From: Eledone cirrhosa
Lineage: Eukaryota
Direction: 5' to 3'
Length of the DNA: 64,000 nucleotides
Assembly: GCA_964016885.1 (NCBI GenBank)
Contig: OZ024741.1
Span: 287,308,001 to 287,372,000 of the forward strand
Shown here one piece after another: positions 1 to 64,000 of this stretch (positions within the stretch are counted from its first letter, which is position 1; each line of letters starts with the position of its first letter). The translations under genes were made by a program, and so were the position numbers. Below the pieces are notes generated by a model, which saw nothing but the letters and a program-made list of their open reading frames with translations, was not told the origin of the DNA and made no database searches.

Positions 1-247
1 TAGACAGACGGGGTTTTCTTCCATTTATAACCATTCTCTTTTTTTAATATAAAATTTATAATACAAAATTGAATATTTGAGCGATATAACAGGATATTGT
101 GGATCTGAATTTCCTGAGAGTTAAGCCTGGCGCTTTATGTCCCATTTGTACTAAGAATTGTTATATCACAATTGTTTTAAATATGTTAAAAATCAAAAAC
201 TTACGGGAGCGATTCCATAACACTCTATCCACCACGTGCGTCTTCCC

Positions 248-250
<3 letters not shown>

Positions 251-324
<74 letters not shown>

Positions 325-345
325 GTTGTTGTTGTTGTTATTATT
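251..345. repeat. (TAT)n/(TGT)n microsatellite
   Basis: Directly visible. It explains the poly-Y/poly-N ORFs in the track. Confidence 0.98.
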
Positions 346-634
346 AGTGTCGTTATTATGGGTTGTTTTGTGCAATGGCCATCCTCGATAACGAGGGGGC
401 AGCCATCATTCATGTATCTATGTATGTATGCATGTATGTATTGTGTATGTGTGTATATGTGTATGTATATATGTATGTACATATGTATGTATGTAAGTAT
501 GTATGTATTGTGTATGTGTGTGTATATATATATGTGTGTATATTTATGTTTGTATATATGTATGTATATATATGTATGTGTATGAGTGCATGTATATGTA
601 TTTATGTATGTATTTATGTATGTATGTATGTATG

Positions 635-1148
635 CCAGGTCGTTCTTCAGCGCTATTGGTAACATGTAACCCAGTACAAGCTGTGCATAGTTGGCTCGTC
701 GGCGACTAAACCGGCAACCACACCAAGCTTGCTTAGTGAGGAGGGTGATTTTGGACACCCTGCGGGGTATAAAACAAGACCCGTCAAAGGGCGGCGGAAC
801 TCAGCCATCCAATTTTTTTTTTTTTTTGTGGGGCCAGAGGCTCCTAGTCTTCTTAAAGACATCTCTCTAGGAGAAGGTCACCGCGACTTCTTTTGCATCC
901 AATGATGTAGACCAGTTCTTCTTTTGGGATAAATGTATTCGATGTTCAGAGAGTGAGATTGCCCCCATGCAAAGACTTTCCTCCTTTAAAAAAGCTTCAA
1001 GCTCAGGCATCGTTTGATATATGACGTTTCTTACGATGCATATGGCTGGCCATAGGCAAGTTCCTAGTAGGATTAAAAAGCCAAGTACTTGATGCTGACG
1101 CTTAAGTATCAAGCTACGGCATTACTCGAAATCGAGTTGCCACCATCA
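635..1148 (+). mobile_element. Internally deleted RTE-type non-autonomous element within (TATG)n
   Basis: 635-830 is the reverse complement homolog of 50655-50850. 867-930 (ctaggagaagg...tccaatgatgt) matches 51234-51308, which resembles RTE 5'UTRs. It ends in a CTCG-N4-CGAG hairpin next to (TATG)n, like 375-410, 50058-50090 and 50915-50948. Confidence 0.55.
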
Positions 1149-1284
1149 TGTATGTATTATGTATGCGTGTGTATATATGTATGTATATATCATGTATGTA
1201 TGTGTGTATATATATGTATGTATGTATATTTGTATGTATGTACGCATATGTATATATATATATCTACGTATTACGTATGCATGC

Positions 1285-1315
<31 letters not shown>

Positions 1316-1800
1316 TATATATATATGTGTGTATGTATGTGTACATATATCTATGTTTTATGTTTATATGTATGCGTGTGTGTGTGTATGTATGTATGTT
1401 CATATGTATGGAAGTATATACATATGTATGTGTGTATGTATATATGTTTGTTCTCTTTCTCTTAATTTTGAGTGTGGGGGTAGCGATGGTAGAGGGAGTG
1501 ATATCGATAATATTTGGAATGACCGTGGGTGGGGATGTATCCGTGTTTGATGTAACAGGGTATGTGTATATGTTTGTGTGCATAGTAGGCGAAATCTTGT
1601 GTTGTGTGAACGATAGGCCCACTAGGGTGGATATGTAGATGAGGGTGGGGGAATATGAGGCATATATATATATACATATATTTATTTGATTAGTACCTGC
1701 TACAACTTTGATTCATACCTAATATAATATATATATTTGTGTGTATGTGTGTGTATGTGAGCGTTGTGTGTGTGTATGTGTGTGTTGTGTGTGTATGTAC

Positions 1801-1832
<32 letters not shown>

Positions 1833-1977
1833 ATATATACAATAAATGTAATCTGAGTTTTTCGAATATTAATAATAACATTCGATTCGTTTGCAATTAT
1901 GCAAACAAGCCTCAATTTTATAGCCATGTCAGTAGAATAAACACTTCATTCTTGCTCTTATGTTGGCATGCAAACAG

Positions 1978-2025
1978 AACTGCAGACACTAATGTTTCGG
2001 GGTATCACCCTTCATCAGTACAGCT
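1978..2025 (-). ncRNA. Type I hammerhead ribozyme, family A
   Basis: Reverse complement reads ctgta-CTGATGA-aggg tgata cccc-GAAAC attagt GTC-tgcag. Confidence 0.85.
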
Positions 2026-2163
2026 CACTGTTCACCTGCCAAACTGTCAGAGCTAGTGAAAATATATGTCTGCTAATATGCAAATCTGGCCGATCAGTCA
2101 CTGTGTATTTTTGAAAATAGCATATATTTTCTCTAGCTCTGACAGTTTGGCAGGTGAACAGTC

Positions 2164-2211
2164 AACTGTACTGATGAAGGGTGATACCCAGAAACATTAG
2201 TGTCTGCAGTT
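2164..2211 (+). ncRNA. Type I hammerhead ribozyme, family A
   Basis: aactgta-CTGATGA-a ggg tgata ccc a-GAAAC attagt GTC-tgcagtt: full core, stems I-III, GUC triplet at 2202-2204. Confidence 0.88.
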
Positions 2212-2599
2212 CTGTTCGCATGCCAACATAAGAGCAAGAATGAAGTGTTCATTCTACTGACATGGCTATAAAATTGAGCCTTGTTTGCATAATTGCAAAC
2301 GAATCGAATGTTATTATTAATATTCGAAAAACTCAGATTACATTTATTGTATTCAGCCATGTAGAGCGAAATTTTCTTTCTTTTTTTATTTGAATTTGGC
2401 AAAGCCGGCCATTTATCGCTCGTATACAGGAAACTGACTGGCCAGTCTGCTGATATGCAAATCTGGCTGATCAGTGGATCTGCCAATGTGCAAATCTAAA
2501 TGATCAGCCAGTCCGCAAATCAGGCCGATCAGTGACTGTGTATTTTTGAAAATAGCATATATTTTCACTAGCTCTGACAGTTTGGCAGGTGAACAGTGA

Positions 2600-2646
2600 G
2601 CCTTACTGATGAAGGGTGATACCCAGAAACATTTATGTATGCAGTT
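2600..2646 (+). ncRNA. Hammerhead family A, degenerate stem I
   Basis: CTGATGA 2606-2612, GAAAC 2626-2630, GTA 2637-2639. The 5' arm of stem I is mutated. Confidence 0.6.
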
Positions 2647-2976
2647 CTGTTCGCATGCCAACTCAAGAGCAAGAATGAAGTGTTCATTCTACTGACATGG
2701 CTATAAAATTGAGGCTTGTTTGCATAATTGCAAACGAATTTAATGTTATTATTAATATTCGAAAAACTCAGATTACATTTATTGTATTCAGCCATGTAGA
2801 GCGAAATTTTCTTTTTTATGTATATATATATATATATATATATATGCAAAGGTTCTATTTAAATTGTTGGGATACAACAAGCAAATATTTTTATAACTGA
2901 TATAAAGCACTCGACAAATATTTGGAGTAGATATACGATATTAATAAATGGAAACTATATTTATAAAACCATATTT

Positions 2977-3039
2977 ATTTCATTATATATATTTCAAGGA
3001 TACCAAGTTAAATTATGGTATGCCTTCATCAGACAAAAT
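2977..3039 (-). ncRNA. Type I hammerhead ribozyme, family B
   Basis: Reverse complement of 4667-4729. Confidence 0.75.
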
Positions 3040-3099
3040 ACAATATATAACAGTTTTATAAATAGACATTGACGTACCCTTTTAAAAAGTGACCGTTGC

Positions 3100-3285
3100 T
3101 TTTTTATTAGATTCATTTTATTTTTTTATTAGATTCATTTTTTTTTTTATTTTTTTTTTTTTTATTAGATTTTTTTTTATTCTGATAGCTTCTCATAATA
3201 TTTTTATTAGATTTATTTTTATTCTGATAGCTTCTCATAATTTTTTTATTAGATTTATTTTTATTCTGATAGCTTCTCATAATTT
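3100..3285. repeat. AT-rich ~41-bp tandem repeat (tttttattagatttatttttattctgatagcttctcataat)
   Basis: Three near-complete units plus partial copies. Confidence 0.85.
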
Positions 3286-3817
3286 TCAAAAGTTTGTCCT
3301 TTCAGTATCTTGATTAAAATATACGTAAGATAAATTTCTATACTAAATATATTAAACATATTATTTTAACTTAAAATATTCTATAATATTTTGGGATATT
3401 TTAGTATTTTGATATTTGTAGAATTCGTTTGCCTTTTAAGTTATATTGATATAATTATATTTCCAAAATATAATCCCTTTGTATTTAATATACTCAATTG
3501 TACTACGTTATATATTGATGTATACTTATGTCTATATACGGCTTATGTATCTATATATGTGTATTGACATACATATACATGTGTTATATGCTTTTTTATG
3601 ATTATATGTCTGTCTGTATATATGCATGAGTGACGCGTGTATACCAATTGAAGATGCACACACATATCTATTCATGTATAGCTAAGAATTATGGGTGTGA
3701 ATGTGCAGGCTTACACATGCAGTTTTTGATTGCAGATATGCATAACTTAACAGCCATAAATGCATGAAAGTTAATCCTATATATTTATATATATATACTA
3801 AAAAATGTTAATTAATT

Positions 3818-3992
3818 GTTTCTACTTTAGGCACAAGGCCAGCAATTATCCAGTGCATTACTGGTACTTTATTTTATCGACCCCGTAAGGATGAAAGGCA
3901 AAGTCAACCTCGGCGGGATTTGAACTCAGATCGTAAAGGGACGTAACTATGCTGGAAAGCATGGCGTCCGACCCTCTACCGATACTGCCAAT
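3818..3992 (-). mobile_element. tRNA-derived SINE
   Basis: Reverse strand has an A-box-like TGGCAGTATCGG, B-box GAGTTCAAATCC and the conserved core gactttgcctttcatccttacggggtcgataaaataaagtaccag. About 25 copies in the window. Confidence 0.9.
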
Positions 3993-4666
3993 TAATTAAT
4001 AACACAAGGAATGTATAGCAATAAATAAAAAATCACTTATGCTTTGTATGTATATGTTATATGCGGGAGTAGATATAATGTGTATTTTCCGAGCGTGTGT
4101 GTATATATATATTTATATATCTTTGCCTATATGTATGTGATATACGATAGGTAATTTCTCTAGCAATATATATATTTTATAATGTTTAAATTCCAATTTT
4201 TAATATATTGATCTCAATTTTTAAACTAAATATCTAATCATAATTAAACATAATTTCTCATATTATATATCTATATTCCATTCATGAATATTAATATTTC
4301 TAATTTTATTTATTCATTTCATCTCAATTGTTAACTCAACTTAATATGACATAACTTAAGGTTTTCGTTCTCTCCCCCCTCTCTCTATCTCTATATATCT
4401 CTCTCTTGAGTTTTTTTCTCTGTCTGATGGTTTGATATCTCCCCGTTATTTTCCTCTGTTCTCTATTCTTTTTGCTTTCTTCTTTTTCTTTATCTATCTC
4501 TCCCTTTCTTTTCTCCACGTTTCTCTCTCTCTCTCCATCTTTTTAATTACTCTTAACACTATGACTTACTAAAGTAAACAAACCACTATCCTGATGGCCT
4601 CCAAAAGCAACGGTCACTTTTTAAAAGGGTACGTCAATATCTATTTATAAAACTGTTATATATTGT

Positions 4667-4729
4667 ATTTTGTCTGATGAAGGCATACCATAATTTAACT
4701 TGGTATCCTTGAAATATATATAATGAAAT
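4667..4729 (+). ncRNA. Type I hammerhead ribozyme, family B
   Basis: attttgt-CTGATGA-aggcatacca taatttaact tggtatcctt-GAAA tatata TA-atgaaat, overlapping AATAAA. Stem III is palindromic, as in Penelope-type minimal hammerheads. Confidence 0.78.
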
Positions 4730-4772
4730 AAATATGGTTTTATAAATATAGTTTCCATTTATTAATATCGTG

Positions 4773-4810
<38 letters not shown>

Positions 4811-5054
4811 TGTATATATACATATATAGATATATATACATATATATGTGTGTGTTTGTATGAGAGTGAGTGTGTGTGTGTGTGCGTGCGCGCGTGTGTC
4901 TCTGTGTGTTTGTAAGTAAGATGAATTAATATACATAACAATAGTTTAAAAGATGTTCCTATACTAAATCCGAAATAGAAGTAATTATTGAATGAAAACA
5001 TTTAAAATAATCTAGAATATAAATAGAAACACAATTCAAGTGACGTACAGCGGT

Positions 5055-5342
5055 CTGGGGCATTTCCCAGCCTGGCGGAGCCAATCTCCTCTCCAGGTCT
5101 GAACACTGCTGCTTTCTTTCAGCGAAGGAGAGCGAGAAAGTGATAGAATAGAGAAGAAATGGGAAAGAGATATAGAGGAAGAATCAACTTCAGTACAGGA
5201 CTGGTACTCTTTTTATTGATCTCGAAAAGATAAAGGGCAAAGTTGAGCTCGGCACGATTTGAAATCAGAGCCCAGATAGCCGGAACGAATACAACAAACA
5301 TTTGAACCAACGTTCTAACGCCTCTGCCAAATTACCACCTCC
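5055..5342 (-). mobile_element. SINE subfamily with extended 3' tail
   Basis: SINE head/core at about 5180-5342. Tail (ctccaggtctgaa...) is shared with 8620-8720 and 54840-54930. Confidence 0.7.
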
Positions 5343-6509
5343 TTAAATAATATAATACGACACATAACAAAGCAGAGGGAAATGAAGCAGTTGGAAATGT
5401 AATATTTATCAAATCATCAAACCTATGAGAAAGAATGTGAATAAAACACTAACAACAGCCGAGAATAGCAGCTGCTCATTAACAAAATATTAATTACCGA
5501 TAAACTAAACACGAGAGAAATTCTGAGAATAATTTAATTACTAACAGATTTTCCAAAGTATTCTTCACTTTTGTAGGTCAATAAATGTAATGATGTAATA
5601 AATGATTTCTAATTTTAACAAGACTTTAGTGAGTTGGTCCCAGGGTTACTTACTCCAGTAAGCACCACCGGATCCCAACTACTAAATTTAATAGAAATAA
5701 GATATAGTAGAATTTTTCATACAATTTCTTTTTGTGGGAATTATTTCTCACTACATTTGAAGTAATACCTGAGGCATGAAGAGTTTCTCAAAACGAGTAT
5801 CAGAATAACTTGCGTTTATTGTAGTCTGTGTATTACTAATATGGTAACCAAATGTGCCTCGTGGCATGACAAGGTATAATCCTGAATCATAAGATATGGT
5901 TGAAAAAAGGTTAGCATGCTTGCGCTCGAAGTGATCACTTCAAGGGTTAACCGGCAAAGACAGTAAGTGAGCAAGAGAGGTCGAGTGACGTCAGAACACT
6001 CCCTTATTTACTGGCCACGGGGAAGTAGTTTTTTCTCCCCGGGCAAGGTGGCGCTAGTGCGGGTAAAGCCGTTTAGTTTGACACCAGTAGATAACTAGTA
6101 GATAACTAGTACCCACTTCATCAAACTTTTGTGGTTCAAAGGAAGTGTACTTAGATGAAACTCCGGTACATTTTTTCTCTCGAAGTCATTCTCATAACTT
6201 ATAAACTAATAGAAGCTACAAAATAATAACTTTAAAGAGACAATGGCACGGATTTGGATAATTGGGTTAACAGCGATATACTGAATACCGTACACAGTTA
6301 ACTTTTCAATTCATTAAAATCTGTATGTGTTTCTATATATACATATGTGTGTGTAGTGGTGTAGTCTGGGTGTATATGCACGTACGCGTGTTTTTGAAGC
6401 TACCAGCTTGCTAAAAGCACCTTGTCAGTAAAGTTTTAAACATTCTCCGGGTTTGTATGTGAGTAAATAATTTTCATAATGAAAGGACAGTGGATTGGTA
6501 TTATCGGTA

Positions 6510-6670
6510 GAGGGTCGGACGCCATGCTTTGCAGCATAGAGCTACGGCTCTTTATTATCTGAGCTGGGGTCGGTAAAATAAAGTGCCAGCCACGCACTGG
6601 GGTCGATTTAATCGACTTCCCTTCCCCCCCCCCCAATTACTGGCCTTGTGCCTATATAAGAAACCATTAT
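6510..6670 (+). mobile_element. Internally deleted SINE
   Basis: ggattggtattatcggtagagggtcggacgccatgc head joined to ggggtcggtaaaataaagt...ggccttgtgcc. Confidence 0.8.
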
Positions 6671-6776
6671 AATGACATAATGAAGAAACGAAGTTCTGGA
6701 AATTTAAGTAAATGTTAACCAAAACCACAAACACACACACGCGCATACACACACACAAACACCCACACACCCACAC

Positions 6777-6840
<64 letters not shown>

Positions 6841-6889
6841 GAATAGCTGACTGAATAAACACGTGCTTTTACTCAAAACAATTTTCCCG

Positions 6890-7050
6890 TTCCTTCTGCT
6901 TTTCACTGTCTATCTTTCTATTTCATCTTTTTATTTTCCATGATAACTTCTGATGAAGGACTAGTGTCCGTAACGTAAAGACACTTTTCCTTCTATACCA
7001 AGAAGCATTAAACTAATATATTTTTCATTGTACTGTGCTGTTCGTTTTGT
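6890..7050 (+). mobile_element. Family F short element with degenerate minimal hammerhead
   Basis: ttCTGATGAaggactagtgtccGtAACGT. Homologous to 10600-10750(-), 11455-11640(-), 36530-36680(+) and 47930-48100(+). Confidence 0.6.
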
Positions 7051-7319
7051 TGCGTGAGTTTACACACGCACACACACACACACATATATATATATACTGT
7101 ATATATATATACATGTACATGTATGTGTGCGTGCGCATGTGTGTGTGCGTGTGTGTGTGTCATTTTACCCACACAAAACTTTTTCCCTCGCTGTTTAACG
7201 AAAGTGAGCAGACTGGCCAGCTCGGTTCGAATTTTAATAAAATAAACTTAGTTTTCCATTGAGTGAATGAAGAAATATCCGAAGCCATGTCCGATCTATT
7301 TGACTTGCTTCGTTTCTTA

Positions 7320-7384
<65 letters not shown>

Positions 7385-7436
7385 ACAGACACACACACAC
7401 ACAAAGACACACACACACACACACACACAGACACAG

Positions 7437-7524
<88 letters not shown>

Positions 7525-8092
7525 TATATATATAATCATATATATATATATATATATAAGTATTTATATGGAAATGAGATATGGACTATGAGGATATTAT
7601 ATATGGTCTATTCTTGTATATGAAACACGGACATAAACGAACACTGCCATTTATATATTACTTGGCTTTAAGACGTAGGCATATAGCAATTTGCGGATGG
7701 AAATGAAAACCAATGATGAATATTGAGAATGATAAAATCTAAGAACATTTTATTGTACACTAACAAAGAGAGGATACTAAAATATTTTAATTAATTGGAG
7801 AGACCAGGACCAAGAGACGGAGGGTAAGATAGTTGAAGGTGGGGGATACTTGTTCGGATGTCATACATATACATATATACATATATACATATATATATAT
7901 ATACATATATACATATATACATATATACATATATACTCAACCACTTACACAATCCAAGGAATTACAGAGACTATTAATAAAAGGCTATTTCAATGGGAAG
8001 AACGGAAATATAAATCAAAGAATTAGGTGGGTGGATAATATGAAGAATTTAACAGATTTAAAATGCAGTATATAAGGGTATAAGGGTTGCAA

Positions 8093-8985
8093 GCGGCGAA
8101 TTGGTAGAGTCATTAGAACGTCAGAGAGAATGTTTTGCGATATTCGTTCCGACTCTCTAATTTCAAATCCCGCCGTGGTCAACTTTGCTTTTCAGTCTTT
8201 CGAGGTCGATAAAAAAAGTAACAGTGAAGTACTGGGGTCCATTCTTCTTCTATATATTTTTCTCGTATTTTCTCTCACACTCAGAAGGAGACTTCTCTGG
8301 AAGAAATTTGCTGTATTTAGGCTTGGGGAGGAGATGGGCTTCGCCATATTTAAAAATACTCTGGAAATGCCGTATGTTAATACGATGCCCCTACGACTTC
8401 GGTACGGGACCATGCAAGCATAAGGGCTGCAGAGAAAGACTAAGATGTCTGCCGAAATTTAATTTATGCCAAGCATTCAAAATACAATTTCCAATACTTG
8501 CACATACAAGGTGTATCAAAAATAATCATCCACATGTAGTGGTGGTATGGTCCCGTATCTCCTAATAAAGTTGTAGGGGCGTCGTAGTGGCATACGACGT
8601 TTTAAGTCGGCATTTTAAGTCTGGCGGAGCCCATCCCTCTCCAGGTCTGAATATAGCAGATTTCTTCCAGAGAAAGTTAGGAAGTGAGAGATTGGAAACG
8701 AGAAAGAGATATAGAGGAAGACTCGGCACCAGCACTTGACTGGTACTTTTTTATCCACCTCTGATATAGAGGAAGACTCGGCACCAGCACTTGACTGGTA
8801 CTTTTGTATCGACCTCTGATATAGAGGAAGACTCGGCACCAGCACTTGACTGGTACTTTTGTATCCACCTCTAAAAGATGAAAGGCGAAGTTGACCTTGA
8901 CTGGATTTGAACTCAGAGAGTAGTGTGTCGGAACGAATACCATAAAGCACTTTATCCCACGTTCTAACGACTTTGCCAATTTGCG
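8093..8985. mobile_element. Tail-to-tail inverted pair of long-tailed SINEs
   Basis: 8093-8415 (+) and 8545-8985 (-) are homologous through head, core and tail. Confidence 0.7.
8708..8872. repeat. ~55-bp tandem triplication inside a SINE
   Basis: gatatagaggaagactcggcaccagcacttgactggtactttt... three times. Confidence 0.92.
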
Positions 8986-9284
8986 ACCTCATCAGGTTGT
9001 AGGTTAGCTTTAATAGTTGTGTATACATTAACACGTGTTACACGTGTTTGTAAGTCAACATCTGCAAAATGTATTACATATTATTTCGAATGTTTACTAA
9101 ATCCTACTATTTTCCTCCTCACCCTCATCCGTCAGACAATATTACTGCTAACCCCACCATTTCTCTCTTTCTTCTATTTTCTATTTATGTTTTCAATCCA
9201 CTTTGGGTTTAGCTATCTTTTTTTCTCTCACAAGCACATGTACTTCAAACATACTCACCGTATGTATGTATGTATGTATGTATG

Positions 9285-9344
<60 letters not shown>

Positions 9345-9348
<4 letters not shown>

Positions 9349-9424
9349 CGTCAAGTATGAAATTTATAGAAATTTATAGAAAAAAAAAACCAAATGTCTA
9401 CAAATTTCATACTTGACGACCCAA
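9345..9424. mobile_element. Tiny mariner-like MITE in (TA)n
   Basis: TIRs gggtcgtcaagtatgaaattt / aaatttcatacttgacgaccc, with TA flanks. Confidence 0.65.
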
Positions 9425-9486
9425 TATATGTGTTTATATATATATATACATGTGTCTGTATATATATATATGTGTGTGTGTATATT

Positions 9487-9520
<34 letters not shown>

Positions 9521-9671
9521 AATGTGTGTACAAATAGTGTACTAAATACAACAGCGGAAAACAAGACAAAACTCCATATATATGTAATTATATTCTGAGT
9601 GCCAGTCAAGGGATTCTCAATTAGAATAAAGCTATTATTCACCGAAGGCATTCACATCTTCAATACCCACA

Positions 9672-9705
<34 letters not shown>

Positions 9706-9929
9706 ATATGTATATACATATATGTATATATATATGTGATATGTGTGTGTGAGAGTATTTATGTATATTCGTGTGTAAGGTTGCATACATGTATATATGT
9801 CTGTGTTTCTATAGGTATTTAATTATGTGAACATCTGTATGTACATGTATGTGTGTGTGTGCGCGTGCGCGTGCGTGTGTGTGAATAAATAATGAGAGAG
9901 GGGGTAAGTGAAAGTGAGAGAGAGAATGT

Positions 9930-9963
<34 letters not shown>

Positions 9964-10934
9964 GTAAAAAAAAAGCATGCGAATAACCACGAGAAATGAC
10001 AGTGACTCTGGTAACAACAAATATGGCGGCGATGACGACAATTGCCACCCACCATTATTGAAGTAATTACTGCGAAAAGAAATTGAAGAACAGAGGAAAT
10101 AAATAGATAAACAAATAACCATGTAAATAAATAATATAGTGGATAAATAAATAATTTAAAATAAATAAAACTAATAAAAAAAATAGAGAAACAAAGGGAC
10201 GGATCGACTAAATTAGAACACTTTCATTTTTTTAATGTCTTAATTAGGTTCTCCGAAAATAAACTGAACAATTAACAATTAGTAAACTATACCACAATAG
10301 CATAATTATTCAGAAAACTGATGGGTTGAGAAGATGAAGAAGCAGTGGCCATCTGATTCTCCCGTTGATGGAGAAATGAAGAAAAAACTATTTTAAATTC
10401 AACAATGACACATATGATAATTATTTCTAATTTAAACAGAAGAGAGAAAATTGTGGCGAAGGGAAGGACGATTATACCGTCCCCAGTACTTCACTGGTAC
10501 ATTATCATATTATCTTAACAACACGAGAAGGATGAAAGTCAAAGTAGACCGCAGCAGGATTTGAACATAGAAAGTAGTAACAACGAAAATATGTTTTAGT
10601 TTAACGCTTGATAAAGTCGGAAAAGTGTCTTAACATTTCAGATGTTAGGCCTTCATCAGAAAATAGAATAAGAAATAAAGAAATAGCAAGACAGAGGAGA
10701 GTGAGAAGAAGAAACGGAAAAAGCTTTTGGAGAAAAAGCACGTGAGGGTTGAATAAGCCACACACACACAAACACAGACACGCGCGCGCGCGCACACACA
10801 CTCACACATATAAGTATATATACATGGATGTATATATACATGTATATATATATAATTGGTGTGGGATGCTTAAAGCGTCCGTGTGCGGTAGGCCGTTTGG
10901 GCACTCGATGCTTTTTCAGAGCAGAGTATAATAC

Positions 10935-11229
10935 CACATAAGAAACGGAGAATCAGTGTTGCGATGAATACAATTTATTAGACATATTGCAATCGTTTCT
11001 CTGGCTACCAGCTCGAGGCACGATCGATGCAATGATCGAACCTGACTCTGAAATCGCAAGGTCCTCAGATACGTCTCGATTCTTCGGAGACGTATCTGAG
11101 GACCTTGCGATTTCAGAGTCAGGTTCGATCATTGCATCGATCGTGCCTCGAGCTGGTAGCCAGAGAAACGATTGCAATATGTCTAATAAATTGTATTCAT
11201 CGCACCACTGATTCTCCGTTTCTTATGTG
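10935..11229. repeat. Near-perfect 295-bp palindrome (143-bp arms) with a hammerhead-like motif on each strand
   Basis: One mismatch between arms; loop 11078-11086. Motif gacgtat-CTGAGGA...GAAAC gatt GCA-atatgtc followed by AATAAA (11089-11190). Confidence 0.92.
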
Positions 11230-11232
11230 ATA

Positions 11233-11332
<100 letters not shown>

Positions 11333-11347
11333 CGTGTGTGTGTGTGT

Positions 11348-11434
<87 letters not shown>

Positions 11435-11454
11435 GCGTGTGTGTGTGTGTGTGT

Positions 11455-11640
11455 GTAAAAGGTAAACAGAAATAACAACACAATCGGTACAGTATATGGA
11501 AGGGATATATTAGGCTAACGCTTGATATAGCAGGAAGAGGGTCTTAACGTTTCGAACACAGGTCTTTCATCAGAAGCAAAAATGAGAAATAAGATAGATT
11601 GAGGGGACGGGCGAGTTGGAATTGGAAAATATGTCTTTAG
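11455..11640 (-). mobile_element. Family F element with minimal hammerhead
   Basis: Reverse complement gctt-CTGATGA-aagacctgtgttc-GAAACGTT-aaga (11542-11576). Homologous to 47930-48100. Confidence 0.7.
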
Positions 11641-11744
11641 ATAAAAATAACAGGTCCATTCAATATATATATATATATATATATATATTTCGTTTCTGAA
11701 TTTGTTTAGCAAGATTCTTTATCTGAAAACGTGTGTTGAAACCG

Positions 11745-12185
11745 ATATTGTTATACTTTGGGAGGGTCATGTTGCCAATAAGAAACACACGCACCAGTTG
11801 CTTTCACTTCAATTTATTATAATAAATTTATAAATTTAGGAATTTATAAATTTCCGGTTGGTTAGTTGGTTGGTTGGTTCAACAACCAGATGATTGTTTA
11901 TATATTGTCAAAGTTCTTTCGTCACACATTCTGTGACCTCTTCAGTGACAGAACAAAGGAGAGGCACAAAAACAAAGAAAAGAATCACCAGTCACTGAAG
12001 AGGTCACAGAATGTGTGACGAAAGAACTTTGACAATATATAAACAATCATCTGGTTGTGGAACCAACCAACCAACCGGAAATTTATAAATTCCTAAATTT
12101 ATAAATTTATTATAATAAATTGAAGTGAAAGCAACTGGTGCGTGTTTCTTATTGGCAACATGACCCTCCCAAAGTATAACAATAT
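11745..12185. mobile_element. Fold-back element with ~200-bp inverted arms and divergent hammerheads (family E)
   Basis: Arms 11745-11949 and 11991-12185. gtca-CTGAAGA-g gtcaca gaatg tgtgac-GAAA gaac TT-tgac at 11991-12033(+) and 11907-11949(-). (TA)n nearby on both sides. Confidence 0.88.
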
Positions 12186-12201
12186 ATATATATATATATA
12201 T

Positions 12202-12289
12202 ATGGAGATGCAGGACATGGCAGCGATAATGAGGGACAGAGACCGCTGGAGAGAGCTCGTCCATGGATCTCGGAAATTTTACCCGCCTT

Positions 12290-12290
<1 letters not shown>
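12202..12290 (+). mobile_element. RTE-like LINE 3' terminal fragment within (TA)n
   Basis: Encodes EMQDMAAIMRDRDRWRELVHGSRKFYPP*. Same family as 60381-61150(-). Confidence 0.8.
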
Positions 12291-12348
<58 letters not shown>

Positions 12349-12579
12349 AATAGTTTGTAATTCTTTTGAATTGCATGTATTAATAGGGTATTGCAGCCGC
12401 TGATGAAAGTAATAATCTTTTTATTGTTCATGTCAGGCCTCACCTATAAATTACAAAACACAGAGGATAAAAGGCATCCAATTAAATCCTGTTCTCGTGA
12501 AATCTATTTTTAGTAATCCTTTTCTATACATACCTGCGCCAATGGCCACATTTATCTGAAAACAGTTTTCTCTCTTTCT

Positions 12580-12945
12580 TTCTCATACAACTGTTTCGTA
12601 TCAGTTCGTTTTACATGCTAAAGTCATCAGTATACTCTATTTCTTACTTAGATTGATGTTGTGATTGTTTTAACTATTTACTATGTAGCTAATTCATTTG
12701 AGTATTGTTATTATTGTTCTGATTTAATGCCACTACTATATATAGAAGCCATGCTTGTGTATATGCTTCATTCTCGCATGCTCTGATGAATAAACTGGTT
12801 ATAACAAAGTATTGGTGATCGATTGACGCAAAAACAGGCGGGTAGCGATCTCTAGACCTACCAGTTCAGAGAAACAATTGTCAGCAATGTGAATAAAGCC
12901 CTTATTGTATAGCAAACCATGTCACTCTTCTTTCTTGATTTATTA
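12580..12945 (+). mobile_element. Family C Penelope-type terminal repeat
   Basis: Homologous to 24230-24600(-), 49320-49700(-) and 13140-13260(-). Ends at (TA)n. Confidence 0.75.
12776..12890 (+). ncRNA. Type I hammerhead with extended stem II, family C
   Basis: tgct-CTGATGA(12783)...aactgg[insert]ccagtt...GAAAC aatt GTC(12880-12882)-agca; AATAAA at 12892. Confidence 0.75.
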
Positions 12946-13780
12946 TATACGAGTATATATATATATATATATATATGGGGTAACAAGTTATCGTTATAGG
13001 TAATCCAGTAAGAGGTTGTGAGTACTCTGCGTCGTGGATAGTTTTAACGTATGGTTTTGTTTAACTCAACAAGATGTATCCATAGTTAGGCAGCTAGTTC
13101 GCGGTAATTCCTATGTAGGTTATACTTGGAGTAATAATAGTGAAAGAATGAAGAGTAACATGGTTGGCTGTACAACAAGGGGCTTTATTTCGGGTATTGA
13201 CAATTGTTTCATTGATCAGGTGAGTCTAGAGGCCGCTAATCGCTCGAAGTTGCGTCACTCGATCTGCACTCGCCGAGGTTGACTTTGCCTTTCATCCTTA
13301 CGGGGTCGATAAAATAAAGTACCAGTAATACACTGGGTAATTGCTGGCCTTGTGCCAAAAGTAGAAACAATTATTTACCTCTGATCAAATCCTCAGAATA
13401 CAAAGATAATTCACACAAGGCAAGATATATATAGAGAAATAGCGTATAATCAAAACAATAACATCAATAATAAAATATATATGATAAATAGGTAGAGAAG
13501 TTACAGATGTAAAAAGTAAAGGATAAGAAAAAAGATACAGTATCACGATACCACTAGTTTTTACTATGTTTAAGGTTAATCCGTAAAATATAACATCCGA
13601 ATCTACCTCAGACCACTCCTTCCTATCTCATAAAAGAAAGGACGTATTGGAAAATGTAATCTTACGTACAATATGTCAGAAAAATTAAAGCTGGAGTAAT
13701 TATGACTGGGCCGTCTTTCATCGTGTCTGCTCGATAAACTAAATCTACATTAAACACCAGTACAATTACAATGTTATAAA

Positions 13781-15910
13781 TTTTTTTTTTTTTACATTCT
13801 CAAGTATAAAATATAATTTAGAGATGTATCAGATGAAAGAATGGTATTTAACTAATGTATTGGAACGCGATGGGGCCCACCCACAGCCCCGGCGGACAGA
13901 ATGGAGAAGGCGTTTCCCCGGAGGACGGCAAGGGAGACGTGCTGGAAAAGCCACTCAAACTCGCGGGGATCACACCTGCGGCTGGCCAGCTCAGCGCCTA
14001 TAGTGGTGAGTAAGGAGGTAGCTCTGGGCCGAGGACACCAGAAGTCTCCACTGCCAGGGGAACGACCGCAAACCTGTCGGAGAGTGACCGGTATTTGAGA
14101 AATTTGGCCCCCTCAGCCCGACGTGCAGCAGAACCTGGGTCAGTCGCAGACTGCACCAGGTTGCGGCTGCAGAAAGTGTCGGTGCAAGTGGCATCCCAGA
14201 AGAGGGGTTTGCCACCGCGGAACGGGAAGATGGTCATGCCATCTGGCCTTTTGCCGTCCTCTCGATCCAGCCCCACCGGCTCGAGCTGGGAAGGGAAGCC
14301 TGCAGCGTCCAAGCCATGCTTAATGACCTCGTTGAGGGCAGCATGGCGTGGAATGCGGTCGGCACTGTGGCGACAGGAAAGCAGGTGGAGGCCGAAAGAG
14401 TCCACGGTGGAACCGCAGCGACATAGGTGTGGCTGGTAGATCCGGAGGCCGAGCCTCAGGGAAACACCGATTCGCAGTCTATGGTTGTCTAGCTGCGTGC
14501 CAGTGGAGAAGGAGGGCAGGGCATGGAGCCAGGCACCACTGTGGGGTTTGGAGGCCGCACGAAAACAAGCAAGGCTGTGCTGGTCGAGCCGGCGTGTGAG
14601 CCTGTCTGAGGCCAGGCTGCACTGGATGGCATCGCAAGTGCGTTGGGGGGGACTTGACATCAACAGGGGGCGAAGGAGGAGGGACGTCTACTAGGCTAAG
14701 TCCCAGCAGGTCCCACGTCTCACAGGCGGCCTCACGTTCTCTGAACACAGAGGGTTCTGTTGTGTTTTGAAGAACCCTGCTGACGAGGACGCGGCACGAG
14801 GTTGCCGACGAAAGATACGCCGGCAAAGCTAATGAGATCGGGGACCGGAGGCCAAGGCCGCCATACTGACCGGTAAAGTGGCCTGTTGCCACCCTATGTC
14901 GTCAAACTTGACTTTGCATATCCCCTCGGCTGCTGCTCGGATACAAGTATCGAGGTCAGCGAGGAGAGATGTCTGGGTGTAGCATGGAGCGCTGCGGAGT
15001 GTATAGAGGAGCTTCGGCATAGAGAAACAGTTCCTCAGCAGAAAGAGATCTGGGTGGCCGTCAATCAACCCAGTCGGCTCGTGAGAGTCTGGAGCTGTTG
15101 AGGCCTGGACCTGATGGTGGAGCGGATGGCCGGCGGGTGGATCGGTGACCCGAGGATGAGGACATCCTCTTTGAGGGTTACCTGAACCTGGCATAGAATG
15201 GACCGCACGTCCAAAACGGAGGCTGCAAAGCTCGCAGCATCGAGGCTGACGTTCACCACCTCCGACTTGGCCGAGTTGACCTGGAGGCCGATCCCGCCAG
15301 GGCAGGAATCACCGATTGAAGGTCATGGCAGACCGTTCGTACGGGTCCGCCCAACATAGCATCATCCAGATACCAAACGTTGAGAGGGGTCGTGATACTC
15401 CGGGCGATGTGGTTAATACCAAGAGCGAACAGGAGGGGTCCCAAAGGGTCGCCCTGTTGGACACCAGTAGTCGAGGGTATGACTATATCAGCAGCTAGGA
15501 GCATGCTCGGGGCTCCATATGACAGGTAGGCCAGCGAGTAGGCTTCGAGCAGATGATCCCGGCGTAAAGAGTTAAAGGCATTCCTCATGTCAAGCTGATT
15601 GCATGAGTGGCTCCCTCACAACCACCAGATACGCCGACACCCAGTTGCACCGGACTAAACTTCTCACTCAGTTCGTATGTGACGGACTTGCAGATCACCT
15701 TGGCAGCCAGCCTCCGGAAGACATTGCCCAAAGCAATGGGGCGTATGCCACCCTCTTTCTTCCTGAGAGCGGTGAGGCTGGCCGAAAAAAAGAGGCCTCG
15801 AGCGTAAGGGTCGAGGGCACCATGAATGAACCTATTGGTGAGCGCCACAATTGCACTCAGAAGGCGGCGCCCGGCCTCACCGGAGAGGGGGGATGTCAAC
15901 TCCTTGAGGT
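13781..15910 (-). mobile_element. CRE-clade non-LTR retrotransposon, 5'-truncated and frameshifted (RT + zinc knuckle + REL endonuclease)
   Basis: GGIRPIALGNVFRRL, NAFNSLRR, GVQQGDPLGPLLF, WYLDD, GGLGL, C-R-C...H-LLS-C, RHAALN, KRPDG. Poly(A) tail appears as the T-run at 13781-13793. GC-rich. Confidence 0.9.
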
Positions 15911-17429
15911 TATAAATGGTGAAGAATTATTCCTGACAAAAAAATAAGGCAGACCAAATTTTCTCGGCTTCAATGTCTTTCCTCATATGTCTGCTGGATG
16001 AAAGCCAACTTAAGGCGACAACAGCAGCAGATTAAAGAGCTGGTCATCAAAGATATCAAAAGACATTGACAGAGGTAAGTAAGAATGAAGAAAGATGGAA
16101 AAGAAAACTTTGCTCTGAAAAATCAATAAATTATTTCTCATTTATTAAAAGAAACGTAGATATTTTCGATATTTCTACGTCTCTTCTATTATAGAAACGA
16201 TGAAATAAGATGTATTTATACCGATCAAAAATTGATTTTATAGAAGTAGCAAGAATGTGTAAGAAAGGAATACCGAGTGAACAAAATAGCGAAGATATCA
16301 TTGTTAATCTTGAATTGGTAATTTGTTTTCAATGTGATGGATAGATGGATAGATGGATAGATGGATAGATGGATAGATGGATGAATGGATGAATGAGTAT
16401 GTGGCAAAAAAGAATTTCGTTTAACTTCATACGTTGTTTCGTTTGTAAAAGAACTGACAGAGATGGTAAAATTAACCTCATTATCTAACGGATATTTATC
16501 AAGCCAGGAACTTTGAAAAGTAAATATCGATTGAGATAGTCCTTTTAAATATTTTCGCACATAATAGCCTGAGATGTTGAGATGTAGGCAAATTGAAAAA
16601 TTGTATTGTATAGGTGTTTCCGAAAGATAGTAGCAATGTAAGTTGAATTGTTGCATCCGAGAAACAATTTCTGAAGAAAAAAAAATATTCCTAAACCTTC
16701 TGATACTTCAAGTTAGCTAACAGGTAGAAGCTCTGCAAGTTTCATGTTGATTACCCTAGTAGTTACTCATATATTTGACACATTCAAAATATATTATTGA
16801 AACGATGCTTCCAGGCGTGTCACTTCAGGTCTGTTACATATGTGAAACTCTTAAACATCACATTTCATTTTGTTTTTTCTCCTGTCGTTCTGATACCAGA
16901 GTAATATATGAAGATAACACCGCATATAAACTGGAGAAAGTTACTGGTTATTGCCAACTACGATACTTTCACCCTTCCCAGCAACGCCTGTATGATTTCT
17001 ATTAGAAAGGCAAAGGAGGATTCTGTGCAACGTCTCCTACCTCCATATTTGCTATAGAACCTTCTTCCCTGAAGGTTTATTTATCTCTCACATTCTTTTT
17101 ACTGTATATTAATGAATTGATCGCTGTCATTCTGAAAACAACACACACTCCTTTGGTGATGGTTTCATCGTAAGTTTTCACATTCCTCTTTAAGTTTCAA
17201 TTTAGTTGCACTCTTCATAAGCCATCTAAATAACACATGCCAAGCCTGCTCTGCTACAAGAACATAATTCAGTTTTAAAATGACCTTCAGCAATTCCAAT
17301 ACACAATCATAACACATACGAAAGTATTCACAAGATAAAAAAAACATACTGAGATTCTCGACCCACATAGCGATAAATCATCCACACAAAGAAAGAAATA
17401 TGCTTCTTTTTTTCCCTTCTGAGGCTCCA

Positions 17430-17515
17430 CGTCACCTTGGAGGATGCAGGGAGGCTGACATGAGACCGCCAGCGATGGGAGGCATTACTGGACCTGGTAC
17501 TCTACGCATGATGAC
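17430..17515 (+). mobile_element. Degenerate RTE-like ORF C-terminus
   Basis: Translates LEDAGRLT*DRQRWEALLDLVLYA*, matching the DRxxW terminal motif. Confidence 0.4.
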
Positions 17516-18219
17516 GTTTCTGAGATCGCTGACCTAGGGTGATCCCAGTCCCATCGAGCAAGAACAAAGAAGCAAATATACAAAATGAAAATTTTTAAAT
17601 CTATTTAAAGTGGAAAATTACTCAGGAAGATGTTTTCCTTTAATTAATTTAAAAATTTAGAATTATGCATTAAATTAGTGCAAAATAATATTATAACTAG
17701 AAAGTTAATAACAAGGCTTAGAAATGTATATGGTGGTACATTTTAACATGTGAAATAATCTATTAACTTTATGATTGACGAACAGATAAAACTCTTCAGT
17801 GTGCACACCTTATCTATACAACAGCGATATTTGGTGCTCTAAAATAATGAATTGCATGTTTTCTCCACTAATATCCACTTGATATACTTCTTTCGCTTTT
17901 CCAGGTCAATGTGAACCTTTATGTAGTCGTATAAGCCTACTAGAAACATATCACAGTATTATTCTGATTTCCCTGCAAAGTTGAGATGGTCACGTTTGAA
18001 ATGACTGATCTAGATTAAACACCACCAACAACAGCCATACTGATTTATCGCTTCCCCTATCCCGCACTAAATATCTCATATCATCATATCTTCTCAGTTC
18101 TACACTGTTTGATATCTCTACACATATTTTTTCTGCGGCCACCGACCCACAATCAACTGAATCAATCAATTTAGGGAGACATTAAAACATAATCACTTTC
18201 CTATTAATTAATTATTATT

Positions 18220-18895
18220 TCTAATTATTATTTCTGACACAAGGCTAAACATTTAGGGAAAGAGGAAAGCTGGTTATATCGACTCAAGTAATTAACTAGT
18301 ACTTTACTTCATCGACTCAAGAAGTATGAAAGGTAAAGTTGGTCTCGGTAAAATTTGAACTCAGAACGTAGAAAGTCGTAACTAAATACCACAAAGGATT
18401 TTGTCCGACACTCTACGGATTACTGTCAATCCACTGTTCTTGAATGTATATTACTAATAATGATTTCTACTTTAGGTACAAGGTCAGCAATTTGAAGAGG
18501 GTAGGAATCGATTAAATCGGCCCCAGTGCATTACTGGTACTTTATCTTATCGACCTCGTAAACTAACCTCGTCGGGATTTGAACACAGAACGTAAAGGGC
18601 CATGACTCTATGCTACAAAGCATATTGTCTCATGCTCTACCGATACTGCCAATCCACCGCCCTTTGTGTATTAATAATGCTGTCTTATATAGGCACAAGG
18701 CCAGCAATTTTGGGGAGGGAAAAGTTGATTAAATCAACACCAGTGTATTACTGGTACTTTATTTTATCCACCCCTTAAGGATGAAAGACAAAGTTAACCT
18801 CGGCGGGATTTGAACTCAGAACGTAAAGGCCCGTAACTCTATGCTGCAAAGCATGGCCTCCGTCCCTCTACCGATACTGCCAATCCACCGCCCTT
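18220..18895 (-). mobile_element. Three tandem tRNA-derived SINE copies
   Basis: About 18220-18440, 18460-18662 and 18685-18895, each with the core and reverse B-box ggatttgaac. Confidence 0.88.
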
Positions 18896-19904
18896 TATGT
18901 ATTAATAATAATGAAAAAGAAAACAGTTTCTCAGCTATTTCACAATTGAATGAATAAGTTATCTTGAACCATTTCATACTTTATATTCAATCTCCATAAA
19001 ACGCATCATTTCGTGGCTTAAAATAAAATGCTATTTAAGATGATTGTGCTATTTAATATCATTATGCAATAGCATATATAATCATTTTAGTGTTGGTTTT
19101 CTTTGATTCTTTTAAACTTTTTCAAATTTATTGCAGGCATCTGCAAGATAAAAGAATATATTATGTTTCTTGACACATACAACGACAATTCTTCATCACC
19201 ACAAAGAAAATAATTTACAAAATGAAAAAAGTTAGAACCCATTTAAAGGGGAAAATTAATTAGAGACATTTTCTCCTTTAAATAATTTAAAAAAATTAAG
19301 CATTAGGCATTAACTTAGGGCATAATATTTAATATTATAACTAGAAACCGTAAAGTAAACAAGTTTATGCAATGGCGCATTTTAACACGTGAAATAATCC
19401 GTTCACCTCAATATTTTTACTTTCGCAGTTTTTAACTGTCATTAATTACTTGCTAATTTGCAATTTGAAGCCATGTTTTCAAAAATTGAAATGCAATCTA
19501 ATGCACAGTTTTCAAAAATTGAAATTTCTTTTAAATTAATTGGCCGTTAAAAATATGTTTTAAGTGCAATTAATATCCAATAATCTTTGCTAAAATGACT
19601 TGCAGCAAAATAAGGAAAACAATTGACTGTTCTGCGCAAATGGATTTAATAAATATCGAAAAGTTTCTATTATGTAGAAAAGAAAACATCTCTCAACGAG
19701 ATGTTAGATCATGAAATAAACTGGTATATTACAGAGAAAAGATACTTTGGACACATGTTTTAAGCCTGTTGTCATACAAATATGGCGAATATATGGAGCC
19801 CGACACAATGGGTGGACTCTAAATACCAAGTAAAATTAAACACTCAGGCACACTCCTATAAACACACACTTATCTAACCGTTTCGACAGCTAGTTCTGAA
19901 CTCG

Positions 19905-19948
<44 letters not shown>

Positions 19949-19953
<5 letters not shown>

Positions 19954-20065
19954 AAAAAGTATGACCCCGACGGCAGAGCTCAAGCCGTTTCGACGGCTAT
20001 TTCTGGTCCAGAAATAGCCGTCGAAAGGGCTTGAGCTCTGCCGTCGGGGTCATACTTTTTCCTAT
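19949..20065. repeat. Near-perfect palindrome (58-bp arms) next to (TA)n
   Basis: aggaaaaagtatgaccccg...atttctgg t ccagaaat...cggggtcatactttttcct, with one mismatch. Confidence 0.92.
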
Positions 20066-20141
20066 TTCCCACTCTACTACCCAAAGTATTGAGTACTGTG
20101 GTGCGTTATGGTCCATTTGGTTCCTTAACACAATTCCTTTG

Positions 20142-20178
<37 letters not shown>

Positions 20179-20354
20179 AACCAGGCGATTTTAGAAGCAC
20201 TGGGGAAGACAGCCTAAAGCGACTAATTCCGCCTTCTCTTAAGATTTTTAGCCTGTAGCTATAAGAGTAAACAAAACTCCTTTGGTAAAATTTGAAATTT
20301 GAAATATGTGAATCCTAATGCAAATGACTATAACAAGCGTCGATCACTGTATAT

Positions 20355-20718
20355 CAGCGTTTCTCATGCTGTTTTCCCTTGTGGAACCCTTGAAATAGTT
20401 TTCATGTCTCAGTGAACCCCTGCATAAAGATTATCATATACCATTATGGCAGTATCGGTAGAGGGTCGGACGCCATCCTTTGCAGCAAAGAGTTACGGCC
20501 CTTTATGGTCTGAGTTCATATCCCATCGAGGTTAATTTTGCCTTTCATCCTTTACGGGGTCGATAAATAAAGTACCAGTAATGCACTGGGATAATTGCCA
20601 TCCTTGCGCCGAAAGTAGAAATAATGATTAATATATATCTCTTTTAGCTTATTTATCACTGATTCTCGTGTTTCCTGGAACCCCAAGTGTTCCAGGAAAC
20701 ACCGTTTGAGAAACACTG
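20355..20718. mobile_element. hAT/Charlie-like MITE interrupted by a SINE (about 20447-20625, +)
   Basis: TIRs CAGCGTTTCTCA / TGAGAAACACTG and internal GGAACCC motifs. The 8-bp TSD is not clean. Confidence 0.65.
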
Positions 20719-20994
20719 CGGATACATAATAGTTGACAAAACTGGCTACTGAACCCAATTTTCACAACTATTATCTTGTCTTCTATTGAATGATCTTCCG
20801 TTTAAAAACGGAAGCAAATTACGATTGAAGTAAGGTACTCAGAACTTCAGGTAAAGAGTGTAAATAATTTTATTTCATTTAAAAGTGACGCTCACCAGAC
20901 TAGTTCTATTTTATTCGGTGATGAAATCATGAGAAAGTCAGCTTTCTCACGATTTCATTCATTATGTTTCTTTAACATAGTTCTCAGGGAGATT

Positions 20995-21510
20995 CATAAT
21001 AATTGTTTTTACTTTTGGCACAAGGCCAGCAATTATCTCAGTGCATTACTGGTACTTTATTTTATCGACCTCGTAAGGATGAAAGGCAAAGTTAACCTCG
21101 ACAGGATTTGAACTCAGACCATAAAGAGGCGTAACTCTATGCTGGAAGGCATAGCGTCCGACATTCATAATAATTGTTTCTACTTTTGACACAAGGCCAG
21201 CAATTATCCAGTGTATTACTGGTACTTTATTTTATCGACCCCGTAAGGATGAAAGGCAAAGTTAACCTCGGCGGGATTTGAACTCATATCGTAAAGGAAC
21301 GTAACTACGCTGGAAAGCATGTCTGACCCTCTACCAATACTGCCACAGTGTGAGTAGGTTTACCTTTTGAATTACAGGTACAACTCATTTTGGCCAGCTA
21401 AGTGGACTGGAGCAATGTGCTATAAAGTGTATTACTCAAAACAGGCTGTTGGAAATTGAACTAAACACTTTTCGATCGCGAGCCGAATACATTAACCCCT
21501 GGACCACCCT
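20995..21510 (-). mobile_element. SINE cluster: two main-family copies plus a second tRNA-derived SINE family (about 21345-21510)
   Basis: Main-family core repeated twice. The second family has tggagcaatgtgctataaagtgtattactcaa...ggaaattgaact. Confidence 0.75.
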
Positions 21511-21800
21511 AAACTTTAAGAATACATTAACCTCTGGACCACCCTAAACTTTCACACATGACCTTTACTGCATGACATTTTCAACAGAAACAGGAAATTA
21601 TCACAAAACTGTGCTACCATACAAAATATTTCGGAAATAACTAATAAAAGCAGAAAAGTTATTTGTAACAAGAAATTACATTGCTGCTGATGATGATGAT
21701 GTTTATGATTTGTGTTGATGATGGCGGGAACTCTGAAAAGGGGTAGTGGTGGTGATGGGATGAGTGACGGGGGTGATGACGATGGTAATGGTGGTGGTGG
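21075..21800 (+). repeat. ~720-bp direct segmental duplication, copy 1 (copy 2 at about 29683-30390)
   Basis: Near-identical SINEs, unique spacer and start of the (GGT)n tract. Confidence 0.9.
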
Positions 21801-22091
21801 TGGTGGTGGTGCTTGTGGTGCTTGTGGTGGTGGTGGTCGTCGTCGTCGTCGTCGTGCTTGTGGTTGTGGTGGTGATAGTGGTGGTTGTGGTTGTGGTGGT
21901 GCTAATCGTGATTCATGTCGTGATGGTGATGATGATGATGATGATGATGACGATGATGATAGTGATGATGATAATGATGATGATGATTGGTAATGAAAAA
22001 AATTACTAATCGCAAGAGAATAGCAATAGTACACGTAGAACACGGCTGATGGCGCTCCAGATATGTTTCAGTTACTGGAACTCTTTACGGA

Positions 22092-22127
<36 letters not shown>

Positions 22128-22130
<3 letters not shown>

Positions 22131-23042
22131 AATGGAAACTATATTTATAAAACCATATTTATTTCATTATACATATTTCAAGGACACCAAGTTAAATTAT
22201 GGTGTGCTTTCATCAGACAAAATATAATATAGATCAGTTTTATAAATAAATATTGACATACCCTTAAAAAATGCAACCATTACTGTTGGAAGCTCCCGGA
22301 TAGTGGAGTTGTTTACTTATATTATTATTAGTATTGGATATTTTTATTTTTAAAATCAGCCGTTGGGTTACAGAGAAAGAAAAAGAAGAGAGAGAAAAAG
22401 AGAGAAAGAGAGAAAAAGAGAGAAAAGAGAGAAAAACATCTAATCATATTTAAACAATGATTAATTTCTCATATTATATATGTATATTCCATTCATGATT
22501 TTTAACATTTCTAATTTTATTTATTCTTTTCATCTCAATTGTTAAGTTAACTCAACAAGATATGACTTTGAGTTTTCGTTCTCTCCCTTCTCTCTGTCTC
22601 TTCTCTCTCTCTAGATTTTTCTCTCTCTGTTGTTTTGGTCTGTCTCTCTTTTCTCTCTTTTTCTCTCTTTCTCTCTTTTTCTCTCTCTTCTTTTTCTTTC
22701 TCTGTAACCCAACGGCTGATTTTAAAAATAAAAATATCCAATACTAATAATAATATAAGTAAACAACTCCACTATCCGGGAGCTTCCAACAGTAATGGTT
22801 GCATTTTTTAAGGGTATGTCAATATTTATTTATAAAACTGATCTATATTATATTTTGTCTGATGAAAGCACACCATAATTTAACTTGGTGTTCTTGAAAT
22901 ATGTATAATGAAATAAATATGGTTTTATAAATATAGTTTCCATTTGTTAATATCGTATGTTTACTCCAAATACTTGTTAAGTGCTTTATATCAGTTATAA
23001 AAATATTTGCTTGTTGTATCCCAACAATTTAAATAGAACTTT

Positions 23043-23048
<6 letters not shown>
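22128..23048. mobile_element. Family B fold-back element with hammerheads at 22161-22223(-) and 22852-22914(+)
   Basis: About 310-bp inverted arms (22128-22436 / 22637-22946). CTGATGA-aagcacacca...tggtg-GAAA tatgta TA. (TA)n on both sides. Confidence 0.85.
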
Positions 23049-23134
<86 letters not shown>

Positions 23135-23815
23135 TTGCTTTCAGTCATCATAATAAAAAGTTCCTGGTGTATATATTGACAGTGGATTTTAAAAACAAAA
23201 ATATAATCTATATGAAAGTGAGGCTGGAAAAGGAAGAAGGAAAGGAAAAAGAATAAATATAAAAGTAGATAAACACACACACACACACATATACATACAC
23301 ACATACATATATATATATCTCTCTCTCTATATATATACATACAGACATATATACACATACATATATGTATATATATATATCCATACATACACATACACAT
23401 AAATACACCAACACACACATATATATATATATATATACACACATAATCATACATATATACACACGTACATACACACACATACATATATACACGCATACAT
23501 ACGCACACACATATATAGATATATGTACACACACCTACATACGCACACACACAATTAATTATAATAAAAAATAAAAAACAATAAACAACCATATAATGCA
23601 ATAGGCCGTCACATAAAAATAAAAAACATACGACTTAAGAAAATAACAATTATTATAAAGTTGACAGCGATACAGGAAAGGACACAAATAAATAAACAAA
23701 CACACGTGGTAGGCAATACACACATCTACACATACACATACATACATATAAATATATACATACACACACACATACACACACATATACATATATATATATT
23801 TAAATATATAGAGAT

Positions 23816-23904
<89 letters not shown>

Positions 23905-23908
<4 letters not shown>

Positions 23909-24181
23909 AAAGTTTTATTTAAATTGTTGGCATAAAATATAATATAGATTAGTTTTATAAATAAATATTGACATACCCTTAAAGAATGCAACCATTACTG
24001 TTGGAAGCTCCCGGGAGCTTCCAACAGTAATGGTTGCATTCTTTAAGGGTATGTCAATATTTATTTATAAAACTGATCTACATTATATTTTATCTGATGA
24101 AAGCACACCATAATTTAACTTGGTGTCGTTGAAATATGTATAATGAAATAAATATGGTTTTATAAATATAGTATCCATTTG

Positions 24182-24187
<6 letters not shown>
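23905..24187. mobile_element. Family B fold-back element with loopless palindromic centre and hammerhead 24087-24149(+)
   Basis: Centre ...ggaagctccc|gggagcttcc... at about 24012. (TA)n flanks. Confidence 0.85.
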
Positions 24188-24229
<42 letters not shown>

Positions 24230-24232
<3 letters not shown>

Positions 24233-24724
24233 CAGGAAAGAAGATTGACATGGTTTGCTATACAAAAAAGGTTTTTAATCTCATTGCTGACAATTGTTTC
24301 TCTGAACTGGTAAGTCTAGAGATCGCTATTCGCTTGTTTTCACGTTACTCGATCGCCAATACAAAATTATAACCAGTCAGTTCTTCGGAGCATGTGAGAA
24401 TGAAGAGAATATACAGGCATGAAAGGAATATACAGGCTACTATATGAAGTAGTAATGGCATTCAGTTAGAACAATAACAACAATTACAACTATGCTATTA
24501 ATAAATTATTTGAGGAGCCTGACATTACATTGTATCTAAGATTTCGGCGTAAAACTAGCTGACATGAAGCAGAAGTATAAGTTTGGCATGTACGGAGTGT
24601 CGTAGGGTGTATTGTATCAATTTTAAAGATAAGCCGGTGTTTACAGTCTTCAATAACATACATGAATGGGACAACACTGTCAAAGCTAAATAGTGGGCGA
24701 GTTAATACAGAGGTTAAGGAGGTA

Positions 24725-24814
<90 letters not shown>

Positions 24815-25660
24815 TTATTTATATACTCATATACACACACACATATATATACACACGCATGTGTACATAGACACATACATACACATCAATATACACTCGT
24901 ATAAAAATATACATACATGCAAAGAGATAAGCGTGCTGATTGTAATTATGGCAAAAGGAAGGTAAAGTTACATTGTAGTAGTGATTTGAGAAATTCTTGG
25001 ATTTAGGATCAAGTGATGGCAGCAGCTGAGAAGGAATAAGTTTATGGGTTGAAGAGGTACTTACAGACATTTGTGTGGTATAGACCTGTGAAGGCTAGAG
25101 TATACTTAATGAGTATATTTCTGTGGTGATTTATGCAGGGTAGTGGGTATCCTAGTTTAAAGCTATGTTGTGTTGGTTCGATTCACGGAGGTTTGAATCT
25201 TATGAATTTAGTGGCAATTCTATGTCTGCAGAAGATAGATCTTTCTAACTTATTGTTAAGTAGCCTTTTTACATTTTTGAGGATATACATTAGTTCTAGA
25301 TCACATAGCCCGCAGTGGGACATACCTGTACTATAGGTTTTAGCAGCCGACAACTTCGACCAGTTAATACTGTAGTTAGTGCTGCTGTCCTTCAGTTCCC
25401 ATATTTTTTTGGCGAGGGTTGTGGAACCCATAAGTGCACGGTTTTTCATTGAGTGCCTGTGCACATACCATCTTTTTTTAAAAGAACCCGTGGTGGATCC
25501 TATGTAATTCCAGGTGGAGTTATCCGAGTTGACCGTGCACATGTATACTAGGCTCGAATCAAGACATCTGTTCGCCAATGGGCACCTATCTGGTAGGTGA
25601 CAGTTACAGTTTGAGGCGCTATTTTGTGCAGCTTCCACACTCCTGTTTAGTACTCTGTTA
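24230..25660 (-). mobile_element. 5'-truncated Penelope-like element: GIY-YIG end plus family C terminal repeat
   Basis: ORF 25183-25638 followed downstream on the minus strand by a hammerhead-type repeat at 24285-24392 (core mutated to CCGAAGA). Confidence 0.7.
25183..25638 (-). pseudogene. Penelope-like GIY-YIG endonuclease domain fragment
   Basis: CNCHLPDRCPLANRC, SLVY...NYIGST, FKKRW, CGLCDLE, LLN, CRH. Confidence 0.9.
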
Positions 25661-25759
25661 TATGAAAACGCCTTGTTGAGTCAAACCAAGCCAAGCGTTG
25701 ATATCATCCACTACCTGGAATACCATAACTGGACTGCATATAACTATTATTGTTACCCC

Positions 25760-25798
<39 letters not shown>

Positions 25799-26104
25799 AA
25801 AATACATAAATATTATATATATATAAAAATAAAAAGGTGGAAGGGGTAAACAAATAGTTGGGAATACGACAAATAATAAATAAATAAATAAATAAATAAA
25901 TAGATAAAGGTGGGTATGTAAAGGGTAAGGTAGAAAGTAGGGGGGGGGGGATAAGGAAAATAAATAACATAGGAAAAAGTTTAAATAAAAGGGGAGATAA
26001 GGGAGAAAAAGAATATAAGGGTACAGAAAGTGAGTTCAGAGAATAATAAAAATCGTAGTGGGTGTAAGGCGTAAAGAGCACAGAAAAAGTTCAAGGTGGT
26101 TGAG

Positions 26105-28252
26105 TCATCGTAGGAATATAAATCCAGTTACAGAGCAGATGTGATTTCAGGTGAGGACAACATCTGAAGATCTCGGTCTTGGAGTTCAGGTAAGTTGAAG
26201 TGGCTTTCAAGTTTTGTAGAATACTAAATTTTTTAGTGGTACACAAAGAACAATTCTTTGTGCCCCTTTGGTATTCCCTCGAATGGTCTAAAATAGATCA
26301 ATCGATAGAGTACGGGATGTTTTTATCTTTGAATTCCCACACTTTATTTGCGGGAGCCGTTGCTGTCCTTTTATCAGAGTCTTTAAAAGAAGCGACATGT
26401 GCAAACAACCTAGTTTTGAACCTGTCCTGAGTCATGCCAACATATCGTTCACTCATGACTGGCTGCTTGTTAATGAAAGGTGTTACTTTGGCCTCATATA
26501 CAACGGATTTTGTATTACATTGCCCTGTAATGGGCATTCATCCGGATTCCTGCAACTACATCCTGGATTTATTCTCGTACGATTAGAGTTGGTGATTTTA
26601 GACTTCATTGATGGGCAACAAGAGTAACTGATTTTAACTACATTTCTATTAAATATCTTATAATGTCTATGATTAGGGGGGAAATGTTTGTCTAAGAGGT
26701 CAAGGAATTTCCTTCCTACATTAGTTTTGACAGTTAGAGAGAAGGGGGGTGTAAACCAAATAATTTTCCTTTTCCTATCATTGTGATTAGTTTTAGGGGG
26801 AGGAGTAGGTAAATATTTAATGTGATCTGTAAAGCCGCTGTTAATAAGGGGCGGCTTTGTTAAAAATGTCTAGAGACGAAGATAAGGTAATATTGGGAAT
26901 AAGATTTTACGGCTAATATTGGGAATACGGCTAATATTGAGAATACGACTAATATTGGGAATAAGATTTTTAAAAACTATAGGGGGATGGCAAGACTCTT
27001 TGTGTATATATCTTAGATTTTCGTTAGGTTTATGATAAGGTTTAAAAGAGGCAGTAAGTAGATCAAGATTAATGTCAAGAAAGTTAGCATTGGTAAGGTT
27101 CGTATCTATAGTAATTTTAAGGTTTAGGTTAGCAAAAGTATTGATTAAATCTTTACGGAATTTATCAAGGTTATGGCCGTTGGTGGTTTGAGAAACTGCC
27201 AATCCGTCGTCACGGTATAAACCGATATTATGGGAAGGAAATTTCTCTTTAAGGGTGTGGAGAAGGAATAATCCTACTAAGTCACACACATCCGCACTGT
27301 CATATGAACACATTGCAACATCAAAAGAGTTTTCAGGGCTTGACGTTTTAACCCAAATACTTTCATTAGTAAAGAGTAGAGATTTCCTAGCATAAAAGAT
27401 AATGTATTCTTCTAATTTAGAAATATTAATGAAGGGTCTTGCAAATCTAAGGCTTTAGTTAATAAGGAAACAGTAATAGAGGGGTAAAAATCAACAATAT
27501 CAAATTGGGTAAATCTACACTTATTTTTACCTTGTATATTATTAAACCAAGAAATAACAGAGGATGTATTTAACCATTGTGATAAGTCAGTCTTAGTTCT
27601 AATTTGAAGAATTATTTTTCTTAAGATTTTTTTTACTTGCAAGTCCAACTTCGGATTTAGCCGGGTTAATCAGTCTACAGCTAGGTCGATTAGTAAAGTC
27701 TAATTTATGGTCTTTAAGGGTAATATATTCTTTACGTTTAGCTAGGCTTTCAATCCGGTTGTCTATTTTTAAAGAACTAGCTAATTCTTTAGCTTCTTTA
27801 TTAATAGTATTGTAGGTGTTATTGTTAGCTAATTGATATTTGTTGGTGATACTATTAGTTAAAAGTTGGTTATACAAAATACTATTAACTTCAAAGAGAT
27901 TTTTAGTTTTATCGGAAAGAACAAAAGTGTTTGTAGAGTTTTTAAAATTAGAAATATCGTTAGAAAGTTTAGTTTGAAAATTATTATTGTACTTACTAAA
28001 TTTGATATCACTAATTAAATTAACAAGGTCTAATTCGAAGTTGGCAATGTCTTTAATTCTAAGTGGGTATTTACGGGATTTTATGTCAAAACAATCATTT
28101 GTATCAGCACTGAATAGACCATCGTAAACCATTGCCTTCCATCTCATTCTTTTAACGACTTGTTCGATTTTATCTATAAGCAGTTTGGTATAAGTTGTGT
28201 TGGAAGGAGTAGGTATATTTTTTATTGAATAATCCAATTCATAAAGGTCCAT
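26105..28252 (-). pseudogene. Penelope-like (Naiad-type) RT + GIY-YIG ORF, near full length with frameshifts
   Basis: YSIKNIP, RMRWKA, SDKT, RLINPAKSE, FDIVDFYPSI, GLYRDDGL, NFLD, IIWFTPP, CSCRNPDECP, VVY...YVG, CSLC. Confidence 0.93.
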
Positions 28253-28465
28253 GGTGTATGTTGGTTAAATTCCTGAAAACTGTAGAGTGCTCAACTAATC
28301 GGGCTGGAAAGTGCCAATCATATATGTAATATAGAATATGCTTCGATCAATCCCGGTTGGAGCTGTGTAAATTAAGTAATTCCGTCGGAAAGGTCCAGGA
28401 AAAAAGTGTGTTCAATGGAGGTTACAGAGCTTATTAGTTATGTAATAAACAACATAAGATAATTA

Positions 28466-28526
28466 TTTCATTTACCAGTGGTTTCTTGAAAGCAAACAAA
28501 ATTTGCTTTCAGTCATCAGAATGAAA
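28466..28526 (-). ncRNA. Type I hammerhead ribozyme, family G, upstream of the Penelope ORF
   Basis: Reverse complement tttcatt-CTGATGA-ct gaaagcaaa tttt g tttgctttc aa-GAAAC cactg GTA-aatgaaa. Confidence 0.85.
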
Positions 28527-28687
28527 AAAAAACTAGTGTATTTATTGACAGTGGATTTTAAAAACAAAAATATAATCTATATGAAAGTGAGGCTGGAAAA
28601 GGAAGAAGGAAAGGAAAAAGAATAAATATAAAAGTAGATAAACACACATGCACACACACACACACGCGCGCACACACACATATACAT

Positions 28688-28724
<37 letters not shown>

Positions 28725-28815
28725 CGCACACACATTATCATACATATATACACACGTACATACACACACATACATACATATAAATATATACATACTCACA
28801 CACACATACACACAC

Positions 28816-28909
<94 letters not shown>

Positions 28910-29250
28910 TGTTATACTTGGGAGGGTTATATTTGTGTAATATTGCCAGAATTAATAACAGAACACACTCACTGTTTGGTTGGTTTTCGCTTTATATAAG
29001 AAAATACATAAATATTATATATATATAAAAATAAAAAGGTGGAAAAGGTAAACAAATAATTGGGAATAACCAAAAATAATAAATAAATAAATAAATAAAT
29101 AGATAAAGGTATAAATATTTATAGCTGATTTAGAGCACTCAACAAGTTCCTAGAGCAAATAATCAATGAAAATAAACATTAAATCACTCTGTATGTAATT
29201 ATGCATATACATACACATATATATACACACCCACACACACATACAACCAT

Positions 29251-29333
<83 letters not shown>

Positions 29334-29425
29334 AAAAAGTATGACCCCTTCCTTTTTCAGCCTCATTTTCATATAGATTATATTTTTGTTTTTAAAATCG
29401 ACTGTCAATAAATACACCAGGATTT

Positions 29426-29486
29426 TTTCATTCTGATGACTGAAAGCAAATTTTGTTTGCTTTCAAGAAACCACTGGTAAATGAAA
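29426..29486 (+). ncRNA. Type I hammerhead ribozyme, family G (inverted copy)
   Basis: CTGATGA 29433-29439, GAAAC at 29467, GTA 29477-29479, 7-bp stem I. Confidence 0.85.
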
Positions 29487-29682
29487 TAATTATCTAATGT
29501 TGTTTATTACATAACTATTACGCTCTGTAACCTACATTGAGCACTCTTTTTTCCTGGACCTTTCCGAGGGAATTACTTCACATATATATATATATATAAT
29601 ACATACACACGCACATAGACACACACACACACACACACACGCACACACACACACATAGACACACACACACACACACACACAC

Positions 29683-30390
29683 AAGGATGAAAGGCAAAGT
29701 GAACCTCGACAGGATTTGAACTCAGACCATAAAGAGGCGTAACTCTATGCTGGAAGGCATAGCGTCCGACATTCATAATAATTGTTTCTACTTTTGACAC
29801 AAGGCCAGCAATTATCCAGTGTATTACTGGTACTTTATTTTATCGACCCCGTAAGGATGAAAGGCAAAGTTAACCTCGGCGGGATTTGAACTCATATCGT
29901 AAAGGAACGTAACTACGCTGGAAAGCATGTCTGACCCTCTACCAATACTGCCACAGTGTGAGTAGGTTTACTCTTTGAATTACAGGTACAACTCATTTTG
30001 GCCAGCTAAGTGGCCTGGAGCAATGTGCTATAAAGTGTATTACTCAAAACAGGCTGTTGGAAATTGAACTAAACACTTTAAGAATACATTAACATCTGGA
30101 CCACCCTAAACTTTAAGAATACATTAACCTCTGGACCACCCTAAACTTTCACACATGACCTTTACTGCATGACATTTTCAACAGAAACAGGAAATTATCA
30201 CAAAACTGTGCTACCATACAAAATATTTCGGAAATAACTAATAAAAGCAGAAAAGTTATTTGTAACAAGAAATTACATTGCTGCTGATGATGATGATGTT
30301 TATGATTTGTGTTGATGATGGCGGGTACTCTGAAAAGTGGTAGTGGTGGTGATGGGATGAGTGACGGGGGTGATGACGATGGTAATGGTG
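29683..30390 (+). repeat. Direct segmental duplication, copy 2
   Basis: Matches 21075-21800. Confidence 0.9.
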
Positions 30391-30757
30391 TTGTTTGTGG
30401 TGATGGTGGTGGTTGTGGTGGTTGTGGTGGTGGTGGTGGTTGTGGTGGTGGTGGTGGTGGTGGTAGTGGTGGTGGTTGTGGTGGTGGTGGTGGTGCTTGT
30501 GGTTGTGGTGGTGATAGTGGTGGTGGTGGTAGTTGTGGTTGTGGTCGTGGTCGTGGAAATAATTATCTTATGATATTGTTTATTAAATTAACTAATAAGC
30601 TCTGAAACCTACATTGAGCACTCTTTTTTCTGGACCTTTCCGAGGGTATTACTTCAGATATATATATATATATATATATAATACATACACACGCACATAG
30701 ACGCACACACATACACACACACATACACATAGACACACACACACACTCATATATATA

Positions 30758-30835
<78 letters not shown>

Positions 30836-31190
30836 TTAAAACAATGAAATAAGAAATCAAGTCATTAGAGATCAAATAAGGACATGATACTAACATACTA
30901 CTAATTCTGAATAAAATTATTATTGCTTTTGAAAACAGCTGGTGATATGCATGTAAGTAAATATTCTCTTTATCTGATAGTTTGTAAATAACCTTACATA
31001 GATTAATTACTGAGTATAGCTACAATGTATTATCATCATCTAGAAACGATCGTAAAGCAGTGAAGTATATCTCTATGACTTGATTTTTTATTTCATTGTT
31101 TTAACTCATATCATGACTCTGTTTTCCTTTAACATATGGATTACATCGAGTTCTTCATGCAGAATAGACCCCACAACTTACTGTGGATAC

Positions 31191-31247
<57 letters not shown>

Positions 31248-31554
31248 GAGAGGGTGAGAGAGTGTGTCTGTTTTTTATTTTGTTTTTGTATTTTGAATTT
31301 TGATGGATTCGTTTTTAAATCTTATCCGTATCAGTTCATCTCGCACTTTTTTTTCTCTCTCTCTTTCGCTCTCTCTATTTCCCTCTCTCGCTCTTTCTCT
31401 CTCTCTCTATCTCTCTCTCTCACTCTTTCTCTCTCTCTCTCCATAAAGCAATCTTCTAATGAAACAAAATAGACCGAAATGGTAATAAATAAATAAATAT
31501 TAATAACAATCACAACAACGCCAACAACAACAACAACGAAATAATTATAACAAT

Positions 31555-32290
31555 AATTGTTTCAAACTTTTGGCAGAAGACCTGAAATTATATCAGTTCA
31601 TTACTGGTACTTTATTTCACCGACCCCGGAAGGATGAAAGGCAACACTAACCCCGCCGGGATTTGAACTCAGACTGTAAAGGACCGTAACTCTATGTTGC
31701 AAAGCATGGCGTCCGAACTTCTACCGATACTGTCAATCCACCACCAATCCTTATTCCAAACGTGGTTGCCGTTATCCCTGCCATGACAGCCAGCAATAGC
31801 TCTATCGTATTCCTTATCAGCATAATCGTCCGACCTCCCCCTAAACGTTATTGCACTTTGCTATGATGATAAAGATGATAGGGGTGATGAGGATGTTGAT
31901 GACGATAATTATGATAATGATAACAATTATCATCATCATTACTAACATCATCTTCATCATCATCTTCATCATCATCTTCATCATCGTTACTAACATCATC
32001 TTCATCATTATCTATGCTGCAAAGTATGGTGTCCGGCCCTCTACTGATACTGCCAATCCACCTCCCTCTGGTGGATTATAACAATAACGGTTTCTGATTT
32101 AGGCACAAAGCCAACAATTTGGGGGGAAGGAGAAAGTCGATTAAATCGACCCCAATGCATTAACGGTACTTTATTTTATCCACCCTGTAAGGATAAAAGG
32201 CAGTCTAACTTCTGCGGGATTTGATCTCATAATGTGAAGCGCTGTAACTATATGCGGCATGTTGTCCGACGCTCTACCGATACTGCCAAA
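31555..32290 (-). mobile_element. SINE copies (about 31555-31745, 32010-32065, 32090-32290) around a (GAT)n/(CAT)n tract
   Basis: Conserved core and reverse B-box. Confidence 0.8.
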
Positions 32291-32540
32291 CCAGAACATC
32301 ACAATTGAAATTAATTTGGCATCAATTTCTCAATGAATTAGTCTATAGTGCTTCTAATTGATTTGAAGTAAATTGTGTCTCATACCATATACTAACAAAA
32401 TCACCTTTCAGGTCGATATTTTCTTAGTACGATATCTTTTTAGTGCGATATCTTTTTAGTGCGATATCTTATCAGAGCGATATCTGGTCACTGGGATATA
32501 TTGTCAGTGCTGCTCTTCGGCCTCTCGTTAGACCCACTAT

Positions 32541-32748
32541 CATACCTGCCCACAAAACATAAAGTACATAGAAACAGATCTCTTACCTTTGCTTAGTAGA
32601 CAACCTTTTAAAAACAGGACCGTTTATACTAGTGTAACAGAGATTGCAACTAACGATCTCTGTTACTGGAATAAACGGTCGCATTTTAAAAGGATGTCTA
32701 TATTACTGGATTTGTTTCTGTAAACTCTATGTTTTGTGGGCAGGTATG
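32541..32748. mobile_element. MITE with imperfect full-length fold-back
   Basis: Perfect 21-bp TIRs catacctgcccacaaaacata / tatgttttgtgggcaggtatg. Internal arms are also complementary. Confidence 0.75.
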
Positions 32749-32858
32749 AGACTCAATCTGCTTCTCATCTATTCTAAGAACCATTGTAGTGTACGAAGTC
32801 TTTGTGAGGCGTTGAATAGCAGCTACTAGTGGCTATAGGGGAACGGTTATACAATCAC

Positions 32859-32890
<32 letters not shown>

Positions 32891-33386
32891 TGTATGAATG
32901 TATGTATGAATGTATTATGTGTGTGTGTACATTCGTATGCATGTATGTATGTATGTTCAAATTATTTGATTACGAACAAGAAAAATGTATTCAATGCGTA
33001 GCAAAGAGTATGATTATATTTATCGGTTACGAACTTTAAGTCTAAGTATTGGTGTGTATGTAACTACCTATATGAATACATAAAAACACATGTATGTGTG
33101 TATATATAACCACTCACATACATACGCATATTCACACATATACACAAACGGACACACTCACACTCATGCACACACCCCACACACACATTGGCTATACACA
33201 CAAAGACCAAATACTCACATAAGGTTGTAGGCGATGGCAATCAATCTTGTATGACCCAAAGGTATTCGTTTATTTTATAAAGTCAACATATATTTTACGA
33301 CTCAGAAATTTTCATCACCTTAGAATATTAGTTTTAATAAAATCTCTAGCGTGAGGCTTATCGGACGGCGGGGCGGACAGGAGATT

Positions 33387-33446
<60 letters not shown>

Positions 33447-33465
33447 ATATATAAATATATATATA

Positions 33466-33563
<98 letters not shown>

Positions 33564-33696
33564 GGAAGCAGAAAATTACTTTTTGTGATCCAGTTCGTGG
33601 TTAAGAAAGCCAGTTTAATGGATGGTTTCAACGTACGGTTAGGGGTAACTCCACAAGTTTGTAAGAATTCCGTTCAATCTTGGAGTATAAAGTATA

Positions 33697-35357
33697 AAAG
33701 AGAAAACACACGTAAGCATTAAGAGAAGGATTTTATCCAGGTATTTACGACCGTTTCATTGGTAAGTGCAACCTTATATTGCTATACTGCAAATAGCAGC
33801 CACTCAATTATAATTGTTGTTCACAGTCCAAATTTTCAAAATAGTGAGAAAATATATTTGATATAACCCCATATTTAACACCTCTATTGGTACTAACCTA
33901 CCCTCTACCTTCTTTAGAATAATAAATAAGCACTTTCCAGATTCACATAGATACAGCAAAATACTTAACACTAAATCTATTAGACTATCTTACTCCACGG
34001 CACCAAATATAGAGGCACACATTAAGATGCTTAACGCTAAAATGATACATAACAACACCAAAACACAAATTTACAACAATAACAATACAATCACCATTGA
34101 ACACAACAGAATATCTACTACACAACCACCCACTAATAAGCAAACAAAACGTAACACATTTGTACAGGCATCGCAGCCCACCAATAATGCCAAAGTTGCC
34201 CATGACAAGAATTGTAACTGCCACCTACCTGAAACCTGTCCATTACATAATGAATGTATGCAGTCTAACCTGGTTTACCAATGCACAGTAGAATCAGACA
34301 ACCAGAAATGGTATTACATCGGAGCGACTGGGAATACATTTAAAGCCCGTTGGTATACACACCGTTACGCAACGAAACATTCCTAGCATCGTTATGTAAC
34401 TACCCTTGCAAACAAGACCTGGCAACTGAGGGAAAGTAACCATCAATACACCCTGAAGTGGAAAAAATTATCGAACGCGCCTCCATAGTGGTATGAGAAG
34501 CTGTCGATTATGTGACCTTGAGCTGTTCCACATCTTGAGTTCGAAGAATATGTTACTCAATAATAAAATAGAAAAATCAATTATTGTAACCATAGACACA
34601 AAGAGAAGTTTTCGCACCACAAGTGCAAATCGAACCCTTTAACCTCTTACTACCAACTGACAAACTGCATATACTTAGACTTTATACCCTCTTGTTGTAT
34701 CTAAACCCTTTTAATTACCCACAAAAACCAATACCTATATCCCCCCTTCTCCTTCATTCCTCTTCTATTTCTTCGTTTTCTTCCTTCCTTCCCTCCCCTT
34801 TTTGCTATCTTTTCTTTTCTTCTTTCTCCCCCGCCCCCCTCCTTTGCTTTTATTTTTGTCATTATTATCTTTATCTTTATTTTTTATATGTATATTTACC
34901 TCTTTATATCTCCCTCCCCCTCTCTCTCTATCCATCCCTCCCACTATGATCAATTTAATTCTCTTTAACTCACTACATTCCAGGACATGAAGTCTACTTA
35001 CCAAAACTGATCAAGGAATCCTTCCACCTCTATCCCTCCCTCCATCTCAGTTTGTCACTCTACTTCCTAAATCCTCCCCCTTCCCCTCTCTCTCTCTATA
35101 CTATTCCGTCTGTTCCCTCACCTTCTGATTCCTCTCTCTCTATACTAGTAAATACAATTCCAAATAAATGTTTTTCTCTATATATTAAGAATTATTTCAA
35201 GAGTAACTTACTCACTATTTTGAAAATTTGGACTGTGAACAACAATTATAATTGAGTGGCTGCTATTTGCAGTATAGCAATATAAAGTTGCACTTACCAA
35301 TGAAACGGTCGTAAATACCTGGATAAAATCCTTCTCTTAATGCTTACCTGTGTTTTC

Positions 35358-35365
<8 letters not shown>
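33697..35365 (+). mobile_element. 5'-truncated Penelope-like element with inverted terminal repeats
   Basis: 33697-33850 is the reverse complement of 35210-35365. GIY-YIG fragment at about 34190-34640 (CNCHLPETCPLHNEC, LVY...YYIGAT, FKARW, CRLCDLE) with stops. Ends in (TA)n. Confidence 0.88.
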
Positions 35366-35431
<66 letters not shown>

Positions 35432-35434
<3 letters not shown>

Positions 35435-36031
35435 TGTATATATAGTGTATTTTGCAATACACTGTATGCTTAATTAAAAGCATTTTGAAGACCATACGCT
35501 ATTGTTTTAAAATAGCGACATTGTCGCTTACTTAAATTTTCAGCAGACAGGGGGAGATAAGTTGACAACTCTGTTTCGTACTTTTTGGTACTTATCAAAA
35601 CTCACTCCTTTCCCTGTCTGCCGAAAATGATGTGTGTTGGATTTTTATAGAATTCCAGTAACAATCAGGAACTGATTTTACAGAGCGGTCGCCGGTCAAT
35701 TGAAAATTAGAATTGGTACTCTGAAATAGCGATATATATATGAATGTATATATAGTGTATTTTGCAATACACTGTATGCTTAATTAAAAGCATTTTGAAG
35801 ACCATACGCTATTGTTTTAAAGTAGCGACATTGTCGCTTACATAAATTTTCAGCAGACTAATTTTCAATTTTTGCTGGGCCGGCGACCGCTCTGTAAAAT
35901 CAGTTCCTGATTGTTACTGGAATTCTATAAGAATCCAACACACATAATTTTCGGCAGACAGGGAGAGTAGTAAGTTTTGATAAATACCCAAAAGTAAGAA
36001 ACAGAGCTGCCAACTTATCTCCCCCTGTCTG
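35432..36031. repeat. Overlapping direct (period 310) and inverted repeat complex
   Basis: 35432-35549 equals 35742-35858. 35544-35710 is the reverse complement of 35858-36031. Confidence 0.88.
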
Positions 36032-36267
36032 AATTTCCAAAACTAATCAGATTAGAGCAGAAATCACGAGCACTCTATCTCAAAATTATTTTTGAAAAGC
36101 ATAAGAAATGCGCAACCAGTAAAAACTGAAAACTAAAACTGAATACTAACTACTTACTAATTTATACTTATTCTAATTAAACTACTTTTCACTGGGAAAA
36201 ATTTGTCAGCATTTTCTTTTCCTTTTTACTAACATATCACAACTCGTGTGTCACACCTCTATTTTTT

Positions 36268-36349
<82 letters not shown>

Positions 36350-36917
36350 TTTATTAAGCTTTGTTACTACGACGGCGCCATACCAGATACTTACGTTTCG
36401 TTAGCCCTCTTGAAGACAAATTATATATATATATATTCAGATCAACTCTTTATTATTGTCTAGCTTGTGTGATGTCATCTGCACCACGAGTTCCCAAAAT
36501 AGCTGACTGATCACACAATTTTTCTCCGAAAACCATTTTTCCGCGCCTTCACTTTCTATATCATCTTTTATTTCTCACTCTACTTTTGATGAAGGGCTAG
36601 TATCCGAAAAGTAAGAACTCGTTTCCTTCTATACCAAGCGTTAAACTGATATATTACTTCATTGTACTGTGTTGTTTGCAATTACTTTTCGAAGATATTG
36701 TAGTAGTATCAATTAAAATTTATCAAAATGATAAATCTTTATTAAAATAATTTTACTATTGTCATAATTTTTATTTTGCTGACATTGTTATATAATCTGA
36801 GTTCAAATTCTGCCGAGGTTAATTTTGCCTTTCATCCTTACGGGGTCGATAAAATAAAGTAGTAGTAATACACTGGGGTAATTGCTGGTCTTGTGCCAAA
36901 AGTAGAAACAATTATAC

Positions 36918-37349
36918 TACACCTGAAAAATGCGCAAACTCAAAAGAGCCACAGAATGTTATAATAAACCTTCAAAAGTGTGGGACTAGAGTTGTTGCTC
37001 AAAAATATTGTAATCATTATCTATCGTACACACTGTGGCATCCTTTTATAAAAAAGAGACTCATACCAAACTCAAGACGACACGTTAATTATTTAAGATA
37101 ATGTTCAATATCTCATATTAGATGTTTAGTAATGATTAAACCGAATTCTATATTATAAATTCACTTAAATAATTATCGTGTCGTCTTGAGTTCGTTATGA
37201 GTCTCTTTTTATTTTATAAAAGGATGCCACAGAGTGTACGATAGATAATGATTACAATATTTTTGAGCAACAACTCTAGTCCCACACTTTTGAAGGTTTA
37301 TTATAACATTCTGTTTTTCTTTTGAGCTTGTGCATTTTTCAGGTCTAGT
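36918..37349. mobile_element. MITE with ~180-bp terminal inverted repeats
   Basis: ta|cacctgaaaaatgc...taattatttaag versus cttaaataatta...gcatttttcaggtc|ta. Possible TA target duplication. Confidence 0.8.
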
Positions 37350-37794
37350 TTAATATTTTTTTAAGGCAACGCTTGTAATAACTCTAGTTAAACATGATAT
37401 ATATTAATAATAAATTATCGTTGTAATGTAATTAGATTATATAATTGTTATTTTATAAATGATCTTATAAATATTATTGTAAGATGTATAAAAATATTTT
37501 CAGACTTTTAATATAAACAACTGCAAAAAACAATCAATATTAAATAAATATATTTTACATAATAATTGTTATAGTTGAATTAATAAAAATTAAATATTAC
37601 ATACAAATAGTCTAACATAATAGTAAAAAAATAATCTAACATAATAATAATAAAATAATCTAACATAAAACAAACAATAATATGGACAAATATACAAGTA
37701 AATATGATACAACCAATATTATAAGCATGTTATAACGAACTGAAAAAAAATAGTTAATATAAATTTAAAAAATCATATATAAATTAACAATATA

Positions 37795-38198
37795 ACTTAC
37801 CAAAACGAGAAAAATATGTTGATGTTAAACGACGAATTACAGGAAGAAGATTCGAAAGCGAAACGATAAATAAACGTGCAAACAAAATGGCGGATGCTTT
37901 TGAGCAACAATTACTCTCGTTGGTTGATTAGCCAATAAGACGATGAAATTAGCCAATAAGACGATACATTACAAAACATGTTTGGCAGCGATCACCACAG
38001 CCAGCGACACCCCTTGAATCTTTTTATTCACAAGCTACGCATATATGTCAGACACGCAGACTTAAAACATTCTGTTGTTAGTCACTGCGTGCCTAACAGA
38101 TACATAATAACAACTGCAACTATACGTTATACATGTTTATACCATTGTTGTTGTAGTTGCTGGTGTTGATGTCCTTGTTGTTGTCGATAAAAGTAAGT
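37795..38198. promoter_or_regulatory. Candidate bidirectional Pol II promoter with flanking splice donors
   Basis: YY1-like CAAAATGGCGG 37883-37893; tandem AGCCAATAAG boxes (CCAAT at 37932 and 37953); GTAAGT donors at 37800(-) and 38193(+); locally CpG-richer. Confidence 0.4.
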
Positions 38199-38822
38199 AG
38201 ACAATTTTCGAAATTATCATTTTTTAATAGTAGAAAAGATAAAAAAGTGATAAAAAATGAACAATTTTCTATATTGCAGTTCATTGAGTCACATTCCTTG
38301 TAATGTATACGAAAGAGAATATGGAATGAAGAGAAATAATTATTCGATTATACCTCTACTAATTTTAAGAGACTTCTGTGTGATTTCATGTTTTTTTATG
38401 GGGTTTCAAAATGGAGATATATGTCTCAATGAAAATGTAATATATATGATCTAATACGGCAAACTAGAGAAATAGCCGTTAACTAATGGAAAGGTGATAC
38501 ATTCATCAGTTAGTTAAGTATAGATATTATAAATATATCATTTAAAGACGTTATCTATGTGAATTTATCATTTTTTGTGTTTATTTATAATACTGTAAAA
38601 GAAACAAGATAAAATATTTATTGATAATAACTTGATGTGTCAATAAAGCAACTGGAACAATCCATAAATTTTATATCAATAAAGTTAATATCAGATGGAA
38701 GTAATTACAAGGGTCTATATGATCGACTAAAGTTATTGAAAGGCGTGTTCCAGCATGGCCGCAGTCAGAATACTAAGACCAGTAAAAGAAAAGTAATATA
38801 TATTATTCATATATTATTTGAA

Positions 38823-38910
<88 letters not shown>
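38823..38910. repeat. (TATC)n microsatellite, 5' flank of the Tx1-like element
   Basis: Directly visible. Recurs at 44644-44710 and 47393-47520. Confidence 0.97.
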
Positions 38911-38911
<1 letters not shown>

Positions 38912-39128
38912 CTGGGATGGACACACGCGTATAACTTGCTGAGTAAGTTCTGTTTAAATTTTTATAGAAATTCTTGTCTGATAACTTTAATTTTTGTACC
39001 ATTTTGTAGAGGGACTGCCAGGTCAAACTTTGATCTGGTCAGTCTCTCAAAATATTCTACGCCTTTAGGCGAAATAGTTAAACAAAAAAAAAAAGTTTTT
39101 TCTTGTTGAAAAGTCAATATTTTTTTAA

Positions 39129-40876
39129 ATGGCCGAAGCTTCTTCACCAAAATTCGAAGGAGGAAAGGGGAAGATGAACTTACAGCTTCCCCCTGCCACT
39201 GTCACAGTAGCAGAGGTCAAGAAGAAAGGTCAGCCAGAGGAAGAATTCTCTCCACCTGTTAACCGACAACTTGACGTTGCCATGGCAACAACCCAAAGAA
39301 CCAGCAGCAACAGCAACAACAACAACAATGCGACGGACGAAAACAACACCAATAACAATAACAACAACAACAAGACGAATAACGGTGACAACAACAACGA
39401 TAACAACAACACCACCAACGACAACAACAACACAAACAAACAAAATTTCTCCTTCGCCGAGACGACAAGGAAAACCCTCGACTATCTGCCAGTAGATATA
39501 ACAAAAGCGAAGAAGCTACTGGCGGATGCGAAAAAATATATAGTGTACGGGGAAAATGGTTCATTCACAATCCATTCCCCCCCCCCCCGGAACTAAAAAG
39601 CCAGAGACTCCTAAACACGGTCATGTTTAGGACAATCTCGAACAAAAGTAAAAAACCAGCTCAACCATCACAGAGCGAGATAGAGCTGGTTTTAAAAGAC
39701 GTCATGAAGGACATCACCTTCATTCAGAAGGATAGACTCTACGGGAGTCTATCCATTCTCATGAAGGACAGGGACACAGCAGTGAAACTGTCCATCAAAC
39801 CAATCACATCCACCGCATACACCTTCTACCCTACGTACATGGGTAGAAGAACACAAAAAATAAAAATCCACACCATCCTGCCGATTATGGACATATGGTG
39901 GGTTTTGACAGGTTTTCTGGACCTGGAGGATGACATGCTGGTGTCCATGGGAAAGGCATCGGGTGACGCGTTCAGTGGAACGAGCCTCGAACTTGTAGTT
40001 CAAATGAGGCCCGAAAGGATCGCCCAGATCCCTGAACGCGTCATACTGGATGATCTAACCTTCATCAACATTACCGTTGAGGGTAGACGGCCCTCGTGTT
40101 ACCTCTGCGGAACCAGAGGTCACCTGAGGGCTGTCTGTCCCCAACTTAATAAGAAAACCCCAATCCTGCCAACACCAGCAACAACTGCACAACCAACACA
40201 ATCACCACAACTACCACTACAAAAACAACCACCACAGCTCAAACCAAAACAAAACAATGTCCAACCCATCCCCTCCACTCAAAAAACAAAAACAATTTCC
40301 AAAACACCCGTACCGCAAACACAACCCGAAAATATACCCCTCCCCTCCAACGCGGAAGATGACCCTAGTTCGTCGTCAGACGAGGAGGAGCACTTCCACA
40401 CAATCAAAAGAAAAAAAAGAAAACACACCTCAGACACACAAATGAAAAAAAACCCTCCCCAAAACATAACACTGACATCAACACAAAAGAGCTCACAACA
40501 ACAGCAAACAAAAAACACCACACAAAAACAAAAACATGCATACACATACATAAACACAAGAAACAAAAAACTGTTAAACATTGTGTACAACAACAATCTA
40601 ATAAAACCACAAGGGCCTAACTTCACCCAGGTAGGGGATTTCCCCCACCTCAAAATGATTAAGGCCCCACAGGACACCTATAAAACTTTAAAAAACAATT
40701 TTAAAGAGGACGTGGGTCCCCCCTGCGTCGGGCCCATTAACCGCGTCCTCCTAAAAAACTATCCCACTCCCTCCCCAAACACCCACACAACTCCAAGCTC
40801 CCCAACTACACAACACACTGATGCCCCACACTTCCACAAACCACCACCCCACCCAACAACCCATCCCCCACCCTAA
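39129..40876 (+). CDS. LINE ORF1 nucleic-acid-binding protein, split by a frameshift at the C-run near 39577-39588
   Basis: CYLCGTRGHLRAVC knuckle. Both halves align to the single ORF at 44917-46221 (FAET..K; FRT.SN; F.PTYMG.RTQKIKI; QMRPERI..IPE; NITVEGR). Confidence 0.85.
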
Positions 40877-40917
40877 TGGAAATTGTGCAGCCCGATACCC
40901 GGGACGCAGAGAGGTAA

Positions 40918-43900
40918 GTGCCTTTTCTCTTCACCACCAACATGGCTATGCTAAGAGTAGGCTGTTTAAATGCGCGTGGCCTGGGCTCAACTTGGAAGCA
41001 AGCAATGCTTCTAAATGACCTCAGGTCACAACGTATAGATGTGATGGTTATTTGCGAGGCCCGGATCAGCAACGTGCGACAGCTGGCCCCCACCTTTGAT
41101 GACTTTGAGATGCACGCATCTCTCTGTCAGCCCGGATGTGGGGGTGGAGTTGTCGTTCTGCTGCAAAAACATCTGGGTCTCGCATCACAGATGGTACATT
41201 TGGACCCGGAGGGTCGACTAGTGGTTCTGGACCTTGGCAGTGGTAAAGGCGGAGCGTTTAGGTTGGTAGCCGCCTACGGCCCTTTCGGGTCAATGCGGCC
41301 GGACTTCTTCCATCGTCTGGAGACTTTTCTAGGGACGTCCCGCTCCTTGCTATTAGTGGGGGACTGGAATGGTATCCTAGATGCACGCTGGGACTACGTA
41401 GGGGCCTGCCCCGATAGAGAGGGGTGTAATATCCTCAAAGGGTTAATCGGTCGATTTGACCTGGCCGATAGATATCGACTAGATTTTCCGACTGCGCCAA
41501 CCTGGACTTGGGCAAATCGTAGCGGATCATCTAGGTCGTACCTAGATAGGTTCTTAGTTAGAATTAAGGATAAGGACTTTTTAAGTTGTCCAAAAATGCG
41601 CATGGTTGGCTATTCAGACCACAAATTAGTGACCTGCATGGTCAACCTTGACAGAACTCATAGACAGGGCCCCGGTTACTGGAAGCTCAACTTGTCCTTG
41701 CCGGCAAGTAGAGCCTACAGGAATCGGATTAGTACGTTAGTTAAGGAACGGTTGACTGGAGCGATCGTCAACAGCATGTGGTGGGTATCTCTAAAGAGAG
41801 AGATTAGAGTAGTCTCGATAGAATTTAGTAAGGTTCTAGCTGCGGATAGGAATAGGAAGGAAAGGGAGCTAATAGATAGAGTAGAAGAGGCAATTAGAAG
41901 CGGCGACGTGGCCAGAGTGCTAGCGTCGAGAACGGCTTTGAGCCAGTTTTTCGACGCGAAGCACGAAGGCTGCGTTGTCCGAAGTAAAATACGTGCTCTA
42001 GGGAACGAGGGGACCAAAGCTGTTAGCTGGGCCCGCGTGACAGAGGCCAACAGTGGAACTAAATCCACCATCCGGTCTTTGCGAGACCTGGATGGACGGG
42101 CGATTCTTGAGCCTAAGCAGATGTGTGAGGCCTTTCAAAGGCACTTTGCCCGACTGTTCGGGAGGGGCGGGGAGCCGGTTGGGAACGTGGACTTCGGTCC
42201 ATACCTCGACGGCCTGCCGCGCCTCTCGGACAGGGAGGCTAAGTCCTGCGAGAAGCCGATTTCGGCCGCTGAGATAGAGGACGTGCTGAGCCAATGCGGC
42301 AAACGCAAATCCCCGGGTCTCGATGGTCTTCCTTACGAATTATATCTAGCTATGCCGGACTTGTTCCCCGATCTCCTCGAGGCGGTCTACTGCAACTGGC
42401 AACAGAACGGGAGAATTCCCTGTACTGTGACCAAGGGCGTATTCACGCTAGTGAGGAAGGACGAGAACAAGGGGGACGAAATAAGTTACTTCAGGCCCAT
42501 AACTCTGCTAAATACAGAGTTACAGATTTTGGCCAAGGTGCTAGCAAAGAGGTTGGCGCTTGTCGTGGGCAACCTGGTGGGAGATGCGCAGACATGCGCT
42601 ATCCCGTCCAGGTCCATCCATGACAACCTCCACCTCATGCGATACATCATAGAGAGGGTTGGGAACGAACCCGGCTTTGGTGGGGCTCTGATCAACTTGG
42701 ATCAATCTAAGGCGTTCGATACGGTCGACCATGGTTACCTGGATGCGGTGCTAGCGGCGGCAGGCTTCGGACCCGTTTTCAGGGGCTGGATCACTGCTAT
42801 GCACAGCAGCCGCATCTGCTCTAGGGTCAAGGTGAACGGCTACCTCTCGGAGCCGTTCAAAATCGCGCGGTCCATCCGACAAGGGTGCCCTCTCTCCTCC
42901 CTTCTGTATGTGTTGACTCTCGAGCCACTACTGCGGAAGTTGGAGTTGTTGCAGGGCATCCCTTTGGAACCGGGATTGCGGAAAGCGGTGTCGGCCTACG
43001 CCGATGACGTGACAGTAATGGTGTCGACGGCCTCCGAAATCGAGGCGGTCGGCACCTTACTGGAGGAGTACGAAAAGTTCACAGGGGCTAAGCTGAACCG
43101 GGACAAGTCGATCGGTTTGCAACTCGGCACGTGGAGGGGCAGACCGATGCCCTCCGATGGCGTCGTCGGACGCTGGACGGAGGGCCCGGTGAAGTTGCTC
43201 GGGGTCTGGTTCGGACCGGACCTCCAGGTGGAGAAAAACTGGGCGGAGGTTACGAACAGGGTGTTTGCACTGACCCAGACGTGGGCCAGTTGCAAACTAT
43301 CCCTGAAAGGTCGGGCGGAGGTGGCGAACACCTACATAGCGTCCGTCATCTACTACCGCCTGACCGTAGTGCCCTGCCCAAGGGAAACCCTCACCAAGAT
43401 GGAGCGCGCGCTCTTCCAATTCCTTTGGAAGAGGCGGGCGCCTATGGTGAGGAGATCCATCTGCTGTCAACACCCTTCGAAAGGAGGGCTGGGGATGCCG
43501 TGGCTAATGATGCGTAAACACGCATTAAGGCTACGGCACCTCTACGTATTCCTCACCGGACAACCGGTGTGGGCCTCGTTTGTGAGACGAACCTTTCCCA
43601 GACTCGTCTCACTCACCGAGCTGCAATCCTGGGTCAAGCAAAGACCGAGAAAACTGGGCGCCTGGCACACTGAGTGTGCCCAGGCGCTCACCGCCCTCCG
43701 GCAGGCGGATCCAGTTATCAGTGGAGACTCTACCGCAACATTCTATAGAGGGCTGGTACGCAGCAGGTGCGACGACGCCCTCGGAGAAGCCCTAGACATG
43801 GAGGAGGACGAACTGGCCAGCCTGTTCGGTAGGACATTCAGCCCGGGACCTATGGACAACTTCCAGAAGTCCCTAGCCTGGCAGTGCTACCGAGGGGCTT

Positions 43901-44379
43901 TACCCGTTCGAGAAAGGCTCTACAGACACGGGCGCCCGGGTAGGGACCCCGCCAAAAAGATCTGTCCCAGATGCGTGTGCGACGAGGAAACCGTTGCACA
44001 CGCATTGGTACACTGCTCGGGCGTAGCCGATCTGTGGGGCTATGTCGAACAACTGCTGTCAAGGGTGGGACCGATCCGGTTGACCACCGAGTCTATTGTA
44101 ATGATCAAGCCGCCTCCCCCCTTCAAAGATGAAGCAGAGGCGGTGTTTCTGTGCGTAATAGCCATGGCGAAAGAGGTTGTATGGTGGACGCGTCTGAAAG
44201 GACTGAGGTCAGGCACCTTTCTCTCTGGCCAACAACTGGTCCGTTTCTTCCGATATCATTTCGGAAGAAGGATCAGGATGGAGAGAGAGGTGCTGCACCC
44301 CAGCCGTTTATATGAAAGATGGGTGAAAGTGGCGAGAATGGCCCGTGTGAATGGGCCTTCACTCTACATCAGACTATAG
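40918..44379 (+). CDS. LINE ORF2: APE endonuclease + reverse transcriptase + C-terminal Zn finger (first ATG at 40942)
   Basis: LNARGL, GDWN, SYLDR, SDH, GPGYWKLN, KSPGLDG, FRPITLLN, DQSKAFD, IRQGCPLS, YADD, GGLG, CPRC..ETVAHALVHC. 1153 aa uninterrupted. Confidence 0.96.
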   Translation: MPFLFTTNMAMLRVGCLNARGLGSTWKQAMLLNDLRSQRIDVMVICEARISNVRQLAPTFDDFEMHASLCQPGCGGGVVVLLQKHLGLASQMVHLDPEGRLVVLDLGSGKGGAFRLVAAYGPFGSMRPDFFHRLETFLGTSRSLLLVGDWNGILDARWDYVGACPDREGCNILKGLIGRFDLADRYRLDFPTAPTWTWANRSGSSRSYLDRFLVRIKDKDFLSCPKMRMVGYSDHKLVTCMVNLDRTHRQGPGYWKLNLSLPASRAYRNRISTLVKERLTGAIVNSMWWVSLKREIRVVSIEFSKVLAADRNRKERELIDRVEEAIRSGDVARVLASRTALSQFFDAKHEGCVVRSKIRALGNEGTKAVSWARVTEANSGTKSTIRSLRDLDGRAILEPKQMCEAFQRHFARLFGRGGEPVGNVDFGPYLDGLPRLSDREAKSCEKPISAAEIEDVLSQCGKRKSPGLDGLPYELYLAMPDLFPDLLEAVYCNWQQNGRIPCTVTKGVFTLVRKDENKGDEISYFRPITLLNTELQILAKVLAKRLALVVGNLVGDAQTCAIPSRSIHDNLHLMRYIIERVGNEPGFGGALINLDQSKAFDTVDHGYLDAVLAAAGFGPVFRGWITAMHSSRICSRVKVNGYLSEPFKIARSIRQGCPLSSLLYVLTLEPLLRKLELLQGIPLEPGLRKAVSAYADDVTVMVSTASEIEAVGTLLEEYEKFTGAKLNRDKSIGLQLGTWRGRPMPSDGVVGRWTEGPVKLLGVWFGPDLQVEKNWAEVTNRVFALTQTWASCKLSLKGRAEVANTYIASVIYYRLTVVPCPRETLTKMERALFQFLWKRRAPMVRRSICCQHPSKGGLGMPWLMMRKHALRLRHLYVFLTGQPVWASFVRRTFPRLVSLTELQSWVKQRPRKLGAWHTECAQALTALRQADPVISGDSTATFYRGLVRSRCDDALGEALDMEEDELASLFGRTFSPGPMDNFQKSLAWQCYRGALPVRERLYRHGRPGRDPAKKICPRCVCDEETVAHALVHCSGVADLWGYVEQLLSRVGPIRLTTESIVMIKPPPPFKDEAEAVFLCVIAMAKEVVWWTRLKGLRSGTFLSGQQLVRFFRYHFGRRIRMEREVLHPSRLYERWVKVARMARVNGPSLYIRL

Positions 44380-44643
44380 GTGAGGAAGATGAAAGACCAA
44401 GGGAGCACCCCTTCTCTGTGCTCCTGAGGAGAAGGGTTGCACACTTTTTTCGGGGGTGTGTGCGACCCCCCAAGGCGCCTCCTCTCTATTGAGGATTTTG
44501 TTATAAATTTTATTTTTTGTTATATCTTATTTTATTTTTATATTTTGTTATTGCCTCCTCCTTATTGAGGACGCCTTTTTGTGTAAACTCCCCCCTTTGT
44601 ACTTGTCCCACTTTTGATGCCCTAGTGGCAAATAAAAGAAACA

Positions 44644-44698
<55 letters not shown>

Positions 44699-44916
44699 GT
44701 CTTTATCTACCTGGCGCGTGAAAGATCGCCGGTAAGCTTTTTTCTTAATTTCTGTGCAAAAAAAACGAACTAATTGTTTGAAAAAACATATCATTTTGTA
44801 GATTAACTCCCAAGCTGAATTGTCAGCTGGGTGGTAATCCAATTTTTCGCCCCTTTAGGGGCGAAAATTTAATTTAGAAATTGTTTTAAAATATCAAATT
44901 TTGCCAACTATGAAAA

Positions 44917-46221
44917 ATGAATAGCCTGGAAAGAACGCTAGAGAACTTCGAGAGAGAGAAGAGAGGTAGAGAGGCAGATATTAACGTTATATCTGCTTCT
45001 GCTACTATGGACGTCGCCATAGATACGACTGTCACAAAGAGAAAAAAATATTACCACTTGAAGATTTTAAAATTTCTACCGTCTAAGCGGAGAAAAATAA
45101 CAATAACACACAGGCAAACACAGGAATTAAACCTATTAACATACATACACATGAAAAAGACAACATCAACAACTCCACAGATACATCTACACATAAAGTT
45201 TCACCCCGTCAAACTTGAGATTTCCAACACCGAGGCTAACAACGATAGCAACAACAACAACACCACACAAAAAAAAATGCCTTTCGCTGAAACAGTGAAC
45301 AAAAAACAAGATTTTATAAATCTTGACATCTCCAATGCAAGAGATATGCTCCAGCAAGGGAGAAAATTTGTAACTTTCGAAGACAAGGGTGGGTTTAGAA
45401 TTAACTCACCTCTCGAAATAAAAGGAGAGACAGTTCGAAGGACAGTGACCTTTAGGACTGTCTCCAACACAACGAGGAAGCCGATATTTGTTAGTCAAGA
45501 AGATATAGAAACCACCTTCAAGGAGACTCTAGCAAATATTGACTTTCTCCAACGAGGAAAACAATACGGAAGTCTTTCCGTACTGTTTAAAAGCGAGGCG
45601 CTCGCCCCAAAACATTCTGTGTCACCAATGGTGTCAAAAGCATTCACCTTTTTCCCTACGTACATGGGAAAAAGGACACAAAAAATAAAAATAAAAAATA
45701 TACCACCAAACATTAACATCTGGTGGATCTTGACTGGCTTCGTAGCGCCAGAGACTGATATGATTCTTTCGATACCAATGTCTATTAGACAAAGGAGGGC
45801 GGGTACTGATTTGGAGATTCCGATTCAAATGAGGCCGGAGAGAATCTCCAAAATACCCGAAAAAGTCGTCATCGACGACAACAAGAATATAAACATTACG
45901 GTGGAGGGACGAAAACTTCATTGCTTTCGCTGCGGTAGCACATCACACCTAAAAGCCTTCTGTCCTTCACAAACACACCACAAAATCTTAAAAAAACACT
46001 ATTACCAACACCAAAACAACCACCACCACAAGTACAACAGACGAAACGAGCAAACACAACAAAACAAACAGCCACTCAACCAACAACAACAGAAAAAACA
46101 CAGACAACACCCTGAAGAACACAGCTCCACCCGATCCCACTTCATCAAACACTACCACAAATACACACACCGAAACACCACCACAACACAACATACTCCT
46201 ACCCCACACTCCTGGCGATGA
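44917..46221 (+). pseudogene. ORF1 homolog of the second Tx1-like copy
   Basis: CFRCGSTSHLKAFC knuckle. Probably frameshifted in the terminal low-complexity parts. Confidence 0.8.
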
Positions 46222-46274
46222 TTATTCATCGACAGATGAGGCTGTTTCGCCTTCTATCAGTGAAGAAGAAGACA

Positions 46275-47157
46275 GGGTTAAAGATTTTAGCCAAGGTGCT
46301 AACGACGAGGTTAGGCGCTTGTCGTCGAGAACCTGGTAGGGAAAGCGCAAACGTGTTCAATCCCGACCAGGTCCATACACGACAACCTCCACCTCATGCG
46401 ATACATCATAGAGAGGGTGGGTAGTAAACCCGGCTTCGGTGGGGCTCTGATCAATTTGGATCAGTCTAAGGCATTCGATAGGGTCGACCATCAATACTTG
46501 GAAGCGGTTCTCAAGGCGGCCGGTTTCGGTCCCGTTTTCAGAGGCTGGATCGAGGCGATGCACACCAGCATCTGCTCGAGGGTCAAGGTGAACGGCTACC
46601 TATCGGAGCCGTTCGCAATCACACGTTCCATTCGACATGGGTGCCCTCTCTCCTCCATTCTGTATGTATTGACTCTAGAGCCACTACTGCGGAAATTGGA
46701 GCTGTTGCAGGGCATCCCTCTAGAACCGGGAGTGCGCAAAGCGGCGTCGGCTTATGCCGACGACGAGACTGTAATGGTGTCGAGCACCTTGGAAATCGGG
46801 GTGATCGGCAACTTACTGAAAGAATACGAAACGCTGACGGGAACAAAACTAAACCCGCACAAGTCTGTTGGTTTGCAGCCGAATCCATAGTAAGGATCAA
46901 ACCGCCAGCCTCTTTCAAAAGCGAAAGAGAGGCGGTTTTCCTCTGTACAATGGCTATGGTGAAAGAAGTTATATGGTGGACGAGATTGAGAGGACTGAGG
47001 ACAGATGCCTTTCACTTCGGACAACAATTGATTCCCTTCTTTAAGTATCACTTTAGTGGAGAGAGAGGCACTGCACCCCAGTAAATTTACTGAAAGGTGG
47101 GTGAATGAAGCGAAAATAGCCCTAGTGATTGGGCCTTCTCTGTTTTTAAGCCTGTAG
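46275..47157 (+). pseudogene. Deleted ORF2 remnant (RT core and C-terminus)
   Basis: DQSKAFDRVDH, IRHGCPLS, YADD, then IKPP.SFKSEREAVFLC..AM.KEV.WWTRL. Confidence 0.9.
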
Positions 47158-47415
47158 GTTAAAGAAGAGAGCAAAAGGAAGAAAAGAGCACTTGCACAAC
47201 ATGCTCCTTAAGTTGAGGGTTGTTCTATCGATGGGGTATTAAACAACCCATTTGTGGCGCTTCCCTCCTATTGGGGATTTCGATTGTTGTAATTGTTTGT
47301 TTTATATTTTTTACACGACTGTATGTAAAATCCCCGGCATGTGTCTTTGTATAGTCCCCTTTTCTTGTGCGCCCTTGTGGCAAATAAAGAAATATATCTA
47401 TCAATGTATCTATCA

Positions 47416-47454
<39 letters not shown>

Positions 47455-47889
47455 ATTCTGTCTGTCTATCTATCTATCCATTATTCTATCTATCACCTAT
47501 TCTATCTATCCATCGTTCTACCTAACTATTATTATCGATGCTAAAGCAGAGTCTATGTATTAAGAATAACATGTCGAAGTTTCACAGAAATATTTTCATT
47601 GATTAAGACAAGTTACGCACATTTCACAGATGCTTGGCTCAAGATCCATATTGGGGTATAGACCCGATTCCACCATCAATCTACTCATCAGACTTATTAA
47701 TCAGTAAAAACCAAAATTTCGTCCGACAAAACAAGACTGATGAACAGATTGATGTTAGAGTCGGGTCTATAACACGAATATGCACCTTGAGACAATCGTA
47801 TGAGAAACGTTCGTAAATAATCTTAATCAATAAAAACATTCATGTGAAACTTCGTAATGTTATTCTTAATCTCTTTCTCTCTCTCTCTC

Positions 47890-47929
<40 letters not shown>

Positions 47930-47931
<2 letters not shown>

Positions 47932-48100
47932 CAATTCCACCCCACCCGTCCCTTCAATCTATCTTATTTCTCATTCTTTCTTCTGATGAAGGTCTAGCGT
48001 CCGAAACATTAAGACCCCCTTCCTGCTATTTCAAGCGTTAACCTAATATATTCCTTCCATATACTGTACCGAGAGTGTTGGTATTTCTGTTTACCTTTTA
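47930..48100 (+). mobile_element. Family F element with minimal hammerhead (47979-48014)
   Basis: tctt-CTGATGA-aggtctagcgtcc-GAAAC ATT-aaga. Confidence 0.7.
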
Positions 48101-48105
48101 CATAC

Positions 48106-48150
<45 letters not shown>

Positions 48151-48245
48151 TATAGATAAATGTCTGTGCGCGTGTGTGTGTGTATGTGTTTGTGTTTGTG
48201 TTTATGTGTGTGTGATTATATATATATATAGAGAGAGAGAAATGC

Positions 48246-48301
<56 letters not shown>

Positions 48302-48458
48302 ATATATTATATATATATGTGTTGACAAATAGAAACTGACATATACACAGATTAGAGGGAAGGGGATGATGGTGAGAGAGAAAGGAAGGGAAATAAAAGT
48401 ATGGATGAAGTCAAGTTTGTTTCCACCGATCTGTAATTGAAGATGAATGAACGTCTAG

Positions 48459-49021
<563 letters not shown>

Positions 49022-49319
49022 ACACACACACACACACACACGCACGCACACACACACACGCACACACACACATATATATATATATAATTGCACACACTGG
49101 CATACTGACATAGATAGATGCACAATGAGACACATACACGCACAAGAGGCACACAAATACAAAATCATTGATATATATATGTGCGCGTGTATATGTATCT
49201 ATACATATATGTATGTATCTGCGAAAAAAAAATATATATATATACGTTTCTCTACATACATAATATATATATGCATACATATATACGTGTGTGTGTGTAT
49301 TAATATATATATATATATA

Positions 49320-49700
49320 ATTCAAGAAAGAAGAGTGACATGGTTCGCTATACAATAAGGGCTTTATTCACATTGCTGACAATTGTTTCTTTGATCTGGT
49401 AGGTCTAGAGTTCGCTACCCGCCTGATTTTGCGTCAATCGATCTCCAATACTTTGTTTATAGCCAGTCGTTTTGATCAGAGCACGCGAAAGTGAAGAAGA
49501 TACACAAGGCATGGCTTTTATATAGGTGTGGTATTAAACCAGAACAATAATATCAATAATAAAATAAAATAACTAGATAATGAATAGTTAAAATAATAAC
49601 ATCGATATAAGTAAGGAATAAAGTAATGATGAGGAATAAAGTAATGATGAATCTAGCATGTTAAACGAACTAATATGATACAGATGTATGAGATTGACAT
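49320..49700 (-). mobile_element. Family C repeat with hammerhead variant at 49374-49483 (core CTGATCA)
   Basis: Reverse-complement homolog of 12580-12945. Confidence 0.75.
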
Positions 49701-49772
49701 GTGAAAACTGCTAGAGAGAGTGAGAGAGAGAGAGGGGGAGATAAATAGAGATAGGGAGAGAGAGAAATAGAG

Positions 49773-49813
<41 letters not shown>

Positions 49814-50119
49814 GAGATAGAGAGAGAGAGGGGGGAGAGATTTAGAGAGAAAGATAGGTAGTTAGATAGATAACTTTCTTTTTATTTATAGATAGATATA
49901 TAAACACATGCATGCACATACAGAAAAAAACTTACACACACACACGTACTCGCATACATACATACATACATACATACATACATACATACATACATACATA
50001 CATAAATACATACATACATACATACATACATACATACATACATACATTACATGATGATGGCTGCCCCCTCGTTATCGAGTATGGCCATTGCACGATATTC
50101 CATTATTAATAATTATTAA

Positions 50120-50305
50120 TTTGGATTGGCAGTATCGGTAGAGAGTCGGACACCATGCTTTCCAGCATAGTTACGTCCCTTTACGGTCTGAGTTCAAATC
50201 CTGCCGAGGTTTACTTTGCCTTTCATCCTTACGGGGTCGATAAAATAAAGTACCAGTAATACACTGGGTAATTGCTGGCCTTGTGCCTAAAGTAGAAACA
50301 ATTAA
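50120..50305 (+). mobile_element. tRNA-derived SINE, well conserved
   Basis: A-box-like head, GAGTTCAAATCC, core and tail. Confidence 0.9.
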
Positions 50306-50654
50306 TTAATTCTATCGTGCAATGTCTGTGCGTGAAGCTATTTTTTAAAGTGAGGAAAGACTGTGCACTGATCCAAACCAACTCTCTGAGTGACAGTTGC
50401 TATAATCCGAAAAGAAGAAAAGATCAACATTGTCGGTAACTACTGAGCCGGAGGTTTTATGTCGGAGTTATCCCAGTTTCCTGAGTTGCTTTCTTCTAGA
50501 AGAATGCCCTGACAAAGGCTAGAAGTCCTTCACTCGCAGTGGTTTAACCGTGCGATCGGGTTTCCAGCCCGACTATTTCTATGTCCCGGCACATATGTAT
50601 GCACGTGCACAAATGCATATATATATATATATATACATATACATACATACCTAC

Positions 50655-51308
50655 TCATTTTTGGATGGTCGTTGACTCTTATGAGTTCTTCCGCCCTTTG
50701 TCAGGTTTTGTTTTTTGTCCTGTAGGCTGTCCAAAATCACCCTCCTCATCCAGGTAAACTTCGTGGGATTGCTGGTTTAGTCGCCAACGACCCGACCATG
50801 CGACAGGTTGTACTGGATTACATGTGACAAGTAGTACTCAAGTGTGACATACATACATACGTACATACATACATACATACATACATACATACATACATGC
50901 ATGCATACATACATAGTGGCTGCCAACTCGTTTTCGAGTACGGCCACTACTTTTTATGCATGTAGGAGAACCCCTACCGCTGCGCTGAACGAGTGTGACT
51001 TTTTAGTCCAGCCAGCGACTTGAAAACGCTGGTACAAACACTACACTTGTGACAATTATTGACACATAGTGCTGGGCCCATGGTACCATGTGACGACAAG
51101 TGCAGAGAGATCTCCAGATATAAAGTAATGCCTGTGCCGTGAAGCTTTATAGTGAGCAAAGGCACTGCACGAAGCCAGTCCCACTCTCTTAACCAGGGAG
51201 AGATGACCCCTTAGCCTTCGTCAAGGCAGAATTCTAGGAGAAGGAAAACTCTGATATAACACCTGCAACCCTGATGGTATCCAATGATGTTGACTTGTTC
51301 TTCTTTTT
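50655..51308 (-). mobile_element. RTE-type fragments around (CATA)n
   Basis: Minus strand: C-terminal Zn-finger-like CSVCTSVFKSLAGLKSH with stop at 50974, a short 3'UTR hairpin, (ATGT)n, then a 5'UTR-like segment at 50655-50850. An opposite-orientation 5'UTR-like piece lies at about 51160-51308. Confidence 0.55.
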
Positions 51309-51433
51309 GGTAAATATCACATACATACATACATACATACATTCATACATACATACATACATACATACATACATACATACATACATACATACATACATAC
51401 ATACACACACACATACATACATACATACATACA

Positions 51434-54400
51434 TAGCAGAGATATTAACAAGAACAAAACACCACCAAAAATACCATCATATATAACTAAAATAGAAAAT
51501 AAGAGTGCTGACCTACGAAAAAACATAGGACATGTGACAATGCACCTTACAAACACAAAAAAACCTCACTCCTCACCAACAAAGAGTGAAAAATAAAATA
51601 GAGACAATGTTTGGTAACAGTAGAATCAGAACTCTCCAATATAAGCTGATTACCCTCAAACAAGAATTGAGAGCTGTTAGCGAAAAACGCCGATATCTGA
51701 AGAAGGTAGATGAGATAAAAATGCTTAATAAAAGATTCAGACAAAACCAAACATCAGTCTATAGAGATATGAAGGGCAAAATAATAAGTGTCACTGAGGC
51801 CCCATCCCAGAAAGACATAGATTTCTTTTGGAGAAAAATATGGGGTGAAAGGAAGAATTTCAACCAAGATGCAGTGTGGCTAAGAGAAATCCGAAAGAAC
51901 TATTTCTCCTACACTACAACAAAAACATACGAAATAAGTGAGGGTACCCTTGAGACTGTGATAGGAAAACTCCAATATAAGAAAACACCAGGAAGAGACA
52001 TGATTGTCGGCTACTGGTACAAAAAACTAATATTCTATCGGAGGTATCTTACTGACCTCCACCAACAAGTTCTTAAGGGAGATACACTTATACCAGAATG
52101 GTTGACATTAGCACAAACATTACTGGTCCCCAAGAACAAAGACACCCACTTGGCAAAAAACTACCGACCCATTGCATGCCAGAACCTGATGTATAAGATG
52201 TATACAGCCTGCCTCAACCTATTCCTCCAAGATCACTGTGAAAATAATAACAAAATCACAGATGAATAAGCAGCTGGAAAGAAAAGGGTTTGGGATGTGC
52301 TGAACAACTCCTAATCAACAAAACTGCGATGTCGGAGGTGCGACAACTTAGGGGGAATATGACTACAGTCTCGCTGGACTACAAGAAAGCTTTCGATTCT
52401 GTTCCCCACTCTTGGATGATAGAGGCCCTCCAACTTGCTAAAGTCCCAGGCATTATTGTCAGAGCCATAGAGAGGCTGTCTTCTTCTTGGACTACTATCC
52501 TAAGGTTAAAGGCAGAGAGGAAGGACTCTATTTTTACTGATAAAATAAAATATTGCAGGGGTATATTTCAGGGGGACAGTCTCTCTGTGATATTGTTCAT
52601 CTTGTCATTAAACCCCTTGTCCTTTCTGCTCAAGAAATGTGAGGGATACATCATTGGCTCACAGGAGGACAGAAATACGAACCTAACCCATAACTTCTTT
52701 GTGGACGATCTGAAACTCTATGCCAAGAACATGGATGGGATGAAGAAAAATCTTGACCTGGTTACAACGTTCTCAAAGGATATAGGAATGGAGTTTGGCC
52801 AAGATAAATGCTCATACATGACTGTAAAGCGGGGAAAAACAACAATCCGATCTAGCAACATTGTCATCAATGGTCTAACTGTTTCACCGATATCTGATGA
52901 GGACTGCTACAGATACCTGGGGATAGATAAGAACATATCCTATAATGGTATCTGTAATAAAGAACGCGTAACCAGGGAATACTACACCCGATTAAGAAAG
53001 ATCTGGTCATCGGAACTCTCTGCGCAAAACAGAACAGTGGCTCACAATGTGTTTGGAATACTCAATTGGACGATAGACGAAATCCGAGCAGTTGATGTTG
53101 GAACTCGAAAAATACTGAACAACACCTGAAACTTCCACATCAACAGTGATATAGACCGCCTTTACTTGAAATGTAAGCAGGGAGGCAGAGGCCTAACATC
53201 AGTCCAGACAACATTTGAATGTCGCATCATATCTCTCCGACAACATCTACGAACCTCGAAGCGTAGGAGCCCGCTTCTCGAGCAAGCCTATCTGCATGAA
53301 ATAGATAAGATCATGAGAGTTGGGAAGGAACTCCTCGAGAGATATTCCCTGTGTGATAATCAAAAACTCACACCCAGGGATGTTGCTCAGCAGTATCGCA
53401 GTGAATCCATGGATGACAAACTGCATGCCTATCAGCAAAAAAAATCATGCATGGATATGTTGCCAGGTAGCTCCAGAGTGAGAGTAATATAGATAAGGAA
53501 AGTAGTCTATCTTGGACCAACAACCGCTATATTGGCTCCCACTTTGAAGAATACGCTTTTGCAATCCAAGAACAGGAGATTAGCACGAAATACCTGATTC
53601 ACAAAAGAGATAGGGATGCAAGCAAAACACCTAGATGTGATAATAAGTGCAGACTCTGCAGAACTAACATCGAGGATATCACCCATGTCATCAGCAGCTG
53701 CCCAAAGATGTCATCGCGGTACTATCTACCTATGAGGCATGATGTAGTGGCCAAAACACTGTACAATGCAGTTCGTAAAAAAGATAGCCCCGATAATAAA
53801 CACATTAAAAGCTACAACAATGTGGAAGACATCTATGTACATAATATGAAAGAGTACTGGTGGAATATTCCAGTAAAAACGGCAATAAAATGCAGGCATA
53901 ACAGACCAGATATTATGATATGGGACAGGGAGAAGAAAACATGCACAGTAGTGGAAATTAGCTGCCCAGCAGATGCCAATATAATATCAAAGATTAGTGA
54001 AAAGGAGAATATTTATGCAGAACTGATGAAAAATCTGCAGATACTCCACTCTGATTACACCTTCAGATTTATGCCTGTGATTATTGGGGCACTGGGATAT
54101 GTTAGTAACTGCCTCAATACAAATCTTGAGAAGCTAGGCTTCACAGGAACAGAAAGAACACAACTAGTTAGGAAACTACAAGTACAATCCATTAATGGAA
54201 CAGTAAAAATATGTAAAACATTCTAAAAATTTTGCATCTAATAACTGCATATACACATGTACAGATACAAAGCATATACACATGCATAGATACAACTCAA
54301 AATATACACATCCACACATACAATAACATCCATATCTACACATGCATGCACACATACATATCTCCCTAGTTGATGTTGTGTAAATTCCAATGAGAGAGTC

Positions 54401-54472
54401 TTGTGTCTATGTTAGAAACCGACTCTCTCTCTCTATTGGTAAACATTTGTGAAATTATAAAACCAGAAGAAC
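51434..54472 (+). mobile_element. R4/Dong-clade non-LTR retrotransposon, 5'-truncated with stops and frameshifts, inside (CATA)n
   Basis: KTPGRD, NYRPIAC, DYKKAFDSVPHSW, GIFQGDSLS, FVDDLKLY, YRYLG, GGRGL, CRLC...HVISSC, RHD, HNRPD...EISCP (REL). (CATA)n on both sides. Confidence 0.92.
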
Positions 54473-54607
54473 ATACATACATACATACATACATACAGAT
54501 ATATATAAGGCGAAGTGAGGTGGCAGATTTTCGTTCCAAAGTTCTGACTGTATTGGCTTTTCTCGACAATGACATTTACATTTTTCACTGACATGAGTTT
54601 ACGAATG

Positions 54608-54700
<93 letters not shown>

Positions 54701-54719
54701 GATACATATATATCACATA

Positions 54720-55010
54720 GAATTCATTTAGGTATTCGTTCCGAATCTCTGAGCTCTGAGTTTAGATCCCATCGAGGCTAGCTTTACATTTCATCCTTAC
54801 GCGCTCTATATATAATGTACTAGTCCAATACTGGGGTGATTCTGCCTCTGTTTCTTTATCACTTCCCCTCACTCACCCGTTATCCTTCTCTGTATTCAGA
54901 CCTGGAGAGGGCTCGGCTCCACCAAGGTTAAAATGTCGCAAAAGTGCCCTATGTCACTGCGGCGCATCAACGGCTACTTCAGTAGTTACGGAACCATACC
55001 ATACGATACT
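54720..55010 (+). mobile_element. Long-tailed SINE subfamily copy
   Basis: Degenerate SINE core followed by the ttcagacctggagaggg tail also seen at 8620-8660. Confidence 0.6.
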
Positions 55011-55057
55011 ATAAATGTTTGCTTAAATGTGTTTTCGAATGTATAAAGGGGGATTAT

Positions 55058-55576
55058 GTCTATAGAATTCTTTTTGGGGTGAGGCTCCCTGTAGTGTTTG
55101 TGTTTGCTACAGGGAGCCTCACCCCAGAAAGAATTCTATAGACTTCTGACTGAGGAATGCTCTCAGAACTGACCAATGGGAAGTTTGACACTTCTTTTGT
55201 TATTTTGTTCCTTTAACACCTTGTCCCTTCTACCACTTTATCAATTTTTTAAGCTAACTCCAGCAATAACAACACTTAGAATGAGGAATGTTCTAACAAC
55301 TGACCAATGAGAGGAGAAGAGGCCCTTTGACACTGAAATTCGTTTGTTTGAATTCATATGATCCCAGTTCCTCAGTGAAATAACAACCCAACCAGGAACT
55401 GGGCATATCAGAGTATTGACAATATTATACACCTCAACAACATATGTACTTGTCTATACCACACTAATTCGGACTGCCTGCCTGAAGAGGTCACAGCCAA
55501 AGATGGCTGTCACTGAAATATATATAGCAGCAATAAACGAAGCTAAATTTTAAACATTTGACTCTTTATTTAACTT

Positions 55577-55585
<9 letters not shown>
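55058..55585 (+). mobile_element. Short element with 5' hairpin (55058-55143) and 3' hammerhead
   Basis: 37-bp inverted arms at the 5' end. Hammerhead and AATAAA precede (TA)n. Confidence 0.7.
55478..55530 (+). ncRNA. Type I hammerhead ribozyme, family H
   Basis: ctgc-CTGAAGA-g gtcacagcca aaga tggctgtcac t-GAAA tatata TA-gcag, then AATAAA. Confidence 0.8.
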
Positions 55586-55640
<55 letters not shown>

Positions 55641-55820
55641 GGATATACGTTCCTTCACGCACAAGGCGCCAAGGTACGCATGTATTGTCCAACCAAATGC
55701 CAGTGTGGTTCAATGGCGGGTTAATAAATTAACGAGCCAGAACAAATATAAACAAGGTTTAGCAAATAATGAAAAAGTTTCAAAATAAATTTTAAAAAAT
55801 TGACTTTACCTACTATAGTT

Positions 55821-55904
55821 ACCTTTACCGATCGGTTTCGAATCCCAAAAATAAAACGGAGACCATACGGCCTTCGTTGCAAAGAAAGATTCTCGTCAGA
55901 AGGT
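55821..55904 (-). ncRNA. Type I hammerhead ribozyme, family I
   Basis: Reverse complement of 56683-56766. Confidence 0.9.
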
Positions 55905-56682
55905 TCTTTTCATTCAAAGAATATAAAATTCCTGAATTTAAATCACAAACTAGCGCTATCAAAACTGTTCCTGGGATGAGAGTGGATGATGTAGAAACAG
56001 GTTCATCAAGGGCCGAAGCAAAGATAGAGGCAAAAGGAGGTAGGTCAAACTAGCCACAGCTATTGCTAGCAGCAGTCAGAACGACCAAATTTGTTATCAA
56101 CATTAGTGGAGGTAGTAGTAATAGGATATACGTTCCTTCACGCACAAGGCGCCAAGGTACGCATGTATTGTCCAACCAAATGCCAGTGTGGTTCAATGGT
56201 GGGTTAATAAATTAACGAGCCAGAACAAATATAAACAAGGTTTAGCAAATAATGAAAAAGTTTCAAAATAAATTTAAAAAAAATGACTTTACCTACTATT
56301 TTGAAACTTTACCTACTATTTTGAAACTTTTTCATTATTTGCTAAACCTTGTTTATATTTGTTCTGGCTCGTTAATTTATTAACCCGCCATTGAACCACA
56401 CTGGCATTTGGTTGGACAATACATGCGTACCTTGGCGCCTTGTGCGTGAAAGAACGTATATCCTATTACTACTACCTCCACTAATGTTGAGAACAAATTT
56501 GGTCGTTCTGACTGCTGCTTGCAATAGCTGTGGCTAGTTTGACCTACCTCCTTTTGCCTCTATCTTTGCTTCGGCCCTTGATGAACCTGTTTCTACATCA
56601 TCCACTCTCATCCCAGGAACAGTTTTGATAGCGCTAGTTTGTGATTTAAATTCAGGAATTTTATATTCTTTGAATGAAAAGA

Positions 56683-56766
56683 ACCTTCTGACGAGAATCT
56701 TTCTTTGCAACGAAGGCCGTATGGTCTCCGTTTTATTTTTGGGATTCGAAACCGATCGGTAAAGGT
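56683..56766 (+). ncRNA. Type I hammerhead ribozyme, family I
   Basis: acctt-CTGACGA-gaatc[~43 nt]gattc-GAAAC cgatcg GTA-aaggt. Palindromic stem III ACCGATCGGT. Confidence 0.9.
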
Positions 56767-56833
56767 AACTATAGTAGGTAAAGTCAATTTTTTAAAATTT
56801 ATTTTGAAACTTTTTCATTATTTGCTAAACCTT

Positions 56834-56942
<109 letters not shown>

Positions 56943-56949
56943 CATATCT

Positions 56950-59619
56950 ATATATAGTAATAATAATAAATTTGAAGACTAAAATCCAAAGAGGGCTCGA
57001 TATGGATAAATATATATCAAATATATAAGAACCTCAGAGCAAATATTTATTAAAATAACAGATTAAAGTTTAAGCAAAGAATCGCTGCTTTCACCTTTAA
57101 CGAGATCTTCTTATATATTTATCCTTATCGAGCTCTCTTTGGATTTTAGTCTTCAAATTTATTATTATTACTATTTGGCTCCCTCGGTGAAGCAATCTAT
57201 TGACTTATATTCATCATACAGAAACAACATCTGAATATTTCTACAAAGAACATACCCGTACCAAGCAGGAAGACATACCTAAAACTCCTGATACAGAAAA
57301 CAGACTCGTTCCTTAAAGGGTTGCTTTAGCGTGCCTTTTATTTCGATAATCAGGAAAAGGCGGACAATAAACAGGATAAATTTGGATTTAAAACTTATAA
57401 TAACCCTCCGAGTAACCCAACATTGCTACCCTTCGAATACGGTGTCGTGGAACTCATACGGAGTATCAAATATCGGAATAGGAGCAATTCCTTCCAGCAG
57501 GACCTGAAGAATAGAATTCGTTCTATTAAGGATTATAATGCCGTGCACGTCAACTCCGACAAAACTGGCAATCTATATCAAGTGGAGTGCAGTACTTACC
57601 ATCAACTGCAACATAATGCTGTCACTAAGGATTACAGGAAAACTAATCGGAGTGTCATTAATGACATCAACAATGCTGGGTTTAAAATCACCTCTGAACT
57701 CAACATCCAGGACCGGATAGAACCTTTGGACCCTATTTCTCACCACTTTACCCTGAAGGATGACAAACCCAATTTCGCCAACAACCCCTCTTATTGACCC
57801 TACGAAGTCTTATTTAGGTAGACTTAGTAAAAGGATTTTAGATAGAATTATACCTGAAATTAGAAGCTTGGCCCCTCTTGCACTGTGGAACAATTCTTTC
57901 ACGGCGATTGATTGGTTCAATGGCATATGCAACAAGGAACATTGCCGTTTTATCCAATTCGACATCAATAACTACTACTCCTCCATCACTTTACCACTTC
58001 TTCTTAGAGCTATCATTTTCGCTAAAACGCTCACGGTGGTTAAGGATTTCGAAGTTGATGTCATCATCAATGCCCGTAAGTCGGTGATTAATTTCGACGA
58101 CCCTATTTGGATTAAAAAATCTAATAGTACCCAATTCGACGTGAGTATGGGCGCCAGCGATTCGGCGGAGGTTACTGATGTTATCGGCCTTTTCATTCTT
58201 TTCTCTATCAAGGAAGAACTCCCCAATGTGAGCGGTGGTTTGTACCATGATGACGGTCTTTTGACCATGACAAATTGCGGTCCACGCACTTGCGACAGGT
58301 TCAGAAAAGAACTCACGGCCTTCTTTAAAAGCTTCAACCTCTCCATACAAGTTGAGGCCAACCGCTCGGTCGTTAATTACCTCGACGTTACCCTCAATTT
58401 ATCGAATGGCTTACATTACCCGTATAGAAAGCCGAATGATACGCATAATTACATAAGTAAGCATTCTAACCATCCTGCCAGCATAACCAAGGACCTGGTA
58501 AGTAACGTTTCTTTGAGGCTTTCCCTTCTATCTACTAACGAGCATGTTTTCAACGACCATTCCACATATTACAATGAAGCTCTTGCTCGGAGTGGATTTG
58601 TCGATAAGGTAGCATATACTAAGTATGAGCATAGACCAAGGAAAAATAGATCCCGACGCATTATATGGTATAACCCACCATATAATATGGAGGTGTTACA
58701 ATATCTTACTCTACGACTGCAAATAACATCACTGCTTCAAATTTAGCTAAATTACCTAGCCATAAGAACACGTGCAACCCTGTAGTTAGTTCTAACTGTA
58801 ATTGTAGGAATCGGGTTGACTGCCCTGTATCCGAGAAACGCCTCTCCAGTAACATTGTCTACAAATGTAAGGTCGAAACACCCACGTCCCGTAGGGCATG
58901 TAGGCCAATAGATTCAAGCAGCGTCTTTACATGAACACCCATTCTTTTCTTAACCCTTTAAGAAGGAATATGACGTCACTCTCAGCTTATATCTGGAGTC
59001 TAAAAGACAACCACACCCAATATAGTTTACACTGGAAGATCCTAGTTAAGGCTAGATCGTATAACGGAAATAAAGACTATGCGATATTTGCGCCGCTGAA
59101 ACCCTGAAAATACTCTACGCCAATGACCACATCTTAAACAAAAAATCTGAGGCAATTTCAGCTTCTAAACATAAATTGCATAAAACTTTCCTGTATTTGA
59201 GCCCCACATTATACCCTAACGGATAGTACGAACAATACGCGGATAATTTACGTCTTGATGTGGTAGCTAAGTATATTTTATATTTATACCATTACTTATT
59301 TGTATAGGTAAGTATACATTACCCGTATGTTTTGTGAAGTTACGTTTACTTTCTCGTACGTATATTTGCTTGTATTTGTTATAGGTGTATATATTATATT
59401 ATATATACTGGTACATGTGTATATGGTTATGTGTATATGTGTATTTTGTGTTTGTGTGTGTATGCGTGTTTGCACGTATGTAAGGTGTGTATATGTGTAC
59501 TTTGTGTTTTGGTTGACGTACGTTTAGTGAACATGTGTATTTACCTGTAGGTATGTATGTGCGTGCGTTATATACGTATTTATGTGTGTATATTTATATA
59601 CGTTTATATAATTATATGT

Positions 59620-59651
<32 letters not shown>

Positions 59652-60288
59652 TAATGTGTACTTGATGTATACGTTCGTATGTGTGCGGGTACAGGTGTCG
59701 CGCGGTTTTATGTATGTGTGCGCGTGTTTATGTGTACGTGCTTGTATATGCATGCATTGCGGATGTTTTGAGTATTCATGCGTATGTACGTAATTGGATG
59801 CGTGTATGTATATATTTAATTATTGTTGATTTCAATAACCTTTGTCATTTTCGTTCTACTAATTTATCTATATACATAAAACAGAGAATATCTATCTGCC
59901 TCTCTGTCTGACTCCCTAAAACTCGAGAACCACCCAACCGATTGTTTTCAAACTTTACACATGTAATACTTATGGTCATGTGAGTGTTTTCCATGCCCTA
60001 GGGACCGCATTGGACGATTTAGCGATCTCTCTCATAATTCTTAGTCTTTCTTTTTAGATAGATACATAGATATAACGTTGCGCCCTTATAATATCTGTCT
60101 GTATGTCTGGCTGTTTGCATTACGACATTATGACGCTGTGCGTGTGTATATATGTATATATATAGTGTGTAACGTTTTTCGAAATATATTCTTCTGCGTT
60201 CACAGATTTTTTTAGTATCAGAAGATCCCGTTAAGGGTGGAAGCAGCGATTCTTTGCTTAAACTTTAATCTGTTATTTCAATCTGTTA

Positions 60289-60295
<7 letters not shown>
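56950..60295 (+). mobile_element. Decayed Penelope-like (Naiad-type) element with inverted 5' repeats
   Basis: RT/GIY-YIG remnants at about 57210-59220 (STKNIP, SDKTGN, FDINNYYSSI, MGASDSAE, GLYHDDGL, NYLD, IIWYNPP, CNCRNRVDCP). 56953-57015 is the reverse complement of 57113-57174, and 57050-57110 of 60222-60295. Confidence 0.88.
59867..60000 (+). mobile_element. Possible non-autonomous Helitron-like 5' fragment
   Basis: tctatatacataaaa...tctgtctg...aactcgagaacc..caaccgatt..caaacttt resembles such 5' ends. No 3' hairpin/CTAG seen. Confidence 0.35.
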
Positions 60296-60380
<85 letters not shown>

Positions 60381-60385
<5 letters not shown>

Positions 60386-61150
60386 CGGATAAAATTCCCG
60401 AGATCCATGGACGGGTTCTCTTCAGCGATCTCTGTCCCTCATTATCGCTGCCATGTCCTGCGTCTCCAACACACCAGTGTCTGTCCTTAGGGCATCAACA
60501 TACGTTAACCTTGGTCTTCCTCTTCCAGTGTGTCCATGTAGGGGCTCCCACAGGAGCACTGAGTGCAATGTCAACTCTGGATGTCAGTGAGCATGTCCAG
60601 CTAACCTCAGTCTCCTCTGTGTCACTTTTGAGCTGACTTTTGGGAGGCTCCCATACAGCTCTGAGTTTTCCATCCTCAGTGTATACTGATTAATGTTCAG
60701 AGCCATCCTCAGCATTCTCGTGTAGCACCCATCCACCATCTGAGTGAGTTTCTTGGCCAGTGTCCAAGTCTTAGACTCGTACTACAGCAATGAAGAGGCG
60801 GATTTTCAGGTCTTTACAAAGGTCCGACTTCCACACCGATCTCAAACTGTGGCACGCCGCCCAGGCTTTGCTCTTCCTCTCAACCACATCATCTTCCGTA
60901 TTCCCAATCTTTGCCCAAATACAGGAAGTCCTCAACCAATTCTAGCGGCTACATTAGTGATCCCCTCTGGCTTCTCAACATTCTCTACCAGATATTTTGT
61001 TTTAGTCTCATTAATTCTCAGCCCCACACTCATCAACACAGTCTCAACCTCCTGCATCAAATCCTCTGCCTCCGTCACTGTATTTGTCACCAAAACTATG
61101 TCGTCGGCAAATTCAGCATCTGATATCTTTTTCGCCTTAACTCTCCTGCT
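60381..61150 (-). mobile_element. RTE-like LINE 3' fragment ending in (TA)n
   Basis: Reverse translation gives ISDAEFADDIVL, GLRINETKTKY, RLRLAGH, GRGRPRLTYVD, IMRDRDR; frameshifted. Confidence 0.85.
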
Positions 61151-61164
61151 CTAACTAACAAATA

Positions 61165-61392
61165 GTTTATATTTATTGTATTCAGCCATGTAGAGCGATA
61201 ATCTGAGTTTTTCGAATATTAATAATAATATTCGATTCATTTGCAATTATGCAAACAACCTCTTTAAAGCCACATCAGTAGAATGACACCGTAATTCTAC
61301 TGAATATGGCTTTAAAGAAGCTGCTTGCATAATTGCAAATGAATCGAATATTATTATTTATATTCGAAAAACTCAGATTATATTTATTATGT
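61165..61392. mobile_element. Family A-derived fold-back remnant without hammerhead
   Basis: 61200-61285 is the reverse complement of 61295-61380. Homologous to 1850-1937 and 2340-2370. Confidence 0.8.
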
Positions 61393-61401
61393 ATCAACAC
61401 A

Positions 61402-61554
<153 letters not shown>

Positions 61555-61944
61555 TTTAATTTTACGAACGGAAGAACGAAAACACGTTTGTAAAGCAAAC
61601 GGAGTATATATAATCGCTGACTTTCGTCTCAACCAACTTATCATTATTTAGTTTCAGAAGTATTTATCATGGATACAATGGACCAGTTGGAAACCAAATA
61701 CGATGGGAAATAAATTAATGATGAAAACAAAATAAAATAGATAAACTTCATCAAAATCAACCTGGCATGGCCAGAGCTGGAATACATTTGATTTTGTTTG
61801 CTTGATCAGAATTACATTAGCGTTAAACAACTACAGCGACGCGTGATCTTCCAGATGATTATTTTAAAAACCATTTGAATTACAAGACTCACTCATATAT
61901 ATCTTATGTATTATATTTGTTATTGTTTCTTTGTATACTTTGAT

Positions 61945-62480
61945 CAAGTGATAGAGTAGTACCCATTATCTGCAAGACAGTATGTGCATGGGAGTGAGGG
62001 AGACGACTTGAAGAGGGGGGGGGGGACAGTATTGGTAGATTTTAGTGCAAGGTCTGGAAAAATGGATACATTTTGAATGATGAGAAGAGTGAATGATAGA
62101 CGGGTGAATCGTATGGATGAAACGTATGGGTGAAAGTCAGTAGATATTTGATGTTCAGAAAGAACATATGTTAGAGACATATGTGAATATTTGGGAAAAC
62201 TGGCACTTATAGAATGTGGCTCACAGAGAACTATATTAGCACACTCTACGGTCATAAAATCTGATAAAAAGCCTCCACTCTAAGATGTAAGATACGTATA
62301 TATTCCTTTGTTTGGTAGTTTAGATAGAATATTTGAATGCAAGAGACGGGAGATTACTTTGAATTTAACACCATAATTTTCGCTACATTTCTCAAATGAT
62401 ATAGGAAGACAAGGACTCCAGTGGATTTGGTTTTACAATAGATGTACTGGTGCTCAATAAGGTTTCAATGAACTGGAAAA
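61945..62480 (-). mobile_element. Highly decayed CR1/L2-like LINE 3' fragment
   Basis: Weak C-terminal motifs (LFYQ/RFY, FHPY, IFP..Y...FKS). Resemblance only. Confidence 0.35.
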
Positions 62481-62564
62481 TGTGGTTTTTACATGCACAC
62501 AGTATTGCTTCATCATCTATATTTTAACTAACCTCACTAAAGACTTATTATTAGTGCTGTTAAC

Positions 62565-64000
62565 AGTACGGTGGATTGGAGTTGTCCGAGCATCAGAAAA
62601 ATTCTTAGCAATATTTGCTCGAGCTCTTTCTGCGTTTTCTGTTCAAATCCTACCGAGTTCAACATTGAATTCTATTTTCCGAGGTCAATAAAATAACACA
62701 CCAGTCAATTGTAGAGTCGATATAATCGACTTTCCCTTCCCTTAAATTTGATAATATTTTACCAAAATTTTAAATCATTGTTGTTGATAACGTTGATAAT
62801 GAAGAGATGGTGGATTGGCAGTATCGGTGGAGGGTCGGACGCCATGCTTTCCAGTATAGTTACGTCCCTTTACGATCTGAGTTCAAATCCCGCCGAGGTT
62901 GACTTTGCCTTTCATCCTTACGGGGTCGATAAAATAAAGTACCAGTAATGCACTGGGCAATTGCTGGCCTTGTGCCAAAAGTAGAAACAATTATCAAATA
63001 CACCCCAGCAGCGTTCATTTTTTTATATGTGCCCACATACCGTATCAAGATGTCCTTCTATTTTCTTTCTATTTACTATAATAAGATTGTAGAGAGATGA
63101 TTTCGTGGTTATTTCTATCTTTTCGTCGGAGATAACGAAAGTCGTATCCTTTGTTACTTGTTTTCTTTTGTTATCTTATTAAAATTACATTTTTCATAAT
63201 GAACCATTATTATTTTTAGTGGCCTTGTGCCAAAAGTAGAAACAATTATTATTTTTAGTGGTGTAGTTATCCTGAGGATGATACGTAATTTCTTTATTAG
63301 ATATATAATTTTTCATTAAAGTTGTTTCGTCATTAATGCTATTTTCGTCTTCAAAATTAGTTTCATTGTAACGTTGTCAAAGGAAAAAGAAAACGAAATT
63401 AAACAATATAAAATAAAATAATGAATTCTAATTAAAGTACAATTTTGTGGAGGGGAGCGGAATCGACTACATCGACTCCAGTAAGTAACTGGTACTTTAT
63501 TTTATCGACCCTGGAAGGAGCAAATCCAAAGTTACCATCGACGTGACTTGAACTCTGAAAGTAACGAAGCGTAACTAAATGTTGCACCCCTTCTCTCTGG
63601 CGCACAAACCATTCTGCCAAACCACACCCCTTTTAAAAATAAAAATTCTGCTTGAGACACAAGACCAGCAATTAGAAGGGGAAGTCGATTAAATAAACCC
63701 CGATACTTCACTGATACTTTATTTTGAAGAGTCAAGCTGATCTCTGTAGGATTTTAACTCAGTATGTAAAGAGCTGTAACTAAATCCCATAAACGATTCT
63801 GTTTTTTGATCATCATATATATATATATGATTTCCTATACAGGCACAAGGCCAGCAATTTTGGGGGCGGGGGAAGTCGATTAAATCGACCCCAGTGCGTG
63901 ACTGGTACTTTAATTTATCGAGCTGAAAGGCAAAGTTAACCTCGGCGGGATTTGAACTCAGATCATGAAAGCCGTACCTCTATGCTGCAAAGCATGGCGT
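62565..64000. mobile_element. SINE cluster: about 62565-62745(+), 62808-62995(+), 63440-63630(-), 63650-63790(-), 63830-64000(-)
   Basis: Conserved SINE core and B-box in each copy. Confidence 0.85.

Follow-up and report, generated by a model that had tools for sequence, protein, structure and literature searches.

Two diverged L1-group LINEs arranged head to tail within (TATC)n microsatellite arrays

Locus organisation

The window, i.e. the whole stretch of 64,000 bases that was analysed, contains two LINEs in head-to-tail tandem. Along the plus strand, the locus consists of (TATC)22, element 1, (TATC)~16, element 2, and a decayed (TATC)~34. The left array (38823-38911; perfect, 89 bp, 22 units) adjoins the 5' end of element 1. 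The middle array (44644-44709; about 16 units) is perfect beside element 1 (44644-44698, 55 bp) and degenerate beside element 2 (44699-44709), and TRF extended it to 44709 with 91% matches. The right array (47395-47529; about 34 units) is decayed, with 77% matches in TRF. All three arrays are on the plus strand, which bears out the first-pass annotation of two diverged family members, each bounded on both sides by TATC in the same orientation. Around element 1 the repeat is perfect on either flank, and around element 2 it is degenerate on either flank.

Perfect TATC runs of at least 12 bp occur only at 38823-38911, 44644-44698, 47416-47454, and 47465-47478, all on the plus strand; the minus strand of the 64,000-base window has none of that length. 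In the 55,294 bases outside the locus, no TATC array of at least 16 bp was found. The repeat class is partly present elsewhere in the window, as indicated by two imperfect GATA-like stretches on the plus strand (16335-16383 and 49843-49875). The chance that one 5' end abuts an array on the right strand is at most ~3e-4, a bound derived from this window and for a locus that was chosen for its look. Both elements share the same register at their 3' junction (A|TATC), and their 5' ends can be aligned from the repeat onwards. The four junctions have three arrays in common and are therefore not four independent flanks, but belong to one locus with two insertions.

As to the surroundings, blastn and tblastn found no further copies of either element in the 64-kb window. 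The segment immediately upstream (38640-38822), which presumably resembles a SINE end, has no second copy in the window or among the loci of relatives described below. Two ORFs from a neighboring LINE at 51.5-54.2 kb had no significant matches in PDB searches. The window as a whole has many microsatellites.

Element 1 (38912-44643, plus strand, 5732 bp) is a full-length L1/Tx1-group LINE. Its 5' UTR (38912-39128) carries a GTAAGT at 38943, an acceptor-like AG ending at 39009, and two hairpins (approximately 39009-39066). ORF1 (39129-40876) has an Asn-rich N-terminus, an RRM-type core with homology to its counterpart in element 2, and one CCHC knuckle. A frameshift in a run of 12 C (39577-39588) breaks this ORF, and may be genuine or a sequencing error. 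The 65-nt spacer between the two ORFs holds a putative 5' splice site, recognized by its sequence (GAG|GTAAGT, 40911-40919). ORF2 (40942-44379) is open over 1145 aa and encodes an APE endonuclease, an RT (YADD), and a C-terminal CCHC, with Exo_endo_phos, RVT_1, and zf-RVT as Pfam domains. The APE residues N10, E39, D141, N143, D202, D226, and H227 are invariant across eight aligned proteins, and the catalytic residues are intact. The bB6-bB5 loop has 9 residues, a length common to element 1, P0170 (Argonauta), P0171, and P0172, compared with 11 in the sister lineage. The 3' UTR (44380-44643) closes with an AATAAA (44631-44636) and 7 nt. Ahead of this AATAAA is a terminal motif that resembles its counterparts in element 2 and the sister lineage.

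Element 2 (44710-47394, plus strand, 2685 bp) is an internally deleted relative, in which the 5' UTR, part of ORF1, an RT fragment, the ORF2 C-terminus, and the 3' UTR are left. Its ORF1 core (45277-45969) has a predicted tandem RRM fold followed by a CCHC, and is 50% identical to the core of element 1. The RT fragment (46269-46877) shares 83% DNA identity with 42511-43121 of element 1, with an additional base near the start of the block, and 82% identity at the protein level. The TATC association holds across this 17% DNA divergence in RT. The endonuclease is missing, and two internal deletions (~2.1 kb and ~1 kb of the length of element 1) are accompanied by frameshifts. Element 2 deviates at two of 62 otherwise invariant columns; Q647H lies in a column invariant in the other rows. 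Splicing was considered as the origin of the deletions and rejected, as the breakpoints show short similarities and no clear splice sites. The AATAAA (47383-47388) is followed by 6 nt before the repeat.

Two features of the first-pass annotation have to be adjusted. A fully open ORF2 is found in element 1, but not in element 2, where it is deleted, frameshifted, and devoid of the endonuclease. Furthermore, what had been described as a short A-rich end is actually the AATAAA, with 7 nt after it in element 1 and 6 nt in element 2; neither has poly(A).

Family membership

Element 1 and element 2 belong to the L1 group of non-LTR retrotransposons (L1 and Tx1), as supported by several lines of evidence. 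The plan of L1-group ORF2 proteins (N-terminal APE, RT, C-terminal CCHC) is found in element 1. The best PDB relative of its ORF2 is human L1 ORF2p, both by sequence (E 6e-45) and by fold (E 4e-54), and the AlphaFold model (pLDDT 84) matches L1 ORF2p. In phmmer, ORF2 scored 157 bits against human L1 ORF2p versus 69 bits against R2, a gap that partly comes from the shared APE. ORF1 is of type I, with RRM and CCHC knuckle instead of Transposase_22, and the CCHC is invariant in all 11 aligned ORF1s. A model of the element 2 ORF1 core matched tandem RRM proteins with E 1e-5, at a TM of only ~0.3-0.4. Type I ORF1s are described as typical of Tx1, and also as found in plant L1 (PMC5203782).

The narrower placement in the Tx1 clade, as given by the first-pass annotation, is less firm than the L1/Tx1-group identity read from the domain anatomy. 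Both the ORF1 with tandem RRM and CCHC and the ORF2 with APE, RT, and CCHC agree with Tx1. A quick RT tree built from 46 selected rows, with no Tx1 or vertebrate L1 reference among them, placed both elements in a 12-row clade with the cuttlefish protein from Acanthosepion (SH-aLRT 99), apart from the plant L1s. Four protein searches returned no named Tx1 elements. Among the 120 matches listed, the close ones with an organism name were Argonauta hians (62%) and Acanthosepion pharaonis (47%), both cephalopods; the host is probably an octopod. The only named members in the protein cluster look-ups were Phallusia and Patella, and the APE-RT clusters of the ESM Atlas have no taxa attached. Element 1 behaves like a microsatellite-targeting Tx1 element, and probably is one.

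Other affiliations were considered. Microsatellite-tailed LINEs are known from the RTE clade, the members of which have a single long ORF or a very short ORF1 and no C-terminal CCHC. The long ORF1 with RRM and CCHC, and the zf-RVT in ORF2, led us to reject this clade. The Kibi/Koshi lineage does not match in target: it uses (TC)n/(TTC)n/(TTCC)n/(TTTC)n, and the flanking repeat here is TATC. A hammerhead in the 3' UTR was also dismissed, as by eye the core-like heptamer is absent from element 2. Rfam searches with the UTRs gave four matches up to E 5, all far under the gathering scores, and revealed no ribozyme or known RNA family.

A sister lineage with variable junctions

Relatives were found by a scan of prokaryotic genome contigs (229 stretches, 136 relatives), of which the best 80 of 136 were used, corresponding to 43 loci. 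Forty-one of these loci are on 16 contigs from a single MAG record set. The contigs look like animal DNA binned with a bacterium, because GC content is 29-41% in the seven non-element flanks that were sampled, where no open frame exceeds 118 codons and (AT)n runs occur in several. The sister elements are about 40% identical to element 1 ORF2 (about 41% in the endonuclease), and are arranged head to tail, mostly 6.4-6.9 kb apart. Of their 53 distinct full-length ORF2s, 52 are open. Perfect TATC arrays of at least 16 bp are absent from all 43 loci, as are 24-nt windows with 21 matches to TATC.

A motif search on the 16 contigs retrieved 63 distinct sister 3' ends, in which a conserved motif and AATAAA are followed by a family-specific junction. 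In 108 hits, with overlapping loci counted, AATAAA was followed by at most 4 consecutive A, so that poly(A) is missing here as well. On 15 contigs, the endonucleases are 90-100% identical, yet there are eight unrelated junction types; the bB6-bB5 loop is the same on 13 of these contigs and has one change on the other two. Across the nine families, contig 12 included, the junctions resemble one another no more than shuffled sequences do (p=0.81).

In two of the 16 contigs, the junctions are 17-18 nt long and resemble target duplications; within a TATC repeat, any such duplication would be invisible. On contig 8, an identical 17 nt precedes full-length and 5'-truncated copies alike, as well as the outer flank. 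On contig 16, both outer ends carry an 18-nt junction, with 16 of 18 positions identical. The endonucleases of these two families are 92% identical and share the same bB6-bB5 loop, whereas their junctions differ. The outer ends on contig 18 match partially (8 of the first 10 nt), and the outer 5' flank on contig 2 does not carry the junction. In most sister families, the junction is indistinguishable from a variable 5' end. Two truncated copies have a common breakpoint, and because of this recurrence some of the tandem units may come from DNA-level duplication. Such duplication would make junctions family-specific even without RNA guidance.

More distant relatives were also observed. A Patella cluster (29% identity) has 11 members with neighboring locus tags (SNE40_003393-003415), which suggests a tandem array, and one distant relative (L041) is located at a U1 snRNA gene.

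Probable insertion into the repeat, and alternatives

It is likely that the elements inserted into a pre-existing TATC array, as all four junctions are accounted for by this one rule. Both 5' ends directly follow TATC, which supports the view of the first-pass annotation that TATC is the target rather than the tail. A LINE has been regarded as target-specific when more than 20% of its flanks are of one sequence type (methods of PMC4494074); here, the flanks of two out of two copies are of TATC type, both at a single locus, and the likelihood given above refers to this one locus. Element 2 most likely inserted before element 1, because the repeat is degenerate around the former and perfect around the latter. 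Accordingly, element 1 is presumably the younger insertion.

There is about an even chance that we are dealing with two subfamilies of a cephalopod L1/Tx1-group LINE, which combine a nick in the GATA strand with priming by a transcript that extends some units beyond the element into the TATC. The insertion would take place by target-primed reverse transcription. For such LINEs, it is established that the APE endonuclease nicks the target and that the freed 3' end primes the synthesis. At this locus, the APE domain would nick the bottom, (GATA)n strand, and the released 3' end would prime the RT. The transcript would read a few units into the flanking TATC. It would likely end in UAUC units, because the AATAAA is only 6-7 nt before the repeat; cleavage occurs 10-30 nt after AAUAAA. 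This UAUC end could pair with the nicked strand and prime copying in place of poly(A), and a tolerant endonuclease would share the choice of site with the RNA end. Inside the repeat, the target duplication would be hidden and the target site regenerated, so that later copies could enter the same array in the same orientation. In terms of order, element 2 would have landed in the TATC array first and then decayed, and element 1 would later have landed in the portion remaining 5' of element 2. Target and tail are plausibly compatible rather than exclusive, since the proximity of AATAAA to the repeat allows the RNA to end in UAUC. Pairing between RNA and target has precedents in the I factor, R1Bm, and R2Ol (as reported in PMC6007223), and in SART1Bm (as reported in PMC7265360).

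It is possible, though in our view doubtful, that the endonuclease decides by itself. The APE domain would then read (GATA)n/(TATC)n and fix the site, as in Tx1L, Kibi, and Koshi, and the RNA end would be irrelevant. In the literature, target choice is credited mainly to the endonuclease (PMC4494074), and this enzyme is reported to determine the site in Tx1L and SART/TRAS (PMC1950540, PMC7265360). A fixed nick would agree with the register shared by the two 3' junctions. Furthermore, the surface loops of element 1 are unlike those of the sister lineage, with the 9-residue length it shares with P0170, P0171, and P0172. Because of these loops, and because its endonuclease is only ~41% identical, the behavior of the sister lineage need not apply to element 1. 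Against a decision by the endonuclease alone stand the sister families, where near-identical enzymes go with eight unrelated junctions, and the lack of a poly(A) to prime from at either 3' end. The sister families favor pairing by the RNA 3' end, and they weaken the claim of the first-pass annotation that the APE endonuclease is specific for (GATA)n. Taken with the AATAAA near the repeat, the uncopied poly(A), and the uncoupling of sister junctions from the enzyme, we favor the combination of nick and RNA priming over the endonuclease alone.

A third reading, which we find improbable, is that the RNA bears TATC ends and lands by homology beside older kin, plain TATC arrays not being targets. 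The sister lineage does stack beside its own copies, the neighboring Patella locus tags suggest the same, and every perfect TATC run in the window touches element 1 or element 2. However, if the order deduced from repeat decay is right, element 1 lies on the 5' side of element 2, with 66 bp of repeat between them, and not at a family 3' end. In addition, the 89-bp perfect 5' array would need to be copied from RNA.

Even less credible is that TATC is only a 3' tail, as in RTE/CR1, with the 5' arrays and the tandem being coincidental, or with the left array being the tail of an unrelated upstream repeat. Microsatellite tails are indeed described as common in RTE LINEs, octopus included (PMC6007223, PMC9115989), and the abundance of microsatellites in the window fits with this. 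Two separate coincidences would be required though: an array abutting the 5' end of element 1 by chance (the bound given above), and two kin adjoining on one strand. Moreover, if the left array were the tail of such an upstream repeat, it would still have offered a TATC target before element 1 arrived. Finally, an assembly artefact, in which unrelated pieces were joined via TATC arrays, is extremely improbable: the C12 frameshift hints at homopolymer error, but the arrays are short (55-135 bp), and a false join would still need TATC before each 5' end and after each 3' end.

Insertion by nick and RNA priming can be extended to a bolder suggestion, which we consider rather unlikely. In this cephalopod lineage, the short stretch of RNA beyond the AATAAA would, for the most part, program the landing site, with one nearly constant endonuclease serving many 17-18 nt sites and building head-to-tail arrays, and the TATC-capturing branch would be able to use every TATC microsatellite. 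If this were true, the LINE would be re-programmable by nature and guided by its RNA end, which would account for the ease with which Tx1-type elements switch targets.

A new microsatellite target alone is a modest extension of the known list, and, going by the literature searched, it would be the first for a cephalopod APE-type LINE. The open ORF2 of element 1 makes the target question testable. The sister lineage, with the same endonuclease, different junctions, and no poly(A), allows the shares of protein and RNA end in LINE site choice, a long-standing question, to be tested. Should the RNA end dominate, the lineage would be relevant for site-directed gene insertion.

Comparison with known systems

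The Tx1 targets given in PMC4494074 are U2, U5, 5S, satellites, transposons, (TC)n, (TTC)n, (TTCC)n, and (TTTC)n. The terms GATA, TATC, TCTA, ATAG, and octopus had no matches in the text searched, further targets being named in its Fig. 3 and supplements. No TATC/GATA-targeting LINE was found in the literature searched, a scope that stops short of Repbase, Dfam, subscription journals, and bioRxiv supplements. TATC is thus apparently a previously unlisted target. For Octopus vulgaris, PMC13282606 tabulates 80 consensus families of L1-Tx1 type, as well as 421 recent insertions that belong to 13 families. The library of that study may therefore already include the TATC family or one of its kin. 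The main text of that paper is silent on target sites, and TATC, GATA, and "target" had no matches in its supplement, the Zenodo consensus library being outside this scope.

Tx1L from Xenopus and Keno are site-specific APE LINEs of the Tx1 clade; the target of Tx1L is a DNA transposon, and that of Keno is the U2 snRNA gene. Human L1 ORF2p has the same catalytic residues as element 1. Human L1 inserts at TTTT/AA, ends in poly(A), and its ORF1 is of the coiled-coil type II, whereas elements 1 and 2 have a type I ORF1 and no poly(A). The bB6-bB5 loop has 11 residues in Tx1L (PMC1950540) and 9 in element 1, as in human L1.

SART1Bm, R1Bm, and TRAS1 are repeat-targeting APE LINEs, as the elements here probably are, and pairing between the RNA 3' region and the nicked target is reported for them (PMC6007223, PMC7265360). 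Unlike the elements here, they belong to the R1 clade, and SART1Bm has a poly(A) junction, which elements 1 and 2 do not have.

A likeness in anatomy and kind of target, rather than by an RT tree, exists to Kibi, Koshi, and the crocodilian (TTCC)n/(TTTC)n Tx1 families (PMC4494074). These differ in using pyrimidine-only repeats in vertebrates, in contrast to TATC and a cephalopod-type element. As here, they are APE LINEs with a two-ORF plan inside a microsatellite, where the simple repeat offers a harmless and abundant site.

GTAAGT sites and 5' UTR hairpins

The sense strand of element 1, the longer of the two head-to-tail L1/Tx1-group LINEs, carries GTAAGT only twice, once in the 5' UTR and once in the ORF1-ORF2 spacer. 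In the window the motif lies at 38943, 40914 and 44732, and it is also present in the units of loci L002-L033. Among ten units examined from tandem LINEs of a sister lineage (about 40% identical to element 1 in ORF2), nine have a perfect AAG|GTAAGT 10 nt upstream of the ORF2 start, which counts for little more than one observation given how closely related these units are; the site is absent from the unit on contig 12. At or past the ORF2 end, all ten have GTAAGT or GTGAGT. These sites may have a role in regulated splicing or U1 binding.

Each 5' UTR also contains two hairpins, at 39009-39066 in element 1 and 44802-44868 in element 2, which differ in sequence and had no match in an Rfam search. 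By folding z-score, the 80-nt hairpin window ranked second of 142 in element 1, where 14 of the 142 windows reached a z of -4, and first of 66 in element 2.

Tandem arrays in relatives

In L001-L040 and L043, loci with relatives of element 1 from a scan of prokaryotic genome contigs, tandem eukaryote-type LINEs make up most of sixteen contigs (CAXXMW01...) of a GTDB MAG. Their flanks are AT-rich, with microsatellites, and the contigs are probably host sequence that ended up in a bacterial genome during binning. Tandem arrays in the limpet Patella caerulea are likewise suggested, because eleven members of its protein cluster P0300 (29% identity) have locus tags close to one another (SNE40_003393-003415).

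Other repeats in the window

Upstream of the left (TATC)n array, segment 38640-38822 may resemble a SINE 3' end; no second copy was found in the window or the loci searched. Directly past the decayed right (TATC)n array lies a MITE-like inverted repeat (47559-47870), about 310 bp long and imperfect, with 76% identity.

A broken LINE of another kind, which we take to be R4/Dong-like, occupies 51436-54471, with an RT and C-terminal CCHC and PD..E motifs. Same-strand (CATA)n arrays flank it (51320-51435 and 54472-54495), and it is possibly a second family targeting microsatellites. Several short unique segments in 49953-51435 have (CATA)n arrays at their borders, two of them (about 50055 and 50915) beginning with similar sequence after the array; they could be SINE-like insertions into CATA repeats.

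Other retroelement fragments lie at 13998-15308 (-), 25183-28264 (-), 33862-34386 (+) and 57330-58746 (+). Several are, we assume, Penelope-like pieces, and one is GC-rich with an RPDG motif; a Pfam scan of four of their ORFs gave no matches.

A distant relative beside a U1 snRNA gene

A distant relative at locus L041 (3036-10169, 26% identity) retains an intact two-ORF plan and a short A tail. The single copy seen sits directly downstream of a U1 snRNA gene, and a 163-bp duplication on its other side takes in the U1 3' part. In a passage of PMC4640811 (2015), the listing of non-LTR elements includes none that targets U1.
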